Part shown: positions 1-64,000 of the stretch, piece by piece
Numbering within the stretch: the first letter of the stretch is position 1
How the letters are laid out: every line of letters starts with the position of its first letter
DNA from: Bdellovibrionales bacterium
GTDB taxonomy: Bacteria > Bdellovibrionota > Bdellovibrionia > Bdellovibrionales > UBA1609
Direction: 5' to 3'
DNA length: 64,000 bases
Assembly (NCBI GenBank): GCA_965261545.1
Contig: CBDHDF010000002.1
Location: 512,001-576,000, forward strand
Notes under the pieces: model-generated
What the model was told of the DNA's origin: nothing
The model's input: only the letters and a program-made list of their open reading frames with translations
The model's database searches: none
Made by a program: the position numbers and the translations under genes

Positions 1-806
1 TCCCAAAGTTTTTGAGAATAATTTTCCTTCCTTGCCTTAAGCTCCTTAAGAAACTCCCTTAAGTCATCGTTGATGGGAATGGTTCGATTCTCCCGATTCT
101 TCGGTGAAGCTATACCATCCTTAGATGTCCATTGCTTGTTGACTGAAATAAGGCCAAAATCAAGGTCCACATCCTGCCAGCGCAGGGCAAACATTTCTCC
201 CGACCTCATCCCTGTCATCAGAGCAAAAGCCCAAACCTTATAAAACCGATGATTGCACTTAAAGGCTTCTTCCAAAAGAAAATCTACCTCTTTAGAGTTC
301 AAAACCTGTTGTTGAGCTTGGGGAACTTTGACATGAATACCTAGGGCCGGGTTTCTAACAATGATTCCTTCCTCTAGGGCCATCTGAAGGATTCGACTTA
401 TCATCTTCAAGATATTCCTTTGGGAACGAGGTGAAACCTTGTCACCAATCTCAGCAAACACAAGCTCATGAACATCTTGAGGCTTGATCTTATCAAGAAG
501 CTTCTCCACAAAACATTGGGGAAGCCACTTTTTGAGCCCTCCATCGTAACCTTTTACAGTGGATGTCTTTAAAGAAAGTTTCATGCGCTTAAGGCACTCT
601 TCATGCCAATCACTCCATGTCCAATAAATAGGACCACCACCAAAACGTTGATAGAGTTCATTCTTCAATTTAAATTCAAGCTCTTTAGCCTTTCTTTCTG
701 ATGTGATGCCACGCTTTTTTCGGAAATGTTGCTTTTTCCGAGAATCCCTTAAATGAGCAATCACTTCATAAAGTTTTTTGCCATCTTTAAAATAAGATTT
801 AATCAT
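1..806 (-). CDS. int: Tyrosine recombinase/phage-type integrase (3' end outside window)
   Basis: Hand translation from ATG 806: MIKSYFKDGKK...ALMTGMRSGEMFALRWQDVDLD...SPKNRENRTIPI. The box I motif TGMRxGE is present. The start overlaps the upstream xis-like gene. Confidence 0.92.
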   Translation of the reverse strand, partial: MIKSYFKDGKKLYEVIAHLRDSRKKQHFRKKRGITSERKAKELEFKLKNELYQRFGGGPIYWTWSDWHEECLKRMKLSLKTSTVKGYDGGLKKWLPQCFVEKLLDKIKPQDVHELVFAEIGDKVSPRSQRNILKMISRILQMALEEGIIVRNPALGIHVKVPQAQQQVLNSKEVDFLLEEAFKCNHRFYKVWAFALMTGMRSGEMFALRWQDVDLDFGLISVNKQWTSKDGIASPKNRENRTIPINDDLREFLKELKARKENYSQKLW

Positions 807-1068
807 ATAAAACTCCTTTCTGTTGGAGAATATGATTTAAATCTGTGAGCCTGAATCTCAAGTGACTTCCAAGCTTATAAGCTCTGATCTTTCCACGACA
901 CACCCAAATACGAAGAGCATTGGGAGTGATGCGAAGATACTCAGCAGCTTCTTTTGTTGATAGCCACTTTTGCTGTCCTATTGATCGTCCTATTGAATTT
1001 TCAAAGAGCTTTTTCTTTCTACAAGAAACAATATGCGACATAACAACTCCTTTGGCAATAACAGGCAA
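799..1068 (-). CDS. xis: Excisionase-like HTH_17 DNA-binding protein
   Basis: WLSTKEAAEYLRITPNALRIWVCRGKIRAYKLGSHLRF motif; lies directly upstream of and overlaps int. Confidence 0.85.
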   Translation of the reverse strand: MPVIAKGVVMSHIVSCRKKKLFENSIGRSIGQQKWLSTKEAAEYLRITPNALRIWVCRGKIRAYKLGSHLRFRLTDLNHILQQKGVLYD

Positions 1069-1423
1069 TACACAAGGGGCAAATAGGAGGGCCGCTCCAT
1101 TTTATATATAGGAAATCCACCCCATCTTGAGGGTCTAAAGATATTTATTGTTTCATTAAGAGACTAGATGGGAAGACCCATTTGAAAGGGTATGCCCAGA
1201 AACTTCACTTTCCCCATCCCCCTCGGAAAGTCAGTCTTGCGTGATGCGGCGTAGTTGAGCCACCCAAGTCCTACATATGACTATGGAGACTGCTATAAAA
1301 TAATCTTCTCCCTTTTTCGATCCCCTTCTTCGATGAAGAGAAGAAGATGAGGGAAATAATGTATCTTGTAGTCTCCTATAGGATGTGATATTTTATATAT
1401 AAATTAAGCTAAAACTGCATTAT

Positions 1424-1511
1424 GGGCTTGTCCAAAAATAAGTTGAACAATTCTAAGTTTTAAGTCGAAGATAAAAGATTTAAACTGTCCAATTTATTTA
1501 TGGACAAGCCC
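1424..1511. mobile_element. 88-bp MITE
   Basis: Imperfect terminal IR GGGCTTGTCCAAAAATAAGTTGAACA / TGTCCAATTTATTTATGGACAAGCCC with 3-bp TAT direct repeats. A related copy lies at 18353-18440. Confidence 0.7.
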
Positions 1512-1537
1512 TATACTAAAATTTTATCTTAAGCTTA

Positions 1538-1867
1538 GTGGAGTCGTTGGGAGTTATAAGGATGAAAAATCAGAAAAAAGACATCACTGATAACAACACC
1601 AATACAGATCATTTGGTATCCGCTTCAGAGGATGAGAAATATGGTTATACCTTGTGGAATATGCCCCATGATAAGTGGAAAAAGTGGGTAGATTCGATTC
1701 AGTGGGAAGAAATTGTAAAAAGCATAGAAGATATTTCCATTGATCAAGTAAAAATTGATCAAGTAAGAGAAGAGTTTAACAAAAGTGAAGCCAAAAAGAT
1801 TCTAGACAAAGAAAATGAAAAAAGAAATCAATTCAATCCTGACGTCTTAAATATATATCTTGACTAA
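1538..1867 (+). CDS. Small acidic hypothetical protein overlapping the downstream protease gene
   Basis: 109-aa ORF (likely ATG at 1562); its stop overlaps the start of the ORF at 1860. Confidence 0.6.
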   Translation: MESLGVIRMKNQKKDITDNNTNTDHLVSASEDEKYGYTLWNMPHDKWKKWVDSIQWEEIVKSIEDISIDQVKIDQVREEFNKSEAKKILDKENEKRNQFNPDVLNIYLD

Positions 1868-2901
1868 AATGACAATGCACCAACCGCTTAGTTTTAATCT
1901 ATTAGATTTCGACCCCAATACATTCCTAGATGAATATACTACATCAAATCAAATTATTTATCTTCGGAAATATCTCTTTGAAATTGGTGCACAAACTCTC
2001 TTAGAGGAACCCAATTACTTTGACCGAGATTATCTCAGCGAATTTTCTAGCTTCTATGGACACTCTGCCAGAGGGTATAAGAACATATGTAAAAGAATCC
2101 ATTTTTTTAGCGAAAAAATATCTGAAGAAACCTTTAAGAAAGCAATAGGTGGCGAATCAAAAGAATTGAGTCTTTTTCAGAAGGAATATTTAGGATTTAT
2201 TGTCATTCGACCCATTCAAAAAGCTCCCTTGGGAAAAACAGTTTTGAAATGGTATCCAGAGGAACGTCCACAATATCCTAGAATTACAAAACCCTCAAGG
2301 GAGTATAAGGTTGATATTTGTGGAATGGAATTAAAAATCAATGGATTGGCTTGGCAACAACAAGACCAGGGAGTTGCATCATGTGCCACCGTAGCTTTGT
2401 GGAGTATGCTTCAATCTTCAGCTCTTGATGATTATCACTTTATTCCGACGACCTCAGAAATTACAGAGGCCGCACATAAGACAGCATCATTAGGTAGCCG
2501 TATTTATCCAACAAAAGGTTTAACTATATCTCAAATATGTGAGGTACTAAAAGAAGTAGGATTTGCTCCTTGCCTCATAGAAGGTGACATCAAACTACCA
2601 AATGGCTCAAAAGGATTTTCTTTAGAGAAATTTATTAGGACTTGTACCTCATTTATTAGATCCGGTTATCCTGTATTATTGGCTGGTCAATTGGGTATAC
2701 CAGGTTATAGTTATGGTTATCATGCCATATGTGCAGTTGGTTTTAGAGAAAATACTTCTACACCTCCAAAAGGTCAAACAAAAGGTCAAATATTTATTCA
2801 TGACAAGAATATTCATCATTTGTATATACATGATGATAACCTTGGACCTAGTGTAAGATTTCAGATTTTTTATAATCCGAGAGCATCTAATATAGTAACT
2901 A

Positions 2902-5048
2902 GTTCCTGTCCAGGGAAGAAAGTTAAGTAGTTTTAAGTATTTACATGCCTTCCCTTTAGATTTTATGCTTTAAAATGGAGTCCATCAAACATAATCCGTG
3001 TAAATTCAGTTACTTACATAAAACGGAAAAATAAAATAAGTTCCCCCCCCCCTCTCTTGACGAACCTTTCACAGCCCCTCCCTTTCAGTGACTTATGTGG
3101 CTATCAACTGGTTACTTGATATGAGAGGAAGAGTTGGATCAACCTGTGTTTCCACCGTGGTGATTTCAAACCTCCTTCAGGGAAATAACATTACGTTGCG
3201 CATCAACTTCAAAAAATACTTGACGTGTTTTTTCAGAGAAATAATTTTTGATATTTTATTCTTCATTTATTTTTTATGTAGGTTTTAGGAGGCGTGGGAA
3301 CCTCTCTATGAGGTAGAATTCTTATCCATGTTCTCCGAGAACCTCTCTGATTTTTTTCTTCTTAAAAGACATCCTTGCTCACTTTTTTCCCTCAAAAAAA
3401 CGTATGTTAATATAAAAATTAAAGAGAAACTTTCACCAAAGGGGGGACTATGCGCCATTTGAAGAAGACACAGTTGGGACTCTTTTCCCAATATCCTAAC
3501 CACCAACTCAGTACAGAATTGCAGCAAATTAATAACATCATTGATCGCCATCCAGAGTTTGCCCATATGGTTCATGAAGACCTTGTTAAAGAAAAGAAAG
3601 ATTCTGGTGATATTGGTATGACATCGGAGCAAGTTCTCAAGGTGGCTATTCTTAAATCCATAAGAGGTCTTTCCTATCGTGCGTTAGCCTTTAATCTTGT
3701 CGATTCAGTATCCACCAGAGCTTTTCTGGGCCTTGAATTGGAAGAAAATTACGCTCACTCCACCTTACAGGACTTGATTGTTCAAATAAGTGAAGAAACT
3801 TGGGGAATTATTAGCGCCTCTTTAGTTTCAGATGCAAGAGATCAAAAGATTGAGCCGTGTAAGAAAATGAGATTGGACAGTACAGTGACGAAATCAAATA
3901 TTCATCATCCAACGGATGCATCGCTTTTATATGACTGCATAAGAGTTACAGAAAGAGAATTTAAAAAAGTTCGTAAAAATGTCATGAAAGATTTTTGGCG
4001 ACTTATTTCAAGAGAAGATCTTAAGAGAGCAAAAACCTTTCTTTACAAAATTAATAATTCCAAAAATGATGCGGAAAGACTACCTTGCTATAAGGAGCTT
4101 TTAAAAATCGCTACCAAATTGAACAAAGGATTACCTGATACCATCAGAAAGATAAAAAAAGAACAAAAATGTGTGAAGATGAATGCTTTGAAAAAGAGTC
4201 TAAAACAGTTAGAAAATGTTGCCTTCTACCTGGAAAAAATCATCTTTCAAACTCAAAAAAGAGTTATTGAGGGGAAAAAAGTATCTTCTGAAAAAAAGGT
4301 CCTATCCATCTTTGAACCGCATACAGACATTATTGTAAAGGGGCAAAGAGAAGTCGAGTTTGGGCATAAAATCTTTCTGACCTCAGGGCAAAGCAACATG
4401 ATTTTAGATTGTCAGATCCCTGATGGCAACCCCGCAGACTCTGATATGTTTTTAAAAGTTATGAATTCAGTGACACAAACCTATGGGGCTTGCCCTGTAA
4501 AAGTAAGTGCAGATGGTGGGTTTGCTTCAAAAGAAAATCTTGAAGAGGCCAAAGAGATGGGGGCTAAAGATGTTTGCTTCCCAGAAAAAAAAGGAATGAA
4601 AATATTAAAGATGGTTAAAAGTGCTTGGGTCTTTAAAAATCTTCTCAATTGGAGAGCCGGAATAGAGGCTGTTATTTCATTCCTTAAGAGATGTTTTGGT
4701 ATGAGAGTTGCTTACTGGAAAGGGCATGATGGTTTTAAGAGGTATGTAAAGAATGCCGTTTGTGCCTATAATTTTGTTGTCTTGGCAAGACATGAATTAT
4801 CAACTGTCACCTAAATTTATCCATTAGGAATAACAGCAATGGACCAGGTCGAAGGTGCTAAAATCTTCCAAAGGTAGGGGTGCGTCTTCAAATCGAAAAA
4901 ACTAGGGCGCAAGTCGCTTAAAGACCTTTTTCCCCTTAATCTGTAGAGTTTGTGTGGCAAATCTCCAACTCTCACTCCCCCATTGAGGCATTGGGAGGCT
5001 CAATGGGGAGTGTCAGAGAACAAAAAATGGGCCTTTCTGGACAGAAAC
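2902..5048 (+). mobile_element. ISNCY/IS5-like (ISDol1-type) insertion sequence, copy 1
   Basis: IR GTTCCTGTCCAG / CTGGACAGAAAC, 6-bp DR TAACTA. A near-identical copy lies at 58337-60481. Confidence 0.9.
3450..4814 (+). CDS. DDE transposase (ISNCY/IS5-like)
   Basis: RLDSTV...NIHHPTD, SIFEPHTDIIVKG, ADGGF and WRAGIEAVISFLKR motifs. Confidence 0.9.
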   Translation: MRHLKKTQLGLFSQYPNHQLSTELQQINNIIDRHPEFAHMVHEDLVKEKKDSGDIGMTSEQVLKVAILKSIRGLSYRALAFNLVDSVSTRAFLGLELEENYAHSTLQDLIVQISEETWGIISASLVSDARDQKIEPCKKMRLDSTVTKSNIHHPTDASLLYDCIRVTEREFKKVRKNVMKDFWRLISREDLKRAKTFLYKINNSKNDAERLPCYKELLKIATKLNKGLPDTIRKIKKEQKCVKMNALKKSLKQLENVAFYLEKIIFQTQKRVIEGKKVSSEKKVLSIFEPHTDIIVKGQREVEFGHKIFLTSGQSNMILDCQIPDGNPADSDMFLKVMNSVTQTYGACPVKVSADGGFASKENLEEAKEMGAKDVCFPEKKGMKILKMVKSAWVFKNLLNWRAGIEAVISFLKRCFGMRVAYWKGHDGFKRYVKNAVCAYNFVVLARHELSTVT

Positions 5049-5781
5049 TAACTATTAAACCTGACCGACCAGATCTTATGACCGGAATTGATTTAATGGC
5101 AACAGTTCCAGGGATTGATCCAAATATTGGTTATAGTTTCATGCCTGATGTAATTCTGGCGGCAGTTAACAAAAATCTCCGAGCAGATCCAGATGAGTTA
5201 CACAACAGAGGACTCAACATTGTAACGCATTTAAACACTCTTCTATCTCAGACAAGTTTTCAAGAAAGTTTGAATTTCAGCACCCGATTTATTAAGAAAA
5301 CAGATTACATAAGAGGTGAACTATCCCAATTATTGAGAACTCGTCCTGATGAACTTTCAAAAATCCGACTGGAATTGGTTGAAAAGGTAAGACCGATGTC
5401 CAAGCACATTGGTCTCCTCCGTATTGGCTCTGGCCCATACCCTTTTTTTGATATATTATTTGATACCTCAGATAGTTACATTGAAGCCGTGGCAACTGTA
5501 AGTTATCTCGCTAACATGAAAACACTCATTGTAGAATCCCAAAAATTATCTGGTGTGAATTTTGGGCATTATATTGAGGTCACAAAATAGCTTTACTTGG
5601 GTCAAGTTAAACTTCTTTGCTCTCAAGGCTGGGAAGATCCATTTGAAAGACAATTTCTAGAAACCTCTCCTTTGTGATATTTCCATGAATCTTACAATAC
5701 TCCCTATACTTCAAATTCAAGAGATCATCGCCTGAGTAGGTTGATCTTTTTACCTCTCCAGATGCTCATCTCTGAGCAGGC

Positions 5782-6165
5782 TCACAGCCTTAGAGAGGAC
5801 ATCATCAGCAAGAACCTTCCTTCCCCATGAACATCTTGAGGCTTGATCTTATCAAGAAGCTTCTCCACAAAACATTGGGGAAGCCACTTTTTGAGCCCTC
5901 CATCGTAACCTTTTACAGTGGATGTCTTTAAAGAAAGTTTCATGCGCTTAAGGCACTCTTCATGCCAATCACTCCATGTCCAATAAATAGAACCACCACC
6001 AAAACGTTGATAGAGTTCATTCTTCAATTTAAATTTAAGCTCTTTAGCCTTTCTTTCTGATGTGATGCCACGCTTTTTTCGGAAATGTTGCTTTTTCCGA
6101 GAATCCCTTAAATGAGCAATCACTTCATAAAGTTTTTTGCCATCTTTAAAATAAGATTTAATCAT
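5782..6165 (-). pseudogene. int: Truncated integrase N-terminus
   Basis: Matches int up to KPQDVH, then reads into unrelated sequence; no catalytic domain. Confidence 0.85.
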
Positions 6166-6469
6166 ATAAAACTCCTTTCTGTTGGAGAATATGATTTAAA
6201 TCTGTGAGCCTGAATCTCAAGTGACTTCCAAGCTTATAAGCTCTGATCTTTCCACGACACACCCAAATACGAAGAGCATTGGGAGTGATGCGAAGATACT
6301 CAGCAGCTTCTTTTGTTGATAGCCACTTTTGCTGTCCTATTGATCGTCCTATTGAATTTTCAAAGAGCTTTTTCTTTCTACAAGAAACAATATGCGACAT
6401 AACAACTCCTTTGGCAATAACAGGCAATACACAAGGGGCAAATAGGAGGGCCGCTCCATTTTATATATA
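5826..6469 (-). repeat. Direct duplication of 467-1110 (xis plus 5' part of int)
   Basis: Near-identical sequence at an offset of 5359 bp. Confidence 0.95.
6158..6427 (-). CDS. xis: Excisionase-like HTH protein, second identical copy
   Basis: Protein identical to 799-1068. Confidence 0.85.
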   Translation of the reverse strand: MPVIAKGVVMSHIVSCRKKKLFENSIGRSIGQQKWLSTKEAAEYLRITPNALRIWVCRGKIRAYKLGSHLRFRLTDLNHILQQKGVLYD

Positions 6470-6775
6470 TAAACAGGATCAGTAAGTAACTGATATAACT
6501 AAGCTTTTAGATCAAAGATCCAAAACCATGCCAAAAACACACCCCCACACAAGACCTAAGACCCCAACCATGACGCTTTTTACCAAATGTCAAAAAAAAT
6601 CAAAAATAAAACTTGACTCTTAAATAAAAGGTGGTAAACGAGATTGGACACGATGCGTCTATTCCTGTGCGTTGATTTGGCCCTAGGAACAAAAGCACTT
6701 GAAACTAAATAAAAAAACATAAACAACAACTAAGAGATAAAAAATGAAACGATTGAAACGATAAGGAGTCATTCT

Positions 6776-7651
6776 ATGAAAAATCAAATAAAAATCATCA
6801 TTGTAAGTTTAGGAATTCTTCTAGGAACAGTCCAAGTGGCTTGGTCTGATGAAACCACACACGAATGCAATGAGACAAACTTTAAGGAGTATGTATTTTC
6901 CAAAGAGAAAATCGATGATCTCATTAAAAGAACTCAAAAAGGTTGCTACCTTAGAGGGGCTGATCTCACAGGGGCTAATCTCTATAAGGCTGATCTCACA
7001 ATGGCTAATCTCATAGGGGCTAATCTCAAAGGGGCTTATCTCAGACGGGCTAATCTCAATAAGGCTAATCTCTATAAGGCTGATCTCTATAAGGCTGATC
7101 TCACATGGGCTAATCTCAGACGGGCTAATCTCTATAAGGCTGATCTCACATGGGCTAATCTCACAGAGGCTGATCTCACAGGGGCTTATCTCAGAGGGGC
7201 TTATCTCAAATGGGCTTATCTCACAGGGGCTAATCTCTATAAGGCTAATCTCACATGGGCTAATCTCAATGGGGCTGATCTCACAGGGGCTAATCTCACA
7301 GGGGCTGATCTCTATGGGGCTGATCTCTATGGGGCTTATCTCAATGGGGCTAATCTCTATAAGGCTAATCTCACATGGGCTTATCTCTATGGGGCTTATC
7401 TCAGAGGGGCTTATCTCACAGGGGCTAATCTCTATAAGGCTAATCTCACATGGGCTAATCTCAATGGGGCTGATCTCAAAGGGGCTAATCTCACAGAGGC
7501 TGATCTCAAAGGGGCTTATCTCAGAGGGGCTTATCTCACAGGGGCTTATCTCTATAAGGCTAAGTTCGTCAAAGATGGTCCAGACAAAACCATCTTTCCA
7601 AAAAACTTTGGTGATCCTATAGACCGAAGAATGGTGGAAATTCAACCTTAA
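6776..7651 (+). CDS. Secreted pentapeptide-repeat protein
   Basis: Signal peptide (MKNQIKIIIVSLGILLGTVQVAWS), about 40 A(D/N/Y)Lxx repeats, AAGGAG RBS. Confidence 0.92.
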   Translation: MKNQIKIIIVSLGILLGTVQVAWSDETTHECNETNFKEYVFSKEKIDDLIKRTQKGCYLRGADLTGANLYKADLTMANLIGANLKGAYLRRANLNKANLYKADLYKADLTWANLRRANLYKADLTWANLTEADLTGAYLRGAYLKWAYLTGANLYKANLTWANLNGADLTGANLTGADLYGADLYGAYLNGANLYKANLTWAYLYGAYLRGAYLTGANLYKANLTWANLNGADLKGANLTEADLKGAYLRGAYLTGAYLYKAKFVKDGPDKTIFPKNFGDPIDRRMVEIQP

Positions 7652-7808
7652 GATAAAAGGAAGTACGCAAATTCCAATCTTCCTGCCGCCAAGGCTTTGA
7701 AAGTCTTCCAGTCTTGGCAAGCTTGACACCTTTCGGCCCCCTTTTTATGAGGGGGCGCTTCAGGTATTTGCTTGCAATAAAACGATTGAAACGATAAGGA
7801 GTTATTCT

Positions 7809-8158
7809 ATGAAAAATCAAATAAAAATCATCATTGTAAGTTTAGGAATTCTTCTAGGAACAGTCCAAGTGGCTTGGTCTTCTGAAACCACACACGAATG
7901 CAATGAGACAAACTTTAAGGAGTATGTATTTTCCAAAGAGAAAATCGATGATCTCATTAAAAGAACTCAAAAAGGTTGCGACCTTAGAGGGGCTGATCTC
8001 ACAGGGGCTTATCTCTATGGGGCTTATCTCTATGGGGCTTATCTCACAGAGGCTGATCTCACAGGGGCTTATCTCAAAGGGGCTGATCTCAGACGGGCTA
8101 ATCTCACAGGGGCTAATCTCAATGGGGCTAATCTCTATGGGGCTAATCTCACAGGGGC
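7809..8158 (+). pseudogene. Second pentapeptide-repeat paralog, truncated by an element end at about 8159
   Basis: N-terminus nearly identical to 6776 but with a different repeat order. The repeats stop abruptly at TGTGATCCAATAC. Confidence 0.85.
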
Positions 8159-9069
8159 TGTGATCCAATACTTTATTTTGACGGACTTTTCATGGGTTCC
8201 TTTGACCTCGAAGCAATTTTTATGATTTTATCCTGACTGAGTTTAAGTTGTTGAGAGTGATATTTTGATTAGCAAGGTGTGTCGAGGTGAAGTGAGTGAG
8301 AAAAGGATGACTGATTCTCTCTGTTTGGTTTGCTCTCCCGCCTGGTGGCTCAAGAAATTAAGAGCACTTGAGATTTCCAAGTTCTCTTGGAAGGATAATT
8401 TCGCTGTATCTGATTTGATGGATTATTTTTGGAAGCCTAGTTCCTGGCATTTAAAGCAGGAGATCCTCCCACAGGTGGTGGCTACTTGCTTGAATCGAAC
8501 GCAACATCCTGTTGCGGATCTTTCAGTCTCGGGCTCCTGCCCTCGCCCCTCAGCCCCAGGGGGCTTTCGGGTACGACTGAAAGATTCTTAGTCTCGATTC
8601 CACATTGAGAGGAGATTGAGAGGAGCCTCCTATCCAGTGGGACTTTATTTGGCCCCTCAGGGAGAATAACTACCGACCATGTAGTTTAAATAAGTTCTGT
8701 GGCGGCTTGGCGAACATGTTCTTCTGTAATTTGTTCTTCAGAAGCTTTCATACATGCAATCAATGAACCTCTGGCAATCAAATTGGCTTTTCTTAGCAAG
8801 CCTCCAGAGCCCTGCCAAATGGCTGTGACAGCATTATCTGTCATGAGTTTATTCTTGATTCCAGAGATTTTAAGGTGATGATCTAGATAATTTCTCATAT
8901 TTTCTTCATTAAGAGCTGGTAGGTGAGCGTGGGTCATCACACGAGAAGCCAAGGGCAGAGAAGTTCTATACTTCAATTTATCAAGAAGGTTATTCTGTCC
9001 CACCAAAATAAGTGAGAATCTTTTTTCAGAATCAAAGTTGAATTGGTTAATCGTATGCAATTCAGCAAA
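8159..9069 (-). mobile_element. Remnant of a TGT-ended transposon carrying an ExeA-type AAA ATPase (C-terminal part, 8686-9069)
   Basis: FSLILVGQ..L..KL..LASRV motif. The same terminal about 90 bp recurs at 39042-39131. Cut by IS21 at 9070. Confidence 0.65.
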
Positions 9070-9499
9070 TGTTAGGCGCCAATTAAAATTGGCCATTTTT
9101 AGAAGCCGTCGCCAATGAAAAACGGCCAGTTGATGATGTACTGATTTAGTTATTCTTCGTTCAGAGTTTAGTCAAGTGTCTTTATTTTGCTCATCATTTA
9201 ACTCGGACTATGCCACAAGATTCTGAGGAATGATTTTCTGCCCACCACTTTTGGCATGACCCCAAATGCATCCTTCAGCCCTATGGCAGAGGTAAATGGA
9301 GTATTTTTCAGGATTCCTTGGCGCAGCTAATGTCTAAAGCTCCGCGAGAGTGACGAGCAAATAGTACGGTAAAAGCCAGTTATCCATAAATTTATCCATG
9401 GCGACACTGCGGCTGTGACCCCGATGTCTAGCAACGCAGTGCTGCTGTGGATAAATTTTGTGGATAACTGGCGAGTTCCTTCCCCAAAAGTGGGGATCT

Positions 9500-10282
9500 C
9501 TAATGAACTTCTTTGGTTGAACTTTCCTCTTTGCTCTGTTTAGACTTGGCTTTTGCCGATTCGGTTCTCCAACTTTCTTTTCCTTCAATGTTGAGGGTTT
9601 CACAGTTGTGAATAATTCGATCAACAGCAGCAGCGGTGGTAATAGGGTTAAGAAACACCTTATCCCATTCAGAGTAAGTTAAGTTTGTAGTGATCATGAG
9701 ACTTTTCCTTTCATATCGCTGAGATATGAATTGAAAGAAAAGATCAGCACCCTCTGTGCAGGAAGCTGTATAGCCAAGTTCATCACAAGCAATAAGATCA
9801 AAACGGTCTAATTTCTTAAAAAGAGCATTCAATGAGAGTTCTTTCTTGCTTTCACGCATTGTTTCAATAAGTTCATGAGTGGTGACCCATAAACATCGAT
9901 AGCCTTGTTCACAGAGTGAACGAACTAGGGACATGGCCAAATGACTTTTCCCCATTCCAAAGCTTCCGTAAAACACAACATTACAGGCTTTTCTGACCCA
10001 CTCTCCCTCTGCCATCCAATTAATTTGCTGAGCTGTCACTCCCGTTCTTTTCTGGAAGTTATAAGTTTGGAGTGATTTAAGTTGAGGAAGCTTGGCCCCC
10101 TTAAGCAATCTTTTCACTCTCTGGGAATGCTTGTCAGCAAGCTCATTTTGAACGAGTATACCTAAATACTGTTCATACGTCTTTTTTGTTTTTTCGGCAA
10201 CTCTAGCCGTTGCAACATATTCATCCGCCATCGCTGGAAGTCGGAGTTTTTTAAGAGAACCTATAAGTTCTTCGTGATTCAT
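9500..10282 (-). CDS. istB: IS21 helper ATPase
   Basis: Walker A GSFGMGKSHL, DELGY, ITTNL...W..VF, AAVDRIIH. Confidence 0.95.
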   Translation of the reverse strand: MNHEELIGSLKKLRLPAMADEYVATARVAEKTKKTYEQYLGILVQNELADKHSQRVKRLLKGAKLPQLKSLQTYNFQKRTGVTAQQINWMAEGEWVRKACNVVFYGSFGMGKSHLAMSLVRSLCEQGYRCLWVTTHELIETMRESKKELSLNALFKKLDRFDLIACDELGYTASCTEGADLFFQFISQRYERKSLMITTNLTYSEWDKVFLNPITTAAAVDRIIHNCETLNIEGKESWRTESAKAKSKQSKEESSTKEVH

Positions 10283-11886
10283 TAAGAACCTCCTATGTTT
10301 GGAACAAGACTGTCATATTGAGACAATCTAGGTTGAAGTGGTTTTTGTTGGTCATTCAAATTAATTTTGGTGGGATTGCCTAAGAGCAAATCTTTTATGG
10401 ATTTAAAGTCGAAAATCTCACGACTTTCTAATTGAAGCTCCATGGCTGTAGATAAGTCCTGCCAACTCACATGCTGAATCAAGTTGATAACTCTTAAATA
10501 TTCATGCTCGGCACGGCTTGAATCTTGTTGCTTGAGGTATTGATAAAAATTTTCAAACACATTTGTTGGAAAAAGAATGGATCGGTGAGCCCATCTTACC
10601 ATGGCTTGCGGCTTACGAACTAAAGAGGGAAGGATATGTTCAAGAAGAAGACTATGCTCCCCATCAGGTTTTCTTTGATGGCGAGCGACAATTTCTTGCT
10701 TCCCTCCTGCACGATAGATCGTGACATGATAGGGACCCTGTACGGTTTTACAGGGAGCTTGGATCACCTCATCAGGTATGGAATATGTGGTTTTACCTAT
10801 TCTCAAAGTCCCATAACCATTACTTTGACAAATATTCACCTTACAGAGAATATCTTCATCTCGTGGAGGCAAAGGCTTAAGAACTTTGGCCTCCTCCTCA
10901 AAGCGAGATTTGGTGGAGTCACTCTGATGCTGATCCATATAAGACTCTAAAAACTGATTCAAATGATCCCAGTCTTTAAAAACAATTCCTTTGTTTCTAA
11001 CAATATTTTTTATCCGAGAACTGAAGGTTCGAATATCACGCTCCACATCTCCCTTGTCAGAGCCCTTCCCTGCGCGGCAGGGAAGAACCTTAAATCCATA
11101 GTATTGGATGGCTCGATCAAAAGATTGGGTGTAAATTCGCTGATTTCCTTTAAGAACTTTCTTCACACAGGGAGATAAATTATCAATACGGATGTTCGCA
11201 CTCATCCCACCTATCTTTTCAAAAAAAGCATGCACCCCATCGATGAAACACTCATAGACAAGAAAGGGGTAGGCACGAACCCAACAGGTGCCACTACAAG
11301 GCAATGTTCCAAAATGGAGATGAACGATCTGAACACCATCGGCAAATGGTAAAGCAACCTTCTCCTTAAAATCAAACTGAGCCTGTTCTCCAGGATCATA
11401 TCTTTGGCTGAAAAAACGCTCCTTGGGGCGAGAACCAAGAATCTCACAAACTCTTCTCTGAACCGTTCTCTCACTCCCACGATAACCCTCCTCAACTAAT
11501 AGCTCATATATTTCACGGGCGGTGTTACTTGGGTTCAACTTCAAAAAGTACTTCACCCGATCCATATATCCATTAAGGGGATCTGGGCGAGTTCTTTTGG
11601 ACCTCGCCTTGTACTTCGGTGGGGTGTTGGACTCACAGTACTTGCGCACCGTCTTACGATTGATCCCTAATTCACGAGATATTTCTGTCTTATTTTTACC
11701 ACTGTGACTCAGGTCACGAATGCGGCCGAAAGTGTATTGACTAATCATAAGATCCTCCTCATTGCTAACCTTTTGAGTTGCAAGAGGGAGGCACTCTGTG
11801 AGCTTAGTATCTATATCAGAAGAAGAGACTTCATTGTCTAGTATTTGAACACTCCCTGAAGATTGGTCACTTTTCATTGGCGACAA
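10282..11886 (-). CDS. istA: IS21 transposase (true start possibly the later MISQYT)
   Basis: HTH ISRELGINRKTVRKY, PGEQAQFDF, IDN, KGDVER. Confidence 0.93.
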   Translation of the reverse strand: MSPMKSDQSSGSVQILDNEVSSSDIDTKLTECLPLATQKVSNEEDLMISQYTFGRIRDLSHSGKNKTEISRELGINRKTVRKYCESNTPPKYKARSKRTRPDPLNGYMDRVKYFLKLNPSNTAREIYELLVEEGYRGSERTVQRRVCEILGSRPKERFFSQRYDPGEQAQFDFKEKVALPFADGVQIVHLHFGTLPCSGTCWVRAYPFLVYECFIDGVHAFFEKIGGMSANIRIDNLSPCVKKVLKGNQRIYTQSFDRAIQYYGFKVLPCRAGKGSDKGDVERDIRTFSSRIKNIVRNKGIVFKDWDHLNQFLESYMDQHQSDSTKSRFEEEAKVLKPLPPRDEDILCKVNICQSNGYGTLRIGKTTYSIPDEVIQAPCKTVQGPYHVTIYRAGGKQEIVARHQRKPDGEHSLLLEHILPSLVRKPQAMVRWAHRSILFPTNVFENFYQYLKQQDSSRAEHEYLRVINLIQHVSWQDLSTAMELQLESREIFDFKSIKDLLLGNPTKINLNDQQKPLQPRLSQYDSLVPNIGGS

Positions 11887-12315
11887 CCTCCATATTGAAA
11901 GTGGGACATTTTAATTGGCGACGGCTTTAAGGGAAGCCTGTCTTTAGAAAGAAATTCCATGAAAATTGAGGCAAATGTTGGAATCTTGTGGAATTTAAAT
12001 ACTTTAGAAAATGGGCACAGCCTAAACAGGCTTTTCTTGACTATATATTTAACCTCATTGAAATCCAGAAACAGTCTACAAATGACAAATATGGAACCTG
12101 AATAGGCTGTCATGGAAGGACTCTCCAACACGGAGCCCCTTTCCAGGTCGACAAGAACCCAAAAGGAGTTCTTATCAGCTCGGAGCCTTTTTATGAGTAA
12201 TATCAATTGATTATATGCGTCTCGGTTGACAATGCCAAAAATCACCATAGGTCCTCCTCTGAAAAGTGGCCACTTTTCATTGGCGACGGTGGGGCATTTT
12301 AATTGTCAGCTAACA

Positions 12316-12448
12316 AGAGTAACTAAAAGAGGCCAATTATATAGACCAGCGAAGCTGTCCACCGAGTTGCTTCGTGCAAAGAAGTGGGGGCCTAGATAAG
12401 ATTCATGGGCGTGGGTGGGGAAGCAAGGCGCCCCCATGAATGTTACAA
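12316..12448 (-). repeat. Copy of the left non-coding end found upstream of the IS110 gene (47491-47624)
   Basis: Reverse complement of 47491-47624; cut by IS21. Confidence 0.8.
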
Positions 12449-12828
12449 TAAATGAAGAATAAAATATCAAAAATCATTTCTCTGAAAAAACCCGTCAAGT
12501 ATTTTTTTAAATTAACACGCAATGCAATGTTGCTTTCCTGAAGGAGGTTGGAAATCAGCACCGGTGGAATAGGGTTGACTCAACTCTTCCATGCTCACAT
12601 CAAGCAACGAGCATTCGATGGCTATGTGGAATAGTCACTGAATGAAGGGGAGGGACTGTGAAGGGTTCGTAACGGGGGGGAGATGTTCACTTATTTTATT
12701 TTTCCGTTTTATGTAAGTGGTTGATTTTACATGGATTATGTTTGAGAGCCTCCATTTTAAAGCATAAAATCTAAAGGGAAGGCGTGTAAATACTTAAAAC
12801 TACTTAACTTTCTTCCCTGGACAGGAAC
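12449..12828 (-). mobile_element. Diverged left-end fragment of the ISDol1-type IS
   Basis: Reverse complement of about 2902-3270 with substitutions. Flanked by TAGATA, matching the TAnnTA target. Confidence 0.85.
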
Positions 12829-13465
12829 TAGATAGCAAGAAAGAAGGGCCGTAAGCCGCAAGGTTGAAGTGATTGAGCCTCGAAAGCCATTCCATGTGTG
12901 GTGGTCGACACTGTGAGTAAGGTGGAAGACAATCACCCTTTGTAACTGAGGAGAACAAGGGTGGCGCCGCGGGGTCTGAGAGCATGGCACTTCTTGAAGG
13001 TGTATTTGTGAACGTGAGACCCTCATGTTCCCCTAGGATGGGGTATTGCCAAACAAGCCTAAACAGCGAGAATGGTGAAATGAACGAACATGAGGGAGTC
13101 AGCGAGTCCATGTACCGATGAAGCGAGTAACGACCGTGGAGGGAAGGGGCTTAGGTAACTCTAACCTTTGAAGAGAAACGTAAATGGGATTAACAAAGTC
13201 CAATAACATTACGGAAACGAAACTGAAGAGGGTAGTTCATCTATCTGGTGAGGATCCCAAGATGGTTTTTTCATGGGGTTAATGCCCCATGTGAACAGGG
13301 AGTCACTCGCTGGGTATTTCCATGAGTTGGATGGGATGAAGACTGTGGGAATAGATCGATATTGATATAGTTGAGTGAGTGGAGTTATCGTCCGCCTATT
13401 GCCTTAATTGGGCACGATGCGGTGGGAACGGGGGTTGGGCCGGGTAACCGGCCCTTCTACCCAAT
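12829..13465 (+). mobile_element. Degenerate group II intron with internally deleted RT/maturase; 5' end lost
   Basis: Domain I-III-like motifs (GAAGTGATTGAGCCTCGAAA, GCGGGGTCTGAGAGCATGGCAC, GGAGGGAAGGGG). IEP remnant (T)ETKLKRVVHLSGEDPKMVF/GLMPHVNRESLAGYFHELDGMKTVGID at 13211-13360. Domain V/VI-like 3' end GGGCCGGGTAACCGGCCCTTCTACCCAAT. Confidence 0.8.
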
Positions 13466-13582
13466 ATTGCCTACTGTTTAAGAAATAGGAAACCTAGAAT
13501 CCAAGCTAGTGAGCATGAGGAAGCCTTCTAAAGGCTTTCTAAAAAAAACAAAACTGGGTTTAAGCTATCATCGGAAAATACT

Positions 13583-15637
13583 TTAACCACCATCATCGAG
13601 TCCATCGTCACTAATACTCCAACTACGATCTATGAGGGCGCTCCGTGCATCAATAGCACTATTATTGTATTTTGAATTTCCACCATGGAATGAGATATTA
13701 TTCTGTTGTGAGGTGGTGTGGATTTGGTTGAGCAGGCTGCTGTATATTCCCGTGGGAAGGGTGAGTCCTTCAAGCATGCTACTCATGTCTGTGACACTAA
13801 GGAAATTCCATTGAGTCATATCGGGTTGAGCCATTGGGGCTTGCCTAAACATAGAACTCATGTTTGTGACATTGGAGACATCCCAACCGCTGACGTCGGG
13901 ATTGGCAACATCTGCCCCATCAAACATATAACTCATGTTTGTGACATTGGAGACATCCCAACCGCTGACGTCGGGATTGACAACATCTGCCTCATCAAAC
14001 ATATGACCCATGTTTGTGACATTGGAGACATCCCAATCGCTGACATCGGGATTGGCAACATCTGCCAAATAAAACATATAACTCATATTTGTGACCTTGG
14101 ATGTATCCCAGCGACTCACATCGAGATCGGCCATATTTGCATCGGAAAACATAAAGTTCATATTTGTGACCTTGGATGTATCCCAGCGACTCACATCGAG
14201 ATCGGCCATATTTGCATCGTAAAACATATAACTCATATTTGTGACCTTGGATGTATCCCAACCGCTGACGTCGGGACTAGCAACATCTGCCCCACCAAAC
14301 ATATAACTCATATTTGTGACCTTGGATGTATCCCAACCGCTGACGTCGGGATTGGCAACATCTGCCTCATAAAACATATAACTCATATTTGTGACCTTGG
14401 ATGTATCCCAACCGCTTACGTCGGGATTGGCAACAGATGCCTCAGAAAACATAGAGTTCATGTTTGTGACCTTGGAGACATCCCAATCGCTGACATCGGG
14501 ATTGGCAGCTTCTGCATCATAAAACATGCTACTCATATCTGTAACCCCAGAAACATTTCCTCCACTTAGATACTCAAGGGCTTCGCATTGCCTAAAGGCT
14601 CCTTTTAAACTCCGCCACCCCACATCACCAAGATCTTTCACAAAGATGAGTTTTAACCTATGTGCTGTAGCCTCGCTATCGAAATTCCAAGCCTCAAGGG
14701 TCCCCGAAATGGTGACAGTGTAATCTCCAGCTTCGGCGTAAATATGAGTGATATCGCTGTCATCATGGGACGTGATCTCACTGGAGGAATCATCCCCCCA
14801 ATCCACAGTAAAATTATACTTGTATCCTGAGGGCAAGGGGAGAGCGATGGCTTCACTTGTTTGAGAAGTTCTCCAAACAGAGACAAAGAAAGAGAACCCT
14901 CCATCACTGATACTCCACCCTCGTTCTTTTAAGAGTTGTCGGATATTTTCGGAACGGCTGTCGTACTTAGAGCTCCCCATATCCAATGTGAAATTTTCCT
15001 GGCTGGAGGTTTCATAAAGTCGCTGAAGGAGTGTGTTATAGACCCCTGTGGGAAGGGTGACTTCACTGAAAGTCTCATCCATCTTTGCCAAAAGAGCAAA
15101 ATTCCATCCACTGAAGTCTATTTTCTTTATAGAAGTCACTCCTTTAAACATGCGATCCATGTTTGTGACATTGGAGATGTCTCCTCCTCCTACTTGGCGA
15201 AGGTTGCTGCAACCCTCAAAGGCTCCCTCTAAGTTGATCCACCCCATATTCCCTAAGTCGGTCACAGAAATGAGTTTGTCTTTGCTCCCACTGTTGTTGA
15301 AATACCAAGCCTCAAGCTCCCCCGAAATAGTGACGGTGTAGTCTCCAGACTCGGCATAGGTATGAGTGATATCGCTGTCATCATGGGATGTGATTTCACT
15401 AGAGGCACCATCACCCCAGTCCACAGTGAAATTATAATTATACCCTGATCGCAACGGAAGAGTGATGGACTCATTTTCACTGGACAAACGCCACACAGAG
15501 ATAAAGGAAGAAGCTGTCACAGAAGGAGCTTGCTTTGTATCACCACAGCCTAAAAGACTCGCCATGGTCAGGCCAACAGAGAGACCCATGGTGAGTAAAG
15601 GTAGGGTGCATCTTGTAAAAGTTTGTAATGGAGTCAA
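13583..15637 (-). CDS. BspA/DUF285 repeat surface lipoprotein with two PKD-like domains
   Basis: Lipobox LLGC; FTVDWGD...HTY...GDYTVTISG twice; 25-aa WDVSNVTNMSYMF repeats; AGGAGG RBS. Confidence 0.9.
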   Translation of the reverse strand: MTPLQTFTRCTLPLLTMGLSVGLTMASLLGCGDTKQAPSVTASSFISVWRLSSENESITLPLRSGYNYNFTVDWGDGASSEITSHDDSDITHTYAESGDYTVTISGELEAWYFNNSGSKDKLISVTDLGNMGWINLEGAFEGCSNLRQVGGGDISNVTNMDRMFKGVTSIKKIDFSGWNFALLAKMDETFSEVTLPTGVYNTLLQRLYETSSQENFTLDMGSSKYDSRSENIRQLLKERGWSISDGGFSFFVSVWRTSQTSEAIALPLPSGYKYNFTVDWGDDSSSEITSHDDSDITHIYAEAGDYTVTISGTLEAWNFDSEATAHRLKLIFVKDLGDVGWRSLKGAFRQCEALEYLSGGNVSGVTDMSSMFYDAEAANPDVSDWDVSKVTNMNSMFSEASVANPDVSGWDTSKVTNMSYMFYEADVANPDVSGWDTSKVTNMSYMFGGADVASPDVSGWDTSKVTNMSYMFYDANMADLDVSRWDTSKVTNMNFMFSDANMADLDVSRWDTSKVTNMSYMFYLADVANPDVSDWDVSNVTNMGHMFDEADVVNPDVSGWDVSNVTNMSYMFDGADVANPDVSGWDVSNVTNMSSMFRQAPMAQPDMTQWNFLSVTDMSSMLEGLTLPTGIYSSLLNQIHTTSQQNNISFHGGNSKYNNSAIDARSALIDRSWSISDDGLDDGG

Positions 15638-15879
15638 AGCTTACCTCCTTCGCTCATATTTTCTTCTTTTCACCTTTTTTCTTCTCAACTTGATATAAAA
15701 AGATGTAATATATATTATATGTGCACTCTGGTTAAGGTGAAAACGCTGACTTGGATTTATGGACTTTATAAATAAGAAGATCGAAGGAAATCCTGCTCAA
15801 GGTCGTGGCCTCTAACCCACATTTCTCACAAAGATATACTGGAATTCTGACTGGATATACCCATAAAATTTACTGGAAA

Positions 15880-17159
15880 TATAGTGGACCCCAAAAACAG
15901 ACTGGTTGCTAAGTTACACCGCAGCGGGTAAAAAGCCCCTCATAGGAGGGGATAATGAGAAAGAAACACAGCGCACAATTTAAGGCCAGAGTCGCACTTG
16001 ACGCCATTCGTGAGACTGACACAATGGCAGAGTTGGCCTCCAAGCATGGAGTTCACCGCATCCAAATCCAAGATTGGAAGAAGCAAGCTATTGAAGCCAT
16101 TCCTAAGGCCTTAGCGAGCAAAAAAAAGGACAACAACGAGGTAGAAGAACAAAGAAAAACCATTGATGAATTGTATCGGCAAATAGGGCAGTTAAAGGTT
16201 GAAAATGATTGGTTAAAAAAAAAATCTGAGAGCTTCAATGCCTGAGAAAAAAGCCGCTATCAATTGGAAACATCCAAATATTTGTGTCACTCGCCAATGT
16301 GAGTTGCTAGGACTCTCTAAGGGAGCCTTGTACTACAAGCCCATACCTGAGAGTGCCTACAACTTAAAACTGATGAGTTTAATTGACAAACAGTACTTGG
16401 AGACCCCTTTTTATGGGAGCCGTAAAATGGCAGCTCACTTAAGACTTAATGGCCATGGGGTCAACCGCAAGAGGATTCAGCGGCTCATGGAAAAGATGTG
16501 TCTTTTCGCTATCTTCCCAGGTCCAAACACCAGTCAGCGAAACCATCAGCATAAGGTTTATCCCTACCTACTTAAGGGGCTTAATATCTGCTCCCCCAAC
16601 CAAGTGTGGGCTACTGATATTACTTTTATAAGGTTGTCTGGTGGCTTTGCTTACTTGGTAGCTGTGATAGATTGGTTTAGCCGATTTGTTCTGTCTTGGA
16701 GACTTTCTAATAGCCTTGAGACAACTTTTTGTTTAGAAGTCTTTGAGGAAGCCATAGAAACATTTGGTTGCCCTGATATCGTCAATACTGATCAAGGGTG
16801 CCAATTCACTTCTGAGGTTTTCACAAAATTATTGAAAAATCATGGAATCTCGATCAGTATGGACGGCAAAGGCAGGTGTTTAGACAACATTATGATCGAG
16901 CGGCTTTGGCGGTCTGTTAAGTACGAAGAGGTTTACTTGAAAGGCTATCAAGACAAATCAATGGTTCAAGCCAACAAAGGTTTTAAAACGTATTTTAATT
17001 TTTATAATAATAAAAGGCCACACCAGTCTCTTCAGGATTGCACCCCTTATCAGGTGCATATGGGAGAGGTGGATTTAACACATTAACACGGGGCTTCTTT
17101 GTGCGCTGTGGTGTAGCTTAAAAATCAAGTTTTTCAGTCTGACATTGGGGTCCACCTCA
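15880..17159 (+). mobile_element. IS3-family element copy 1 (orfA 15955-16245, orfB 16238-17086)
   Basis: IR TATAGTGGACCCCA / TGGGGTCCACCTCA; poly-A frameshift site; WATDIT, DQGCQFTS and IERLWRSVKYE motifs; 3-bp AAA DR. Confidence 0.95.
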
Positions 17160-17359
17160 AAAGGCACTAGGGATGTAATATGATTGATTCCGATTGTATA
17201 ATCGTAAATTCAGAAAAAGAGATAATCGATTTTGGGGTGGATAATACTCTCATCTTGATAGATCCAGTAATAATTTCCGTCACTTTCTTATTCTGAATAG
17301 CATCAATTAAAGAGACCACTATGCTATTTTATGATAAAAGAAAGAATGAAGCCCCTTAC

Positions 17360-17743
17360 TTATTTCTTATATGTTGTAGATCTTTTTTTGATAAGCCCCC
17401 AGCGAACTCTCAGAAACTTCGCTAAACGCACAAATTCAACTCTTTCTTGTGATGTAATCTTCTGACCAAACTTAATCCATTCAAGCTCAGAGCCACCTAC
17501 CTTGGGGGTTTCTAAATAAGGAAGGTTTGAAAGAAGGTTTGGATTGACTCCACGTGCTATAAGAAGGCGAACCAAAGTGTCGGCATTAACGGACTTTCTT
17601 CCAGACATGGTGCGTAGTGTTTCCGGACTCAGGCCAGCCTTTTTGGCAACCTCAGACCTTTCTTTAGGTTCCATGCCCTTTGGAACAACAAACTCCATAA
17701 GGCTTTCAGTAATAGATTTAACTTGCTTGTCCAAGATGGCCAT
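17360..17743 (-). CDS. HTH (XRE-like) transcriptional regulator, copy A
   Basis: EVAKKAGLSPETLRTM HTH; paralog at 19568-19951. Confidence 0.7.
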   Translation of the reverse strand: MAILDKQVKSITESLMEFVVPKGMEPKERSEVAKKAGLSPETLRTMSGRKSVNADTLVRLLIARGVNPNLLSNLPYLETPKVGGSELEWIKFGQKITSQERVEFVRLAKFLRVRWGLIKKRSTTYKK

Positions 17744-17933
17744 AGAACTCCCCCTTCCAATAGATTATCTCTCCAAGGGTTATTCTTTGTTATAAAATAA
17801 TTGTTACAAAAATATTGATTTAGATATGATATTTGGTAATGTGACTCTGTAGCTTTTTTCCTCTGAGTGACTCCAAGTCACATGAAAATTCCTAAAGAGG
17901 AATAAAGAGGACAACTTTACAAAGGACAGTAGT

Positions 17934-18302
17934 GTGGCTGAAGTAAGCAAGTACAGGATTCAAGATATATTTGACTCATACGAAGACTATATATTGTATC
18001 TCAAAAAGACATATTCTCTTTTTCAAGATTTAAAGCAAAGTAAAGACCCATCATTCTCAAAGATTGTTCCAGAGTACCTCGAAATTGAGTTCATCCAAAC
18101 TCTTAAGGCTCCAAGACTCTATTATCCGAGAAATAAGGGGGTCATCATTGTACAATTACCTTTGGGAAAAAGTGCAGGATTAAAACAGAAGGAAGCTCTA
18201 CGCTCCAAGGCTCTCATTACTTTTTCGGCTATTGTAAAAATAAACGAAAAAGCCATGGCTGAAGAATTTGCCATGAGCCTCAAGTTGTTTGAATCAGAAT
18301 AG
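17934..18302 (+). pseudogene. Truncated or chimeric copy of the kinase-like gene 18540-19367
   Basis: First about 49 aa match the N-terminus of 18540-19367, then the sequence is unrelated. Confidence 0.65.
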
Positions 18303-18352
18303 CCATTTGAGGGCCTGCGAAGGATGAAATGAATATTTATCAGAAAGTCTTA

Positions 18353-18440
18353 GGGCTTATAAAAAATAAATTGAACTAAAATTGTACTGTTTTACTTTAA
18401 GATCTAATTGAATAAGCTCAATTTATTTTTTTACAAGCTC
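18353..18440. mobile_element. 88-bp MITE, same family as 1424-1511
   Basis: IR GGGCTTATAAAAAATAAATTGAAC / GCTCAATTTATTTTTTACAAGCTC with TTA DR. Confidence 0.65.
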
Positions 18441-18539
18441 TTAGTTCATTGGTAATGGACCAAAAAAATGATACTTGATCTACTCAATTTAATGGCACTA
18501 CCTCTTTAAATCAATTATAATTGTCAGCTAACAGCAGGG

Positions 18540-19367
18540 CTAGGAACTTAACCAATTGTGAGTAGGAAAGTAAACTTGGACTTGATTCCCATGGTTTTTC
18601 AGGCTTCTTGCAATCACTCTTCCTCCATGCAACTCAATAAAACATCTTGCGAAATAAAGACCTAGACCACTTCTTTTCTCCAAACTCTGGCACTTTGAAG
18701 ATTTACGAAATTCTTTAAAGGCTCTATTGCATTCTTCGAGACCTATATGAGTTCCTTTTTTAATGAACTCAATCCTAACTTCACCTTGTATTCTTTGCGT
18801 TTTAATCAATATGTACCCACCCATCGGTGAAGACTTTATGGCACTTAGGATAACCTCGGCCATAGCTTCATAGAAGAGGACTCCATCTACCCCTATCATA
18901 GATATGGGATCAAGCTGTCTTTGAATAGTGATTTTTTTCTTTTGTGCACAGAAGCTGGAATCTTGGATGATATTTTCGATAATTTCACTTATATCTATGG
19001 AAATCTTAAGAGATTTGATATATTTGAGTTTAATTGTTTTCAACATGCGATCTATATTTTGATTGATCTCACAGGCTTCGTAGTGTAGGCATCTGGCTTT
19101 AGCTGTAGACTTGGGAGGTAAGTCTCCAGAAGATGAACGAGCACAAATGGACTGAATTTCAAGCATAGGTGCTTTTAAGTCTTGGGCCATAAAACTTAAA
19201 TCGTCTTCTAACTCCTTTTTTAGATACTCTGAAATAATTCCTGGAAATGATGGACCTTGACTCTGCTTTAAATCTTGAAAAAGAGAATATGTTTTTTTGA
19301 AATACGATATATAGTCTTCGTATAAATCAAAGATGTCTTGATCCCTATATTTGCTTATCTCAACCAC
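18540..19367 (-). CDS. Histidine-kinase-like protein (HisKA-HATPase) with degenerate motifs
   Basis: AQDLKAPM (H-box His to Gln), ILSAIKSSP, GLGLY..IELHGG. Confidence 0.75.
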   Translation of the reverse strand: MVEISKYRDQDIFDLYEDYISYFKKTYSLFQDLKQSQGPSFPGIISEYLKKELEDDLSFMAQDLKAPMLEIQSICARSSSGDLPPKSTAKARCLHYEACEINQNIDRMLKTIKLKYIKSLKISIDISEIIENIIQDSSFCAQKKKITIQRQLDPISMIGVDGVLFYEAMAEVILSAIKSSPMGGYILIKTQRIQGEVRIEFIKKGTHIGLEECNRAFKEFRKSSKCQSLEKRSGLGLYFARCFIELHGGRVIARSLKNHGNQVQVYFPTHNWLSS

Positions 19368-19567
19368 ACGACCCTTCCTTTGTAAAAGTTGCTCTCCTTC
19401 TTTCCTCTTTGAAGTTTTCCATGTGGTTTGGAGTCACCCAAAAGGAAAAAACGAAAGGCTATAGGGGCACAATACCAAATATCATATCTAAATCAATATT
19501 TTTGTAACAATAATTGTATAGCAAGGCATAAACCTTGGGGAGATAATCTACTAGACGGAGGGGTTCT

Positions 19568-19951
19568 ATGGTCATCTTGGACAAGCAAGTTAAATTCATT
19601 ATTGAAAGCCTTATGGAGTTTGCTGTTCCAAAGGGCATGGAACCTAAAGAAAGAGCTGGAGTTGCCAAAAAGGCTGGCCTGAGCCCTGAAACACTACGCA
19701 CCATGTCTGGAAGAAAATCTGTCAATGCTGATACTTTGGTGCGCCTTCTTATAGCCCGTGGAGTCAATCCAAAACTTCTTTTAAATCTTCCTTATTTAGA
19801 AACCCCCCAGGTAGATGGTTCTGAGCTTGAGTGGATCAAGTTTGGTCAGAAGATGAAATCACAAGAAAAGGTTGAGTTTGTGCGTTTAGCGAAGTTTCTG
19901 AGAGTTCGCTGGGGGCTTATCAAAAAAAAATCTATAGCATATAAGAAATAA
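19568..19951 (+). CDS. HTH regulator, copy B
   Basis: Close paralog of 17360-17743 in inverted orientation. Confidence 0.7.
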   Translation: MVILDKQVKFIIESLMEFAVPKGMEPKERAGVAKKAGLSPETLRTMSGRKSVNADTLVRLLIARGVNPKLLLNLPYLETPQVDGSELEWIKFGQKMKSQEKVEFVRLAKFLRVRWGLIKKKSIAYKK

Positions 19952-20229
19952 ATAGGGGGACTTTAATTGGCTCCCGATGGAATGCCAAAGCTAGAAAAGA
20001 AGCGACTTCGAGAGTCTGCTTCTTGGGAATATCAGCCACAACGCATGGCGGCGTTAGGGATTCACTGTCGACACTGATGCTTGGCATGAGATGGCCCAAA
20101 GGTATTGTGAATTTACCAATAACCAAGCCTTCAAGTGAACCTCATAACTATAAACACCATAATGGTTATTGAAGGAGCCTTTATGCACCCTGTAAACCAC
20201 GAAGATGCGCCTCCAGTGTTTCTCAGTGC

Positions 20230-21872
20230 CAGCAATTCCCGTCGAAAAATAGTTTAGGCCACAGTAGCGGCTTCCAAAAGATTCGCCTCAAAAAGAGTTC
20301 GTAGACTTTTGCCTAAGTATCTGTTTGAATATTTGTTGTTGCACATCAGACCAAGGAGGGTTCGTCATGTCGCATCAACATTTTAGAAAAGGTCTATCCG
20401 CTTCAGGAATGTATTCCCTGCTACACAGTAAATCTCTTGCAGTTCCAGATATAAGATCGCAGCGTCCCCATAGGATTCCTCTGAGCGATGCCATTATGTC
20501 ATCTGTGGCAATGTTTGCCTTGAAAGATCCATCCATGCTTCAGTTTTGTGATCGTGTCCATGACCCAGTGGCAAAAAACAACCTACACCATTTGTTTCAA
20601 ATAGGCCAAATTCCTAGTGATACGGCTATGCGAGAGATTTTAGATCCTGTTCCAACCCGTGAGTTTCAAAATTTTTTTAAATCTTTGTTTACCGTAGCTC
20701 AAAGAGGGAAGGTTTTGGAGGGTTACCCATATTTGGGTGGAAAATATCTTCTCAGCATTGATGGAACAGGTGCCTTTAGCTCCTCGACTATTCATTGTGA
20801 GAATTGTTGTATAAAGAATCATCGTGATGAGACGAAGACCTACTATCATCAAATGTTAGCAGGAGTGATTGTTCACCCCGATAAGAAACAGGTTATACCT
20901 ATTGCTCCAGAGCCCATTTCAAACACAGATGGATCGAGCAAAAATGATTGTGAGCGTAATGCAGCCAAACGACTCCTTGAAGATTTTCGCAGGGAACACC
21001 CTCACCTTCCAGTGATTGTTATTGAGGATGGATTGGCTTCCAATGCTCCTCACATCACTCTTCTTAACGAATTAAAATTAAGTTATATTTTAGGCTGTAA
21101 GATGGGGGACCACAAAGTTTTATTTGAGTTTGTAAATGGAGCAGATAGCTTAGGAACAGTTTCTCACTTCACCGTGGTAGAGAATGGAGTGACACATGAA
21201 TTTCGATTCATAAATGATGTTTCACTCAATGATTCAAATCCTGATTGTCGAGTGAATTTTATTGAATACAAAGAAACGAAAGCAAACGGTAAGGTTCAGC
21301 ACTTTAGCTGGGTGACTGACATTGAGATCAACGAAGACAACATAATGCAAATAATGAGGGGGGGAAGAGCACGCTGGAAGATAGAAAATGAAACATTTAA
21401 TACGTTAAAGAATTTGGGTTACAACTTTGAGCACAATTTTGGCCACGGCAAGCAAAATTTGTGTAACAATTTAGCCGTGATTATGATGCTGGTATTTTTA
21501 GTGGACCAACTTCAACATTTGGCCTGTAAATTGTTTCAAAAGGCGGTAGAAAAAGAGAGGAGACTATCTTATCTATGGGATCATATGAGGGGGTATTTCC
21601 ATACCCTATACTTTAAAAATTGGCAGGAACTCCTCGCCATAATGGCTTATGGGATTAAGCCTATTGCTGCCTCAGATGTTTTCGACACATCATGAGCAGC
21701 CATTTTTCTCAAAGTGCCCCAAAGAGTTTAACGTATTTGCCCTAAACTAAAGTCTGGACATTCGCCTCTAAATGGCGAAGACGGGGAGGTTTACCTTATT
21801 CGATGCAGTGCAATTCTCACACTGAGATTTGGAGGAATTTCAATGTTTTTTCAAGCTCGGCGGGAATTTCTG
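20230..21872 (+). mobile_element. IS4-superfamily/ISNCY-like IS with DDE transposase (20325-21695)
   Basis: IR CAGCAATTCCCGTCGA / TCGGCGGGAATTTCTG, 9-bp DR TCTCAGTGC; IDGTG, EDGL and RWKIENETFNTLK motifs. Confidence 0.9.
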
Positions 21873-22234
21873 TCTCAGTGCCCATTGGGTTGACTTAGTT
21901 TTCATAAGCTTTGAAGTAGATCCTAAAATTTTAGCACCTCATTTACCTTATGGAACAACACTGGATTTCTTTCATGGAAAAACCTATATCAGCCTCGTAG
22001 CATTTCTATTTAAAGATACCAAATTGGTAGGAAGAATTCCTGCCATCTTTCATCGAAACTTTGAAGAGATTAATCTAAGATTCTATGTTCTCAGGCAAGA
22101 AGGGCAGAATTTAAAAAGAGGGGTTGTTTTCATCAAAGAGTTTGTACCCAAGCCACTTCTTGCTTGGGTGGCACGGACCTTTTATCATGAAAATTATGCC
22201 AGTCTCCCCATATATAGCAAAATCAAAAGGGGAG

Positions 22235-25200
22235 TGTTAGGCGCCAATTAAAATTGGCCATTTTTAGAAGCCGTCGCCAATGAAAAACGGCCAGTTGATG
22301 ATGTACTGATTTAGTTATTCTTCGTTCAGAGTTTAGTCAAGTGTCTTTATTTTGCTCATCATTTAACTCGGACTATGCCACAAGATTCTGAGGAATGATT
22401 TTCTGCCCACCACTTTTGGCATGACCCCAAATGCATCCTTCAGCCCTATGGCAGAGGTAAATGGAGTATTTTTCAGGATTCCTTGGCGCAGCTAATGTCT
22501 AAAGCTCCGCGAGAGTGACGAGCAAATAGTACGGTAAAAGCCAGTTATCCATAAATTTATCCATGGCGACACTGCGGCTGTGACCCCGATGTCTAGCAAC
22601 GCAGTGCTGCTGTGGATAAATTTTGTGGATAACTGGCGAGTTCCTTCCCCAAAAGTGGGGATCTCTAATGAACTTCTTTGGTTGAACTTTCCTCTTTGCT
22701 CTGTTTAGACTTGGCTTTTGCCGATTCGGTTCTCCAACTTTCTTTTCCTTCAATGTTGAGGGTTTCACAGTTGTGAATGATTCGATCAACAGCAGCAGCG
22801 GTGGTAATAGGGTTAAGAAACACCTTATCCCATTCAGAGTATGTTAAGTTTGTAGTGATCATGAGACTTTTCCTTTCATATCGCTGAGATATGAATTGAA
22901 AGAAAAGATCTGCCCCCTCTGTGCAGGAAGCTGTATAGCCAAGTTCATCACAAGCAATAAGATCAAAACGGTCTAATTTCTTAAAAAGAGCATTCAATGA
23001 GAGTTCTTTCTTGCTTTCACGCATTGTTTCAATAAGTTCATGAGTGGTGACCCATAAACATCGATAGCCTTGTTCACAGAGTGAACGAACTAGGGACATG
23101 GCCAAATGACTTTTCCCCATTCCAAAGCTTCCGTAAAACACAACATTACAGGCTTTTCTGACCCACTCTCCCTCTGCCATCCAATTAATTTGCTGAGCTG
23201 TCACTCCCGTTCTTTTCTGGAAGTTATAAGTTTGGAGTGATTTAAGTTGAGGAAGCTTGGCCCCCTTAAGCAATCTTTTCACTCTCTGGGAATGCTTGTC
23301 AGCAAGCTCATTTTGAACGAGTATACCTAAATACTGTTCATACGTCTTTTTTGTTTTTTCGGCAACTCTAGCCGTTGCAACATATTCATCCGCCATCGCT
23401 GGAAGTCGGAGTTTTTTAAGAGAACCTATAAGTTCTTCGTGATTCATTAAGAACCTCCTATGTTTGGAACAAGACTGTCATATTGAGACAATCTAGGTTG
23501 AAGTGGTTTTTGTTGGTCATTCAAATTAATTTTGGTGGGATTGCCTAAGAGCAAATCTTTTATGGATTTAAAGTCGAAAATCTCACGACTTTCTAATTGA
23601 AGCTCCATGGCTGTAGATAAGTCCTGCCAACTCACATGCTGAATCAAGTTGATAACTCTTAAATATTCATGCTCGGCACGGCTTGAATCTTGTTGCTTGA
23701 GGTATTGATAAAAATTTTCAAACACATTTGTTGGAAAAAGAATGGATCGGTGAGCCCATCTTACCATGGCTTGCGGCTTACGAACTAAAGAGGGAAGGAT
23801 ATGTTCAAGAAGAAGACTATGCTCCCCATCAGGTTTTCTTTGATGGCGAGCGACAATTTCTTGCTTCCCTCCTGCACGATAGATCGTGACATGATAGGGA
23901 CCCTGTACGGTTTTACAGGGAGATTGGATCACCTCATCAGGTATGGAATATGTGGTTTTACCTATTCTCAAAGTCCCATAACCATTACTTTGACAAATAT
24001 TCACCTTACAGAGAATATCTTCATCTCGTGGAGGCAAAGGCTTAAGAACTTTGGCCTCCTCCTCAAAGCGAGATTTGGTGGAGTCACTCTGATGCTGATC
24101 CATATAAGACTCTAAAAACTGATTCAAATGATCCCAGTCTTTAAAAACAATTCCTTTGTTTCTAACAATATTTTTTATCCGAGAACTGAAGGTTCGAATA
24201 TCACGCTCCACATCTCCCTTGTCAGAGCCCTTCCCTGCGCGGCAGGGAAGAACCTTAAATCCATAGTATTGGATGGCTCGATCAAAAGATTGGGTGTAAA
24301 TTCGCTGATTTCCTTTAAGAACTTTCTTCACACAGGGAGATAAATTATCAATACGGATGTTCGCACTCATCCCACCTATCTTTTCAAAAAAAGCATGCAC
24401 CCCATCGATGAAACACTCATAGACAAGAAAGGGGTAGGCACGAACCCAACAGGTGCCACTACAAGGCAATGTTCCAAAATGGAGATGAACGATCTGAACA
24501 CCATCGGCAAATGGTAAAGCAACCTTCTCCTTAAAATCAAACTGAGCCTGTTCTCCAGGATCATATCTTTGGCTGAAAAAACGCTCCTTGGGGCGAGAAC
24601 CAAGAATCTCACAAACTCTTCTCTGAACCGTTCTCTCACTCCCACGATAACCCTCCTCAACTAATAGCTCATATATTTCACGGGCGGTGTTACTTGGGTT
24701 CAACTTCAAAAAGTACTTCACCCGATCCATATATCCATTAAGGGGATCTGGGCGAGTTCTTTTGGACCTCGCCTTGTACTTCGGTGGGGTGTTGGACTCA
24801 CAGTACTTGCGCACCGTCTTACGATTGATCCCTAATTCACGAGATATTTCTGTCTTATTTTTACCACTGTGACTCAGGTCACGAATGCGGCCGAAAGTGT
24901 ATTGACTAATCATAAGATCCTCCTCATTGCTAACCTTTTGAGTTGCAAGAGGGAGGGACTCTGTGAGCTTAGTATCTATATCAGAAGAAGAGACTTCATT
25001 GTCTAGTATTTGAACACTCCCTGAAGATTGGTCACTTTTCATTGGCGACAACCTCCATATTGAAAGTGGGACATTTTAATTGGCGACGGCTTTAAGGGAA
25101 GCCTGTCTTTAGAAAGAAATTCCATGAAAATTGAGGCAAATGTTGGAATCTTGTGGAATTTAAATACTTTAGAAAATGGGCACAGCCTAAACAGGCTTTT

Positions 25201-25480
25201 CTTGACTATATATTTAACCTCATTGAAATCCAGAAACAGTCTACAAATGACAAATATGGAACCTGAATAGGCTGTCATGGAAGGACTCTCCAACACGGAG
25301 CCCCTTTCCAGGTCGACAAGAACCCAAAAGGAGTTCTTATCAGCTCGGAGCCTTTTTATGAGTAATATCAATTGATTATATGCGTCTCGGTTGACAATGC
25401 CAAAAATCACCATAGGTCCTCCTCTGAAAAGTGGCCACTTTTCATTGGCGACGGTGGGGCATTTTAATTGTCAGCTAACA
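22235..25480 (-). mobile_element. IS21 type 1, copy 2 (istB 22665-23447, istA 23447-25051)
   Basis: Near-identical to 9070-12315; 5-bp DR GGGAG. Confidence 0.95.
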
Positions 25481-26214
25481 GGGAGAACACTACAAGTACC
25501 AGTGGAGTTCTCACAGTGTAACCGTTCATTCCAGTGGCAAACTACTAAAGGCCACAGAGCAATCCCTGGATCGATGGATTACAGAGCACTACTGGGGTTA
25601 CACTCGCATAGGAGGACCCCATAAAACATGGGAGTACAAAGTTCAACACCCCGTGTGGGACCTCTACGTAGTCACTGGTCACCATTTAGATGTAAACTTT
25701 GAAGCACTTTATGGACAAGAATTTGAAACTTGTACAGCAACTCAGCCCTCCTCTGTAATTTTAGCCCAAGGCTCTGAAGTAAATGTCCACTGGCCTAAGC
25801 ATATCAAAGCAACAGGTCTCCATTCATGAAGGAGAGCCTTAGTCTCTGCCTGAATACTCTAATGACAGGTGCCCTTTTACGTCACTTATGTTGAAAAGAT
25901 TGATAGTTTTTGCCGCCACCCCCTTTCATGCAACCTCATTCACTTTAAAGCCTCTCAGGTCGAACCTCAAGAAATCAAATAGCATAAATAGCGTTGTCCC
26001 AAAAATGGCCTCGTTTAAATAGGAGGTCGCCTTAAATGGACCATGGGTGGTCCATTGAAGATATTTAAATATTTCAGAAAAAAAGTGTGTCATTTCATAA
26101 TGATAAATACTTTTCTTTTGCACACACCTCATATCTTGACCCAAACTTTGGTCAATGGAATGACAGTGAGATGGTGTGAGTTCCTTGAAACCCACTTAGG
26201 TTTGAATACAGATT

Positions 26215-26230
26215 TGGCATGATTTATGCT
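26215..26230 (+). promoter_or_regulatory. Sigma54 (-24/-12) promoter
   Basis: TGGCATGATTTATGCT fits GG-N10-GC and lies upstream of a sigma54 activator gene. Confidence 0.65.
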
Positions 26231-26532
26231 TATAAAAATCTATGAAAGCATTTTTTAATTTACATCATTTGAACTTACATCATAAAGGCTCATATATTTT
26301 TAGGTCTATATTAGAAACCACATCTTTTGATTTACTCCCCATCATAGCCTCTAAATATTACAGGAAAGAAAAGAACTAAGAGGAATTAAGAATAAGGTGT
26401 CACGCCCACCTATATATGAAAGACATGTTCATAACATGAAAGACATGCTCATATAGTTCATATAGATATATAGGTCGTATAAAGGGCTGTAGGCAATAGA
26501 TTCGATTCTACAATAGTGGGAGGTATCAATCA

Positions 26533-27963
26533 ATGAACTATAAAATTCTTATCGCCGATGACCAAGAATCTGTTCTTGATAATTTTCGAGAAATGTTCAA
26601 AAACCATTTGGACATTGAGCCCACCCTGACCCAACAATCCTTGGATGCCTTAAAGCTTATCCAAGAAAACCCCTATGATTATGCCGTTGTTGTTCTGGAC
26701 TATCATTTTGAAGGTCAAAAACTCAATGGAGCGCAGGTGGCTCAAGAGATTCTTAAGATCAACCCCAAGCTGATTGTTCTTATTTGCACAGGGGACATGG
26801 GGCGAGAAGCTCCTATTTCTTGTCTCAAGGCCGGAGTGAGTGACTTCATTCAAAAAGACGAACCCCTTGATAAGATTATTGCTAGAATTAGATCCAATTT
26901 TAGGAAGTTTGATGAACTCTCACGAGTGGTGACAAGCAAATCCACCCAATGTCAGTCCCACCAAAAAGAATTTGAAGATGCATCTCTGATTTCAAAATTG
27001 GGTATGGTCGGTTGCTCTGCATCTATGGCTTCAGTGGCACAAAAGGTCTTGACCTTGAGTAAAAATGGAGGGGATAAATCGACAATACTTATTCGTGGTG
27101 AGTCGGGAACAGGAAAAGAGCTTGTTGCAAGAGCCATTCATGAAAACTCATCTCGAAAGGCAAAGCTTCGCATTGATATCAATTGTGCTTCTATTCCAGA
27201 GGGTCTTTTAGAATCAGAGCTTTTTGGCCATGAAAAGGGAGCCTTTACGGGAGCGGATAAAAAGCGACTTGGTAAGTTTCAGGTGGCCACAGGTGGTACA
27301 ATTTTTCTTGATGAAATTGGTGAAATGCCCAAAGAACTTCAGGCTAAACTTCTTCGAGTCTTACAAGAAAAAACCATTGAACCCATTGGCTCCAACTCTC
27401 CCATACCTGTGGACGTTCGAGTGATTGCCGCAACACATGTGAACCTTGAGGAAAAGGTTGAATCTGGGGAATTTAGGGAAGACCTCTTTTATCGACTGAA
27501 CCAAATACCCCTCTTTATTCCCTCCCTAAGAGAGCGTCCCGAAGACGTTGCCCCCTTGGTCACCCACTTTATGGACAAGCACTCTGGGAGAGAAAAGAAA
27601 AAACTTATGTATAAGACCTTGCAATACTTAAAATCTTACCAGTGGAATGGCAATATTCGTGAACTCGAAAACACCATCAAGCAATTGGTTGTTTTAACCC
27701 CCAGTGATGAGATTCGTCCAGAGCATCTTGATGCTAAGATATTTGAAGCCAACAGCAGGGCGGCCACAATGTCGTATCCAGAGTTTAAAAATATTGTGAA
27801 TAAAAAAGTCGAAGAGGAAGAAAAAGAATTTCTTGTCTCAAGAATAAGAGCTTATCCCTCCTTAAGGGCTGCGGCAAAAGCTCTATCTATACCAAAAACT
27901 TCACTCCAGAGAAAACTCTCTGAATGGGGATATTCTTCAAAGGGCGAGGGGGTGTTGGTATGA
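26533..27963 (+). CDS. Sigma54-dependent response regulator (NtrC family: REC-AAA+-Fis HTH)
   Basis: ILIADD, VVLDY, GESGTGKE, ESELFGHEKGAFTGA, FREDLFYRLN, WNGNIREL. Confidence 0.96.
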   Translation: MNYKILIADDQESVLDNFREMFKNHLDIEPTLTQQSLDALKLIQENPYDYAVVVLDYHFEGQKLNGAQVAQEILKINPKLIVLICTGDMGREAPISCLKAGVSDFIQKDEPLDKIIARIRSNFRKFDELSRVVTSKSTQCQSHQKEFEDASLISKLGMVGCSASMASVAQKVLTLSKNGGDKSTILIRGESGTGKELVARAIHENSSRKAKLRIDINCASIPEGLLESELFGHEKGAFTGADKKRLGKFQVATGGTIFLDEIGEMPKELQAKLLRVLQEKTIEPIGSNSPIPVDVRVIAATHVNLEEKVESGEFREDLFYRLNQIPLFIPSLRERPEDVAPLVTHFMDKHSGREKKKLMYKTLQYLKSYQWNGNIRELENTIKQLVVLTPSDEIRPEHLDAKIFEANSRAATMSYPEFKNIVNKKVEEEEKEFLVSRIRAYPSLRAAAKALSIPKTSLQRKLSEWGYSSKGEGVLV

Positions 27964-30774
27964 GTTTCTTAAAAACAATGGAAGACTATCTACTCAAAAA
28001 GGCTATAAAGCATATTGGAGGCCAAAAAAACATGGCCATTCAACTGGACATTACAAATGCCTGCAATCTTAAATGTTCCCACTGTTACCATTCCAATCAT
28101 AAAAATACGGGAGCTTTAAACCTTGAAGGCTGGCTTGAGATTCTTGACCAGTACGACAAGATGCTTCAAACTCTCAAGCTACAACCCTATATTGTGATTT
28201 GCGGTGGGGAACCCACATTAAGCCCCCTGAATTCATGGTTAAAAATATACACCAGGATTATTCTTCTTCAAAAATTTTGAAAAAATCTCATTTTCAAAGG
28301 GAAAATTCAATTTTTTCTTAGATTTTAATAAAAAATCTATTTTCATTTTCTCAAAAATGGTGTATAAAATATACACCATGACAAAGGGGGTGAAATGAGT
28401 TTTATAAGAAGAATAAAGAAAAAGAACGGTCAAGTTTATTTAGCTGAGGTTGAAAATAAGTGGATTGATGGTAAGTCTGTGCAAAAACACATTCGTTATC
28501 TTGGCAAAGAAGTCGACGGTGAAACAGTAATTTCTCTTTCATCAAAAGATCTTCAAGTTGATAGTGTAAAAATTTATGGCCCACTTCTTGTATTTCATAG
28601 TATTGCGAAGAAGATTAATCTTCCAGATATTCTAGGAGAATATTCTAATGAAATATTAAGTATGGTTTATGCTCATTGTATGGATTATAAGAGTGTTCAC
28701 AAAATGCCATCATGGTATAAGCGTACAGATTTAAATCTTCTTTTAGGTTTAGACAAGCTAACAGAAAATCGTTTAGTCTCAGCCATGGATAATCTAAATG
28801 AATCTAAGATACATGAATATCAAAGAAATATCTTTAACAATGTAAAGAAGATATATAAATTAAATTCAAAAGGAATTGTTTACGATGTAACAAATACTTA
28901 TTTTCATGGAAAAACATGTGGTTTTGGAGAGAAAGGAAAGAGTAAAGATGGCAAACGTCAAAATGACCTCATACAAATAGGTTTAGCAACAACTCAAAAA
29001 GAAGGCATCCCAGTTTTTCATAAAAGTTTCAAGGGAAATATTCATGACAGTAGAACCTTAATGTCTCTTTCAGATAGTTTTAGTGAGTACCGATTGAATT
29101 CAGGTTTATTTGTATATGACCGAGGCATCACCTCTGAAAAAAACCTAAATTCTATAGGTAAAATGGGCTGGAAAACACTTTGTGGATTAACAATGAGAGA
29201 AAAAGAAAAGAATGCCATTAGAAAATTGTTGAAGAAGGGGTCTATGGATCAATTTTCTAACATGGTTCAAATAAATGGAAATGTTATTTATGTCAAAGGA
29301 ATTCCACACAAATTTGGATCGATTAAAGGAAAATTAGCCATTTGTTATAATGAGACTAAGAGAATAGAGATTAAAGAATCTAGAAGAAACAAAATTGTGG
29401 AAGCTCAGAAATTAATAAATGAAAATAAAGAAATTTTGATCGGTCTTGATAAATATTTAACTTCTACAGGAAGATTAAGAGAATTCGTACTTCAAAATGC
29501 TGAAGAATTTGATGGATACTCATGTATTTTTTGTACTAAAAATATACCTGATGAAGATATGGTAAGACTTTATTATGATAAAGATATTATAGAAAAAGCA
29601 TTTCGTACTCTTAAGGGAGTATCAAAGTTAAGGCCTATTCGATTTAGATTAAAAAAACGTGTGGAGACTCACGTGTTTATATGCTATTTATCTTATCTTA
29701 TACTATCAATTTTAAAATTAAACTTAAAATCTAAAGGCATAGATATATCGTCAGAAAAAGCAATTGAAGATTTAGAGGATATGTACAATGTTTATTTTTG
29801 TGATAATAAAAAGAAAAATAAATTTATTAGATCTGTGACTTTAAGTAAACATCAAGAAAGAATATTACGATCAGTAGACTCAAATGTTCTCAAAAACCAT
29901 GTGATACGCCCTTAAGAAACCTGGTGTATACTTCTGGGCAGAAATTCAGGTAAGCCCTTATCTCTTTTCTATTCTAAAAAGAGCCAATGAGCTTTGGGAA
30001 AGTCCCACCATTACGATTCTCACCAATGGCACAAGGCTTACGGACAAACTACTGTCTTCCCTCAGTGAGTACAATATGCGGTTTCAAGTCTCTTTAGATG
30101 GCCCTGATGCTAAGAGGCATGATGCTCTTCGTGGTAAAGGGAATTTCCAAAAGGCACTGGAGGGAGCCAAACGGGCAAAGCAGTACGGCATTGAGACAAA
30201 CATTTTAAGTATTTTATCAAAGAAGACCTCCCATTGGATTCCAGAGTTCTTTCAAATGGCCAAGGAAAACAGCCTTGATTCCATGAGTTTTACAAGATTT
30301 ATCCCACAGGGTTTTGGCGCAGAACTTGTCGAAACGGGTGGGGATGATTCCTTATATGGTTTTGAGTTAAGAGATGCCATGCAGTCCATCATCCATTTTT
30401 CAGAAAAATATGAAGTTCCAACTTCAACAGACCACCCCTTATATCACCTCATTGACCCCACGCTTGGTCATAATGGCCGTTTTGGATTTCAGGGCCTTGT
30501 TGTGGATTACAAAGGTAACTTGAAGGTCTCCAGCAGAGCCGACTACATACTTGGAAATATACTCGACGAAGGTCTTCAAAATTTATTTTTACACCATCCT
30601 TTGATGAAGGATTTGAGAACCCCCCAAAAGATCAATGGGTGCGGTGCTTGTATGTATTATACCCGATGTGGTGGAAATAGAAATATAAGCTATGCCACAA
30701 CAGGAAGTTTCTTAGAAAAAGATAAAGGATGTTGGATTCCGTCAGCATCTACAAAGAAAGGAGTTGTCGCATGA
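27960..30774 (+). pseudogene. Radical SAM/SPASM-domain enzyme split by IS1634
   Basis: CNLKCSHC, GGEPTLSP|YLFSIL...ILTNGT...QVSLDG and CGACMYYTRC...GCW. The frame is restored when 28226-29950 and one TAAGCCC are removed. Confidence 0.92.
28226..29950 (+). mobile_element. IS1634-family element (transposase 28395-29915)
   Basis: CCTGAATT / AATTCAGG ends; DR TAAGCCC; YDVTNTYF, YDRG and IEKAFRTLK..LRPI motifs. Confidence 0.92.
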
Positions 30775-31145
30775 AGAAGTTAATAAGAAAAAGTATTTTA
30801 GGAATTATATCTCTTATGCCAATACAAGCATTAGGATTTGCTTCAGATTTTTCCTCAATTTTTTTATCAGACATATATGAAGATAGTGCTCCAAATACTG
30901 CAAACCAAGAATATGAAAAAGAACTTGTGAGACGACTTGAAGAGGGAACACTGTCTCATAAATATTATGATTTCATGGAAAAGCATAGAATACATAGCAC
31001 GGATGATCTATTGTCTTCTCGATCTCAGAATCATTTAAAGAAGCTCACAAGAGAATTTATTAAAGATATCCATGAACCACTTCTTGCAAGTAAAAATGTG
31101 ATATTATCAGAAAATCTAAGCGACGCATGGCCAAAGAAAAAATGA
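30771..31145 (+). CDS. Small secreted protein (124 aa); candidate radical SAM substrate or precursor
   Basis: ATGA overlap with the radical SAM stop; AAGGAG RBS; Sec-type signal MKKLIRKSILGIISLMPIQALG; C-terminus ...LSDAWPKKK. Confidence 0.75.
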   Translation: MKKLIRKSILGIISLMPIQALGFASDFSSIFLSDIYEDSAPNTANQEYEKELVRRLEEGTLSHKYYDFMEKHRIHSTDDLLSSRSQNHLKKLTREFIKDIHEPLLASKNVILSENLSDAWPKKK

Positions 31146-32698
31146 AAAATAAAAAGGATTTTTGTATAATGAAGAAAATATTATTTTTAACTACCTTAAT
31201 TATGGCTATATCTTTTATTTATTGGATAGGTAGCCAAAAGGAGAAAGGTGAGATGATCTTAAAAGTAGGATATCCTGGCAATTGGCATGACCTTATACCA
31301 TCACTTCAACATACGGCTTATGCTGACGATATCATGCATAACCAATTTGAAACATTAGTTGTTATTGGCAGAAATGGAAAATCTGAAAGCATGGCCGCCA
31401 AATCGTGGTCCATCAGTGATGACAAAAGATCATTTACTTTCAATATTGATACAACTCGTAAATTCTCCAATGGAGTTTCGTTATCAGCAACTCACTTCAA
31501 GGAGGCATGGGAGTATAGTCTCACCATTGATCCAAAATCTTCAAATAATAGCTTACTCGATGTTCTTTATAAAATTAAAGGATTTGAAGACTATGAAAAA
31601 AATGGAGAAATATCTGGAATTAAGGTTATTGATGACTCTACTTTAAGAATTGACTTTCAGAATACTTTTCGCATAGGTCTCAATCATTTGGCTGGAACAA
31701 GAATGGCTGCCTTCATAAGGGAAGGAAATAAGTTTCTTGGCACAGGACCCTATGTCATCAACCCAATAAGCAGTGAAGAGCTTCTTCTTACTAAAAATAA
31801 TTTCTATGAAGAGTCGATACCTTTTGACAAGGTGAGCGTCAAAGTTGTTCCTCCTCAGCATTCTCGTGATGCGCTAGGAAGAGGTGAAATTGATCTTTAT
31901 AAATTTGCTGAGATTGGTTATATTGATTCTTGCTTTGATAAAAATGTAGAATGTATTTCTGGCTCTGAAAATCGCCATATAGCTATAGCACTTAACGGAA
32001 TGAAAAAGCGTCTTCTAAGCAATACCAACCATCGGAAAGCCCTTCAATATTTATTCTTTGAGAGTTTCACTGACAAAGATATACCAGAAGAAGATCGTTT
32101 AAAAATTCAAATTGACCCCCAAATATTTTTACCTCTTCAGGCAGGAAGACTTGAAGACAAGGAGGCAAGTAGAATTATCCATGAAGGAAAAAAATATGTG
32201 GATGATTTTATTAAGGCAACCCATGAGAGTCCTCTCTATCTAGCAGTATCTAATAGCGTATTATGGTACAAATCTTATCTTGAAAAGAAAGGAGTCCAAT
32301 TTTCTGAAAATTCTATTGATTTTCAAGGGGAGGAACTGGCAAAAATGTATTATAAGACCTTTGAACCAGATATGATGATTTCATACAAAAGCGTTTTTGA
32401 TGGTGACCCTGATGGAATATATCATACTATCGGAGAAAAAGGAGCTATCAGTTCGCCCATGTTATACCGCAAAGATGTGCTAAAACTTCTTGAAGAAGGC
32501 CGTAAAATACTTTCTTTTAAAGATTTATCTTCACATTACGAAAAAGTGGCAAGAGCTTTTTTGCATGAAATTCCATTTATTCATGTGGGTTTCCTAAAAG
32601 AAATGTCTATCATAAGAAAAGATTCTGTAAAATCAGAAAATAATTACAATCATCGTAATAGTGTTCGGTTTACAAGCTACCACCCCATGAGGAAGTAA
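31142..32698 (+). CDS. OppA/DppA-like (family 5) solute-binding protein, N-terminally anchored
   Basis: QFETLV...AAKSWSISDDKRSFTF, GTGPY; ATGA overlap with the previous gene; no adjacent permease or ATPase genes. Confidence 0.85.
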   Translation: MKNKKDFCIMKKILFLTTLIMAISFIYWIGSQKEKGEMILKVGYPGNWHDLIPSLQHTAYADDIMHNQFETLVVIGRNGKSESMAAKSWSISDDKRSFTFNIDTTRKFSNGVSLSATHFKEAWEYSLTIDPKSSNNSLLDVLYKIKGFEDYEKNGEISGIKVIDDSTLRIDFQNTFRIGLNHLAGTRMAAFIREGNKFLGTGPYVINPISSEELLLTKNNFYEESIPFDKVSVKVVPPQHSRDALGRGEIDLYKFAEIGYIDSCFDKNVECISGSENRHIAIALNGMKKRLLSNTNHRKALQYLFFESFTDKDIPEEDRLKIQIDPQIFLPLQAGRLEDKEASRIIHEGKKYVDDFIKATHESPLYLAVSNSVLWYKSYLEKKGVQFSENSIDFQGEELAKMYYKTFEPDMMISYKSVFDGDPDGIYHTIGEKGAISSPMLYRKDVLKLLEEGRKILSFKDLSSHYEKVARAFLHEIPFIHVGFLKEMSIIRKDSVKSENNYNHRNSVRFTSYHPMRK

Positions 32699-34413
32699 TG
32701 AATATTATAACTCTTAAGCAATGGTTTTTTAGAAATACGAGATTCCCCCTGATTACATTAGGTTCTGTGGTAGCTCTTGTACAGATTGCCTTTCTTATCC
32801 ATACTCACAAGGAATTAAGAAAAGGGCAAGACAAAGCTATTCGTAATCTTGTTGCCACAGTTGCAAATATTGGTATTCAACAAAAAAACAGAACCCTCCT
32901 TGAGTCATCATTTCAGCTTGCCATTGAAGAGCTTGGAGTGAAGTCTATGATTGTGTGCAAAGGGTCAAGGCGTCTTTTTCATCAACCTGCTGGGTTTGGG
33001 AGTTGTCCAAATCCTCCGCAATCCAATTCATATCAATACATCATTGAAATTAACCCTTCGGGGTTTCATGAATACAAATTTTATTTTTATGTGAGTCGAT
33101 TCCCTCTTAATTTTTCACTTGTGGCTCTTAACGGTATTACTCTTATATTCTTAATCATTGTATTTCGCATCATATACAAAATTCAAAGAAAATTCCATGA
33201 TGATATTTTATTTCCATTAAAAGACGCATTAAAGGATGATTTATCTGAAAAAAATAAATTTCAAATTAATGAACTTAATTCTATCAGGGAAACATTCGAT
33301 GAACATCGTAAGTCAAAAGAAAAACAGGCCATTGCTGGAGCTATTGTTGAGCATAACATGAATATTAACCATAATATTAAATCCATTAAACAAACTCTTG
33401 ATGTTATCATATCGGGAGAATTTTCTTCAAACAGACAAAAGAAACGATTTCATCAAGTTTCAAATGATTTTACAAGGCTTATGGCCAAGGTGGCTGAACA
33501 AATACCCGATAGAAATCAGGCCCAACTTATTACATCAGATAAAACATTCTTTGAATATCTTGAAGAAGGAAACCAAAAAAAGACAAAAGTAAACGTCAAA
33601 GATGCCTTTGAAATTGCTATCGAGCATAAAAAAATTGAAACGAAGGCACATGCAGAAGATATTCATATTGATCTTTCTTATAAAGATGAAATCAAAAATT
33701 TATTCATTGAGGCTGTGGACCCTGAACTAAGAGGTATTCTTTCCAATTTGATGAATAATTCCATTGATTCAAAGGCCACTCATATTCAAATCGAGTTGTG
33801 CAAAAAAGATTCTAATCTTGTAGCTACCCTGGTTGATAATGGTGCAGAAATCCCTGAAGATATTAAGAAAAATATTTTCCATCGCGGTTTTAGTTGGGGT
33901 AAAGAGAAGGGGACAGGCTATGGACTTTACCATGCTCAAAAATTCATAGAGTCATGGGGTGGAGAACTGAACCTCTTAAAAAGTAAGACAAGAAGTAAAG
34001 ACGGAAGTAAAAAAGGACAAACAATTTTTGAAATAAGGCTGCCCCTATGGAAGCCCTCACCTATAAATCTTGATTCAAAAAGCCATATAGTGATAGTGGA
34101 TGATGAGGAATCAGTCCATAGCAAATGGTCTGAAAAGATAACATCCATCAATCCAAGTGCGAAAGTCCTCCACTTCAAGAAACCCCATGAGTTTCAAGTT
34201 TGGTTTAGCGGCAATCATGTCTTTTCTGACCATGTATTCTTTTTTGATAGCGACCTTGGAGACAATGAAGAAACTGGAGAACATTTGATAGATGAGATGG
34301 GTCTTAATCATATGTCCTACCTTGTCACAAACAACTATAACAATTCAAAGTTAGCAAGCTGGTGTAACAAGAGGTCCATTCAGGTGATCCCCAAGGGTTA
34401 TTTGTTGGGTTAA
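32698..34413 (+). CDS. Membrane hybrid sensor histidine kinase with C-terminal receiver
   Basis: Two TM segments; HNIKS H-box; LSNLMNNS, DNG and GTGYGL boxes; VIVDDE...FFDSDLG receiver. Confidence 0.9.
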   Translation: MNIITLKQWFFRNTRFPLITLGSVVALVQIAFLIHTHKELRKGQDKAIRNLVATVANIGIQQKNRTLLESSFQLAIEELGVKSMIVCKGSRRLFHQPAGFGSCPNPPQSNSYQYIIEINPSGFHEYKFYFYVSRFPLNFSLVALNGITLIFLIIVFRIIYKIQRKFHDDILFPLKDALKDDLSEKNKFQINELNSIRETFDEHRKSKEKQAIAGAIVEHNMNINHNIKSIKQTLDVIISGEFSSNRQKKRFHQVSNDFTRLMAKVAEQIPDRNQAQLITSDKTFFEYLEEGNQKKTKVNVKDAFEIAIEHKKIETKAHAEDIHIDLSYKDEIKNLFIEAVDPELRGILSNLMNNSIDSKATHIQIELCKKDSNLVATLVDNGAEIPEDIKKNIFHRGFSWGKEKGTGYGLYHAQKFIESWGGELNLLKSKTRSKDGSKKGQTIFEIRLPLWKPSPINLDSKSHIVIVDDEESVHSKWSEKITSINPSAKVLHFKKPHEFQVWFSGNHVFSDHVFFFDSDLGDNEETGEHLIDEMGLNHMSYLVTNNYNNSKLASWCNKRSIQVIPKGYLLG

Positions 34414-34535
34414 ATGGACAGCCATCAATCTCATTTACGAAATATAAGATAAATTACAAAAAGAAAACCAATTAAAAATTGATGAAATAACTTTAGCTTC
34501 GTATTCAAATATTAATTTAACTAGTTACTTAATTA

Positions 34536-37500
34536 ATGGAAGGTAAATATCTCATGTCGAATTATAAAAAAATACGAAAATTAATAGATGGTTTAATGGA
34601 AGAATATAATGATGGTAGATATATATTTAGGGGGATTAATCAAACAAATAAAAAATATAATAAGAAGCAAGTTCACTCTTCCATTTTTCGAAAATTTTTT
34701 GATAAAGGCATATGGCATAACTCATTCAATCCACTGTATATTGAAGAGCTAACTGTGGAGGGAGCAAAGAAATATTTTTCGCTTAGCACAAGAAATATAG
34801 AAATTTTAACTAACTTACGTCACTATGGTTGCGATGTTAATCTTATAGATTTTACTCATAATCCATATATTGCTTTATTTTTTTCTTGCGTTGGAGAAAT
34901 TTCAGAAGAAGAAGGCGTTGAAGAAAATGGTCAATTCATATGCCTAAAATCTAATGAATTAAAATATCTTAAAGATATTGATTATTCTTATTTAAAAACT
35001 GCTTCTAATATTGGGTTGATAGAACCTTCTTATAATTCCTCCATCTCGAATAGAATCATAGCTCAGGATAGTGTTTTTGTATGTTCACCAAAAGGATATC
35101 TTGATGATGAGATGAATGGTCTCCACATTAAAAAAATAAAACATGATGATAAAATAATGATCCTAGACTATTTGATGAAGGTTCATCATATATTTGAAGC
35201 AACTATTTACAACGATGTTATTGGATTTATTAAAAATGAAGAAAATACCAAGCCCTACATGATTCATTTTTATAAAGGGTTATCCTTAAATACTCTTACA
35301 AATGAGAGCAAAGAAAATGATACTAAATCTCTTTATAAGAAATCAATCATAGAATATGATTCATCTATTAAATCATATTCTCTTTTTCCTTTATCTTATT
35401 TAAGTAGAGGCTCTGCAAAGCAAGAATTAGGTAAGACAAAAGAAGCCATCATTGACTACGATAAGGCTATTGAGTTGCTGCCGAAGATTGGTGTATACTA
35501 TGATTATCGAGGTTCCGCAAAACAAGAATTAGGTGAATTAGAAGAAGCCATCATTGATTACGATAAGGCTATTGAATTAAACCCCGAGATTAGTGAATAT
35601 TATTTTAATAGAGCTTCCGCAAAACAAGAGTTAGGTGAATTAGAAAAAGCCATCATTGACTACGATAAGGCTATTGAATTAAACCCCAAAATTAGTAAAT
35701 ATTATTCTAGTCGAGCCTGGGCAAAGATGGAATTAGGTAAGATAGATGAAGTTATCATTGACTACGATGAGGCTATTAAATTAGACCCTAAAACTAGTCA
35801 ATATTATTCTAATCGAGCCCTGGCAAAGATGAAATTAGGTAAGATAGATGAAGCCATCATTGACTGCGATAAGGCTATTAAATTAGACCCTAAAGTTAGT
35901 CATTATTATTCTAATCGAGCCCTGGCAAAGATGAAATTAGGTAAGATAGATGAAGCCATCATTGACTGCGATAAGGCTATTAAATTAGACCCTAAAATTA
36001 ATCATTATTATTATGATCGAGGCTTGGCAAAGATGGAATTAGGTAAGATAGATGAAGCTATCATTGATTACGATAAAGCTATTAAATTAGACCCTAAAAT
36101 TAGTGAGTATTATTCTAGTCGAACCCTGGCAAAGATGGAATTAGGTAAGATAGATGAAGCTATCATTGACCACGATAAAGCTATTAAATTAGACCCTGAA
36201 ATTAGTCATTATTATCATCATCGAGGCTTGGCAAAGATGGAATTAGGCAAGACAAAAGAAGCTATCATTGACTACGATAAATCTATTGAATTAGACCCTG
36301 AAATTAGTCATTATTATCATCATCGAGGCTTGGCAAAGATGGAATTAGGCAAGACAAAAGAAGCTATCATTGACTACGATAAAGCTATTGAATTAGACCC
36401 TGAAATTAGTCATTATTATCATCATCGAGGCTTGGCAAAGATGGAATTAGGCAAGACAAAAGAAGCTATCATTGACTACGATAAATCTATTGAATTAGAC
36501 CCTGAAATTAGTGGATATTATGCTGATCGAGGCTTGGCAAAGATGGGATTAGGCAAGACAAAAGAAGCTATCATTGACTACGATAAAGCTATTGAATTAG
36601 ACCCTAAAATTAGTGGATATTATGCTGATCGAGGTGTTTTAAAATACAGATTGAGTGAAATAAAAGAAGCTATCATTGACTACGATAAAGCTATTGAATT
36701 AGACCCTAAAATTAGTGGATATTATGCTGATCGAGGTGTTTTAAAATACAGATTGAGTGAAATAAAAGAAGCTATCATTGATTACGATAAAGCTATTGAA
36801 TTAGACCCTAAAATTAGCCATTATTATTTTGATCGAGCCTTGGCAAAGATGGAATTAGGTAAGACAGATGAAGCTATCATTGACTACGATAAAGCTATTG
36901 AATTAGACCCTAAAATTAGTCATTATTATTATCATCGAGGCTTGGCAAAGATGGGATTAGGTAAGACAAAAGAAGCTATCATTGATTACGATAAAGCTAT
37001 TAAATTAGATCCTAAAATTAGTGAGTATTATTCTAGCCGAGCCCTGGCAAAGATGGAATTAGGTAAGATAGATGAAGCTATCATTGACCACGATAAAGCT
37101 ATTGAATTAGACCCTAAAACTAGTCACTATTATTTTAGTCGAGCCCGAGCAAAGATGAAATTAGGTAAGATAGATGAAGCTATCATTGACTACGATGAAG
37201 CTATTGAATTAGACCCTGGAATTAGCAAATATTATGCTGAACGAGGTCTTTTGAAATACAAACTAAATGAAATACAAGAAGCTATTTTTGATTATGATAA
37301 GGCTATTGAATTAGACCCTAAAATTAGTCATTATTATTATGGTCGAGGCTTGGCAAAGATGGAATTAGGTAAGACAGATGAAGCTATCATTGACTACGAT
37401 GAGGCTATTAAATTAGACCCTAAAACTAGTCACTATTATTCTAGTCGAGCCCGAGCAAAGATGGAATTAGGTAAGATAGATGAAGCTATCATTGACTACG

Positions 37501-38045
37501 ATGAAGCTATTGAATTAGACCCTAAAACTAGTCACTATTATTTTAGTCGAGCCCGAGCAAAGATGAAATTAGGTAAGATAGATGAAGCTATCATTGACTA
37601 CGATGAAGCTATTGAATTAGACCCTGGAATTAGCAAATATTATGCTGAACGAGGTCTTTTGAAATACAAACTAAATGAAATACAAGAAGCTATTTTTGAT
37701 TATGATAAGGCTATTGAATTAGACCCCGAAATTAGTGGATATTATTTTTGTCGAAGCTTGGCAAAGGAAAAATTAGACGAATTAGAAGGATCTCTGTTAG
37801 ATTGTGAAAAAGCTATTGAATTAGAAAAAAATAATGGAGAACTTTATTATAAACGAGCAGTTTATAAGTCTAAACTAGGTAGAAATCATAAAGAGATTCA
37901 TGACGACATAGATATATTTAAGAAGTTAGTAAATGCGCTAACAAATGACTTAATAAGTGATATTAATAATATGAAAAATCAGACTGACAAATATCCTAAA
38001 CTTAAATATTTGATAAATTATATAAAAAATAAGTTCGATATGTAA
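34536..38045 (+). CDS. FRG-domain protein with about 24 TPR repeats
   Basis: YIFRG, LRHYG..NLIDFTHNPYIALFFS and NRIIAQDSVF motifs; 34-aa (102-bp) TPR tandem array at about 35395-37850. Confidence 0.9.
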   Translation: MEGKYLMSNYKKIRKLIDGLMEEYNDGRYIFRGINQTNKKYNKKQVHSSIFRKFFDKGIWHNSFNPLYIEELTVEGAKKYFSLSTRNIEILTNLRHYGCDVNLIDFTHNPYIALFFSCVGEISEEEGVEENGQFICLKSNELKYLKDIDYSYLKTASNIGLIEPSYNSSISNRIIAQDSVFVCSPKGYLDDEMNGLHIKKIKHDDKIMILDYLMKVHHIFEATIYNDVIGFIKNEENTKPYMIHFYKGLSLNTLTNESKENDTKSLYKKSIIEYDSSIKSYSLFPLSYLSRGSAKQELGKTKEAIIDYDKAIELLPKIGVYYDYRGSAKQELGELEEAIIDYDKAIELNPEISEYYFNRASAKQELGELEKAIIDYDKAIELNPKISKYYSSRAWAKMELGKIDEVIIDYDEAIKLDPKTSQYYSNRALAKMKLGKIDEAIIDCDKAIKLDPKVSHYYSNRALAKMKLGKIDEAIIDCDKAIKLDPKINHYYYDRGLAKMELGKIDEAIIDYDKAIKLDPKISEYYSSRTLAKMELGKIDEAIIDHDKAIKLDPEISHYYHHRGLAKMELGKTKEAIIDYDKSIELDPEISHYYHHRGLAKMELGKTKEAIIDYDKAIELDPEISHYYHHRGLAKMELGKTKEAIIDYDKSIELDPEISGYYADRGLAKMGLGKTKEAIIDYDKAIELDPKISGYYADRGVLKYRLSEIKEAIIDYDKAIELDPKISGYYADRGVLKYRLSEIKEAIIDYDKAIELDPKISHYYFDRALAKMELGKTDEAIIDYDKAIELDPKISHYYYHRGLAKMGLGKTKEAIIDYDKAIKLDPKISEYYSSRALAKMELGKIDEAIIDHDKAIELDPKTSHYYFSRARAKMKLGKIDEAIIDYDEAIELDPGISKYYAERGLLKYKLNEIQEAIFDYDKAIELDPKISHYYYGRGLAKMELGKTDEAIIDYDEAIKLDPKTSHYYSSRARAKMELGKIDEAIIDYDEAIELDPKTSHYYFSRARAKMKLGKIDEAIIDYDEAIELDPGISKYYAERGLLKYKLNEIQEAIFDYDKAIELDPEISGYYFCRSLAKEKLDELEGSLLDCEKAIELEKNNGELYYKRAVYKSKLGRNHKEIHDDIDIFKKLVNALTNDLISDINNMKNQTDKYPKLKYLINYIKNKFDM

Positions 38046-38079
38046 GTTTTTTATAATGTACCAGAGATGTTATAAAAAC

Positions 38080-38103
38080 GGTCCCCCTCCAAGAAGGGGG
38101 TCC
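38080..38103. terminator. Putative hairpin terminator between convergent genes
   Basis: Imperfect stem-loop GGTCCCCCTCCAAGAAGGGGGTCC. Confidence 0.4.
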
Positions 38104-38120
38104 ATAGAAACAGCTAGAAA

Positions 38121-38333
38121 TTATTTACTATTTTGTTTCACTGCCTTACCTTGCTTTTCTCTTGGCCCCTTCGAGTCGCTGAGCAGAGCATCTGTAAATT
38201 TGGTTGTTGGGGTCAAGCCACGAAGAATTTGCTTCGTAGCTGCCTCTTGGAAGAATTGAAAAACCTCCACGGCAGAAAAATACATAAAGACCCAAAATAA
38301 AGTGCCTACGATTAAATCGGTCAATGCTTTCAT
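38121..38333 (-). CDS. Small (70 aa) membrane-anchored or secreted protein
   Basis: GGAGG RBS 6 nt before the ATG; hydrophobic N-terminus. Confidence 0.6.
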   Translation of the reverse strand: MKALTDLIVGTLFWVFMYFSAVEVFQFFQEAATKQILRGLTPTTKFTDALLSDSKGPREKQGKAVKQNSK

Positions 38334-38840
38334 GATATACCTCCATTTATGATTTGAGTTTGTCTCTCATTTTTTGGTGAGGGTGTTGATTTTATCTTTT
38401 TAAATCTCAACCCTAGGTGCTAAAGCTCACAGAACAGGCCATCATTAGAATGACCCAGAAATGGGTCGTCGTTCTTTGTCCCCTGGTTTATGACCCAAAA
38501 GTGGGTCATAAGAAGAAGAGGATGCGACACAGTGTATAAAAATTTTGTGCGATCCATGGAACAAAACAGTTAAGGGGAACTCCATACAAGAAATGGGGTT
38601 CCACACCCGTCGAGCTGACCAGTTCCAATCCCGTCCGTCCGTTTTGGCCTCCTGTTAGGACAGCACCTCAAAAATCCAAGATGGGATCGGTCACCCAAAG
38701 GTCACCCAAAAGTCACCCAACTTTGAAATAGTCTGAAATTCTCACAAATACAAAGACCCAGAGAGTTTCTCACTTGTGTATTATTAAGTACTTAGAACGA
38801 TTGAGGAATTAGGAATGTAGCGAAAAGAGGTGTCGCAGCT

Positions 38841-38917
38841 TGGTCAGCCCGACTGGATTTGAACCAGCGACCTCCACCACCCCAAGGTGACGCGCTACCG
38901 GGCTGCGCTACGGGCTG
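38841..38917 (-). tRNA. trnP: tRNA-Pro (GGG)
   Basis: CAGCCCG TAGCGCAGCCCGGTAGCGC GTCACC TTGGGGT GGTGG AGGTC GCTGGTTCAAATCCAGT CGGGCTG ACCA; 77-nt cloverleaf with encoded CCA. Confidence 0.97.
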
Positions 38918-39041
38918 ACAACACTAGAGAAGGGTAAAAGATAAAGCCACATAGAATGAGAGGCAAGTAAAAAAGGACTCTTTGATTATATTGACTTGCC
39001 CTTTACCCGGAGGGGCGGATCAAAACCATCCATTTGTGGGC

Positions 39042-39131
39042 GTGTGATCCAATACTTTATTTTGACGGATTTTTCATGGGTTCCTTTGACCTCGAAGAAA
39101 TTTTTATGATTTTATCCTGACTGAGTTTAAG
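39042..39131. repeat. Copy of the transposon end at 8159
   Basis: Near-identical TGTGATCCAATACTTTATTTTGACGGA... Confidence 0.8.
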
Positions 39132-39235
39132 TGGACAGCTTCGCTGGTCTATATATGGCCTCTTTTAGTTACTCTGGACTTTTGATTGTATTTTTGTCAT
39201 GTATGATTCCGATACAATAAAGGATAAAGCAATAA

Positions 39236-39584
39236 CTTATTTCTTGCGCGAAAATTCATCTAAATGCCACAGACTTGCTTGTGGTAGCTTGTTATAAGGC
39301 TTAAATGACTTAGAGGGCCTCAAAATACTGGGTTTTAAATCACGAATCCGTCCTAATCCACTCTAGGAGGTGTTTTTATAAGATGAAAGAAACTCAATTA
39401 ACGCAGTGCTCATTTTTGGAAAAAAGAATACAGCCATTCTCTAGAATTACTTATGAGAGCCAATTATAGAGTTCTAGAATTCTACTTTCCTTATTTTTCA
39501 GGTCTTCCAAGGTGTCGATCCTCTAAAAATAAGTCTAGAAAGTAATTTTAAGGGTTTTAGCTGAATTTTCGCGCAAGAAATAAG
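39236..39584. mobile_element. 349-bp MITE inserted in a copy of the IS110 leader
   Basis: 23-bp IR CTTATTTCTTGCGCGAAAATTCA with AATAA DR. The empty site is visible at about 47679. Confidence 0.85.
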
Positions 39585-39656
39585 AATAACATTATTGGAA
39601 GGTGATAAGATGAGTGGCCGTTGAATAGATTGGTAATTTTAATTCCGTGACGTAAG

Positions 39657-39782
39657 GAGGTGTAAATAAATAACTTTTCGTTTTTTAAATTCCATGTTAC
39701 ATTTAAATCATGGACAAAATAAACAAGGACTGGCTAAAAGTCTTCCCCACACTCAATAAATCTCAGAAAAGATGGGTTGCTA
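39657..39782 (+). pseudogene. ISAzo13-like left end and transposase start, truncated
   Basis: GAGGTGTAAATAAATAA end; MDKINKDWLKVFPTLNKSQKRWVA from 39710. Confidence 0.5.
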
Positions 39783-40937
39783 CCTGAAATCCCTAAAAGT
39801 TGTAACTAGGTTTAATGTATTGCGTTAACTTTCCTCTCTTCCTATGGAATTGGCTGCTGTCAACGGTTTGAGAGGTTTAATAGTATTAATATATTTAATA
39901 TGATTCATAAGAATTTGCTGCGAAAGGTCCTGTCTCCATTGGATAGATGAGGCATAGTGGTAGCCACAGCCACCGTCACATTTGAAACAGATAAAAAACA
40001 TCATTTTGTCTTGGGAAGCCCATCTATTTGGAAGGCTGAAAAAATATCCTTTTGTTTTTTAGACAGCTCTCCAAGCATCAGATCACCTGTAGCTAATTCA
40101 TAAAATTTTAATCGGTCCATCATTTTGTAAATTTCTATTTTAGACATTTTTTTATATAACTTCTTATCTTTCATAACAGTATCAATATGTGAAATTAAAA
40201 TTCAAGAGAGAAAATTAATAAAGATGCTTCCCCTCATATTCATGAGAGAATGAACTCGACTTCTCCTTCCATTAATATCATGCTTGAATGAGAAAAATAC
40301 TTTCTCAATGATATCTTTGTTTCGATATAAACTCAATATATCTGTTTTCTTTAAATCATGACTATTTGTAATTAATATCATAATACCCAGCGTAGAAGAT
40401 TCTTCATTAATATTTTCTTCATTTAAAGAAATCTTAAATGGAGTGCAATCAGAGATATTGAGAAACCTTTTTTTATTTCCTAAAGTTTCTTTCATATAGG
40501 AACTAGCTTGTTCTTCTGATTTCAAATCTTTCTCAAGAAAGAGTTTCATAAAATCAAGCAACTCTTTCATTAACACAGATTCCTCATAAACCCTTCTTTC
40601 TTTGTCTAAGAAAATATGAGCCGTACAATCAAATCCTCCGATTTTTATTGATTCTTTGCAATGCGAATAAATTTCCTCATTAAAAGTAAAAGAGCATGAT
40701 GGAGATTTTATTTTCTCATTTAAAGCCACAGCAAGCTCTCTTGAGAGTTTTGTTCTAAAACTCATGGGTATCAAATACTTCAATTCCTTACGATGCAGTC
40801 CCTTAATATTTTCTACACTAGAAAAACCCTTATCCATAACTAAACAATCTAAATCTAATTTATAACTTGTTATGATCTCAATAATATTCGATAAAGTTTT
40901 GACATCCGGTATACTTCCAGGATAGATTCTGTACGCT
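39783..40937 (-). mobile_element. Partial IS1634-family element (3' part of transposase, degenerate)
   Basis: YRIYPGSIPDV, MDKGF and YRNKDIIEKVF motifs. Its end CCTGAAATCCCTAAAAGTTGTAACTAGGT is shared with the 594-bp MITEs. Confidence 0.75.
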
Positions 40938-43908
40938 TGCAAAATTTCACCTAGTTTGACCCACCCGATTTCACGAAGTTTGACCCACTGAATTTCACCA
41001 AACATTGACCCACTTAGATCTTCATAGATATTCTTTCTGCGCTACGCATTAACGAGGAGGTGTCTATGGGCAAACAAGGTAAGAAAAAAGGAGCAAGAAT
41101 GATCAACAATATTAAGAAATACATAGAGCTTGGACTCAGTTCGAGACAAATAGCTCGAGCTATGGGTGTTAGTCGGAACACTGTGAAGAAGTATGTGAAG
41201 GATAGTCCCGGAGGCCCTAACAGCCGCTCAAAGGGGTCGCATGGGCCCTACCAAGCCCCTGGTCATCATCCAAGGTGAATTGGACAGATGTTCGCCTCAA
41301 GCAAAGCCTAGGGACTCAATTGGCTCATTACTGGGAGCGACATATTCAGTCCGAGATTGACGGTGTGAGTTATCTTTCTTTTTGGAGAGAGTTTCGTCGT
41401 AGGCACCCAAGTATAAAGCTTGATATGCACCAGACATTCACCCCTGGCCCCTGGTGAGCGGAGTGAATTTGACTACTATAAGGGAAAAGACTCTTGTTTT
41501 GGCTATACAGATACCAAGACTGGGGAGTTCATCCCATGTCGATTATTTGGAATGATACTTCCATCGAGTCAGTTTTTCTTTCCATGCGCCACATTAACAG
41601 AGCAGCGGGAAGATGTTTTTTCCTCCATAGCTTCTGGTTTTGAGTTTTTTGGTGGTGTGACCGGAACCATTGCTTTTGATAACGCAAAGGTTCAAGTGAC
41701 AAGAGCTGATACTTATGACCCCGATATTAACTCTGAGTTTCACCTCTTGTGTGATCACTACAATGTGGCTCCTTTGGCGATGAGGCCATCTCGCCCCAAA
41801 GACAAGAGTCTTATCGAAAATACCCTTGGAGTCTTTTGGCGCTGGTCTTGGCCCCAGATAAGAGAGCGGCAAATGTATTCTCTAGCAGACATCAACGCTG
41901 AGTTGAAGCATTTGGCAGCTATTTTCAATGATCGTATTCAAAAAAAGTATGGGTTGAGTCGTCGACAGAAGTTTGAATCTTTTGAGAAGTCAAAATTGAA
42001 TCCTCTTCCTGAAAGACGCTATGAGAGTGGATTCTGGAAGCATTCCAAGGTTCATCCGGATTGTCACATTCAATATAACTACAATTTTTACTCTGTTCCT
42101 TATAAGCATCGCGGCAAGAAGTTAGATATTCGTATTAGCCAACAATGCTTGGAGGTTTATTCAGAATTAGAGCGGGTGGCGATACATCACATCCCCCAGG
42201 GAAGTCGAGGACGCTACTTTACGACAAAATCTCATCTCCCTGAGTCCCACCGGGCCATTTTAGAGCAAACGCCACAAAATGTACTTAAAGAGGCATCAAG
42301 CCTTGGAGAAAGCATTCACAAAGTTGCCGAGCGGCTTATCAAAGAGCCTCGCCATCCGCTTATGTATCTTCGTCGTGTTCAGGGGATACTCAATCTAAGA
42401 AAACGGTATTCAACAGCTTCTTTGGAGCAGGCTTGCTCATTTTTTGTAGATGCAGCTTTAAGTGACATTAGGGTTCGTGGAGTTGAGAAAGTCATTTCAG
42501 CAAAAAGTCATCGAAAAGAGGAGCCAAGAGTCTGCCGTCAACCTAATGAAAATTTAAGAGGTTCAGAGCACTGGGAGAATGCTTGCCGCCACTAATCACA
42601 TAGCCCCGGTGGGTGGTTCTCAACCACCTAACGGGTCATTTTGACCTCCATAAGAGAGGTCGTATAGGAGAAGAAAATGATTAAACAAACAGAAAATTTA
42701 TTAGAGATATTAAAAATGAGGGGAGTTTTAGCAACCTTGAGCCAGAGGCTCAAAGAAGCTGAGGAGCAGGATCTTGGTTACGAGGACTTTCTAAATGTCA
42801 TCTTTGAGGACGAAAAAATCCATCGTGAAAATCAGAAGGTCTCAAGACTTATCAAAAGAGCAGCTTTGCAGCAAAAAGCAAGCCTTGAGGCCTTTGAAAC
42901 CAAATCCAACCGAGGAGTCGATCGAAGAGTTTTGAGTGATCTAGCCCTTATGAGATTTGCTCAAAGAGGTCAAAATATAATTATCTCTGGCCCAACGGGT
43001 GTTGGAAAGTCATATTTGGCTTGTGCCATAGGTAATCACGCCTGTCGCCAAGGTTTTTCCACTCAGTTCTTCAGAATGAATACTCTTGTTGAAAAATTCA
43101 ACTTAGAAAGAGCCCAGGGGACATATCTAAACTTCCTTAAAAGGCTAAAATCAGTCTCGATACTTGTGTTGGATGATTTTGGTATCAAGCCCCTTACCTC
43201 TAACCAATATCAAGACCTTTACGATGTGATTGATGAACGAGGCCCTGACCTGAGCCTCATTCTTACAACCCAACTTCCAATAAAAAATTGGAGTGAAGTC
43301 ATTGAGGATCCCATCGTTTGTGAAGCTATTATGGATCGCATAACCTCTCAAGCTATCAAAATAGCCATGTCTGGAAGCTCATTTAGGCAGAAAAAGACGA
43401 TTTAAGGAGAATCCATGCAAAGGCAGACCTTGGAAGACACCATCGGGAGACACTCCATCGGAACTATTGAATCATGTACCCGCCAGTTATCCACAAAATT
43501 TACCCACGGCAGCGCTGCGTTGATAGACATCGGGGTCACAGACGCAGCGTCACCATGGATAAATTTGTGGATAACTGGCTCGCTATTCTCTGCCATTTTG
43601 AGCAATGGATTCAACATCCCCATCGAAAAACCCTGCATTGAAACCTCAGAAATGGGGAGGGTCGAGATTCTCAATGACAAAGTGGCCAATTTTAGTTGGC
43701 ATCTAACATTCTGGCAAATAAGCCTTAACCCACCGTTGGGACATCGTGACATTGAGGGTGTAAAAGTTACTGAGTCAGCAGAAAAAAGAAGGTTTAAATT
43801 GACAAAGTTTGAGCCACCGTGAAATTCAAAATTGGACCTCAAATTGACTGACTGAGGGGTGGGTCAAACTTCGTGAAATTCAGTGGGTCAAACTCGTGAA
43901 ATTCAGCA
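40938..43908 (+). mobile_element. IS21-family element type 2 (istA 41060-42595 frameshifted; istB 42677-43405)
   Basis: TGC...GCA ends with repeated TTTCAC..GTTTGACCCAC units; istA broken into three ORFs; istB with GPTGVGKS and LDDFG. Confidence 0.9.
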
Positions 43909-46252
43909 TAATGCAGCCAAACGACTCCTTGAAGATTTTCGCAGGGAACACCCTCACCTTCCAGTGATTGTTATTGAGGATGGATTGGCTTCCAATGCTC
44001 CTCACATCACTCTTCTTAACGAATTAAAATTAAGTTATATTTTAGGCTGTAAGATGGGGGACCACAAAGTTTTATTTGAGTTTGTAAATGGAGCAGATAG
44101 CTTAGGAACAGTTTCTCACTTCACCGTGGTAGAGAATGGAGTGACACATGAATTTCGATTCATAAATGATGTTTCACTCAATGATTCAAATCCTGATTGT
44201 CGAGTGAATTTTATTGAATACAAAGAAACGAAAGCAAACGGTAAGGTTCAGCACTTTAGCTGGGTGACTGACATTGAGATCAACGAAGACAACATAATGC
44301 AAATAATGAGGGGGGGGAAGAGCACGCTGGAAGATAGAAAATGAAACATTTAATACGTTAAAGAATTTGGGTTACAACTTTGAGCACAATTTTGGCCACG
44401 GCAAGCAAAATTTGTGTAACAATTTAGCCGTGATTATGATGCTGGTATTTTTAGTGGACCAACTTCAACATTTGGCCTGTAAATTGTTTCAAAAGGCGGT
44501 AGAAAAAGAGAGGAGACTATCTTATCTATGGGATCATATGAGGGGGTATTTCCATACCCTATACTTTAAAAATTGGCAGGAACTCCTCGCCATAATGGCT
44601 TATGGGATTAAGCCCAATGCCGTTTCCTTAAGCCACCACACCCCTCTGCCTCTGCGTTAATCTATTTCTTTTAAAAGAACTCCCAGCCCTTTTGATAGAC
44701 CTTTCATAGCTTCTTTTGAAGTGCCTCCTCTTCTCCATTGAAATCTTCATCAGCAACTTTATCTGCTTCCTAAATTTCTGATAGAGCCCCGCAACAAAAA
44801 GAGGGATGCTATCCATTATGAAATCAAGAATCAGTTTAAAGTTAGGTTTTTTGTAGTCATTTTTCACCAACTGATTCACACTGTCTTCATCCTCATTTAT
44901 GCTCATTTGAATCTTTGTATAATTGAAGAGCCAAAAATAAGAATACAGCTCTTGCAATATTCCATTAAGGCTTGTTGAGTGCCACTGCTCCATTTTCATT
45001 GTCGATGTAAAATCACGAAATGTCGTTTCTATTTCCCAACGACGAGAGTAAAGAGCAACCATATCCTTCTTGTCCAAGGAGCCATGCGGAAGATTAGTGG
45101 CCAAAACAGAGAACTCCCCAGTCTTTGGGTTTTTATACTTATAGAGATGAATGACCACCCCCTCAATAACCATTCGTGAATACCAACCTGGGCCATTAAA
45201 TAAATTTACAATGGGGATAAAAGTAGAGCCTCGCTTACAACGCGCAATAAAGAAGTTACTGGCTTGAGCATGGGCCTTAATAATCTCTGTAGATAAATAA
45301 AGCCTATCGTAGAGAGTTATGCTATTACTCTCAAAACTACCTATCATTTGAATAGCATTGGCGATTTCGTTGAGGGCGGGAGAATAGCAAAGATTCTTTG
45401 TCACACCCGATAAAACGTCATAAGCATGAGATAGATACATACGTAAGAAATGAGTTTCCATCTCATTTGGGCAAGGGTACCCACAATAACCCTCCTTTAA
45501 AAGATCTTTAGAGCGAGGAAGTGCTAATTGGTCGCCATCTATGGCATAGATATAAAAACCATGAAACGTTTTTCTCAATGGTTCGTAGTCTGTAATCAGA
45601 GATTCAAAGATATCTTTGAAAAATAGGTAAGAAATACTTTGACGTATCTTGCTGAGACTGCTTTTGACTGGCATGAGAAGCAGGTCACCAAAATGAGTCC
45701 ATACCGTCTTAAGAGCGATTTGGTAGCCTTCGTAATTTGTTCCGGAAATAAGATAGATAATGGTAAAAAAGAAAATTTGAGGATTAAATTTTCGATTCCT
45801 TTTTTGTTTTTCTGGATCGACAAGGTGCTCTGGCTTGAAGGAAGAATCAAGTTTTGGTAGAATAAAATGGTCATCTGTGACGCGAACTCGTCATTTGGGG
45901 GCTTTCGAGATCAATATTGGATTGCATGTGACTTACTCCTTGGTTGAGGGTTGGGTGTAAAATAAAACAAGTCTTATTCTTGTCGATTTATCTAATAATT
46001 TCAAGAGATTTTTCTTAAGGAAACGGCATTGGGATTAAGCCTATTGCTGCCTCAGATGTTTTCGACACATCATGAGCAGCCATTTTTCTCAAAGTGCCCC
46101 AAAGAGTTTAACGTATTTGCCCTAAACTAAAGTCTGGACATTCGCCTCTAAATGGCGAAGACGGGGAGGTTTACCTTATTCGATGCAGTGCAATTCTCAC
46201 ACTGAGATTTGGAGGAATTTCAATGTTTTTTCAAGCTCGGCGGGAATTTCTG
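43909..46252 (+). mobile_element. 3' half of a second copy of the 20230-21872 IS, frameshifted and interrupted by IS4
   Basis: Matches about 20957-21872; one extra G in a G-run at about 44310. Confidence 0.88.
44615..46031 (-). mobile_element. IS4-family element copy 1 (transposase 44628-45674, likely starting further upstream via a frameshift)
   Basis: 18-bp IR CAATGCCGTTTCCTTAAG, 10-bp DR GGATTAAGCC; AIDG, YDRLY and YSRRWEIETTFR (YREK) motifs. Confidence 0.93.
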
Positions 46253-46307
46253 GTAAATGAAAACATACATTGACTTTACTCCAAAGCAAGATGCATAATT
46301 TTTACTT

Positions 46308-47273
46308 ATGAAAAAATCCCTTCCTCCCCTTTGCTTAACCCTTGATAACACTTTTAAAGCATTTTTTAAGCACGACCAGGACTTGCTCAAGCCTTTGTTG
46401 CAGGATTTTCTTCCCTTGCCACCCGGTTGTCGGGTGGAGCATGTTCAACTGTTGGATACAGAGGAAAACTCTTCAGAGGCAAGCAAGCCTTCGGGAAAAA
46501 CCTTCATTTTGGATATGAAGCTTCGCATCTCTCGACAATTGTCCAGTGGGGAGTGGGTCGAAAATGAAACTGTGAATGTGGAGATGCAAACCGTATCCCA
46601 AAGAGACTTCACAAATCGCCTTCTTGCCTATGCGGGACGGGTCTACTCCAATCAAGTGAAAGAAGGAGAAAAATACGAGAAATTAAGAACTGTTTACTCC
46701 CTTGTTTTCAGTACTGTGGACCTTCCTGAGCTACGCAAAGACAACGATTATTACCATACATGCAGCATGAGGCAGGATCGATACCCTCATTTGAGGCTCA
46801 CCGATGGTATGCAATTTGTCATTGTAGAATTGAACAAGTTCATTGGCAAATTAGACAGCCTTGTTGACCAACGTGAAGCGTGGTGTTATTTCTTAAAGAG
46901 ATCGGATGAGTTGGATCAACAAACCAGCCAAGAGCTAGCCAAAAAAGGAAGGGATATGGGAAGAGCCGTCAAAAATTTGTGGAATTTGTCTCAAGACGAA
47001 CTCATGCGAGAGCGACTTGAAGCTGAAGATAAGCAGCGTCGAGATCGTTTATCACAGATCGACACAGCCCATGAAGAGGGGCGTGAAGAAGGGCGTGAAG
47101 AGGGGCGTGAAGAAGGGCGTGAAGAGGGGCGTGAAGTAGGGCGTGAAGAAGGGCGAAGGGAAGAGAGAGAGGCCATTGCTTTAAAGATGATTTTAAAAGG
47201 ACAGGAAGCTTTGGAGATATCCGAAGCAACAGGGTTTTCTGAAGACGAAATTAAGGCTCTTCAAAAAAAGTAA
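46308..47273 (+). CDS. Rpn-family PD-(D/E)XK recombination-promoting nuclease / putative transposase
   Basis: DNTFKAFF, ILDMK, NVEMQ...RLLAY; C-terminal EEGR repeats and ISEATGFS tail. Confidence 0.88.
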   Translation: MKKSLPPLCLTLDNTFKAFFKHDQDLLKPLLQDFLPLPPGCRVEHVQLLDTEENSSEASKPSGKTFILDMKLRISRQLSSGEWVENETVNVEMQTVSQRDFTNRLLAYAGRVYSNQVKEGEKYEKLRTVYSLVFSTVDLPELRKDNDYYHTCSMRQDRYPHLRLTDGMQFVIVELNKFIGKLDSLVDQREAWCYFLKRSDELDQQTSQELAKKGRDMGRAVKNLWNLSQDELMRERLEAEDKQRRDRLSQIDTAHEEGREEGREEGREEGREEGREVGREEGRREEREAIALKMILKGQEALEISEATGFSEDEIKALQKK

Positions 47274-47279
47274 AAATTT

Positions 47280-47484
47280 TAACCTGACCTAGTTATCGTG
47301 TGTTCATTCTATGTAAACTACTAATATTATTGTGGAATAACTGTCAACTCGCACTCTATTAATATGAGATATACTGTTGTTCTATAATTTATAGGAAGTA
47401 TCAATTAGGTCGGCTGTTGGGCATATCTCTTGATTAATGTACAGAGTTTAGACACTATGAACATACGATAACTAGGTCAAGTTA
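47280..47484. mobile_element. About 205-bp MITE-like element
   Basis: 28-bp IR TAACCTGACCTAGTTATCGTGTGTTCAT / ATGAACATACGATAACTAGGTCAAGTTA; no clear DR. Confidence 0.6.
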
Positions 47485-47490
47485 GATTTT

Positions 47491-48313
47491 TTGTAACATT
47501 CATGGGGGCGCCTTGCTTCCCCACCCACGCCCATGAATCTTATCTAGGCCCCCACTTCTTTGCACGAAGCAACTCGGTGGACAGCTTCGCTGGTCTATAT
47601 AATTGGCCTCTTTTAGTTACTCTGGACTTTTGATGGTATTTTTGTCATGTATGATTCCGATACAATAAAGGATAAAGCAATAACATTATTGGAAGGTGAT
47701 AAGATGAGTGGCCGTTGAATAGATTGGTAATTTTAATTCCGTGAAGTAACATGGTCTTGAGCTTTGGATCGAACCCACGCATGTACCTGCACTCTGAGTG
47801 TATGGACGTATAGTAAGTTGACCTATTTTCGCTTTAGAATTTATGGCAAAATCCGAAGGCTCTAGTTTTATCACCTTCTTTTTTTCTAACAGAAAGGAGG
47901 AGTCATGTGGATATTATTTATAGTTCTGTTTGTGGAATAGATGTTCATCAACATATGTTGATGTGTACGATTGTCAAAGTGGAAGACGGTAAGAAGAAGT
48001 TTTTCACAAAAGAGTTCAAGAATTTTCCAAAAAATTTTCCTAGAATGCGCTCTTGGATGAAGCCACATAAGGTTGAGAGAGTTCTTTTTGAGAGCACAGG
48101 GATTTATTGGAATTCTTTATACGATGATTTGACAGAAAAAGGTTATGAAGTAGATGTTATCAATGCCTTTCATGTCAAAAATATTACTGGTAAAAAAACT
48201 GACGTGTTGGATAGCCAGTGGATTGCAGAGCTTGGTGCTTGTGGTCTTCTAAGAGCTAGCTTCATTCCTCCACGTGAGATTCGTTCTATTAGACTTTTGG
48301 CTCGTTATCGTAC
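47491..48313 (+). mobile_element. IS110-family element: long non-coding leader plus DEDD transposase (from 47907), truncated by ISKra4
   Basis: GIDVH, FESTGIYW and KKTDVLDS motifs of the DEDD RuvC-like domain. Confidence 0.85.
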
Positions 48314-48365
48314 GGGTGTGCTAACGATATACTGTAGTATTTATGCAGCCACGGGATACCCATAT

Positions 48366-49645
48366 TGAGGTGGACCCCAATGTCAGACTGAAAAACTTGA
48401 TTTTTAAGCTACACCACAGCGCACAAAGAAGCCCCGTGTTAATGTGTTAAATCCACCTCTCCCATATGCACCTGATAAGGGGTGCAATCCTGAAGAGACT
48501 GGTGTGGCCTTTTATTATTATAAAAATTAAAATACGTTTTAAAACCTTTGTTGGCTTGAACCATTGATTTGTCTTGATAGCCTTTCAAGTAAACCTCTTC
48601 GTACTTAACAGACCGCCAAAGCCGCTCGATCATAATGTTGTCTAAACACCTGCCTTTGCCGTCCATACTGATCGAGATTCCATGATTTTTCAATAATTTT
48701 GTGAAAACCTCAGAAGTGAATTGGCACCCTTGATCAGTATTGACGATATCAGGGCAACCAAATGTTTCTATGGCTTCCTCAAAGACTTCTAAACAAAAAG
48801 TTGTCTCAAGGCTATTAGAAAGTCTCCAAGACAGAACAAATCGGCTAAACCAATCTATCACAGCTACCAAGTAAGCAAAGCCACCAGACAACCTTATAAA
48901 AGTAATATCAGTAGCCCACACTTGGTTGGGGGAGCAGATATTAAGCCCCTTAAGTAGGTAGGGATAAACCTTATGCTGATGGTTTCGCTGACTGGTGTTT
49001 GGACCTGGGAAGATAGCGAAAAGACACATCTTTTCCATGAGCCGCTGAATCCTCTTGCGGTTGACCCCATGGCCATTAAGTCTTAAGTGAGCTGCCATTT
49101 TACGGCTCCCATAAAAAGGGGTCTCCAAGTACTGTTTGTCAATTAAACTCATCAGTTTTAAGTTGTAGGCACTCTCAGGTATGGGCTTGTAGTACAAGGC
49201 TCCCTTAGAGAGTCCTAGCAACTCACATTGGCGAGTGACACAAATATTTGGATGTTTCCAATTGATAGCGGCTTTTTTCTCAGGCATTGAAGCTCTCAGA
49301 TTTTTTTTTTAACCAATCATTTTCAACCTTTAACTGCCCTATTTGCCGATACAATTCATCAATGGTTTTTCTTTGTTCTTCTACCTCGTTGTTGTCCTTT
49401 TTTTTGCTCGCTAAGGCCTTAGGAATGGCTTCAATAGCTTGCTTCTTCCAATCTTGGATTTGGATGCGGTGAACTCCATGCTTGGAGGCCAACTCTGCCA
49501 TTGTGTCAGTCTCACGAATGGCGTCAAGTGCGACTCTGGCCTTAAATTGTGCGCTGTGTTTCTTTCTCATTATCCCCTCCTATGAGGGGCTTTTTACCCG
49601 CTGCGGTGTAACTTAGCAACCAGTCTGTTTTTGGGGTCCACTATA
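48366..49645 (-). mobile_element. IS3 copy 2
   Basis: Same proteins as copy 1; TAT DR. Confidence 0.95.
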
Positions 49646-50786
49646 TATTGATCAATTTTTTGCCAGAACTGACCCCATCGACAGTCCGTATGGCTTAAAG
49701 ATCGTAAAGAAATGACAGAAGCTGCTCCTTTCTCTTTCCACCTCATCCCAGAATTGCAAAGCCTTTGTTTTATTAATGTCTTACATGCTGCCTCTGTAAC
49801 ACCTGAGCCAATTGGAAGATTATTCTCCTGATTTTGTGCATATCTCATTTTAGACTTATTATTCTCAAAATATGTAATGGCAGACACTAACTCCCCTTTC
49901 TTGGCTTGACTCAGTCGATGAGTGTCTTTAAACCCCTTGAGCTCATTGAGTAAGCGGGTCGCTGCCCCTATATTATGCTTAAGCTTATGACATGCGTTAT
50001 CAAGCCACTCCTTACGTTCAGATTTTTTCTTGTCACCAGCAAACATAGCCCCCGCAGCCCTCCCCAAGTACTCTGATGCATGCCAAAAATCAATGGTCTG
50101 ATTATCTGTTTTACTCTTTAAATAATCCCAATTTGACTTGGTTCCATCTGCAATACCAATATAGGTAGACTTAGGGTGTCTCTCTTTTACCTGAGTCAAC
50201 TCCTTCTCAAATCTTGAATAAAATTTACCCTTACCATACTCTGGTGTTGCTCCTACTTGAATCGTATGCATGCGACTTCCCTTATTGTCATATAAACTAA
50301 TTGTTCCCACCATGGCTTCTCGCCAACCATCTTCAACCATTAACATACAAGTGCCGTCTACTCCTACAGCAACACTATTCACCTTCTTGGGCATAGAGGG
50401 AAGATCATAGCTCCATGATTCATCCTTTGCTAAAGCAACAGCTCCAACCGCATCACAAAGGTGCTTTAAGTAAGGTCTAGATATATTTCGACCATGACTC
50501 TCCTTCAAATCAAAAAGAACACGACTAGAACCCATATCTGAATATTTACTTGTAACCCATTTAGAAAAACCGGGTGTTGAAGTTAGAATAATTCGTGCAT
50601 CCCTTTCCAATGGGCAAAACTGACGACCACCCTTAGAGCTTTGATAAACATGACGCTCTACATCGACTTCTCCCCACATTGTTTGGTAGGTCTTATTAAC
50701 TCTACCTCTAGAAGTTAACTTACTGTCTCCTATAACAATTGGTGATCCATCTGCATCAAATCGACGTAAAGCTGATTGGGTAGCTA

Positions 50787-51380
50787 CCTGAAATCCCTAA
50801 AAGTTGTAACTAGGTTTAATGTATTGCGTTAACTCTCTTTTCCTATGGAATTGGCTACTATCAACGGTTTGAGAGGTTTAATAGTATTAATATATTTAAT
50901 ATGACTCATAAAAATCTTCTTCGAAAGGTCCTTCGTTCCCATTGGATCGACAATATAAATTAGGCATAGTGGTAGCCTGCTTCTCTTCCTTGTCCCAAAA
51001 GCTTTTAACTTTATAGAGATAGGTTTTTCTTCAGTAACCCTCTCCAAAATTAGTTTCAGCTCCTATAGCCTGTTTCATGTGTTCTTGGGAAAGATATATC
51101 GCAGATTTTTCCTCTATTTGAAACAATTTTGAGAGATATTTCTTTCATTAAGATTATTATAAGAGTACACAGTTTAAAATAGCAGTGCCAAGTTTCAAAA
51201 CGAATCTCGGCAAGAACTACTGGTTTTTTCCTTATTTTTTTGCTCAAAAGTGTATGACATCGTTAATATTGTAACTATGCTTTTGAAGAGATGAAAATCT
51301 CTTAATCAAAGTGAAGGCCTTCTCAGACAATAATCAGGACTTAAGTCCTATACCTAGTTACAACTTTTAGGGATTTCAGG
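50787..51380. mobile_element. 594-bp non-autonomous IS1634-type element, copy 1
   Basis: 29-bp perfect IR CCTGAAATCCCTAAAAGTTGTAACTAGGT with TAGCTA DR. Confidence 0.9.
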
Positions 51381-51614
51381 TAGCTATACAACCTGCTTCA
51401 TTAAGGCCATCTCTTATCATCTCTTCTGTCTTTAACATTGAACTGGATAATGGAATTATCAACTCAATAGTGACTGAGTTTGAACTACTTGATTTTAACT
51501 TTGCCTTTGGTTTTGACATAATACCCTCCTTGGTCGTAAGTCCAGCTAAAATAAAGTATCCCAAGGAATAAGGTATTTGTCTACAAATAATTACAGTATA
51601 TCATTAGCACACCC

Positions 51615-54046
51615 GTCTCAATATGACAGTCTTGTTCCAAACATAGGAGGTTCTTAATGAATCACGAAGAACTTATAGGTTCTCTTAAAAAACTCCGACT
51701 TCCAGCGATGGCGGATGAATATGTTGCAACGGCTAGAGTTGCCGAAAAAACAAAAAAGACGTATGAACAGTATTTAGGTATACTCGTTCAAAATGAGCTT
51801 GCTGACAAGCATTCCCAGAGAGTGAAAAGATTGCTTAAGGGGGCCAAGCTTCCTTATAGTGGACCCCAAAAACAGACTGGTTGCTAAGTTACACCGCAGC
51901 GGGTAAAAAGCCCCTCATAGGAGGGGATAATGAGAAAGAAACACAGCGCACAATTTAAGGCCAGAGTCGCACTTGACGCCATTCGTGAGACTGACACAAT
52001 GGCAGAGTTGGCCTCCAAGCATGGAGTTCACCGCATCCAAATCCAAGATTGGAAGAAGCAAGCTATTGAAGCCATTCCTAAGGCCTTAGCGAGCAAAAAA
52101 AAGGACAACAACGAGGTAGAAGAACAAAGAAAAACCATTGATGAATTGTATCGGCAAATAGGGCAGTTAAAGGTTGAAAATGATTGGTTAAAAAAAAAAT
52201 CTGAGAGCTTCAATGCCTGAGAAAAAAGCCGCTATCAATTGGAAACATCCAAATATTTGTGTCACTCGCCAATGTGAGTTGCTAGGACTCTCTAAGGGAG
52301 CCTTGTACTACAAGCCCATACCTGAGAGTGCCTACAACTTAAAACTGATGAGTTTAATTGACAAACAGTACTTGGAGACCCCTTTTTATGGAAGCCGTAA
52401 AATGGCAGCTCACTTAAGACTTAATGGCCATCGGGTCAACCGCAAGAGGATTCAGCGGCTCATGGAAAAGATGTGTCTTTTCGCTATCTTCCCAGGTCCA
52501 AACACCAGTCAGCGAAACCATCAGCATAAGGTTTATCCCTACCTACTTAAGGGGCTTAATATCTGCTCCCCCAACCAAGTGTGGGCTACTGATATTACTT
52601 TTATAAGGTTGTCTGGTGGCTTTGCTTACTTGGTAGCTGTGATAGATTGGTTTAGCCGATTTGTTCTGTCTTGGAGACTTTCTAATAGCCTTGAGACAAC
52701 TTTTTGTTTAGAAGTCTTTGAGGAAGCCATAGAAACATTTGGTTGCCCTGATATCGTCAATACTGATCAAGGGTGCCAATTCACTTCTGAGGTTTTCACA
52801 AAATTATTGAAAAATCATGGAATCTCGATCAGTATGGACGGCAAAGGCAGGTGTTTAGACAACATCATGATCGAGCGGCTTTGGCGGTCTGTTAAGTACG
52901 AAGAGGTTTACTTGAAAGGCTATCAAGACAAATCAATGGTTCAAGCCAACAAAGGTTTTAAAACGTATTTTAATTTTTATAATAATAAAAGGCCACACCA
53001 GTCTCTTCAGGATTGCACCCCTTATCAGGTGCATATGGGAGAGGTGGATTTAACACATTAACACGGGGCTTCTTTGTGCGCTGTGGTGTAGCTTAAAAAT
53101 CAAGTTTTTCAGTCTGACATTGGGGTCCACCTCAATGTTGTGTTTTACGGAAGCTTTGGAATGGGGAAAAGTCATTTGGCCATGTCCCTAGTTCGTTCAC
53201 TCTGTGAACAAGGCTATCGATGTTTATGGGTCACCACTCATGAACTTATTGAAACAATGCGTGAAAGCAAGAAAGAACTCTCATTGAATGCTCTTTTTAA
53301 GAAATTAGACCGTTTTGATCTTATTGCTTGTGATGAACTTGGCTATACAGCTTCCTGCACAGAGGGGGCAGATCTTTTCTTTCAATTCATATCTCAGCGA
53401 TATGAAAGGAAAAGTCTCATGATCACTACAAACTTAACATACTCTGAATGGGATAAGGTGTTTCTTAACCCTATTACCACCGCTGCTGCTGTTGATCGAA
53501 TCATTCACAACTGTGAAACCCTCAACATTGAAGGAAAAGAAAGTTGGAGAACCGAATCGGCAAAAGCCAAGTCTAAACAGAGCAAAGAGGAAAGTTCAAC
53601 CAAAGAAGTTCATTAGAGATCCCCACTTTTGGGGAAGGAACTCGCCAGTTATCCACAAAATTTATCCACAGCAGCACTGCGTTGCTAGACATCGGGGTCA
53701 CAGCCGCAGTGTCGCCATGGATAAATTTATGGATAACTGGCTTTTACCGTACTATTTGCTCGTCACTCTCGCGGAGCTTTAGACATTAGCTGCGCCAAGG
53801 AATCCTGAAAAATACTCCATTTACCTCTGCCATAGGGCTGAAGGATGCATTTGGGGTCATGCCAAAAGTGGTGGGCAGAAAATCATTCCTCAGAATCTTG
53901 TGGCATAGTCCGAGTTAAATGATGAGCAAAATAAAGACACTTGACTAAACTCTGAACGAAGAATAACTAAATCAGTACATCATCAACTGGCCGTTTTTCA
54001 TTGGCGACGGCTTCTAAAAATGGCCAATTTTAATTGGCGCCTAACA
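51615..54046 (+). mobile_element. IS21 type 1 partial copy 3 (istB broken by IS3, with a deletion)
   Basis: istB halves at 51657-51854 and 53135-53616; about 100 bp missing at the IS3 junction; right end CTAACA. Confidence 0.88.
51855..53134 (+). mobile_element. IS3 copy 3
   Basis: Near-identical to copy 1; no DR. Confidence 0.95.
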
Positions 54047-54265
54047 CGGATAAAGATCAGCAGCGAGGAAGCCTACATGTGGGTTGTTTCTGTATCAGTG
54101 AGAAAACAGATATAGAAACAAGATTGCGGATAGTCGGGTTCAAGGACGAATTTTGAAAACAGACGATCTAAATGGGGACCTACGTCCGGGAACTCACCAA
54201 CACATCGGCGGCACTTCCATAGGTGGAGACCTCCTTACTCGACCGGGCATTTTAATTGTTAGCTA

Positions 54266-54859
54266 CCTGAAATCCCTAAAAGTTGTAACTAGGTTTAATG
54301 TATTGCGTTAACTCTCTTTTCCTATGGAATTGGCTACTATCAACGGTTTGAGAGGTTTAATAGTATTAATATATTTAATATGACTCATAAAAATCTTCTT
54401 CGAAAGGTCCTTCGTTCCCATTGGATCGACAATATAAATTAGGCATAGTGGTAGCCTGCTTCTCTTCCTTGTCCCAAAAGCTTTTAACTTTATAGAGATA
54501 GGTTTTTCTTCAGTAACCCTCTCCAAAATTAGTTTCAGCTCCTATAGCCTGTTTCATGTGTTCTTGGGAAAGATATATCGCAGATTTTTCCTCTATTTGA
54601 AACAATTTTGAGAGATATTTCTTTCATTAAGATTATTATAAGAGTACACAGTTTAAAATAGCAGTGCCAAGTTTCAAAACGAATCTCGGCAAGAACTACT
54701 GGTTTTTTCCTTATTTTTTTGCTCAAAAGTGTATGACATCGTTAATATTGTAACTATGCTTTTGAAGAGATGAAAATCTCTTAATCAAAGTGAAGGCCTT
54801 CTCAGACAATAATCAGGACTTAAGTCCTATACCTAGTTACAACTTTTAGGGATTTCAGG
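54266..54859. mobile_element. 594-bp non-autonomous element, copy 2
   Basis: Same sequence as 50787-51380; TAGCTA DR; inserted in an IS21-like end. Confidence 0.9.
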
Positions 54860-55060
54860 TAGCTAACAGCAGCTAACAACCTCTTTTTGTCCATCAAAAC
54901 ATTCGAAAGGAGGTCCATTCTGGATAAATTTTCACGAAAAACTTTAGTAAGTGGATAAAACTCCGATATCTATTCTTGTACGAACTGTTTACTAAAGGCC
55001 GTAGAAATGTGCCATTCCTTGCCAGAAGAATTGTAAGCCCATTTCTGTAAAGGGGAATGT

Positions 55061-56056
55061 ATGTTTATTATAAAAAAAGCTGTATTAATATTTGTTTGTT
55101 TGTGGCTATTCGCTTGTGCAAAGGACTCTACAGATTCAAACTCTAGCCATAATCCTCCTCCCAGTGAGCCAGCCCCCACAAATCCCCCCAATGTTCCGTC
55201 TGTAAATTGTCCAGCAGGTTTCGTAGATGTTCCTGCCCTGGCAGGGTATACAAACCGAGATTTTTGTGTGGCTAAATATGAAATGAGAAAGGTGGGGAGT
55301 CAAGCTCTCTCTCAAGCTGAGGGAACTCCCTACGTAAAGATTAGTAGAGATGATGCAACGGCTGCATGTCAAGCGATGTCTTCTCCCCATGCTTCGGGGA
55401 GGTATAACTTGATTTCTAACGATGAGTGGCAAACTCTCGCTCGAAATATTGAGTCTGTATCTAGCAATTGGCGGGGTGATTTTATTGGCTCCGGCGCTCT
55501 CAATCAAGGTTATGCTTTTTTGAATATAAGTGATAATGATATTATCAATGGAAATTTTGTTCTTCTCGAAGCAAGTGCTGTTGATGATTTAGGTTGTTTT
55601 GGGATGAATGTAGATGTGAGGGATTGCAATGGTCGTACTTGGCACGAAAAGAAAAGAACTCACACTTTGAGCAATGGACAAGTCATTTGGGATTTAGGTG
55701 GAAATGTGTCGGAGTGGGTTCGAGATGACAATAGCACTCATTATGGGCCTGACAGTAAAATATCTCGAATCACAACAACAAGTCATACCCTTACTGGGCG
55801 ATTAGAGAGCGGAGTTATGAGAAATGCAAAAGGTCAGTTTGGGCCCAGTGGAAATTACCTGAATTTGGACTCTAGTCGCTTTAGTGGGCTCGGTCAGGCT
55901 CTATTAGACCTCACTAAAAACAATAGGCCTTATTATCGAGGTGCCGTCATGCGCGGGGGCTACTTCGCTCAAGGAGGTATTTTTTCTACGAGGTTGCGAC
56001 TTCACCCCTCAAGTGAGTTTCATCTTCTTGGTTTTCGTTGCACTTATTATCCATAG
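55061..56056 (+). CDS. Lipoprotein with an FGE-sulfatase/SUMF1 (C-type lectin-like) domain
   Basis: Lipobox LFAC, Pro-rich linker, CPAGFV..FCVAKYEM, WDLGGNVSEWV, RGG...GFRC. Confidence 0.82.
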   Translation: MFIIKKAVLIFVCLWLFACAKDSTDSNSSHNPPPSEPAPTNPPNVPSVNCPAGFVDVPALAGYTNRDFCVAKYEMRKVGSQALSQAEGTPYVKISRDDATAACQAMSSPHASGRYNLISNDEWQTLARNIESVSSNWRGDFIGSGALNQGYAFLNISDNDIINGNFVLLEASAVDDLGCFGMNVDVRDCNGRTWHEKKRTHTLSNGQVIWDLGGNVSEWVRDDNSTHYGPDSKISRITTTSHTLTGRLESGVMRNAKGQFGPSGNYLNLDSSRFSGLGQALLDLTKNNRPYYRGAVMRGGYFAQGGIFSTRLRLHPSSEFHLLGFRCTYYP

Positions 56057-56058
56057 CC

Positions 56059-56189
56059 GAATACCGTTTCCTTAAGTTTTAAGAAGTGCATTTTTGCAAT
56101 AAGTCATTTTGTTCTAGTAGCCTATGGAGGTTCAAAAGCCTAGAGCATGGCAAAAGTGAATCTGGTGACCTCTTAAGGAAGCGGCATTG
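56059..56189. mobile_element. 131-bp IS4-ended MITE A
   Basis: Ends resemble the IS4 IR CAATGCCGTTTCCTTAAG. Confidence 0.75.
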
Positions 56190-56274
56190 CACCATGCCCC
56201 CTAGTTCAAAGAGAAATCTGCGGGCTCATAGCCCTCAATATTTCTCTTCTTACAAGAGAGGCAAGAATGAGTCG

Positions 56275-56721
56275 TTACGATAAATGGGAATTAAGAAGTT
56301 GAGGTTTTTCAACAACTTCGATATCGGAACTGTCCTGATGAAGCACTTGGTGCACAACTCGCTCAGTCACTTGGGAAAGATAGCCTTCAAGGACCTTAGA
56401 AAATTCTAAGTATTGTGGCCACAAAGTTTCGTCAACAAAGGAGTTGGATACTTTAGCCATAACCGTTGTATAGCGTTGGCCACGATACCGATAGGGTTTA
56501 ATTCCATACCTTCGTAGAAGGGCGACGAAAACTTTTCGTGACCACATATCCTGCATTGCAAATGAATACTCAACCGGAGGTTCTTCAACTTCTAGGCTTT
56601 TTAGTCGTTCAAGAATGCGCTCTTTGGCATGCTCAGCCGCAACTCGCTCACCCTTCGTAGTGGCTCCAGAACAAAGTGCTCCAATCAAGCGCAGCTTTTC
56701 AATAAGTTTTTCTTCATTCAT
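56275..56721 (-). CDS. Conserved hypothetical protein
   Basis: 148-aa ORF with protein-like composition (GATTKGERVAAE; FVALLRRYGIKPYRYRGQRYTTVM). Confidence 0.7.
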   Translation of the reverse strand: MNEEKLIEKLRLIGALCSGATTKGERVAAEHAKERILERLKSLEVEEPPVEYSFAMQDMWSRKVFVALLRRYGIKPYRYRGQRYTTVMAKVSNSFVDETLWPQYLEFSKVLEGYLSQVTERVVHQVLHQDSSDIEVVEKPQLLNSHLS

Positions 56722-56919
56722 TCTATAGTTTCCACCATAAGATTCGTTGTGTTTTTCAAATAAAATATTTAGTAGGTTGGGAGCCTAACACTATTGTATC
56801 TGTACAAGAATATGTAATGACGGGAGTCATTACATATTCTTTGCTTCATTTCCTGCTTTTTCATGACGCAATACACATAATAAAATAGGAAATAAGCGGT
56901 AAAGTCTAGTCTTCTGGGT

Positions 56920-57050
56920 CAGTGCCGTTTCCTTAAGAGGTCACCAGATTCCCTTTTGCTATGTTCTAGGCTCTTAAGCCTCCATAGGCTACTAGAACGC
57001 AATGACTCGTCGCAAAAATGCACTTCTCAAAACTTAAGGAAACGGCATTG
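56920..57050. mobile_element. 131-bp IS4-ended MITE B, inverted relative to A
   Basis: Diverged reverse complement of 56059-56189. Confidence 0.78.
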
Positions 57051-57843
57051 CCCCATGGGAGGTTACCAATTTATCAAGTAGGCTTGGCCTGTGGGCTTTA
57101 AGATATTTTTTTAGTTCTTCTTGCCCCCAGTCTGGATCTAAAAAGACAACTTGATCCTGATATCGTTTCATGAAATATTCGATTTCATTAGAAGGGCTGA
57201 TGCCAAAGGCAATATCGTTGAGTTTAAATTGAAAGTCTCCCTTGAGCCGCCACTCCCTCTCCCACCTAAAATCAGAATAACCATATGTAGATAGGAATGA
57301 TGGACCAAATCCTTCAAATAAGTGCATCATGGGTCTTATATCTTCCCGCCCCTTCTTATACAGATCATCTAACGTTCTGCTAAAGGCTCTATTCTTGGAA
57401 CTGAAATAAAATACGGGATTCCCTCCAGATTCTATGATCTTATCTTGGTGGAAAGCTAAACCATATTTCTGATATTGATTTTTCTTGGACTTAGTGAGTT
57501 TGCAAAAAGTATTTAATTCATTCAAAGGGGCTTCAGAAAAGCATACCGCCTTCATCCAACTGGGATCAGCCCCTCCATTATTATAGACCTTACCCCATTG
57601 AGGGCGATACATGTTAATCTTTGTTTTAAAATATCCAAATGGGGAACACGCCTTAATTCTTAAATCTCTAATGATCTTTTCAAGAGACCCCTTGGCCTCG
57701 ACAGAACTGTTGACCAATTCATATCCAGAGGGGTCATCACGAAAAACTCGAAATTCCTCATAGGCCCCATTTTTAGTTAAATGAACTAAAAAGTGAGATA
57801 AATCCGCTCTACTTCTAATCTGAGGCATATTGGGAGTTGACAT
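57034..57843 (-). CDS. AbiGi-like abortive-infection family protein
   Basis: LVHLTK, AVCFSEAPL, KYGLAF, GGNPVFY and DFRWEREWR motifs. The stop codon lies inside MITE B. Confidence 0.7.
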   Translation of the reverse strand: MSTPNMPQIRSRADLSHFLVHLTKNGAYEEFRVFRDDPSGYELVNSSVEAKGSLEKIIRDLRIKACSPFGYFKTKINMYRPQWGKVYNNGGADPSWMKAVCFSEAPLNELNTFCKLTKSKKNQYQKYGLAFHQDKIIESGGNPVFYFSSKNRAFSRTLDDLYKKGREDIRPMMHLFEGFGPSFLSTYGYSDFRWEREWRLKGDFQFKLNDIAFGISPSNEIEYFMKRYQDQVVFLDPDWGQEELKKYLKAHRPSLLDKLVTSHGAMPFP

Positions 57844-57915
57844 GATGATTTCCTTGTATTGGGGCTTGAAATTTCAGAAAAAATGCTGTACCTTAGCTAG
57901 AGGTAGGAGTATACC

Positions 57916-58224
57916 ATGAGCCAACCAGAGAGGTTAGATACAATTATCCTTGAAGACCAACTCAATCTCAATTCCAAAGAGATATTGGACAGAGTGCTTC
58001 ATATTGCAAACGAAAGGGCTCAACTCTATGGTTGGCAATCCTTTGAACTGAAAGCCTTAGACGACAAAGCCATCGCAAAGGATGGACTTCGTCGCTTTGA
58101 GTTTGATGTATGGGGGTTGTCTGAAGAGAGTCTCAATACTGACTCTAACAAAGGCAAGTCATCTGAATCAACCTACAAAGATGAGGGCTATGCAGCCTCT
58201 CCCTCAAAAGAGGTTGGTTTATAA
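57916..58224 (+). CDS. Hypothetical protein
   Basis: 102-aa ORF with AGGAG RBS, divergent from the AbiGi-like gene. Confidence 0.6.
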   Translation: MSQPERLDTIILEDQLNLNSKEILDRVLHIANERAQLYGWQSFELKALDDKAIAKDGLRRFEFDVWGLSEESLNTDSNKGKSSESTYKDEGYAASPSKEVGL

Positions 58225-58336
58225 TTTCTACACTATTGATGGGTTCATAAAATCCTACTACTCCAACTGCATCAAACTTATTACTTGAATCCGTCACGAA
58301 AACATAAACATTTTTCTGAATCTCCTTTCCTAAGTA

Positions 58337-60481
58337 GTTCCTGTCCAGGGAAGAAAGTTAAGTAGTTTTAAGTATTTACATGCCTTCCCTTTAGATTTTA
58401 TGCTTTAAAATGGAGTCCATCAAACATAATCCGTGTAAATTCAGTTACTTACATAAAACGGAAAAATAAAATAAGTTCCCCCCCCTCTCTTGACGAACCT
58501 TTCACAGCCCCTCCCTTTCAGTGACTTATGTGGCTATCAACTGGTTACTTGATATGAGAGGAAGAGTTGGATCAACCTGTGTTTCCACCGTGGTGATTTC
58601 AAACCTCCTTCAGGGAAATAACATTACGTTGCGCATCAACTTCAAAAAATACTTGACGTGTTTTTTCAGAGAAATAATTTTTGATATTTTATTCTTCATT
58701 TATTTTTTATGTAGGTTTTAGGAGGCGTGGGAACCTCTCTATGAGGTAGAATTCTTATCCATGTTCTCCGAGAACCTCTCTGATTTTTTTCTTCTTAAAA
58801 GACATCCTTGCTCACTTTTTTCCCTCAAAAAAACGTATGTTAATATAAAAATTAAAGAGAAACTTTCACCAAAGGGGGGACTATGCGCCATTTGAAGAAG
58901 ACACAGTTGGGACTCTTTTCCCAATATCCTAACCACCAACTCAGTACAGAATTGCAGCAAATTAATAACATCATTGATCGCCATCCAGAGTTTGCCCATA
59001 TGGTTCATGAAGACCTTGTTAAAGAAAAGAAAGATTCTGGTGATATTGGTATGACATCGGAGCAAGTTCTCAAGGTGGCTATTCTTAAATCCATAAGAGG
59101 TCTTTCCTATCGTGCGTTAGCCTTTAATCTTGTCGATTCAGTATCCACCAGAGCTTTTCTGGGCCTTGAATTGGAAGAAAATTACGCTCACTCCACCTTA
59201 CAGGACTTGATTGTTCAAATAAGTGAAGAAACTTGGGGAATTATTAGCGCCTCTTTAGTTTCAGATGCAAGAGATCAAAAGATTGAGCCGTGTAAGAAAA
59301 TGAGAGTGGACAGTACAGTGACGAAATCAAATATTCATCATCCAACGGATGCATCGCTTTTATATGACTGCATAAGAGTTACAGAAAGAGAATTTAAAAA
59401 AGTTCGTAAAAATGTCATGAAAGATTTTTGGCGACTTATTTCAAGAGAAGATCTTAAGAGAGCAAAAACCTTGCTTTACAAAATTAATAATTCCAAAAAT
59501 GATGCGGAAAGACTACCTTGCTATAAGGAGCTTTTAAAAATCGCTACCAAATTGAACAAAGGATTACCTGATACCATCAGAAAGATAAAAAAAGAACAAA
59601 AATGTGTGAAGATGAATGCTTTGAAAAAGAGTCTAAAACAGTTAGAAAATGTTGCCTTCTACCTGGAAAAAATCATCTTTCAAACTCAAAAAAGAGTTAT
59701 TGAGGGGAAAAAAGTATCTTCTGAAAAAAAGGTCCTATCCATCTTTGAACCGCATACAGACATTATTGTAAAGGGGCAAAGAGAAGTCGAGTTTGGGCAT
59801 AAAATCTTTTTGACCTCAGGGCAAAGCAACATGATTTTAGATTGTCAGATCCCTGATGGCAACCCCGCAGACTCTGATATGTTTTTAAAAGTTATGAATT
59901 CAGTGACACAAACCTATGGGGCTTGCCCTGTAAAAGTAAGTGCAGATGGTGGGTTTGCTTCAAAAGAAAATCTTGAAGAGGCCAAAGAGATGGGGGCTAA
60001 AGATGTTTGCTTCCCAGAAAAAAAAGGAATGAAAATATTAAAGATGGTTAAAAGTGCTTGGGTCTTTAAAAATCTTCTCAATTGGAGAGCCGGAATAGAG
60101 GCTGTTATTTCATTCCTTAAGAGATGTTTTGGTATGAGAGTTGCTTACTGGAAAGGGCATGATGGTTTTAAGAGGTATGTAAAGAATGCCGTTTGTGCCT
60201 ATAATTTTGTTGTCTTGGCAAGACATGAATTATCAACTGTCACCTAAATTTATCCATTAGGAATAACAGCAATGGACCAGGTCGAAGGTGCTAAAATCTT
60301 CCAAAGGTAGGGGTGCGTCTTCAAATCGAAAAAACTAGGGCGCAAGTCGCTTAAAGACCTTTTTCCCCTTAATCTGTAGAGTTTGTGTGGCAAATCTCCA
60401 ACTCTCACTCCCCCATTGAGGCATTGGGAGGCTCAATGGGGAGTGTCAGAGAACAAAAAATGGGCCTTTCTGGACAGAAAC
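58337..60481 (+). mobile_element. ISDol1-type IS copy 2 (transposase 58883-60247)
   Basis: Near-identical to 2902-5048; DR TAAGTA. Confidence 0.92.
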
Positions 60482-60537
60482 TAAGTAGCTAAACGGGCAT
60501 CGATCCTCTGGGTCACCGATGATAAAGGCTTTTGACC

Positions 60538-60621
60538 CAATGCCGTTTCCTTAAGCCACCACACCCCTCTGCCTGCGTTAAGCTATTTCTTTTAAAAGAA
60601 CTCCGAGTTCTTTTGAGAGAC
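60538..60621 (-). mobile_element. IS4 right-end fragment
   Basis: CAATGCCGTTTCCTTAAGCCACCACACC..., diverged and cut by IS3. Confidence 0.75.
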
Positions 60622-62883
60622 TGAGGTGGACCCCAATGTCAGACTGAAAAACTTGATTCTTAAGCTACACCACAGCGCACAAAGAAGCCCCGTGTTAATG
60701 TGTTAAAGGCACCTCTCCCATATACACCTGATAAGGGGTGTAATCCTGAAGAGACTGGTGTGGCCTTTTATTATTATAAAAATTAAAATACGTTTTAAAA
60801 CCTTTGTTGGCTTGAACCATTGATTTGTCTTGATAGCCTTTCAAGTACACCTCTTCGTACTTAACAGACCTCCAAAGCCGCTCGATCATGATGTTGTCTA
60901 AACACCTGCCTTTGCCGTCCATACTGATAGAAATTCCATGGCTTTTCAACAATTTTGTGAAAACCTCAGAAGTGAATTGGCACCCTTGATCGGTATTGAC
61001 AATATCAGGGCAACCAAATGTTTCTATGGCTTCCTCAAAGACTTCTAAACAAAAAGTTGTCTCAAGGCTATTAGAAAGTCTCCAAGACAGCACAAATCGG
61101 CTAAACCAATCTATCACAGCTACCAAGTAAGCAAAGCCACCAGACAATCTTATAAAAGTAATATCAGTAGCCCACACTTGGTTGGGGAGCAGATATTAAG
61201 CCCCTTAAGTCAATGCCGTTTCCTTAAGAAAAATCTCTTGAAATCATTAGATAAATCGACAAGAATAAGACTTGTTTTATTTTACACCCAACCCTCAACC
61301 AAGGAGTAAGTCACATGCAATCCAATATTGATCTCGAAAGCCCCCAAATGACGAGTTCGCGTCACAGATGACCATTTTATTCTACCAAAACTTGATTCTT
61401 CCTTCAAGCCAGAGCACCTTGTCGATCCAGAAAAACAAAAAAGGAATCGAAAATTTAATCCTCAAATTTTCTTTTTTACCATTATCTATCTTATTTCAGG
61501 AACAAATTACGAAGGCTACCAAATCGCTCTTAAGACGGTATGGACTCATTTTGGTGACCTGCTTCTCATGCCAGTCAAAAGCAGTCTCAGCAAGATACGT
61601 CAAAGTATTTCTTACCTATTTTTCAAAGATATCTTTGAATCTCTAATTACAGACTACGAACCATTGAGAAAAACGTTTCATGGCTTTTATATCTATGCCA
61701 TAGATGGCGACCAATTAGCACTTCCTCGCTCTAAAGATCTTTTAAAGGAGGGTTATTGTGGGTACCCTTGCCCAAATGAGATGGAAACTCATTTCTTACG
61801 TATGTATCTATCTCATGCTTATGACGTTTTATCGGGTGTGACAAAGAATCTTTGCTATTCTCCCGCTCTGAACGAAATCGCCAATGCTATTCAAATGATA
61901 GGTAGTTTTGAGAGTAATAGCATAACTCTCTACGATAGGCTTTATTTATCTACAGAGATTATTAAGGCCCATGCTCAAGCCAGTAACTTCTTTATTGCGC
62001 GTTGTAAGCGAGGCTCTACTTTTATCCCCATTGTAAATTTATTTAATGGCCCAGGTTGGTATTCACGAATGGTTATTGAGGGGGTGGTCATTCATCTCTA
62101 TAAGTATAAAAACCCAAAGACTGGGGAGTTCTCTGTTTTGGCCACTAATCTTCCGCATGGCTCCTTGGACAAGAAGGATATGGTTGCTCTTTACTCTCGT
62201 CGTTGGGAAATAGAAACGACATTCCGTGATTTTACATCGACAATGAAAATGGAGCAGTGGCACTCAACAAGCCTTAATGGAATATTGCAAGAGCTGTATT
62301 CTTATTTTTGGCTCTTCAATTATACAAAGATTCAAATGAGCATAAATGAGGATGAAGACAGTGTGAATCAGTTGGTAAAAAATGACTACAAAAAACCTAA
62401 CTTTAAACTGATTCTTGATTTCATAATGGATAGCATCCCTCTTTTTGTTGCGGGGCTCTATCAGAAATTTAGGAAGCAGATAAAGTTGCTGATGAAGATT
62501 TCAATGGAGAAGAGGAGGCACTTCAAAAGAAGCTATGAAAGGTCTATCAAAAGGGCTGGGAGTTCTTTTAAAAGAAATAGCTTAACGCAGAGGCAGAGGG
62601 GTGTGGTGGCTTAAGGAAACGGCATTGCCCCTTAAGTAGGTAGGGATAAATCTTATGCTGATGGTTTCGCTGACTGGTGTTTGGACCTGGGAAGATAGCG
62701 AAGAAAAGACACATCTTTTCCATCCATGAGCCGCTGAATCCTCTTGCGGTTGACCCCATGGCCATTAAGTCTTAAGTGAGCTGTCATTTTACGGCTCCCA
62801 TAAAAGGGGTCCCAAGTACTGTTTGTCAATTAAACTCATCAATTTCAAGTTGTAGGCACTCTCAGGTATGGGTTTGTAGTACA
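60622..62883 (-). mobile_element. Degenerate IS3 copy 4, interrupted by IS4 and truncated by ISKra4
   Basis: orfB pieces at 60695-61210 and 62628-62883, with indels. Confidence 0.85.
61211..62627 (+). mobile_element. IS4 copy 2 (transposase 61568-62614)
   Basis: Same IRs as copy 1; 10-bp DR CCCCTTAAGT. Confidence 0.93.
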
Positions 62884-64000
62884 GGGTGTGCTAACGATAT
62901 ACTGTAGTATTTATGCAGCCACGGGATACCCATATTGATCAATTTTTTGCCAGAACTGACCCCATCGACAGTCCGTATGGCTTAAAGATCGTAAAGAAAT
63001 GACAGAAGCTGCTCCTTTCTCTTTCCACCTCATCCCAGAATTGCAAAGCCTTTGTTTTATTAATGTCTTACATGCTGCCTCTGTAACACCTGAGCCAATT
63101 GGAAGATTATTCTCCTGATTTTGTGCATATCTCATTTTAGACTTATTATTCTCAAAATATGTAATGGCAGACACTAACTCCCCTTTCTTGGCTTGACTCA
63201 GTCGATGAGTGTCTTTAAACCCCTTGAGCTCATTGAGTAAGCGGGTCGCTGCCCCTATATTATGCTTAAGCTTATGACATGCGTTATCAAGCCACTCCTT
63301 ACGTTCAGATTTTTTCTTGTCACCAGCAAACATAGCCCCCGCAGCCCTCCCCAAGTACTCTGATGCATGCCAAAAATCAATGGTCTGATTATCTGTTTTA
63401 CTCTTTAAATAATCCCAATTTGACTTGGTTCCATCTGCAATACCAATATAGGTAGACTTAGGGTGTCTCTCTTTTACCTGAGTCAACTCCTTCTCAAATC
63501 TTGAATAAAATTTACCCTTACCATACTCTGGTGTTGCTCCTACTTGAATCGTATGCATGCGACTTCCCTTATTGTCATATAAACTAATTGTTCCCACCAT
63601 GGCTTCTCGCCAACCATCTTCAACCATTAACATACAAGTGCCGTCTACTCCTACAGCAACACTATTCACCTTCTTGGGCATAGAGGGAAGATCATAGCTC
63701 CTTGATTCATCCTTTGCTAAAGCAACAGCTCCAACCGCATCACAAAGGTGCTTTAAGTAAGGTCTAGATATATTTCGACCATGACTCTCCTTCAAATCAA
63801 AAAGAACACGACTAGAACCCATATCTGAATATTTACTTGTAACCCATTTAGAAAAACCGGGTGTTGAAGTTAGAATAATTCGTGCATCCCTTTCCAATGG
63901 GCAAAACTGACGACCACCCTTAGAGCTTTGATAAACATGACGTTCTACATCGACTTCTCCCCACATTGTTTGGTAGGTCTTATTAACTCTACCTCTAGAA
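62884..64000 (-). mobile_element. ISKra4 copy 2, running off the window
   Basis: GGGTGTGCTAAC end; transposase 62911 to beyond 64000 with intact C-terminus YGYPVAA. Confidence 0.9.

Follow-up and report, generated by a model that had tools for sequence, protein, structure and literature searches.

A recurrent cassette of sigma54 regulator, radical-SAM enzyme, small exported protein and transporter-less sensor in Bdellovibrionota: a candidate self-activating sensory operon

The window, a stretch of 64,000 nucleotides from a Bdellovibrionales genome, carries a conserved accessory operon in a copy that an insertion sequence has disabled. The cassette comprises a sigma54 regulator (RR), a radical-SAM enzyme (rSAM), a 124-aa exported protein, a family-5 solute-binding protein (SBP) without a transporter and a hybrid sensor kinase (HK). 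We found the same gene order in 21 public loci, and the cassette appears almost only in Bdellovibrionota. We propose a self-activating sensory operon in which the enzyme would mature the Sec-exported small protein and the product would possibly serve as ligand of the sensor, a reading we judge evenly balanced between right and wrong. Literature searches brought up no paper on the cassette.

The five open reading frames lie on the + strand where the preliminary description had placed them. The first (26533–27963) encodes an NtrC-type sigma54 activator of 476 aa with receiver, AAA+ domain containing GAFTGA and C-terminal HTH. Pfam assigns it Sigma54_activat (229.6 bits) and Response_reg (54.4 bits); all NCBIfam equivalogs stay below their cut-offs, with PEP_resp_reg coming closest at 339 bits versus 502.6. 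The rSAM gene follows in two parts, the 5’ part (27960–28225) with the cluster motif CNLKCSHC and the 3’ part (29958–30774) with the auxiliary-cluster cysteines CX2CX5C...C. Next comes the gene of the small exported protein (30771–31145), which has a signal peptide ending in GFA ahead of SD, a helical core and a variable disordered tail. The SBP gene (31127–32698) encodes 523 aa with an N-terminal hydrophobic segment, or 518 aa if the in-frame ATG at 31142, which overlaps the stop of the small gene, is used instead of the second ATG at 31127. The HK (32698–34413, 571 aa) shows H-box, N and G boxes. Stop and start codons overlap as ATGA at 27960 and 30771 and as TAATG at 32696–32700, as stated in the preliminary description. 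The ATGA overlap between the rSAM stop and the small-gene start is present in the window and in L025, L026, L027, L037 and L052.

Gene order repeated in 21 independent public loci puts the arrangement far beyond chance. Twenty of these loci are either labelled as Bdellovibrionota, or as one of its subgroups, or bear no taxon label; the remaining one is labelled Elusimicrobia. Over 23 loci we counted rSAM in 21, HK in 21 and RR in 18, the SBP being present in all 23 by construction since it was the query; every other ORF family occurs in at most four. This bears out the expectation of a conserved neighbourhood. About 5% of 401 sampled genomes of the phylum were found to contain the cassette, in many cases more than once and in many cases in a decayed state, and several divergent copies co-occur within single genomes. 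According to a count made from match tables, 17 of the 21 rSAM matches in these 401 genomes have an SBP match within 2 kb on the same contig and strand. In-frame stops are found in 4 of the 21 rSAM matches, several SBPs are split, and insertion sequences interrupt the cassette in the window, on contig C10 and in G030; we count this frequent decay against the proposed operon.

Upstream of the regulator the GG-N10-GC promoter announced in the preliminary description was located; it reads TGGCATGATTTATGCT at 26215–26230 (+ strand), a sigma54-type -24/-12 element of the form TGGCAT-N5-ATGC. Its sequence is identical in all three cassette copies of the genome, and rpoN is present in the genome. A strict sigma54 motif stands at the cassette 5’ end in 14 of the 23 loci; the + strand of the 392.6 kb scanned has 17 strict motifs in all, 14 of which are these. 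The strict motif was not found in the other nine loci, which we count against the proposed operon; three of the nine have a looser match, and one of them, L037, offers only 86 bp of upstream sequence. Two palindromes on the + strand precede the promoter. The proximal one, TTGACC-N8-GGTCAA (26136–26155), lies 79 bp 5’ of the promoter motif and is a candidate enhancer site; it occurs exactly three times in the genome, once 5’ of each cassette copy. The distal one, TGGACC-N6-GGTCCA (26037–26054), lies about 178 bp 5’ of the promoter and is a candidate regulator-binding site; its core GGACC-N6-GGTCC occurs four times in the 4.3-Mb genome, three of them ahead of the three copies. Similar palindromes lie 65–72 bp 5’ of the promoter in L025, L026, L029, L034 and L052, and palindromes with variant arms 65 bp upstream in L027 and farther upstream in L032, L033 and L035. 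The promoter at the cassette 5’ end together with these palindromic sites fits self-activation by the regulator.

Small exported genes adjacent to homologous enzymes were indeed found. In 17 of 21 loci an ORF located between the rSAM and SBP genes is matched by a small-protein profile, which may contain some of the proteins it matched, and in three further loci the N-terminal motif was seen by eye. The small gene is present only together with the enzyme gene: it is absent from all five SBP-HK loci lacking rSAM (L043, L047, L049, L050, L051), a sixth such locus, L048, running off the contig end. No family in Pfam, NCBIfam or PADLOC matched the small protein. Its best conserved region is the signal peptide, a hydrophobic N-terminal segment with P17 and A24 invariant that ends in a signal-peptidase-type S/A-x-A site. 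The conserved residues of this segment are encoded by varied synonymous codons, which indicates selection at the protein level. Beyond the signal peptide the aligned homologs share no invariant residue, hence no common modification site is visible, a point we count against the proposed maturation. The tail SDAWPKKK with its Trp had been put forward as a conserved core and did not survive the alignment: a tail Trp occurs in only 4 of 29 aligned homologs, and other tails read SAIPPN, SQITGEH or SSILPD.

The description of the enzyme as radical SAM/SPASM stood in its first half, with Radical_SAM matched by Pfam on both parts of the gene, and only partially in its second: just four cysteines are conserved in the SPASM region at the C-terminus, the full set being seven, and Pfam SPASM gave no match at E≤1. 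A leader-binding RRE domain is absent from the enzyme, since the approximately 25 residues ahead of the core leave no room for it; this and the reduced cysteine set count against the proposed maturation. The best family matches include the tetrapyrrole-modifying AhbD and NirJ, all far below their cut-offs.

On the sensor side the SBP matches SBP_bac_5 with 95.5 bits (cut-off 32.4). In none of the 23 loci is it accompanied by a conserved gene for an ABC permease or ATPase, in agreement with the preliminary description. The kinase has HATPase_c (60.2 bits), two hydrophobic segments around an outer domain of about 100 aa, as judged by eye, and an H-box His invariant in 16 of 16 sequences. Its designation as a hybrid kinase is upheld by the fold of its C-terminal 115 aa (model pLDDT 92.7), for which almost all Foldseek matches listed are receiver domains, and not by Pfam, which did not detect a receiver domain in the kinase. 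An Hpt partner is not among the conserved cassette genes of the 23 loci, which again counts against the proposed circuit.

Put together, the gene content suggests the following course. The cytoplasmic radical-SAM enzyme would place a small modification on the precursor, which would then be exported by Sec and trimmed by signal peptidase, resembling bufferin-type peptides. The SBP may act as co-receptor of the kinase by the logic of LuxP-LuxQ and AioX-AioS, and the kinase would control the regulator, which in turn would bind the candidate palindromes and activate the promoter of its own operon in a positive feedback. The most speculative step, plausible in our view, is that the SBP ligand is the matured product of the cassette itself, in the form of the whole small protein or of just its variable tail. 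If so, the cassette would be a self-signalling loop and its paralogous copies separate channels. Of the circuit outlined in the preliminary description, the gene order, adjacent small gene, sigma54 promoter and transporter-less SBP are supported, and the tail core, the full SPASM assignment and the mobile island are not.

A sensor of an external ligand, for instance a muropeptide, a metal complex or a peptide of foreign or prey origin, is a possible though rather unlikely alternative. Here the regulator would switch on the operon, whose output would be a modified periplasmic small protein of protective, metal-binding or antagonistic function, without self-sensing. Sensor cores standing alone in SBP-HK(-RR) sets indicate that the sensor can work on another ligand in the absence of enzyme and small gene, which we count against self-signalling, and the ligands of the nearest solved relatives of the SBP are peptides, nickel complexes, murein peptide, heme or opines. 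Restriction of the exact palindrome to the 5’ side of cassettes makes the operon’s own products look like the output, and bufferins, which are modified small proteins of the periplasm, serve a purpose other than signalling (PMC11626156). However, the small protein contains no Cys-rich or metal-binding motif in the alignment, several divergent copies occur within single genomes, and the small protein is the fastest-diverging member among four related cassettes (identities of 40–57%, compared to 54–67% for SBP, 50–65% for HK and 68–92% for rSAM). Moreover, the genome copies on contigs C10 and C11 are conserved at the regulator end and divergent from there on, in a precursor and sensor block where the small protein diverges along with SBP and HK; this breakpoint, seen in one pair only, may be plain gene conversion.

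We consider it improbable that the small protein is instead an accessory regulator of the kinase acting through its hydrophobic N-terminus or helical core, in a manner comparable to CpxP, ZraP or MgrB, with the enzyme acting elsewhere, on a small-molecule true ligand or on the SBP. The N-terminal conservation, the core modelled confidently as a small helical domain, the lacking RRE and the AhbD and NirJ matches would suit such a role. It is opposed by the absence of any locus with the small gene but no enzyme gene among those seen, by the translational coupling of the two, by the S/A-x-A site terminating the segment, and by some homologs that have only 28–35 residues past the predicted cleavage site and no helical core.

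Returning to the proposed sensory operon, its state differs among the three genome copies, located in the window and on contigs C11 and C10. In the window the enzyme gene is divided by an IS1634-family element of 1725 bp (28226–29950, + strand; transposase gene 28395–29915) with imperfect terminal inverted repeats and a 7-bp target duplication (TAAGCCC, 28219–28225 and 29951–29957). The transposase matches the IS1634 model NF033559 (234 bits, cut-off 100), and deletion of the element and one duplicate in silico brings the rSAM halves in frame. The window copy is therefore unable to work alone. Five near-full copies of the element exist in the genome; the one in the window is 100% identical to two full-length copies and one of 1638 bp elsewhere, and we therefore regard the insertion as recent. 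On C10 the regulator is divided by IS21, leaving C11 as the only intact copy: the window lacks a functional enzyme, C10 a regulator. An intact rSAM paralog of 360 aa is found at L007 9000–10082. Across 29951–34411 the window copy shares 99.9% identity with the C11 copy, and the surrounding stretch is a 99.8–99.9% duplicate of the C11 region with inserted IS elements. The mobile island of the preliminary description is accordingly IS-riddled and better called a segmental duplicate of the C11 stretch; no integrase or transfer genes tying the cassette to an island were found in the neighbourhood. That the window copy is a decaying pseudogene cluster without present function and the circuit a relic, as the divided enzyme gene, an IS-swamped genome (33, 17, 11 and 5 near-full copies of four elements) and stops and splits in cassettes of other genomes might suggest, is very improbable given the recent insertion, four remaining window genes that are intact and 99.9% identical to their C11 counterparts, and overall conservation of the family at protein level.

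Among known systems, the LuxP-LuxQ-LuxU-LuxO pathway of Vibrio employs a transporter-less periplasmic binding protein as co-receptor of a hybrid kinase and ends in a sigma54 activator, a combination proposed for the cassette as well. LuxP, however, is of another binding-protein class and its ligand a small molecule that LuxS synthesises; Hpt is needed, and the pathway is not encoded in a single self-activated operon. The Lux circuit contains neither radical-SAM enzyme nor small protein, and the NCBIfam LuxO model scores the regulator at 275 bits, short of its cut-off of 800. AioX likewise is of a family different from family 5. In AioX-AioS-AioR, cotranscription joins a binding protein, a kinase and a sigma54 regulator into a sensory unit for arsenite; like the cassette it unites these three components, but it senses an outside chemical and is not known to include an enzyme/precursor pair (PMC6011840). 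A Sec-signal precursor modified by a neighbouring enzyme has precedent in the bufferins, precursors of 80–120 aa that are modified by a cytoplasmic enzyme encoded nearby and trimmed by signal peptidase to a small periplasmic protein. The bufferin enzymes are MNIO and DUF2063 proteins and not radical SAM, and the precursors are Cys-rich and copper-binding, with no attached binding protein or kinase described (PMC11626156). The ‘geopeptide’ system (TIGR04229 peptide, TIGR04280 maturase) has the same overall grammar of radical-SAM enzyme and small peptide gene, but the cassette precursor differs in having a Sec signal peptide. Membership in that family was rejected, since TIGR04280 scores 36.9 bits where 400 are required and no match to TIGR04229 was obtained. 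Recognition of a short peptide signal by a family-5 binding protein is known from PrgZ/OppA-type pheromone-binding proteins, and PDB 4faj is among the SBP matches; PrgZ passes its peptide to an ABC importer, whereas no importer is conserved alongside the cassette SBP. The Gram-positive circuits ComQXPA, agr and nisin NisRK combine modifying enzyme, precursor, sensor kinase and regulator in a positive feedback loop, using other enzyme classes and dedicated exporters, with neither a binding-protein co-receptor nor sigma54. It is the pherotype polymorphism of such Gram-positive circuits that the conserved and divergent blocks of the C10/C11 pair recall.

The cassette in the window consists of five genes on the plus strand, which were identified from the ORF listing and, except for the small gene, from family scans: a sigma54 response regulator (26533-27963), a split radical-SAM gene (27960-28225 and 29958-30774), a 124-codon ORF encoding a small exported protein (30771-31145), a family-5 solute-binding protein (SBP; 31127 or 31142 to 32698) and a histidine kinase (32698-34413). 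Overlapping stop and start codons between these genes, pointed out in the preliminary description, were recovered at the same positions. The radical-SAM gene is interrupted by a 1725-bp element (28226-29950) assigned to the IS1634 family by its transposase (model NF033559, 234.3 bits at a cut-off of 100), with imperfect terminal inverted repeats (arms 28226-28262 and 29914-29950) and a 7-bp target duplication, TAAGCCC, at both ends. After removal of the element and one target duplicate the enzyme halves are in frame. The window copy is a fresh pseudogene version of the cassette. Five sequencing runs from two studies contain this stretch, and no RNA run is among those listed.

The 4.3-Mb genome, assembled in 11 contigs, carries the cassette three times: in the window, which is C2:512001-576000, and on contigs C11 and C10. 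The C11 copy (L007) is intact and part of a duplicate (G000:C11:294710-307719) with 98.3-100% identity to window 13494-34411; similarity between the two stops exactly at the kinase stop codon. On the window side the duplication is cut by four IS elements (15880-17159, 20231-21872, 22235-25480 and 28226-29950), none of which is found in C11. The genome holds 17, 11, 33 and 5 near-full copies of these elements, respectively, mostly 99.6-100% identical, and all four come from families in active expansion. The circuit had earlier been placed on a mobile island. Because the C11 duplicate is near-identical and the four window elements belong to actively expanding families, the comparison of both copies together with the IS copy counts points instead to a recent segmental duplicate that received IS elements.

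In the C10 copy (L008) the regulator gene is split by an IS21-type element. Its upstream region, regulator and enzyme-gene 5' end are 96-98.6% identical to the window, the remainder of the enzyme gene 89.7%, and the small gene, SBP and kinase genes only 68%. At the protein level identity drops to 40% for the small protein, 57% for the SBP and 65% for the kinase, values as low as those between genera. From these identities we read the C10 copy as a mosaic of old paralogs and a recent gene-conversion tract ending within the enzyme gene. Downstream neighbors differ for each copy: an FRG/TPR protein in the window, a 1319-aa protein with weak AAA hits on C11 and a TonB-dependent receptor on C10. 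The unit therefore ends at the kinase, and the FRG/TPR protein lies outside the cassette.

Several further features were noticed around the window copy. The FRG/TPR protein (34536-38045, 1169 aa) combines an FRG domain at its N-terminus with over 20 TPR repeats, and the N-terminus matches the PADLOC candidate defence family PDC-S15 (E 5.6e-16). A DUF2071 gene (21829-22251 and from 25481) is split by an IS21-type element and intact in the C11 copy (L007 6068-6859). This 3246-bp IS21-type element occurs twice in the window (9070-12315 and 22235-25480), and its 33 near-full genomic copies are at least 99.7% identical; the other expanding elements are a 1280-bp rve-type element with 17 near-full copies, a 1642-bp element with 11 and IS1634 with 5. 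On the minus strand, 13583-15637 encodes a 684-aa protein with a PKD domain and four DUF285 repeats; a 75-nt periodic repeat within this gene is seen as staggered self-matches.

We determined the distribution of the cassette by scanning one public genome per species with a five-sequence SBP alignment. The scan returned 21 loci, 19 of them labelled Bdellovibrionota or a subgroup (Bdellovibrionia, Bdellovibrionales, Bdellovibrionaceae, Bacteriovoracaceae, Halobacteriovoraceae, Pseudobdellovibrionaceae, Oligoflexales and Oligoflexus tunisiensis Shr3), one 'uncultured bacterium' and one Elusimicrobia. The Oligoflexus tunisiensis hit, on contig NZ_BDFO01000001, offers a candidate carrier that can be cultivated. 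ORFs of at least 100 aa from 23 loci (the C11 and C10 copies and the public loci L025-L045) were clustered all-against-all. The SBP occurs in 23/23 by construction, being the query, the enzyme and the kinase each in 21/23 and the regulator in 18/23; every other ORF family is found in at most 4/23. The gene neighborhood, proposed earlier from a single locus, is thus conserved and recurs in the 21 public loci. Genes in Bdellovibrionia loci are ordered regulator, enzyme, small gene, SBP, kinase; in Oligoflexales loci the regulator is shifted to the cassette end.

Among 401 genomes drawn evenly from the phylum, 22, belonging to 21 of 204 genera, contained the SBP family (E<=1e-40) and 16 the enzyme family (E<=1e-50); 15 carried both. 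These low counts mark the cassette as a sparse accessory trait. By our own count from the two tables, 17 of the 21 enzyme matches have an SBP match no more than 2 kb away, sharing contig and strand; the remaining four are partial or on contigs without an SBP match, two of them at contig ends. Genomes often contain more than one copy: three in the window genome and in FG-2, and two in genome G004 and in the ACE_BDE3 assembly; G397, another genome carrying the cassette, has two enzyme matches, one with an adjoining SBP match. Decay is frequent as well: four of the 21 enzyme matches contain in-frame stops, several SBPs are split, and in genome G030 an IS takes the place of the small-gene end and most of the SBP. 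One public locus (L036; CAZJDM010000104.1, 2083-8705) holds a variant cassette with the enzyme between two SBP genes and a 59-aa small gene, and no regulator was found upstream on its contig. In four loci, L027 (12467-16644), L030, L031 and L042, the cassette is followed or flanked by two paired genes, for proteins of about 1000 and about 390 aa.

A motif search located a sigma54 promoter, TGGCATGATTTATGCT, at 26215-26230 on the plus strand, and rpoN is present in the window genome. The 665 bp ahead of the regulator gene have a mean column identity of 97% across the three copies. Two palindromes stand upstream of the promoters: the genome contains precisely three TTGACC-N8-GGTCAA sites, all 79 bp before a cassette promoter, and four GGACC-N6-GGTCC sites, of which three stand about 177 bp before cassette promoters. 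In diverged loci the palindrome layout is kept with changed arms: TGACC(C)...(G)GGTCA in L025, L026, L029, L034 and the further cassette locus L052, GTCCCA-N4-TGGGAC in L027, and TGTCC...GGACA in L032, L033 and L035. A strict sigma54 motif is found at the cassette 5' end in 14 of the 23 loci, which accounts for 14 of the 17 plus-strand occurrences in 392.6 kb; in Oligoflexus the motif precedes the enzyme gene. Since motif and palindromes are conserved at the cassette 5' end, the regulator very likely activates its own operon. The exact upstream site has no further target in the window genome. We find in the cassette a conserved, translationally coupled, sigma54-dependent five-gene unit.

An internal palindrome, TGACCCCACGCTTGGTCA (window 30453), was considered as a control site. 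It lies inside the radical-SAM gene, where it encodes the conserved IDPTLGH, and no sigma54 motif follows downstream; we regard it as a side effect of the coding sequence. At 38452-38508 there is a pair of palindromes, TGACCCAGAAATGGGTCg and TGACCCAAAAGTGGGTCA, with 39 bp between them, which match in type the sites upstream of the cassettes in L026, L034 and L052. They are located between a 70-aa ORF (38121-38333) and tRNA-Pro (38841-38917), both on the minus strand, beside a triple GGTCACCCAAA repeat (38680-38712), with no sigma54 motif nearby on either strand. These palindromes are possibly a relic of the control region of a fourth cassette or a second regulator target. The leader between promoter and regulator, roughly 300 nt long, differs among the three copies (window 26370-26440 compared with L007 and L008) by a 20-nt expansion of a AAGAAGAATTAAG-type repeat and an indel of 10 nt; the promoters of other genera are situated much nearer the start codon, at a distance of roughly 35-90 nt in most loci.

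The intact enzyme of the C11 paralog, encoded at L007 9000-10082, has 360 aa and belongs to the radical SAM superfamily (PF04055, 86 bits at a cut-off of 29.5; the window halves reach 29.3 and 24.4 bits). The CX3CX2C motif (C35/C39/C42) is invariant in 18/18 homologs, as are four more cysteines, C317, C320, C326 and C347, forming CX2CX5C plus one 21 residues on. SPASM domains are defined by a seven-cysteine C-terminal motif binding two auxiliary clusters. The preliminary description had called the enzyme a SPASM protein, which holds in part: the four C-terminal cysteines are there and the C-terminus aligns with the terminal parts of SPASM-type NCBIfam models, none of which reaches its cut-off, but the seven-cysteine motif is not present and Pfam SPASM gave no match at E<=1. 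The cysteines for the first SPASM auxiliary cluster are absent. Leader-recognition domains of the RRE or PqqD-like type span roughly 80-100 aa and precede or flank the catalytic core. All 18 enzymes have only about 25 residues ahead of the cluster motif, ORF-call extensions aside, indicating that the enzyme has no such domain; Pfam gave no match to one either.

The assignment of the enzyme to described systems was also assessed. Its best NCBIfam model is TIGR04053 (128.7 bits at a cut-off of 395), and the best 25 of 64 matched families are all below cut-off. In a collection of 5.8 billion proteins the enzyme family has 305 members at E<=1e-20, whose source names are general only. By sequence, its closest solved relatives are SkfB and the anaerobic sulfatase-maturating enzyme, over the core only. 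Assignment to an anaerobic sulfatase-maturating system was rejected, as TIGR03942 scores 64 bits at a cut-off of 349. Anaerobic sulfatase-maturating enzymes act on the motif (C/S)-x-P-x-R, which was not seen among the aligned small proteins. A defence system received only generic PADLOC matches, to a viperin-type radical-SAM core (66 bits) and, for the regulator, an RtcR-type AAA+, with none for the small protein, SBP or kinase. The geopeptide system was rejected (TIGR04280, 36.9 bits at a cut-off of 400; TIGR04229, cut-off 30, no match).

Searching 1.84 billion representative proteins with a profile of five small-protein homologs gave only 36 matches at E<=0.001, all of 68-124 aa. Among 29 aligned sequences only P17 and A24 are invariant, both within an N-terminal hydrophobic segment with the consensus LLSLLPIxSISFA and a signal-peptidase-type site at its end; Y65 and L80 come close to invariance. 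Synonymous codons vary at conserved residues, so the constraint acts on the protein. Some homologs contain RRSILG, and Tat export was considered. A twin arginine is found in L008, L019, P0010 and P0012; the window protein has RK and most others KK, KR or K alone. The signal segment is therefore read as Sec, not Tat. An AlphaFold2 model predicts a helical core (helices 43-110, pLDDT 94-98 over residues 51-100) with lower pLDDT in the tail from about residue 111. No PDB fold matched at E<=0.001 (best E 2.4), and the ESM Atlas gave no usable match. The tail is Gly/Ala/Ser-rich, followed by 3-10 variable terminal residues. A C-terminal Trp, put forward earlier as possibly conserved, is present in 4/29 aligned tails and in L036, L039, L040 and L042 and is hence recurrent rather than conserved. 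Short versions of 52-60 aa in three loci keep the signal peptide and Gly-rich tail and have lost the helical core, and in two Oligoflexus loci very divergent small ORFs keep, by eye, the SFAA motif alone.

In enzyme-bearing loci the small gene directly follows the enzyme gene, and in the window, L025, L026, L027, L037 and L052 the two overlap in an ATGA. Five SBP-kinase loci without an enzyme gene (L043, L047, L049, L050 and L051) contain no small ORF detectable by profile, nor did six-frame reading upstream of the SBP reveal one in four of them; a sixth such locus, L048, runs off its contig. Enzyme homologs are accordingly adjoined by a small exported gene, as had been anticipated, and this gene travels with the enzyme, not with the sensor. 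Among the computational arguments that the small exported protein is the enzyme's substrate, the strict co-occurrence of the two is the strongest.

The SBP is a distant member of family 5 (PF00496, 95.5 bits at a cut-off of 32.4); against solved peptide- and nickel-binding proteins its profile reached a best E of 2.5e-25, in the N-terminal half only. No ABC permease or ATPase family is shared beside the SBP gene in 23 loci, in agreement with the transporter-less protein first described. Each SBP homolog begins with a hydrophobic segment about 10-15 residues ahead of the domain; by eye, two have a lipobox-like Cys and the others no clear cleavage site. The SBP may therefore be membrane-tethered. 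Complex prediction for the SBP (residues 41-523, 23-row alignment) with the small protein (25-124, 29-row), run without controls, scored 0.17 and 0.00 relative to a mark of 0.32 and speaks neither for nor against their binding.

By eye, the kinase has an outer domain of about 100 aa between two hydrophobic segments. Its H-box His is invariant (16/16), the N and G boxes are conserved and HATPase_c scores 60.2 bits. The C-terminal 115 aa are modelled as a receiver domain (pLDDT 92.7), and among the PDB matches listed by Foldseek almost all are receiver domains (TM-scores about 0.57-0.74). The reading as a hybrid histidine kinase is thereby borne out, with the receiver fold predicted; the Pfam domains HisKA and Response_reg were not detected in the kinase. 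Profile-profile comparison of the kinase receiver with that of the regulator was weak (probability 8%), and its receiver landmarks are lost in Oligoflexales copies. No Hpt domain or protein was found among the conserved cassette genes of the 23 loci. The regulator is of the NtrC type (Response_reg 54.4 bits, Sigma54_activat 229.6 bits) with a GAFTGA motif, receiver landmarks and an HTH; HTH_50 remained under its cut-off (21.5 bits, cut-off 27).

By analogy with known families, the enzyme would modify the precursor while this is still cytoplasmic, ahead of Sec export, and the SBP would serve as co-receptor of the kinase. That the sensor ligand might be the cassette's own product is speculative: the small protein diverges fastest, divergent copies share one genome and the feedback is positive, all of which favor it, but SBP-kinase sets also occur without enzyme and small gene, and no conserved modification site is visible. 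Taken together, we tentatively consider, while regarding it as rather improbable in full, a self-inducing signal system of Bdellovibrionota. The radical-SAM enzyme would mark the Sec-exported small protein, whose unusually conserved signal peptide would double as the enzyme's leader; the product or its variable tail would be read by a membrane-held OppA-type receptor and the hybrid kinase, and divergent paralogs in one genome would act as private channels sharing one regulator type.

We know of no peptide quorum sensing in Bdellovibrionota, and a literature search found no published description of the five-gene arrangement. Even on a sober reading the enzyme represents an undescribed radical-SAM family whose candidate substrate is clear and which has just one auxiliary-cluster motif. 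If such a self-inducing system exists, mostly predatory Gram-negative bacteria would possess a cell-to-cell signal in the form of a peptide or protein, arising from a loop that combines a radical-SAM enzyme with a Sec-exported precursor and an OppA-type co-receptor, parts not known to cooperate. For Sec-exported modified peptides it would mean a second enzyme class next to that of the bufferins. Including its own promoter and candidate binding sites, the compact circuit measures about 6.5 kb and can thus be tested in a reporter strain.

A binding protein acts as kinase co-receptor in LuxP-LuxQ. The same role is described for AioX in the AioX-AioS-AioR system (PMC6011840). Modification of a cytoplasmic precursor before Sec export has been demonstrated for bufferins, by an enzyme class different from the radical-SAM enzyme of the cassette (PMC11626156).
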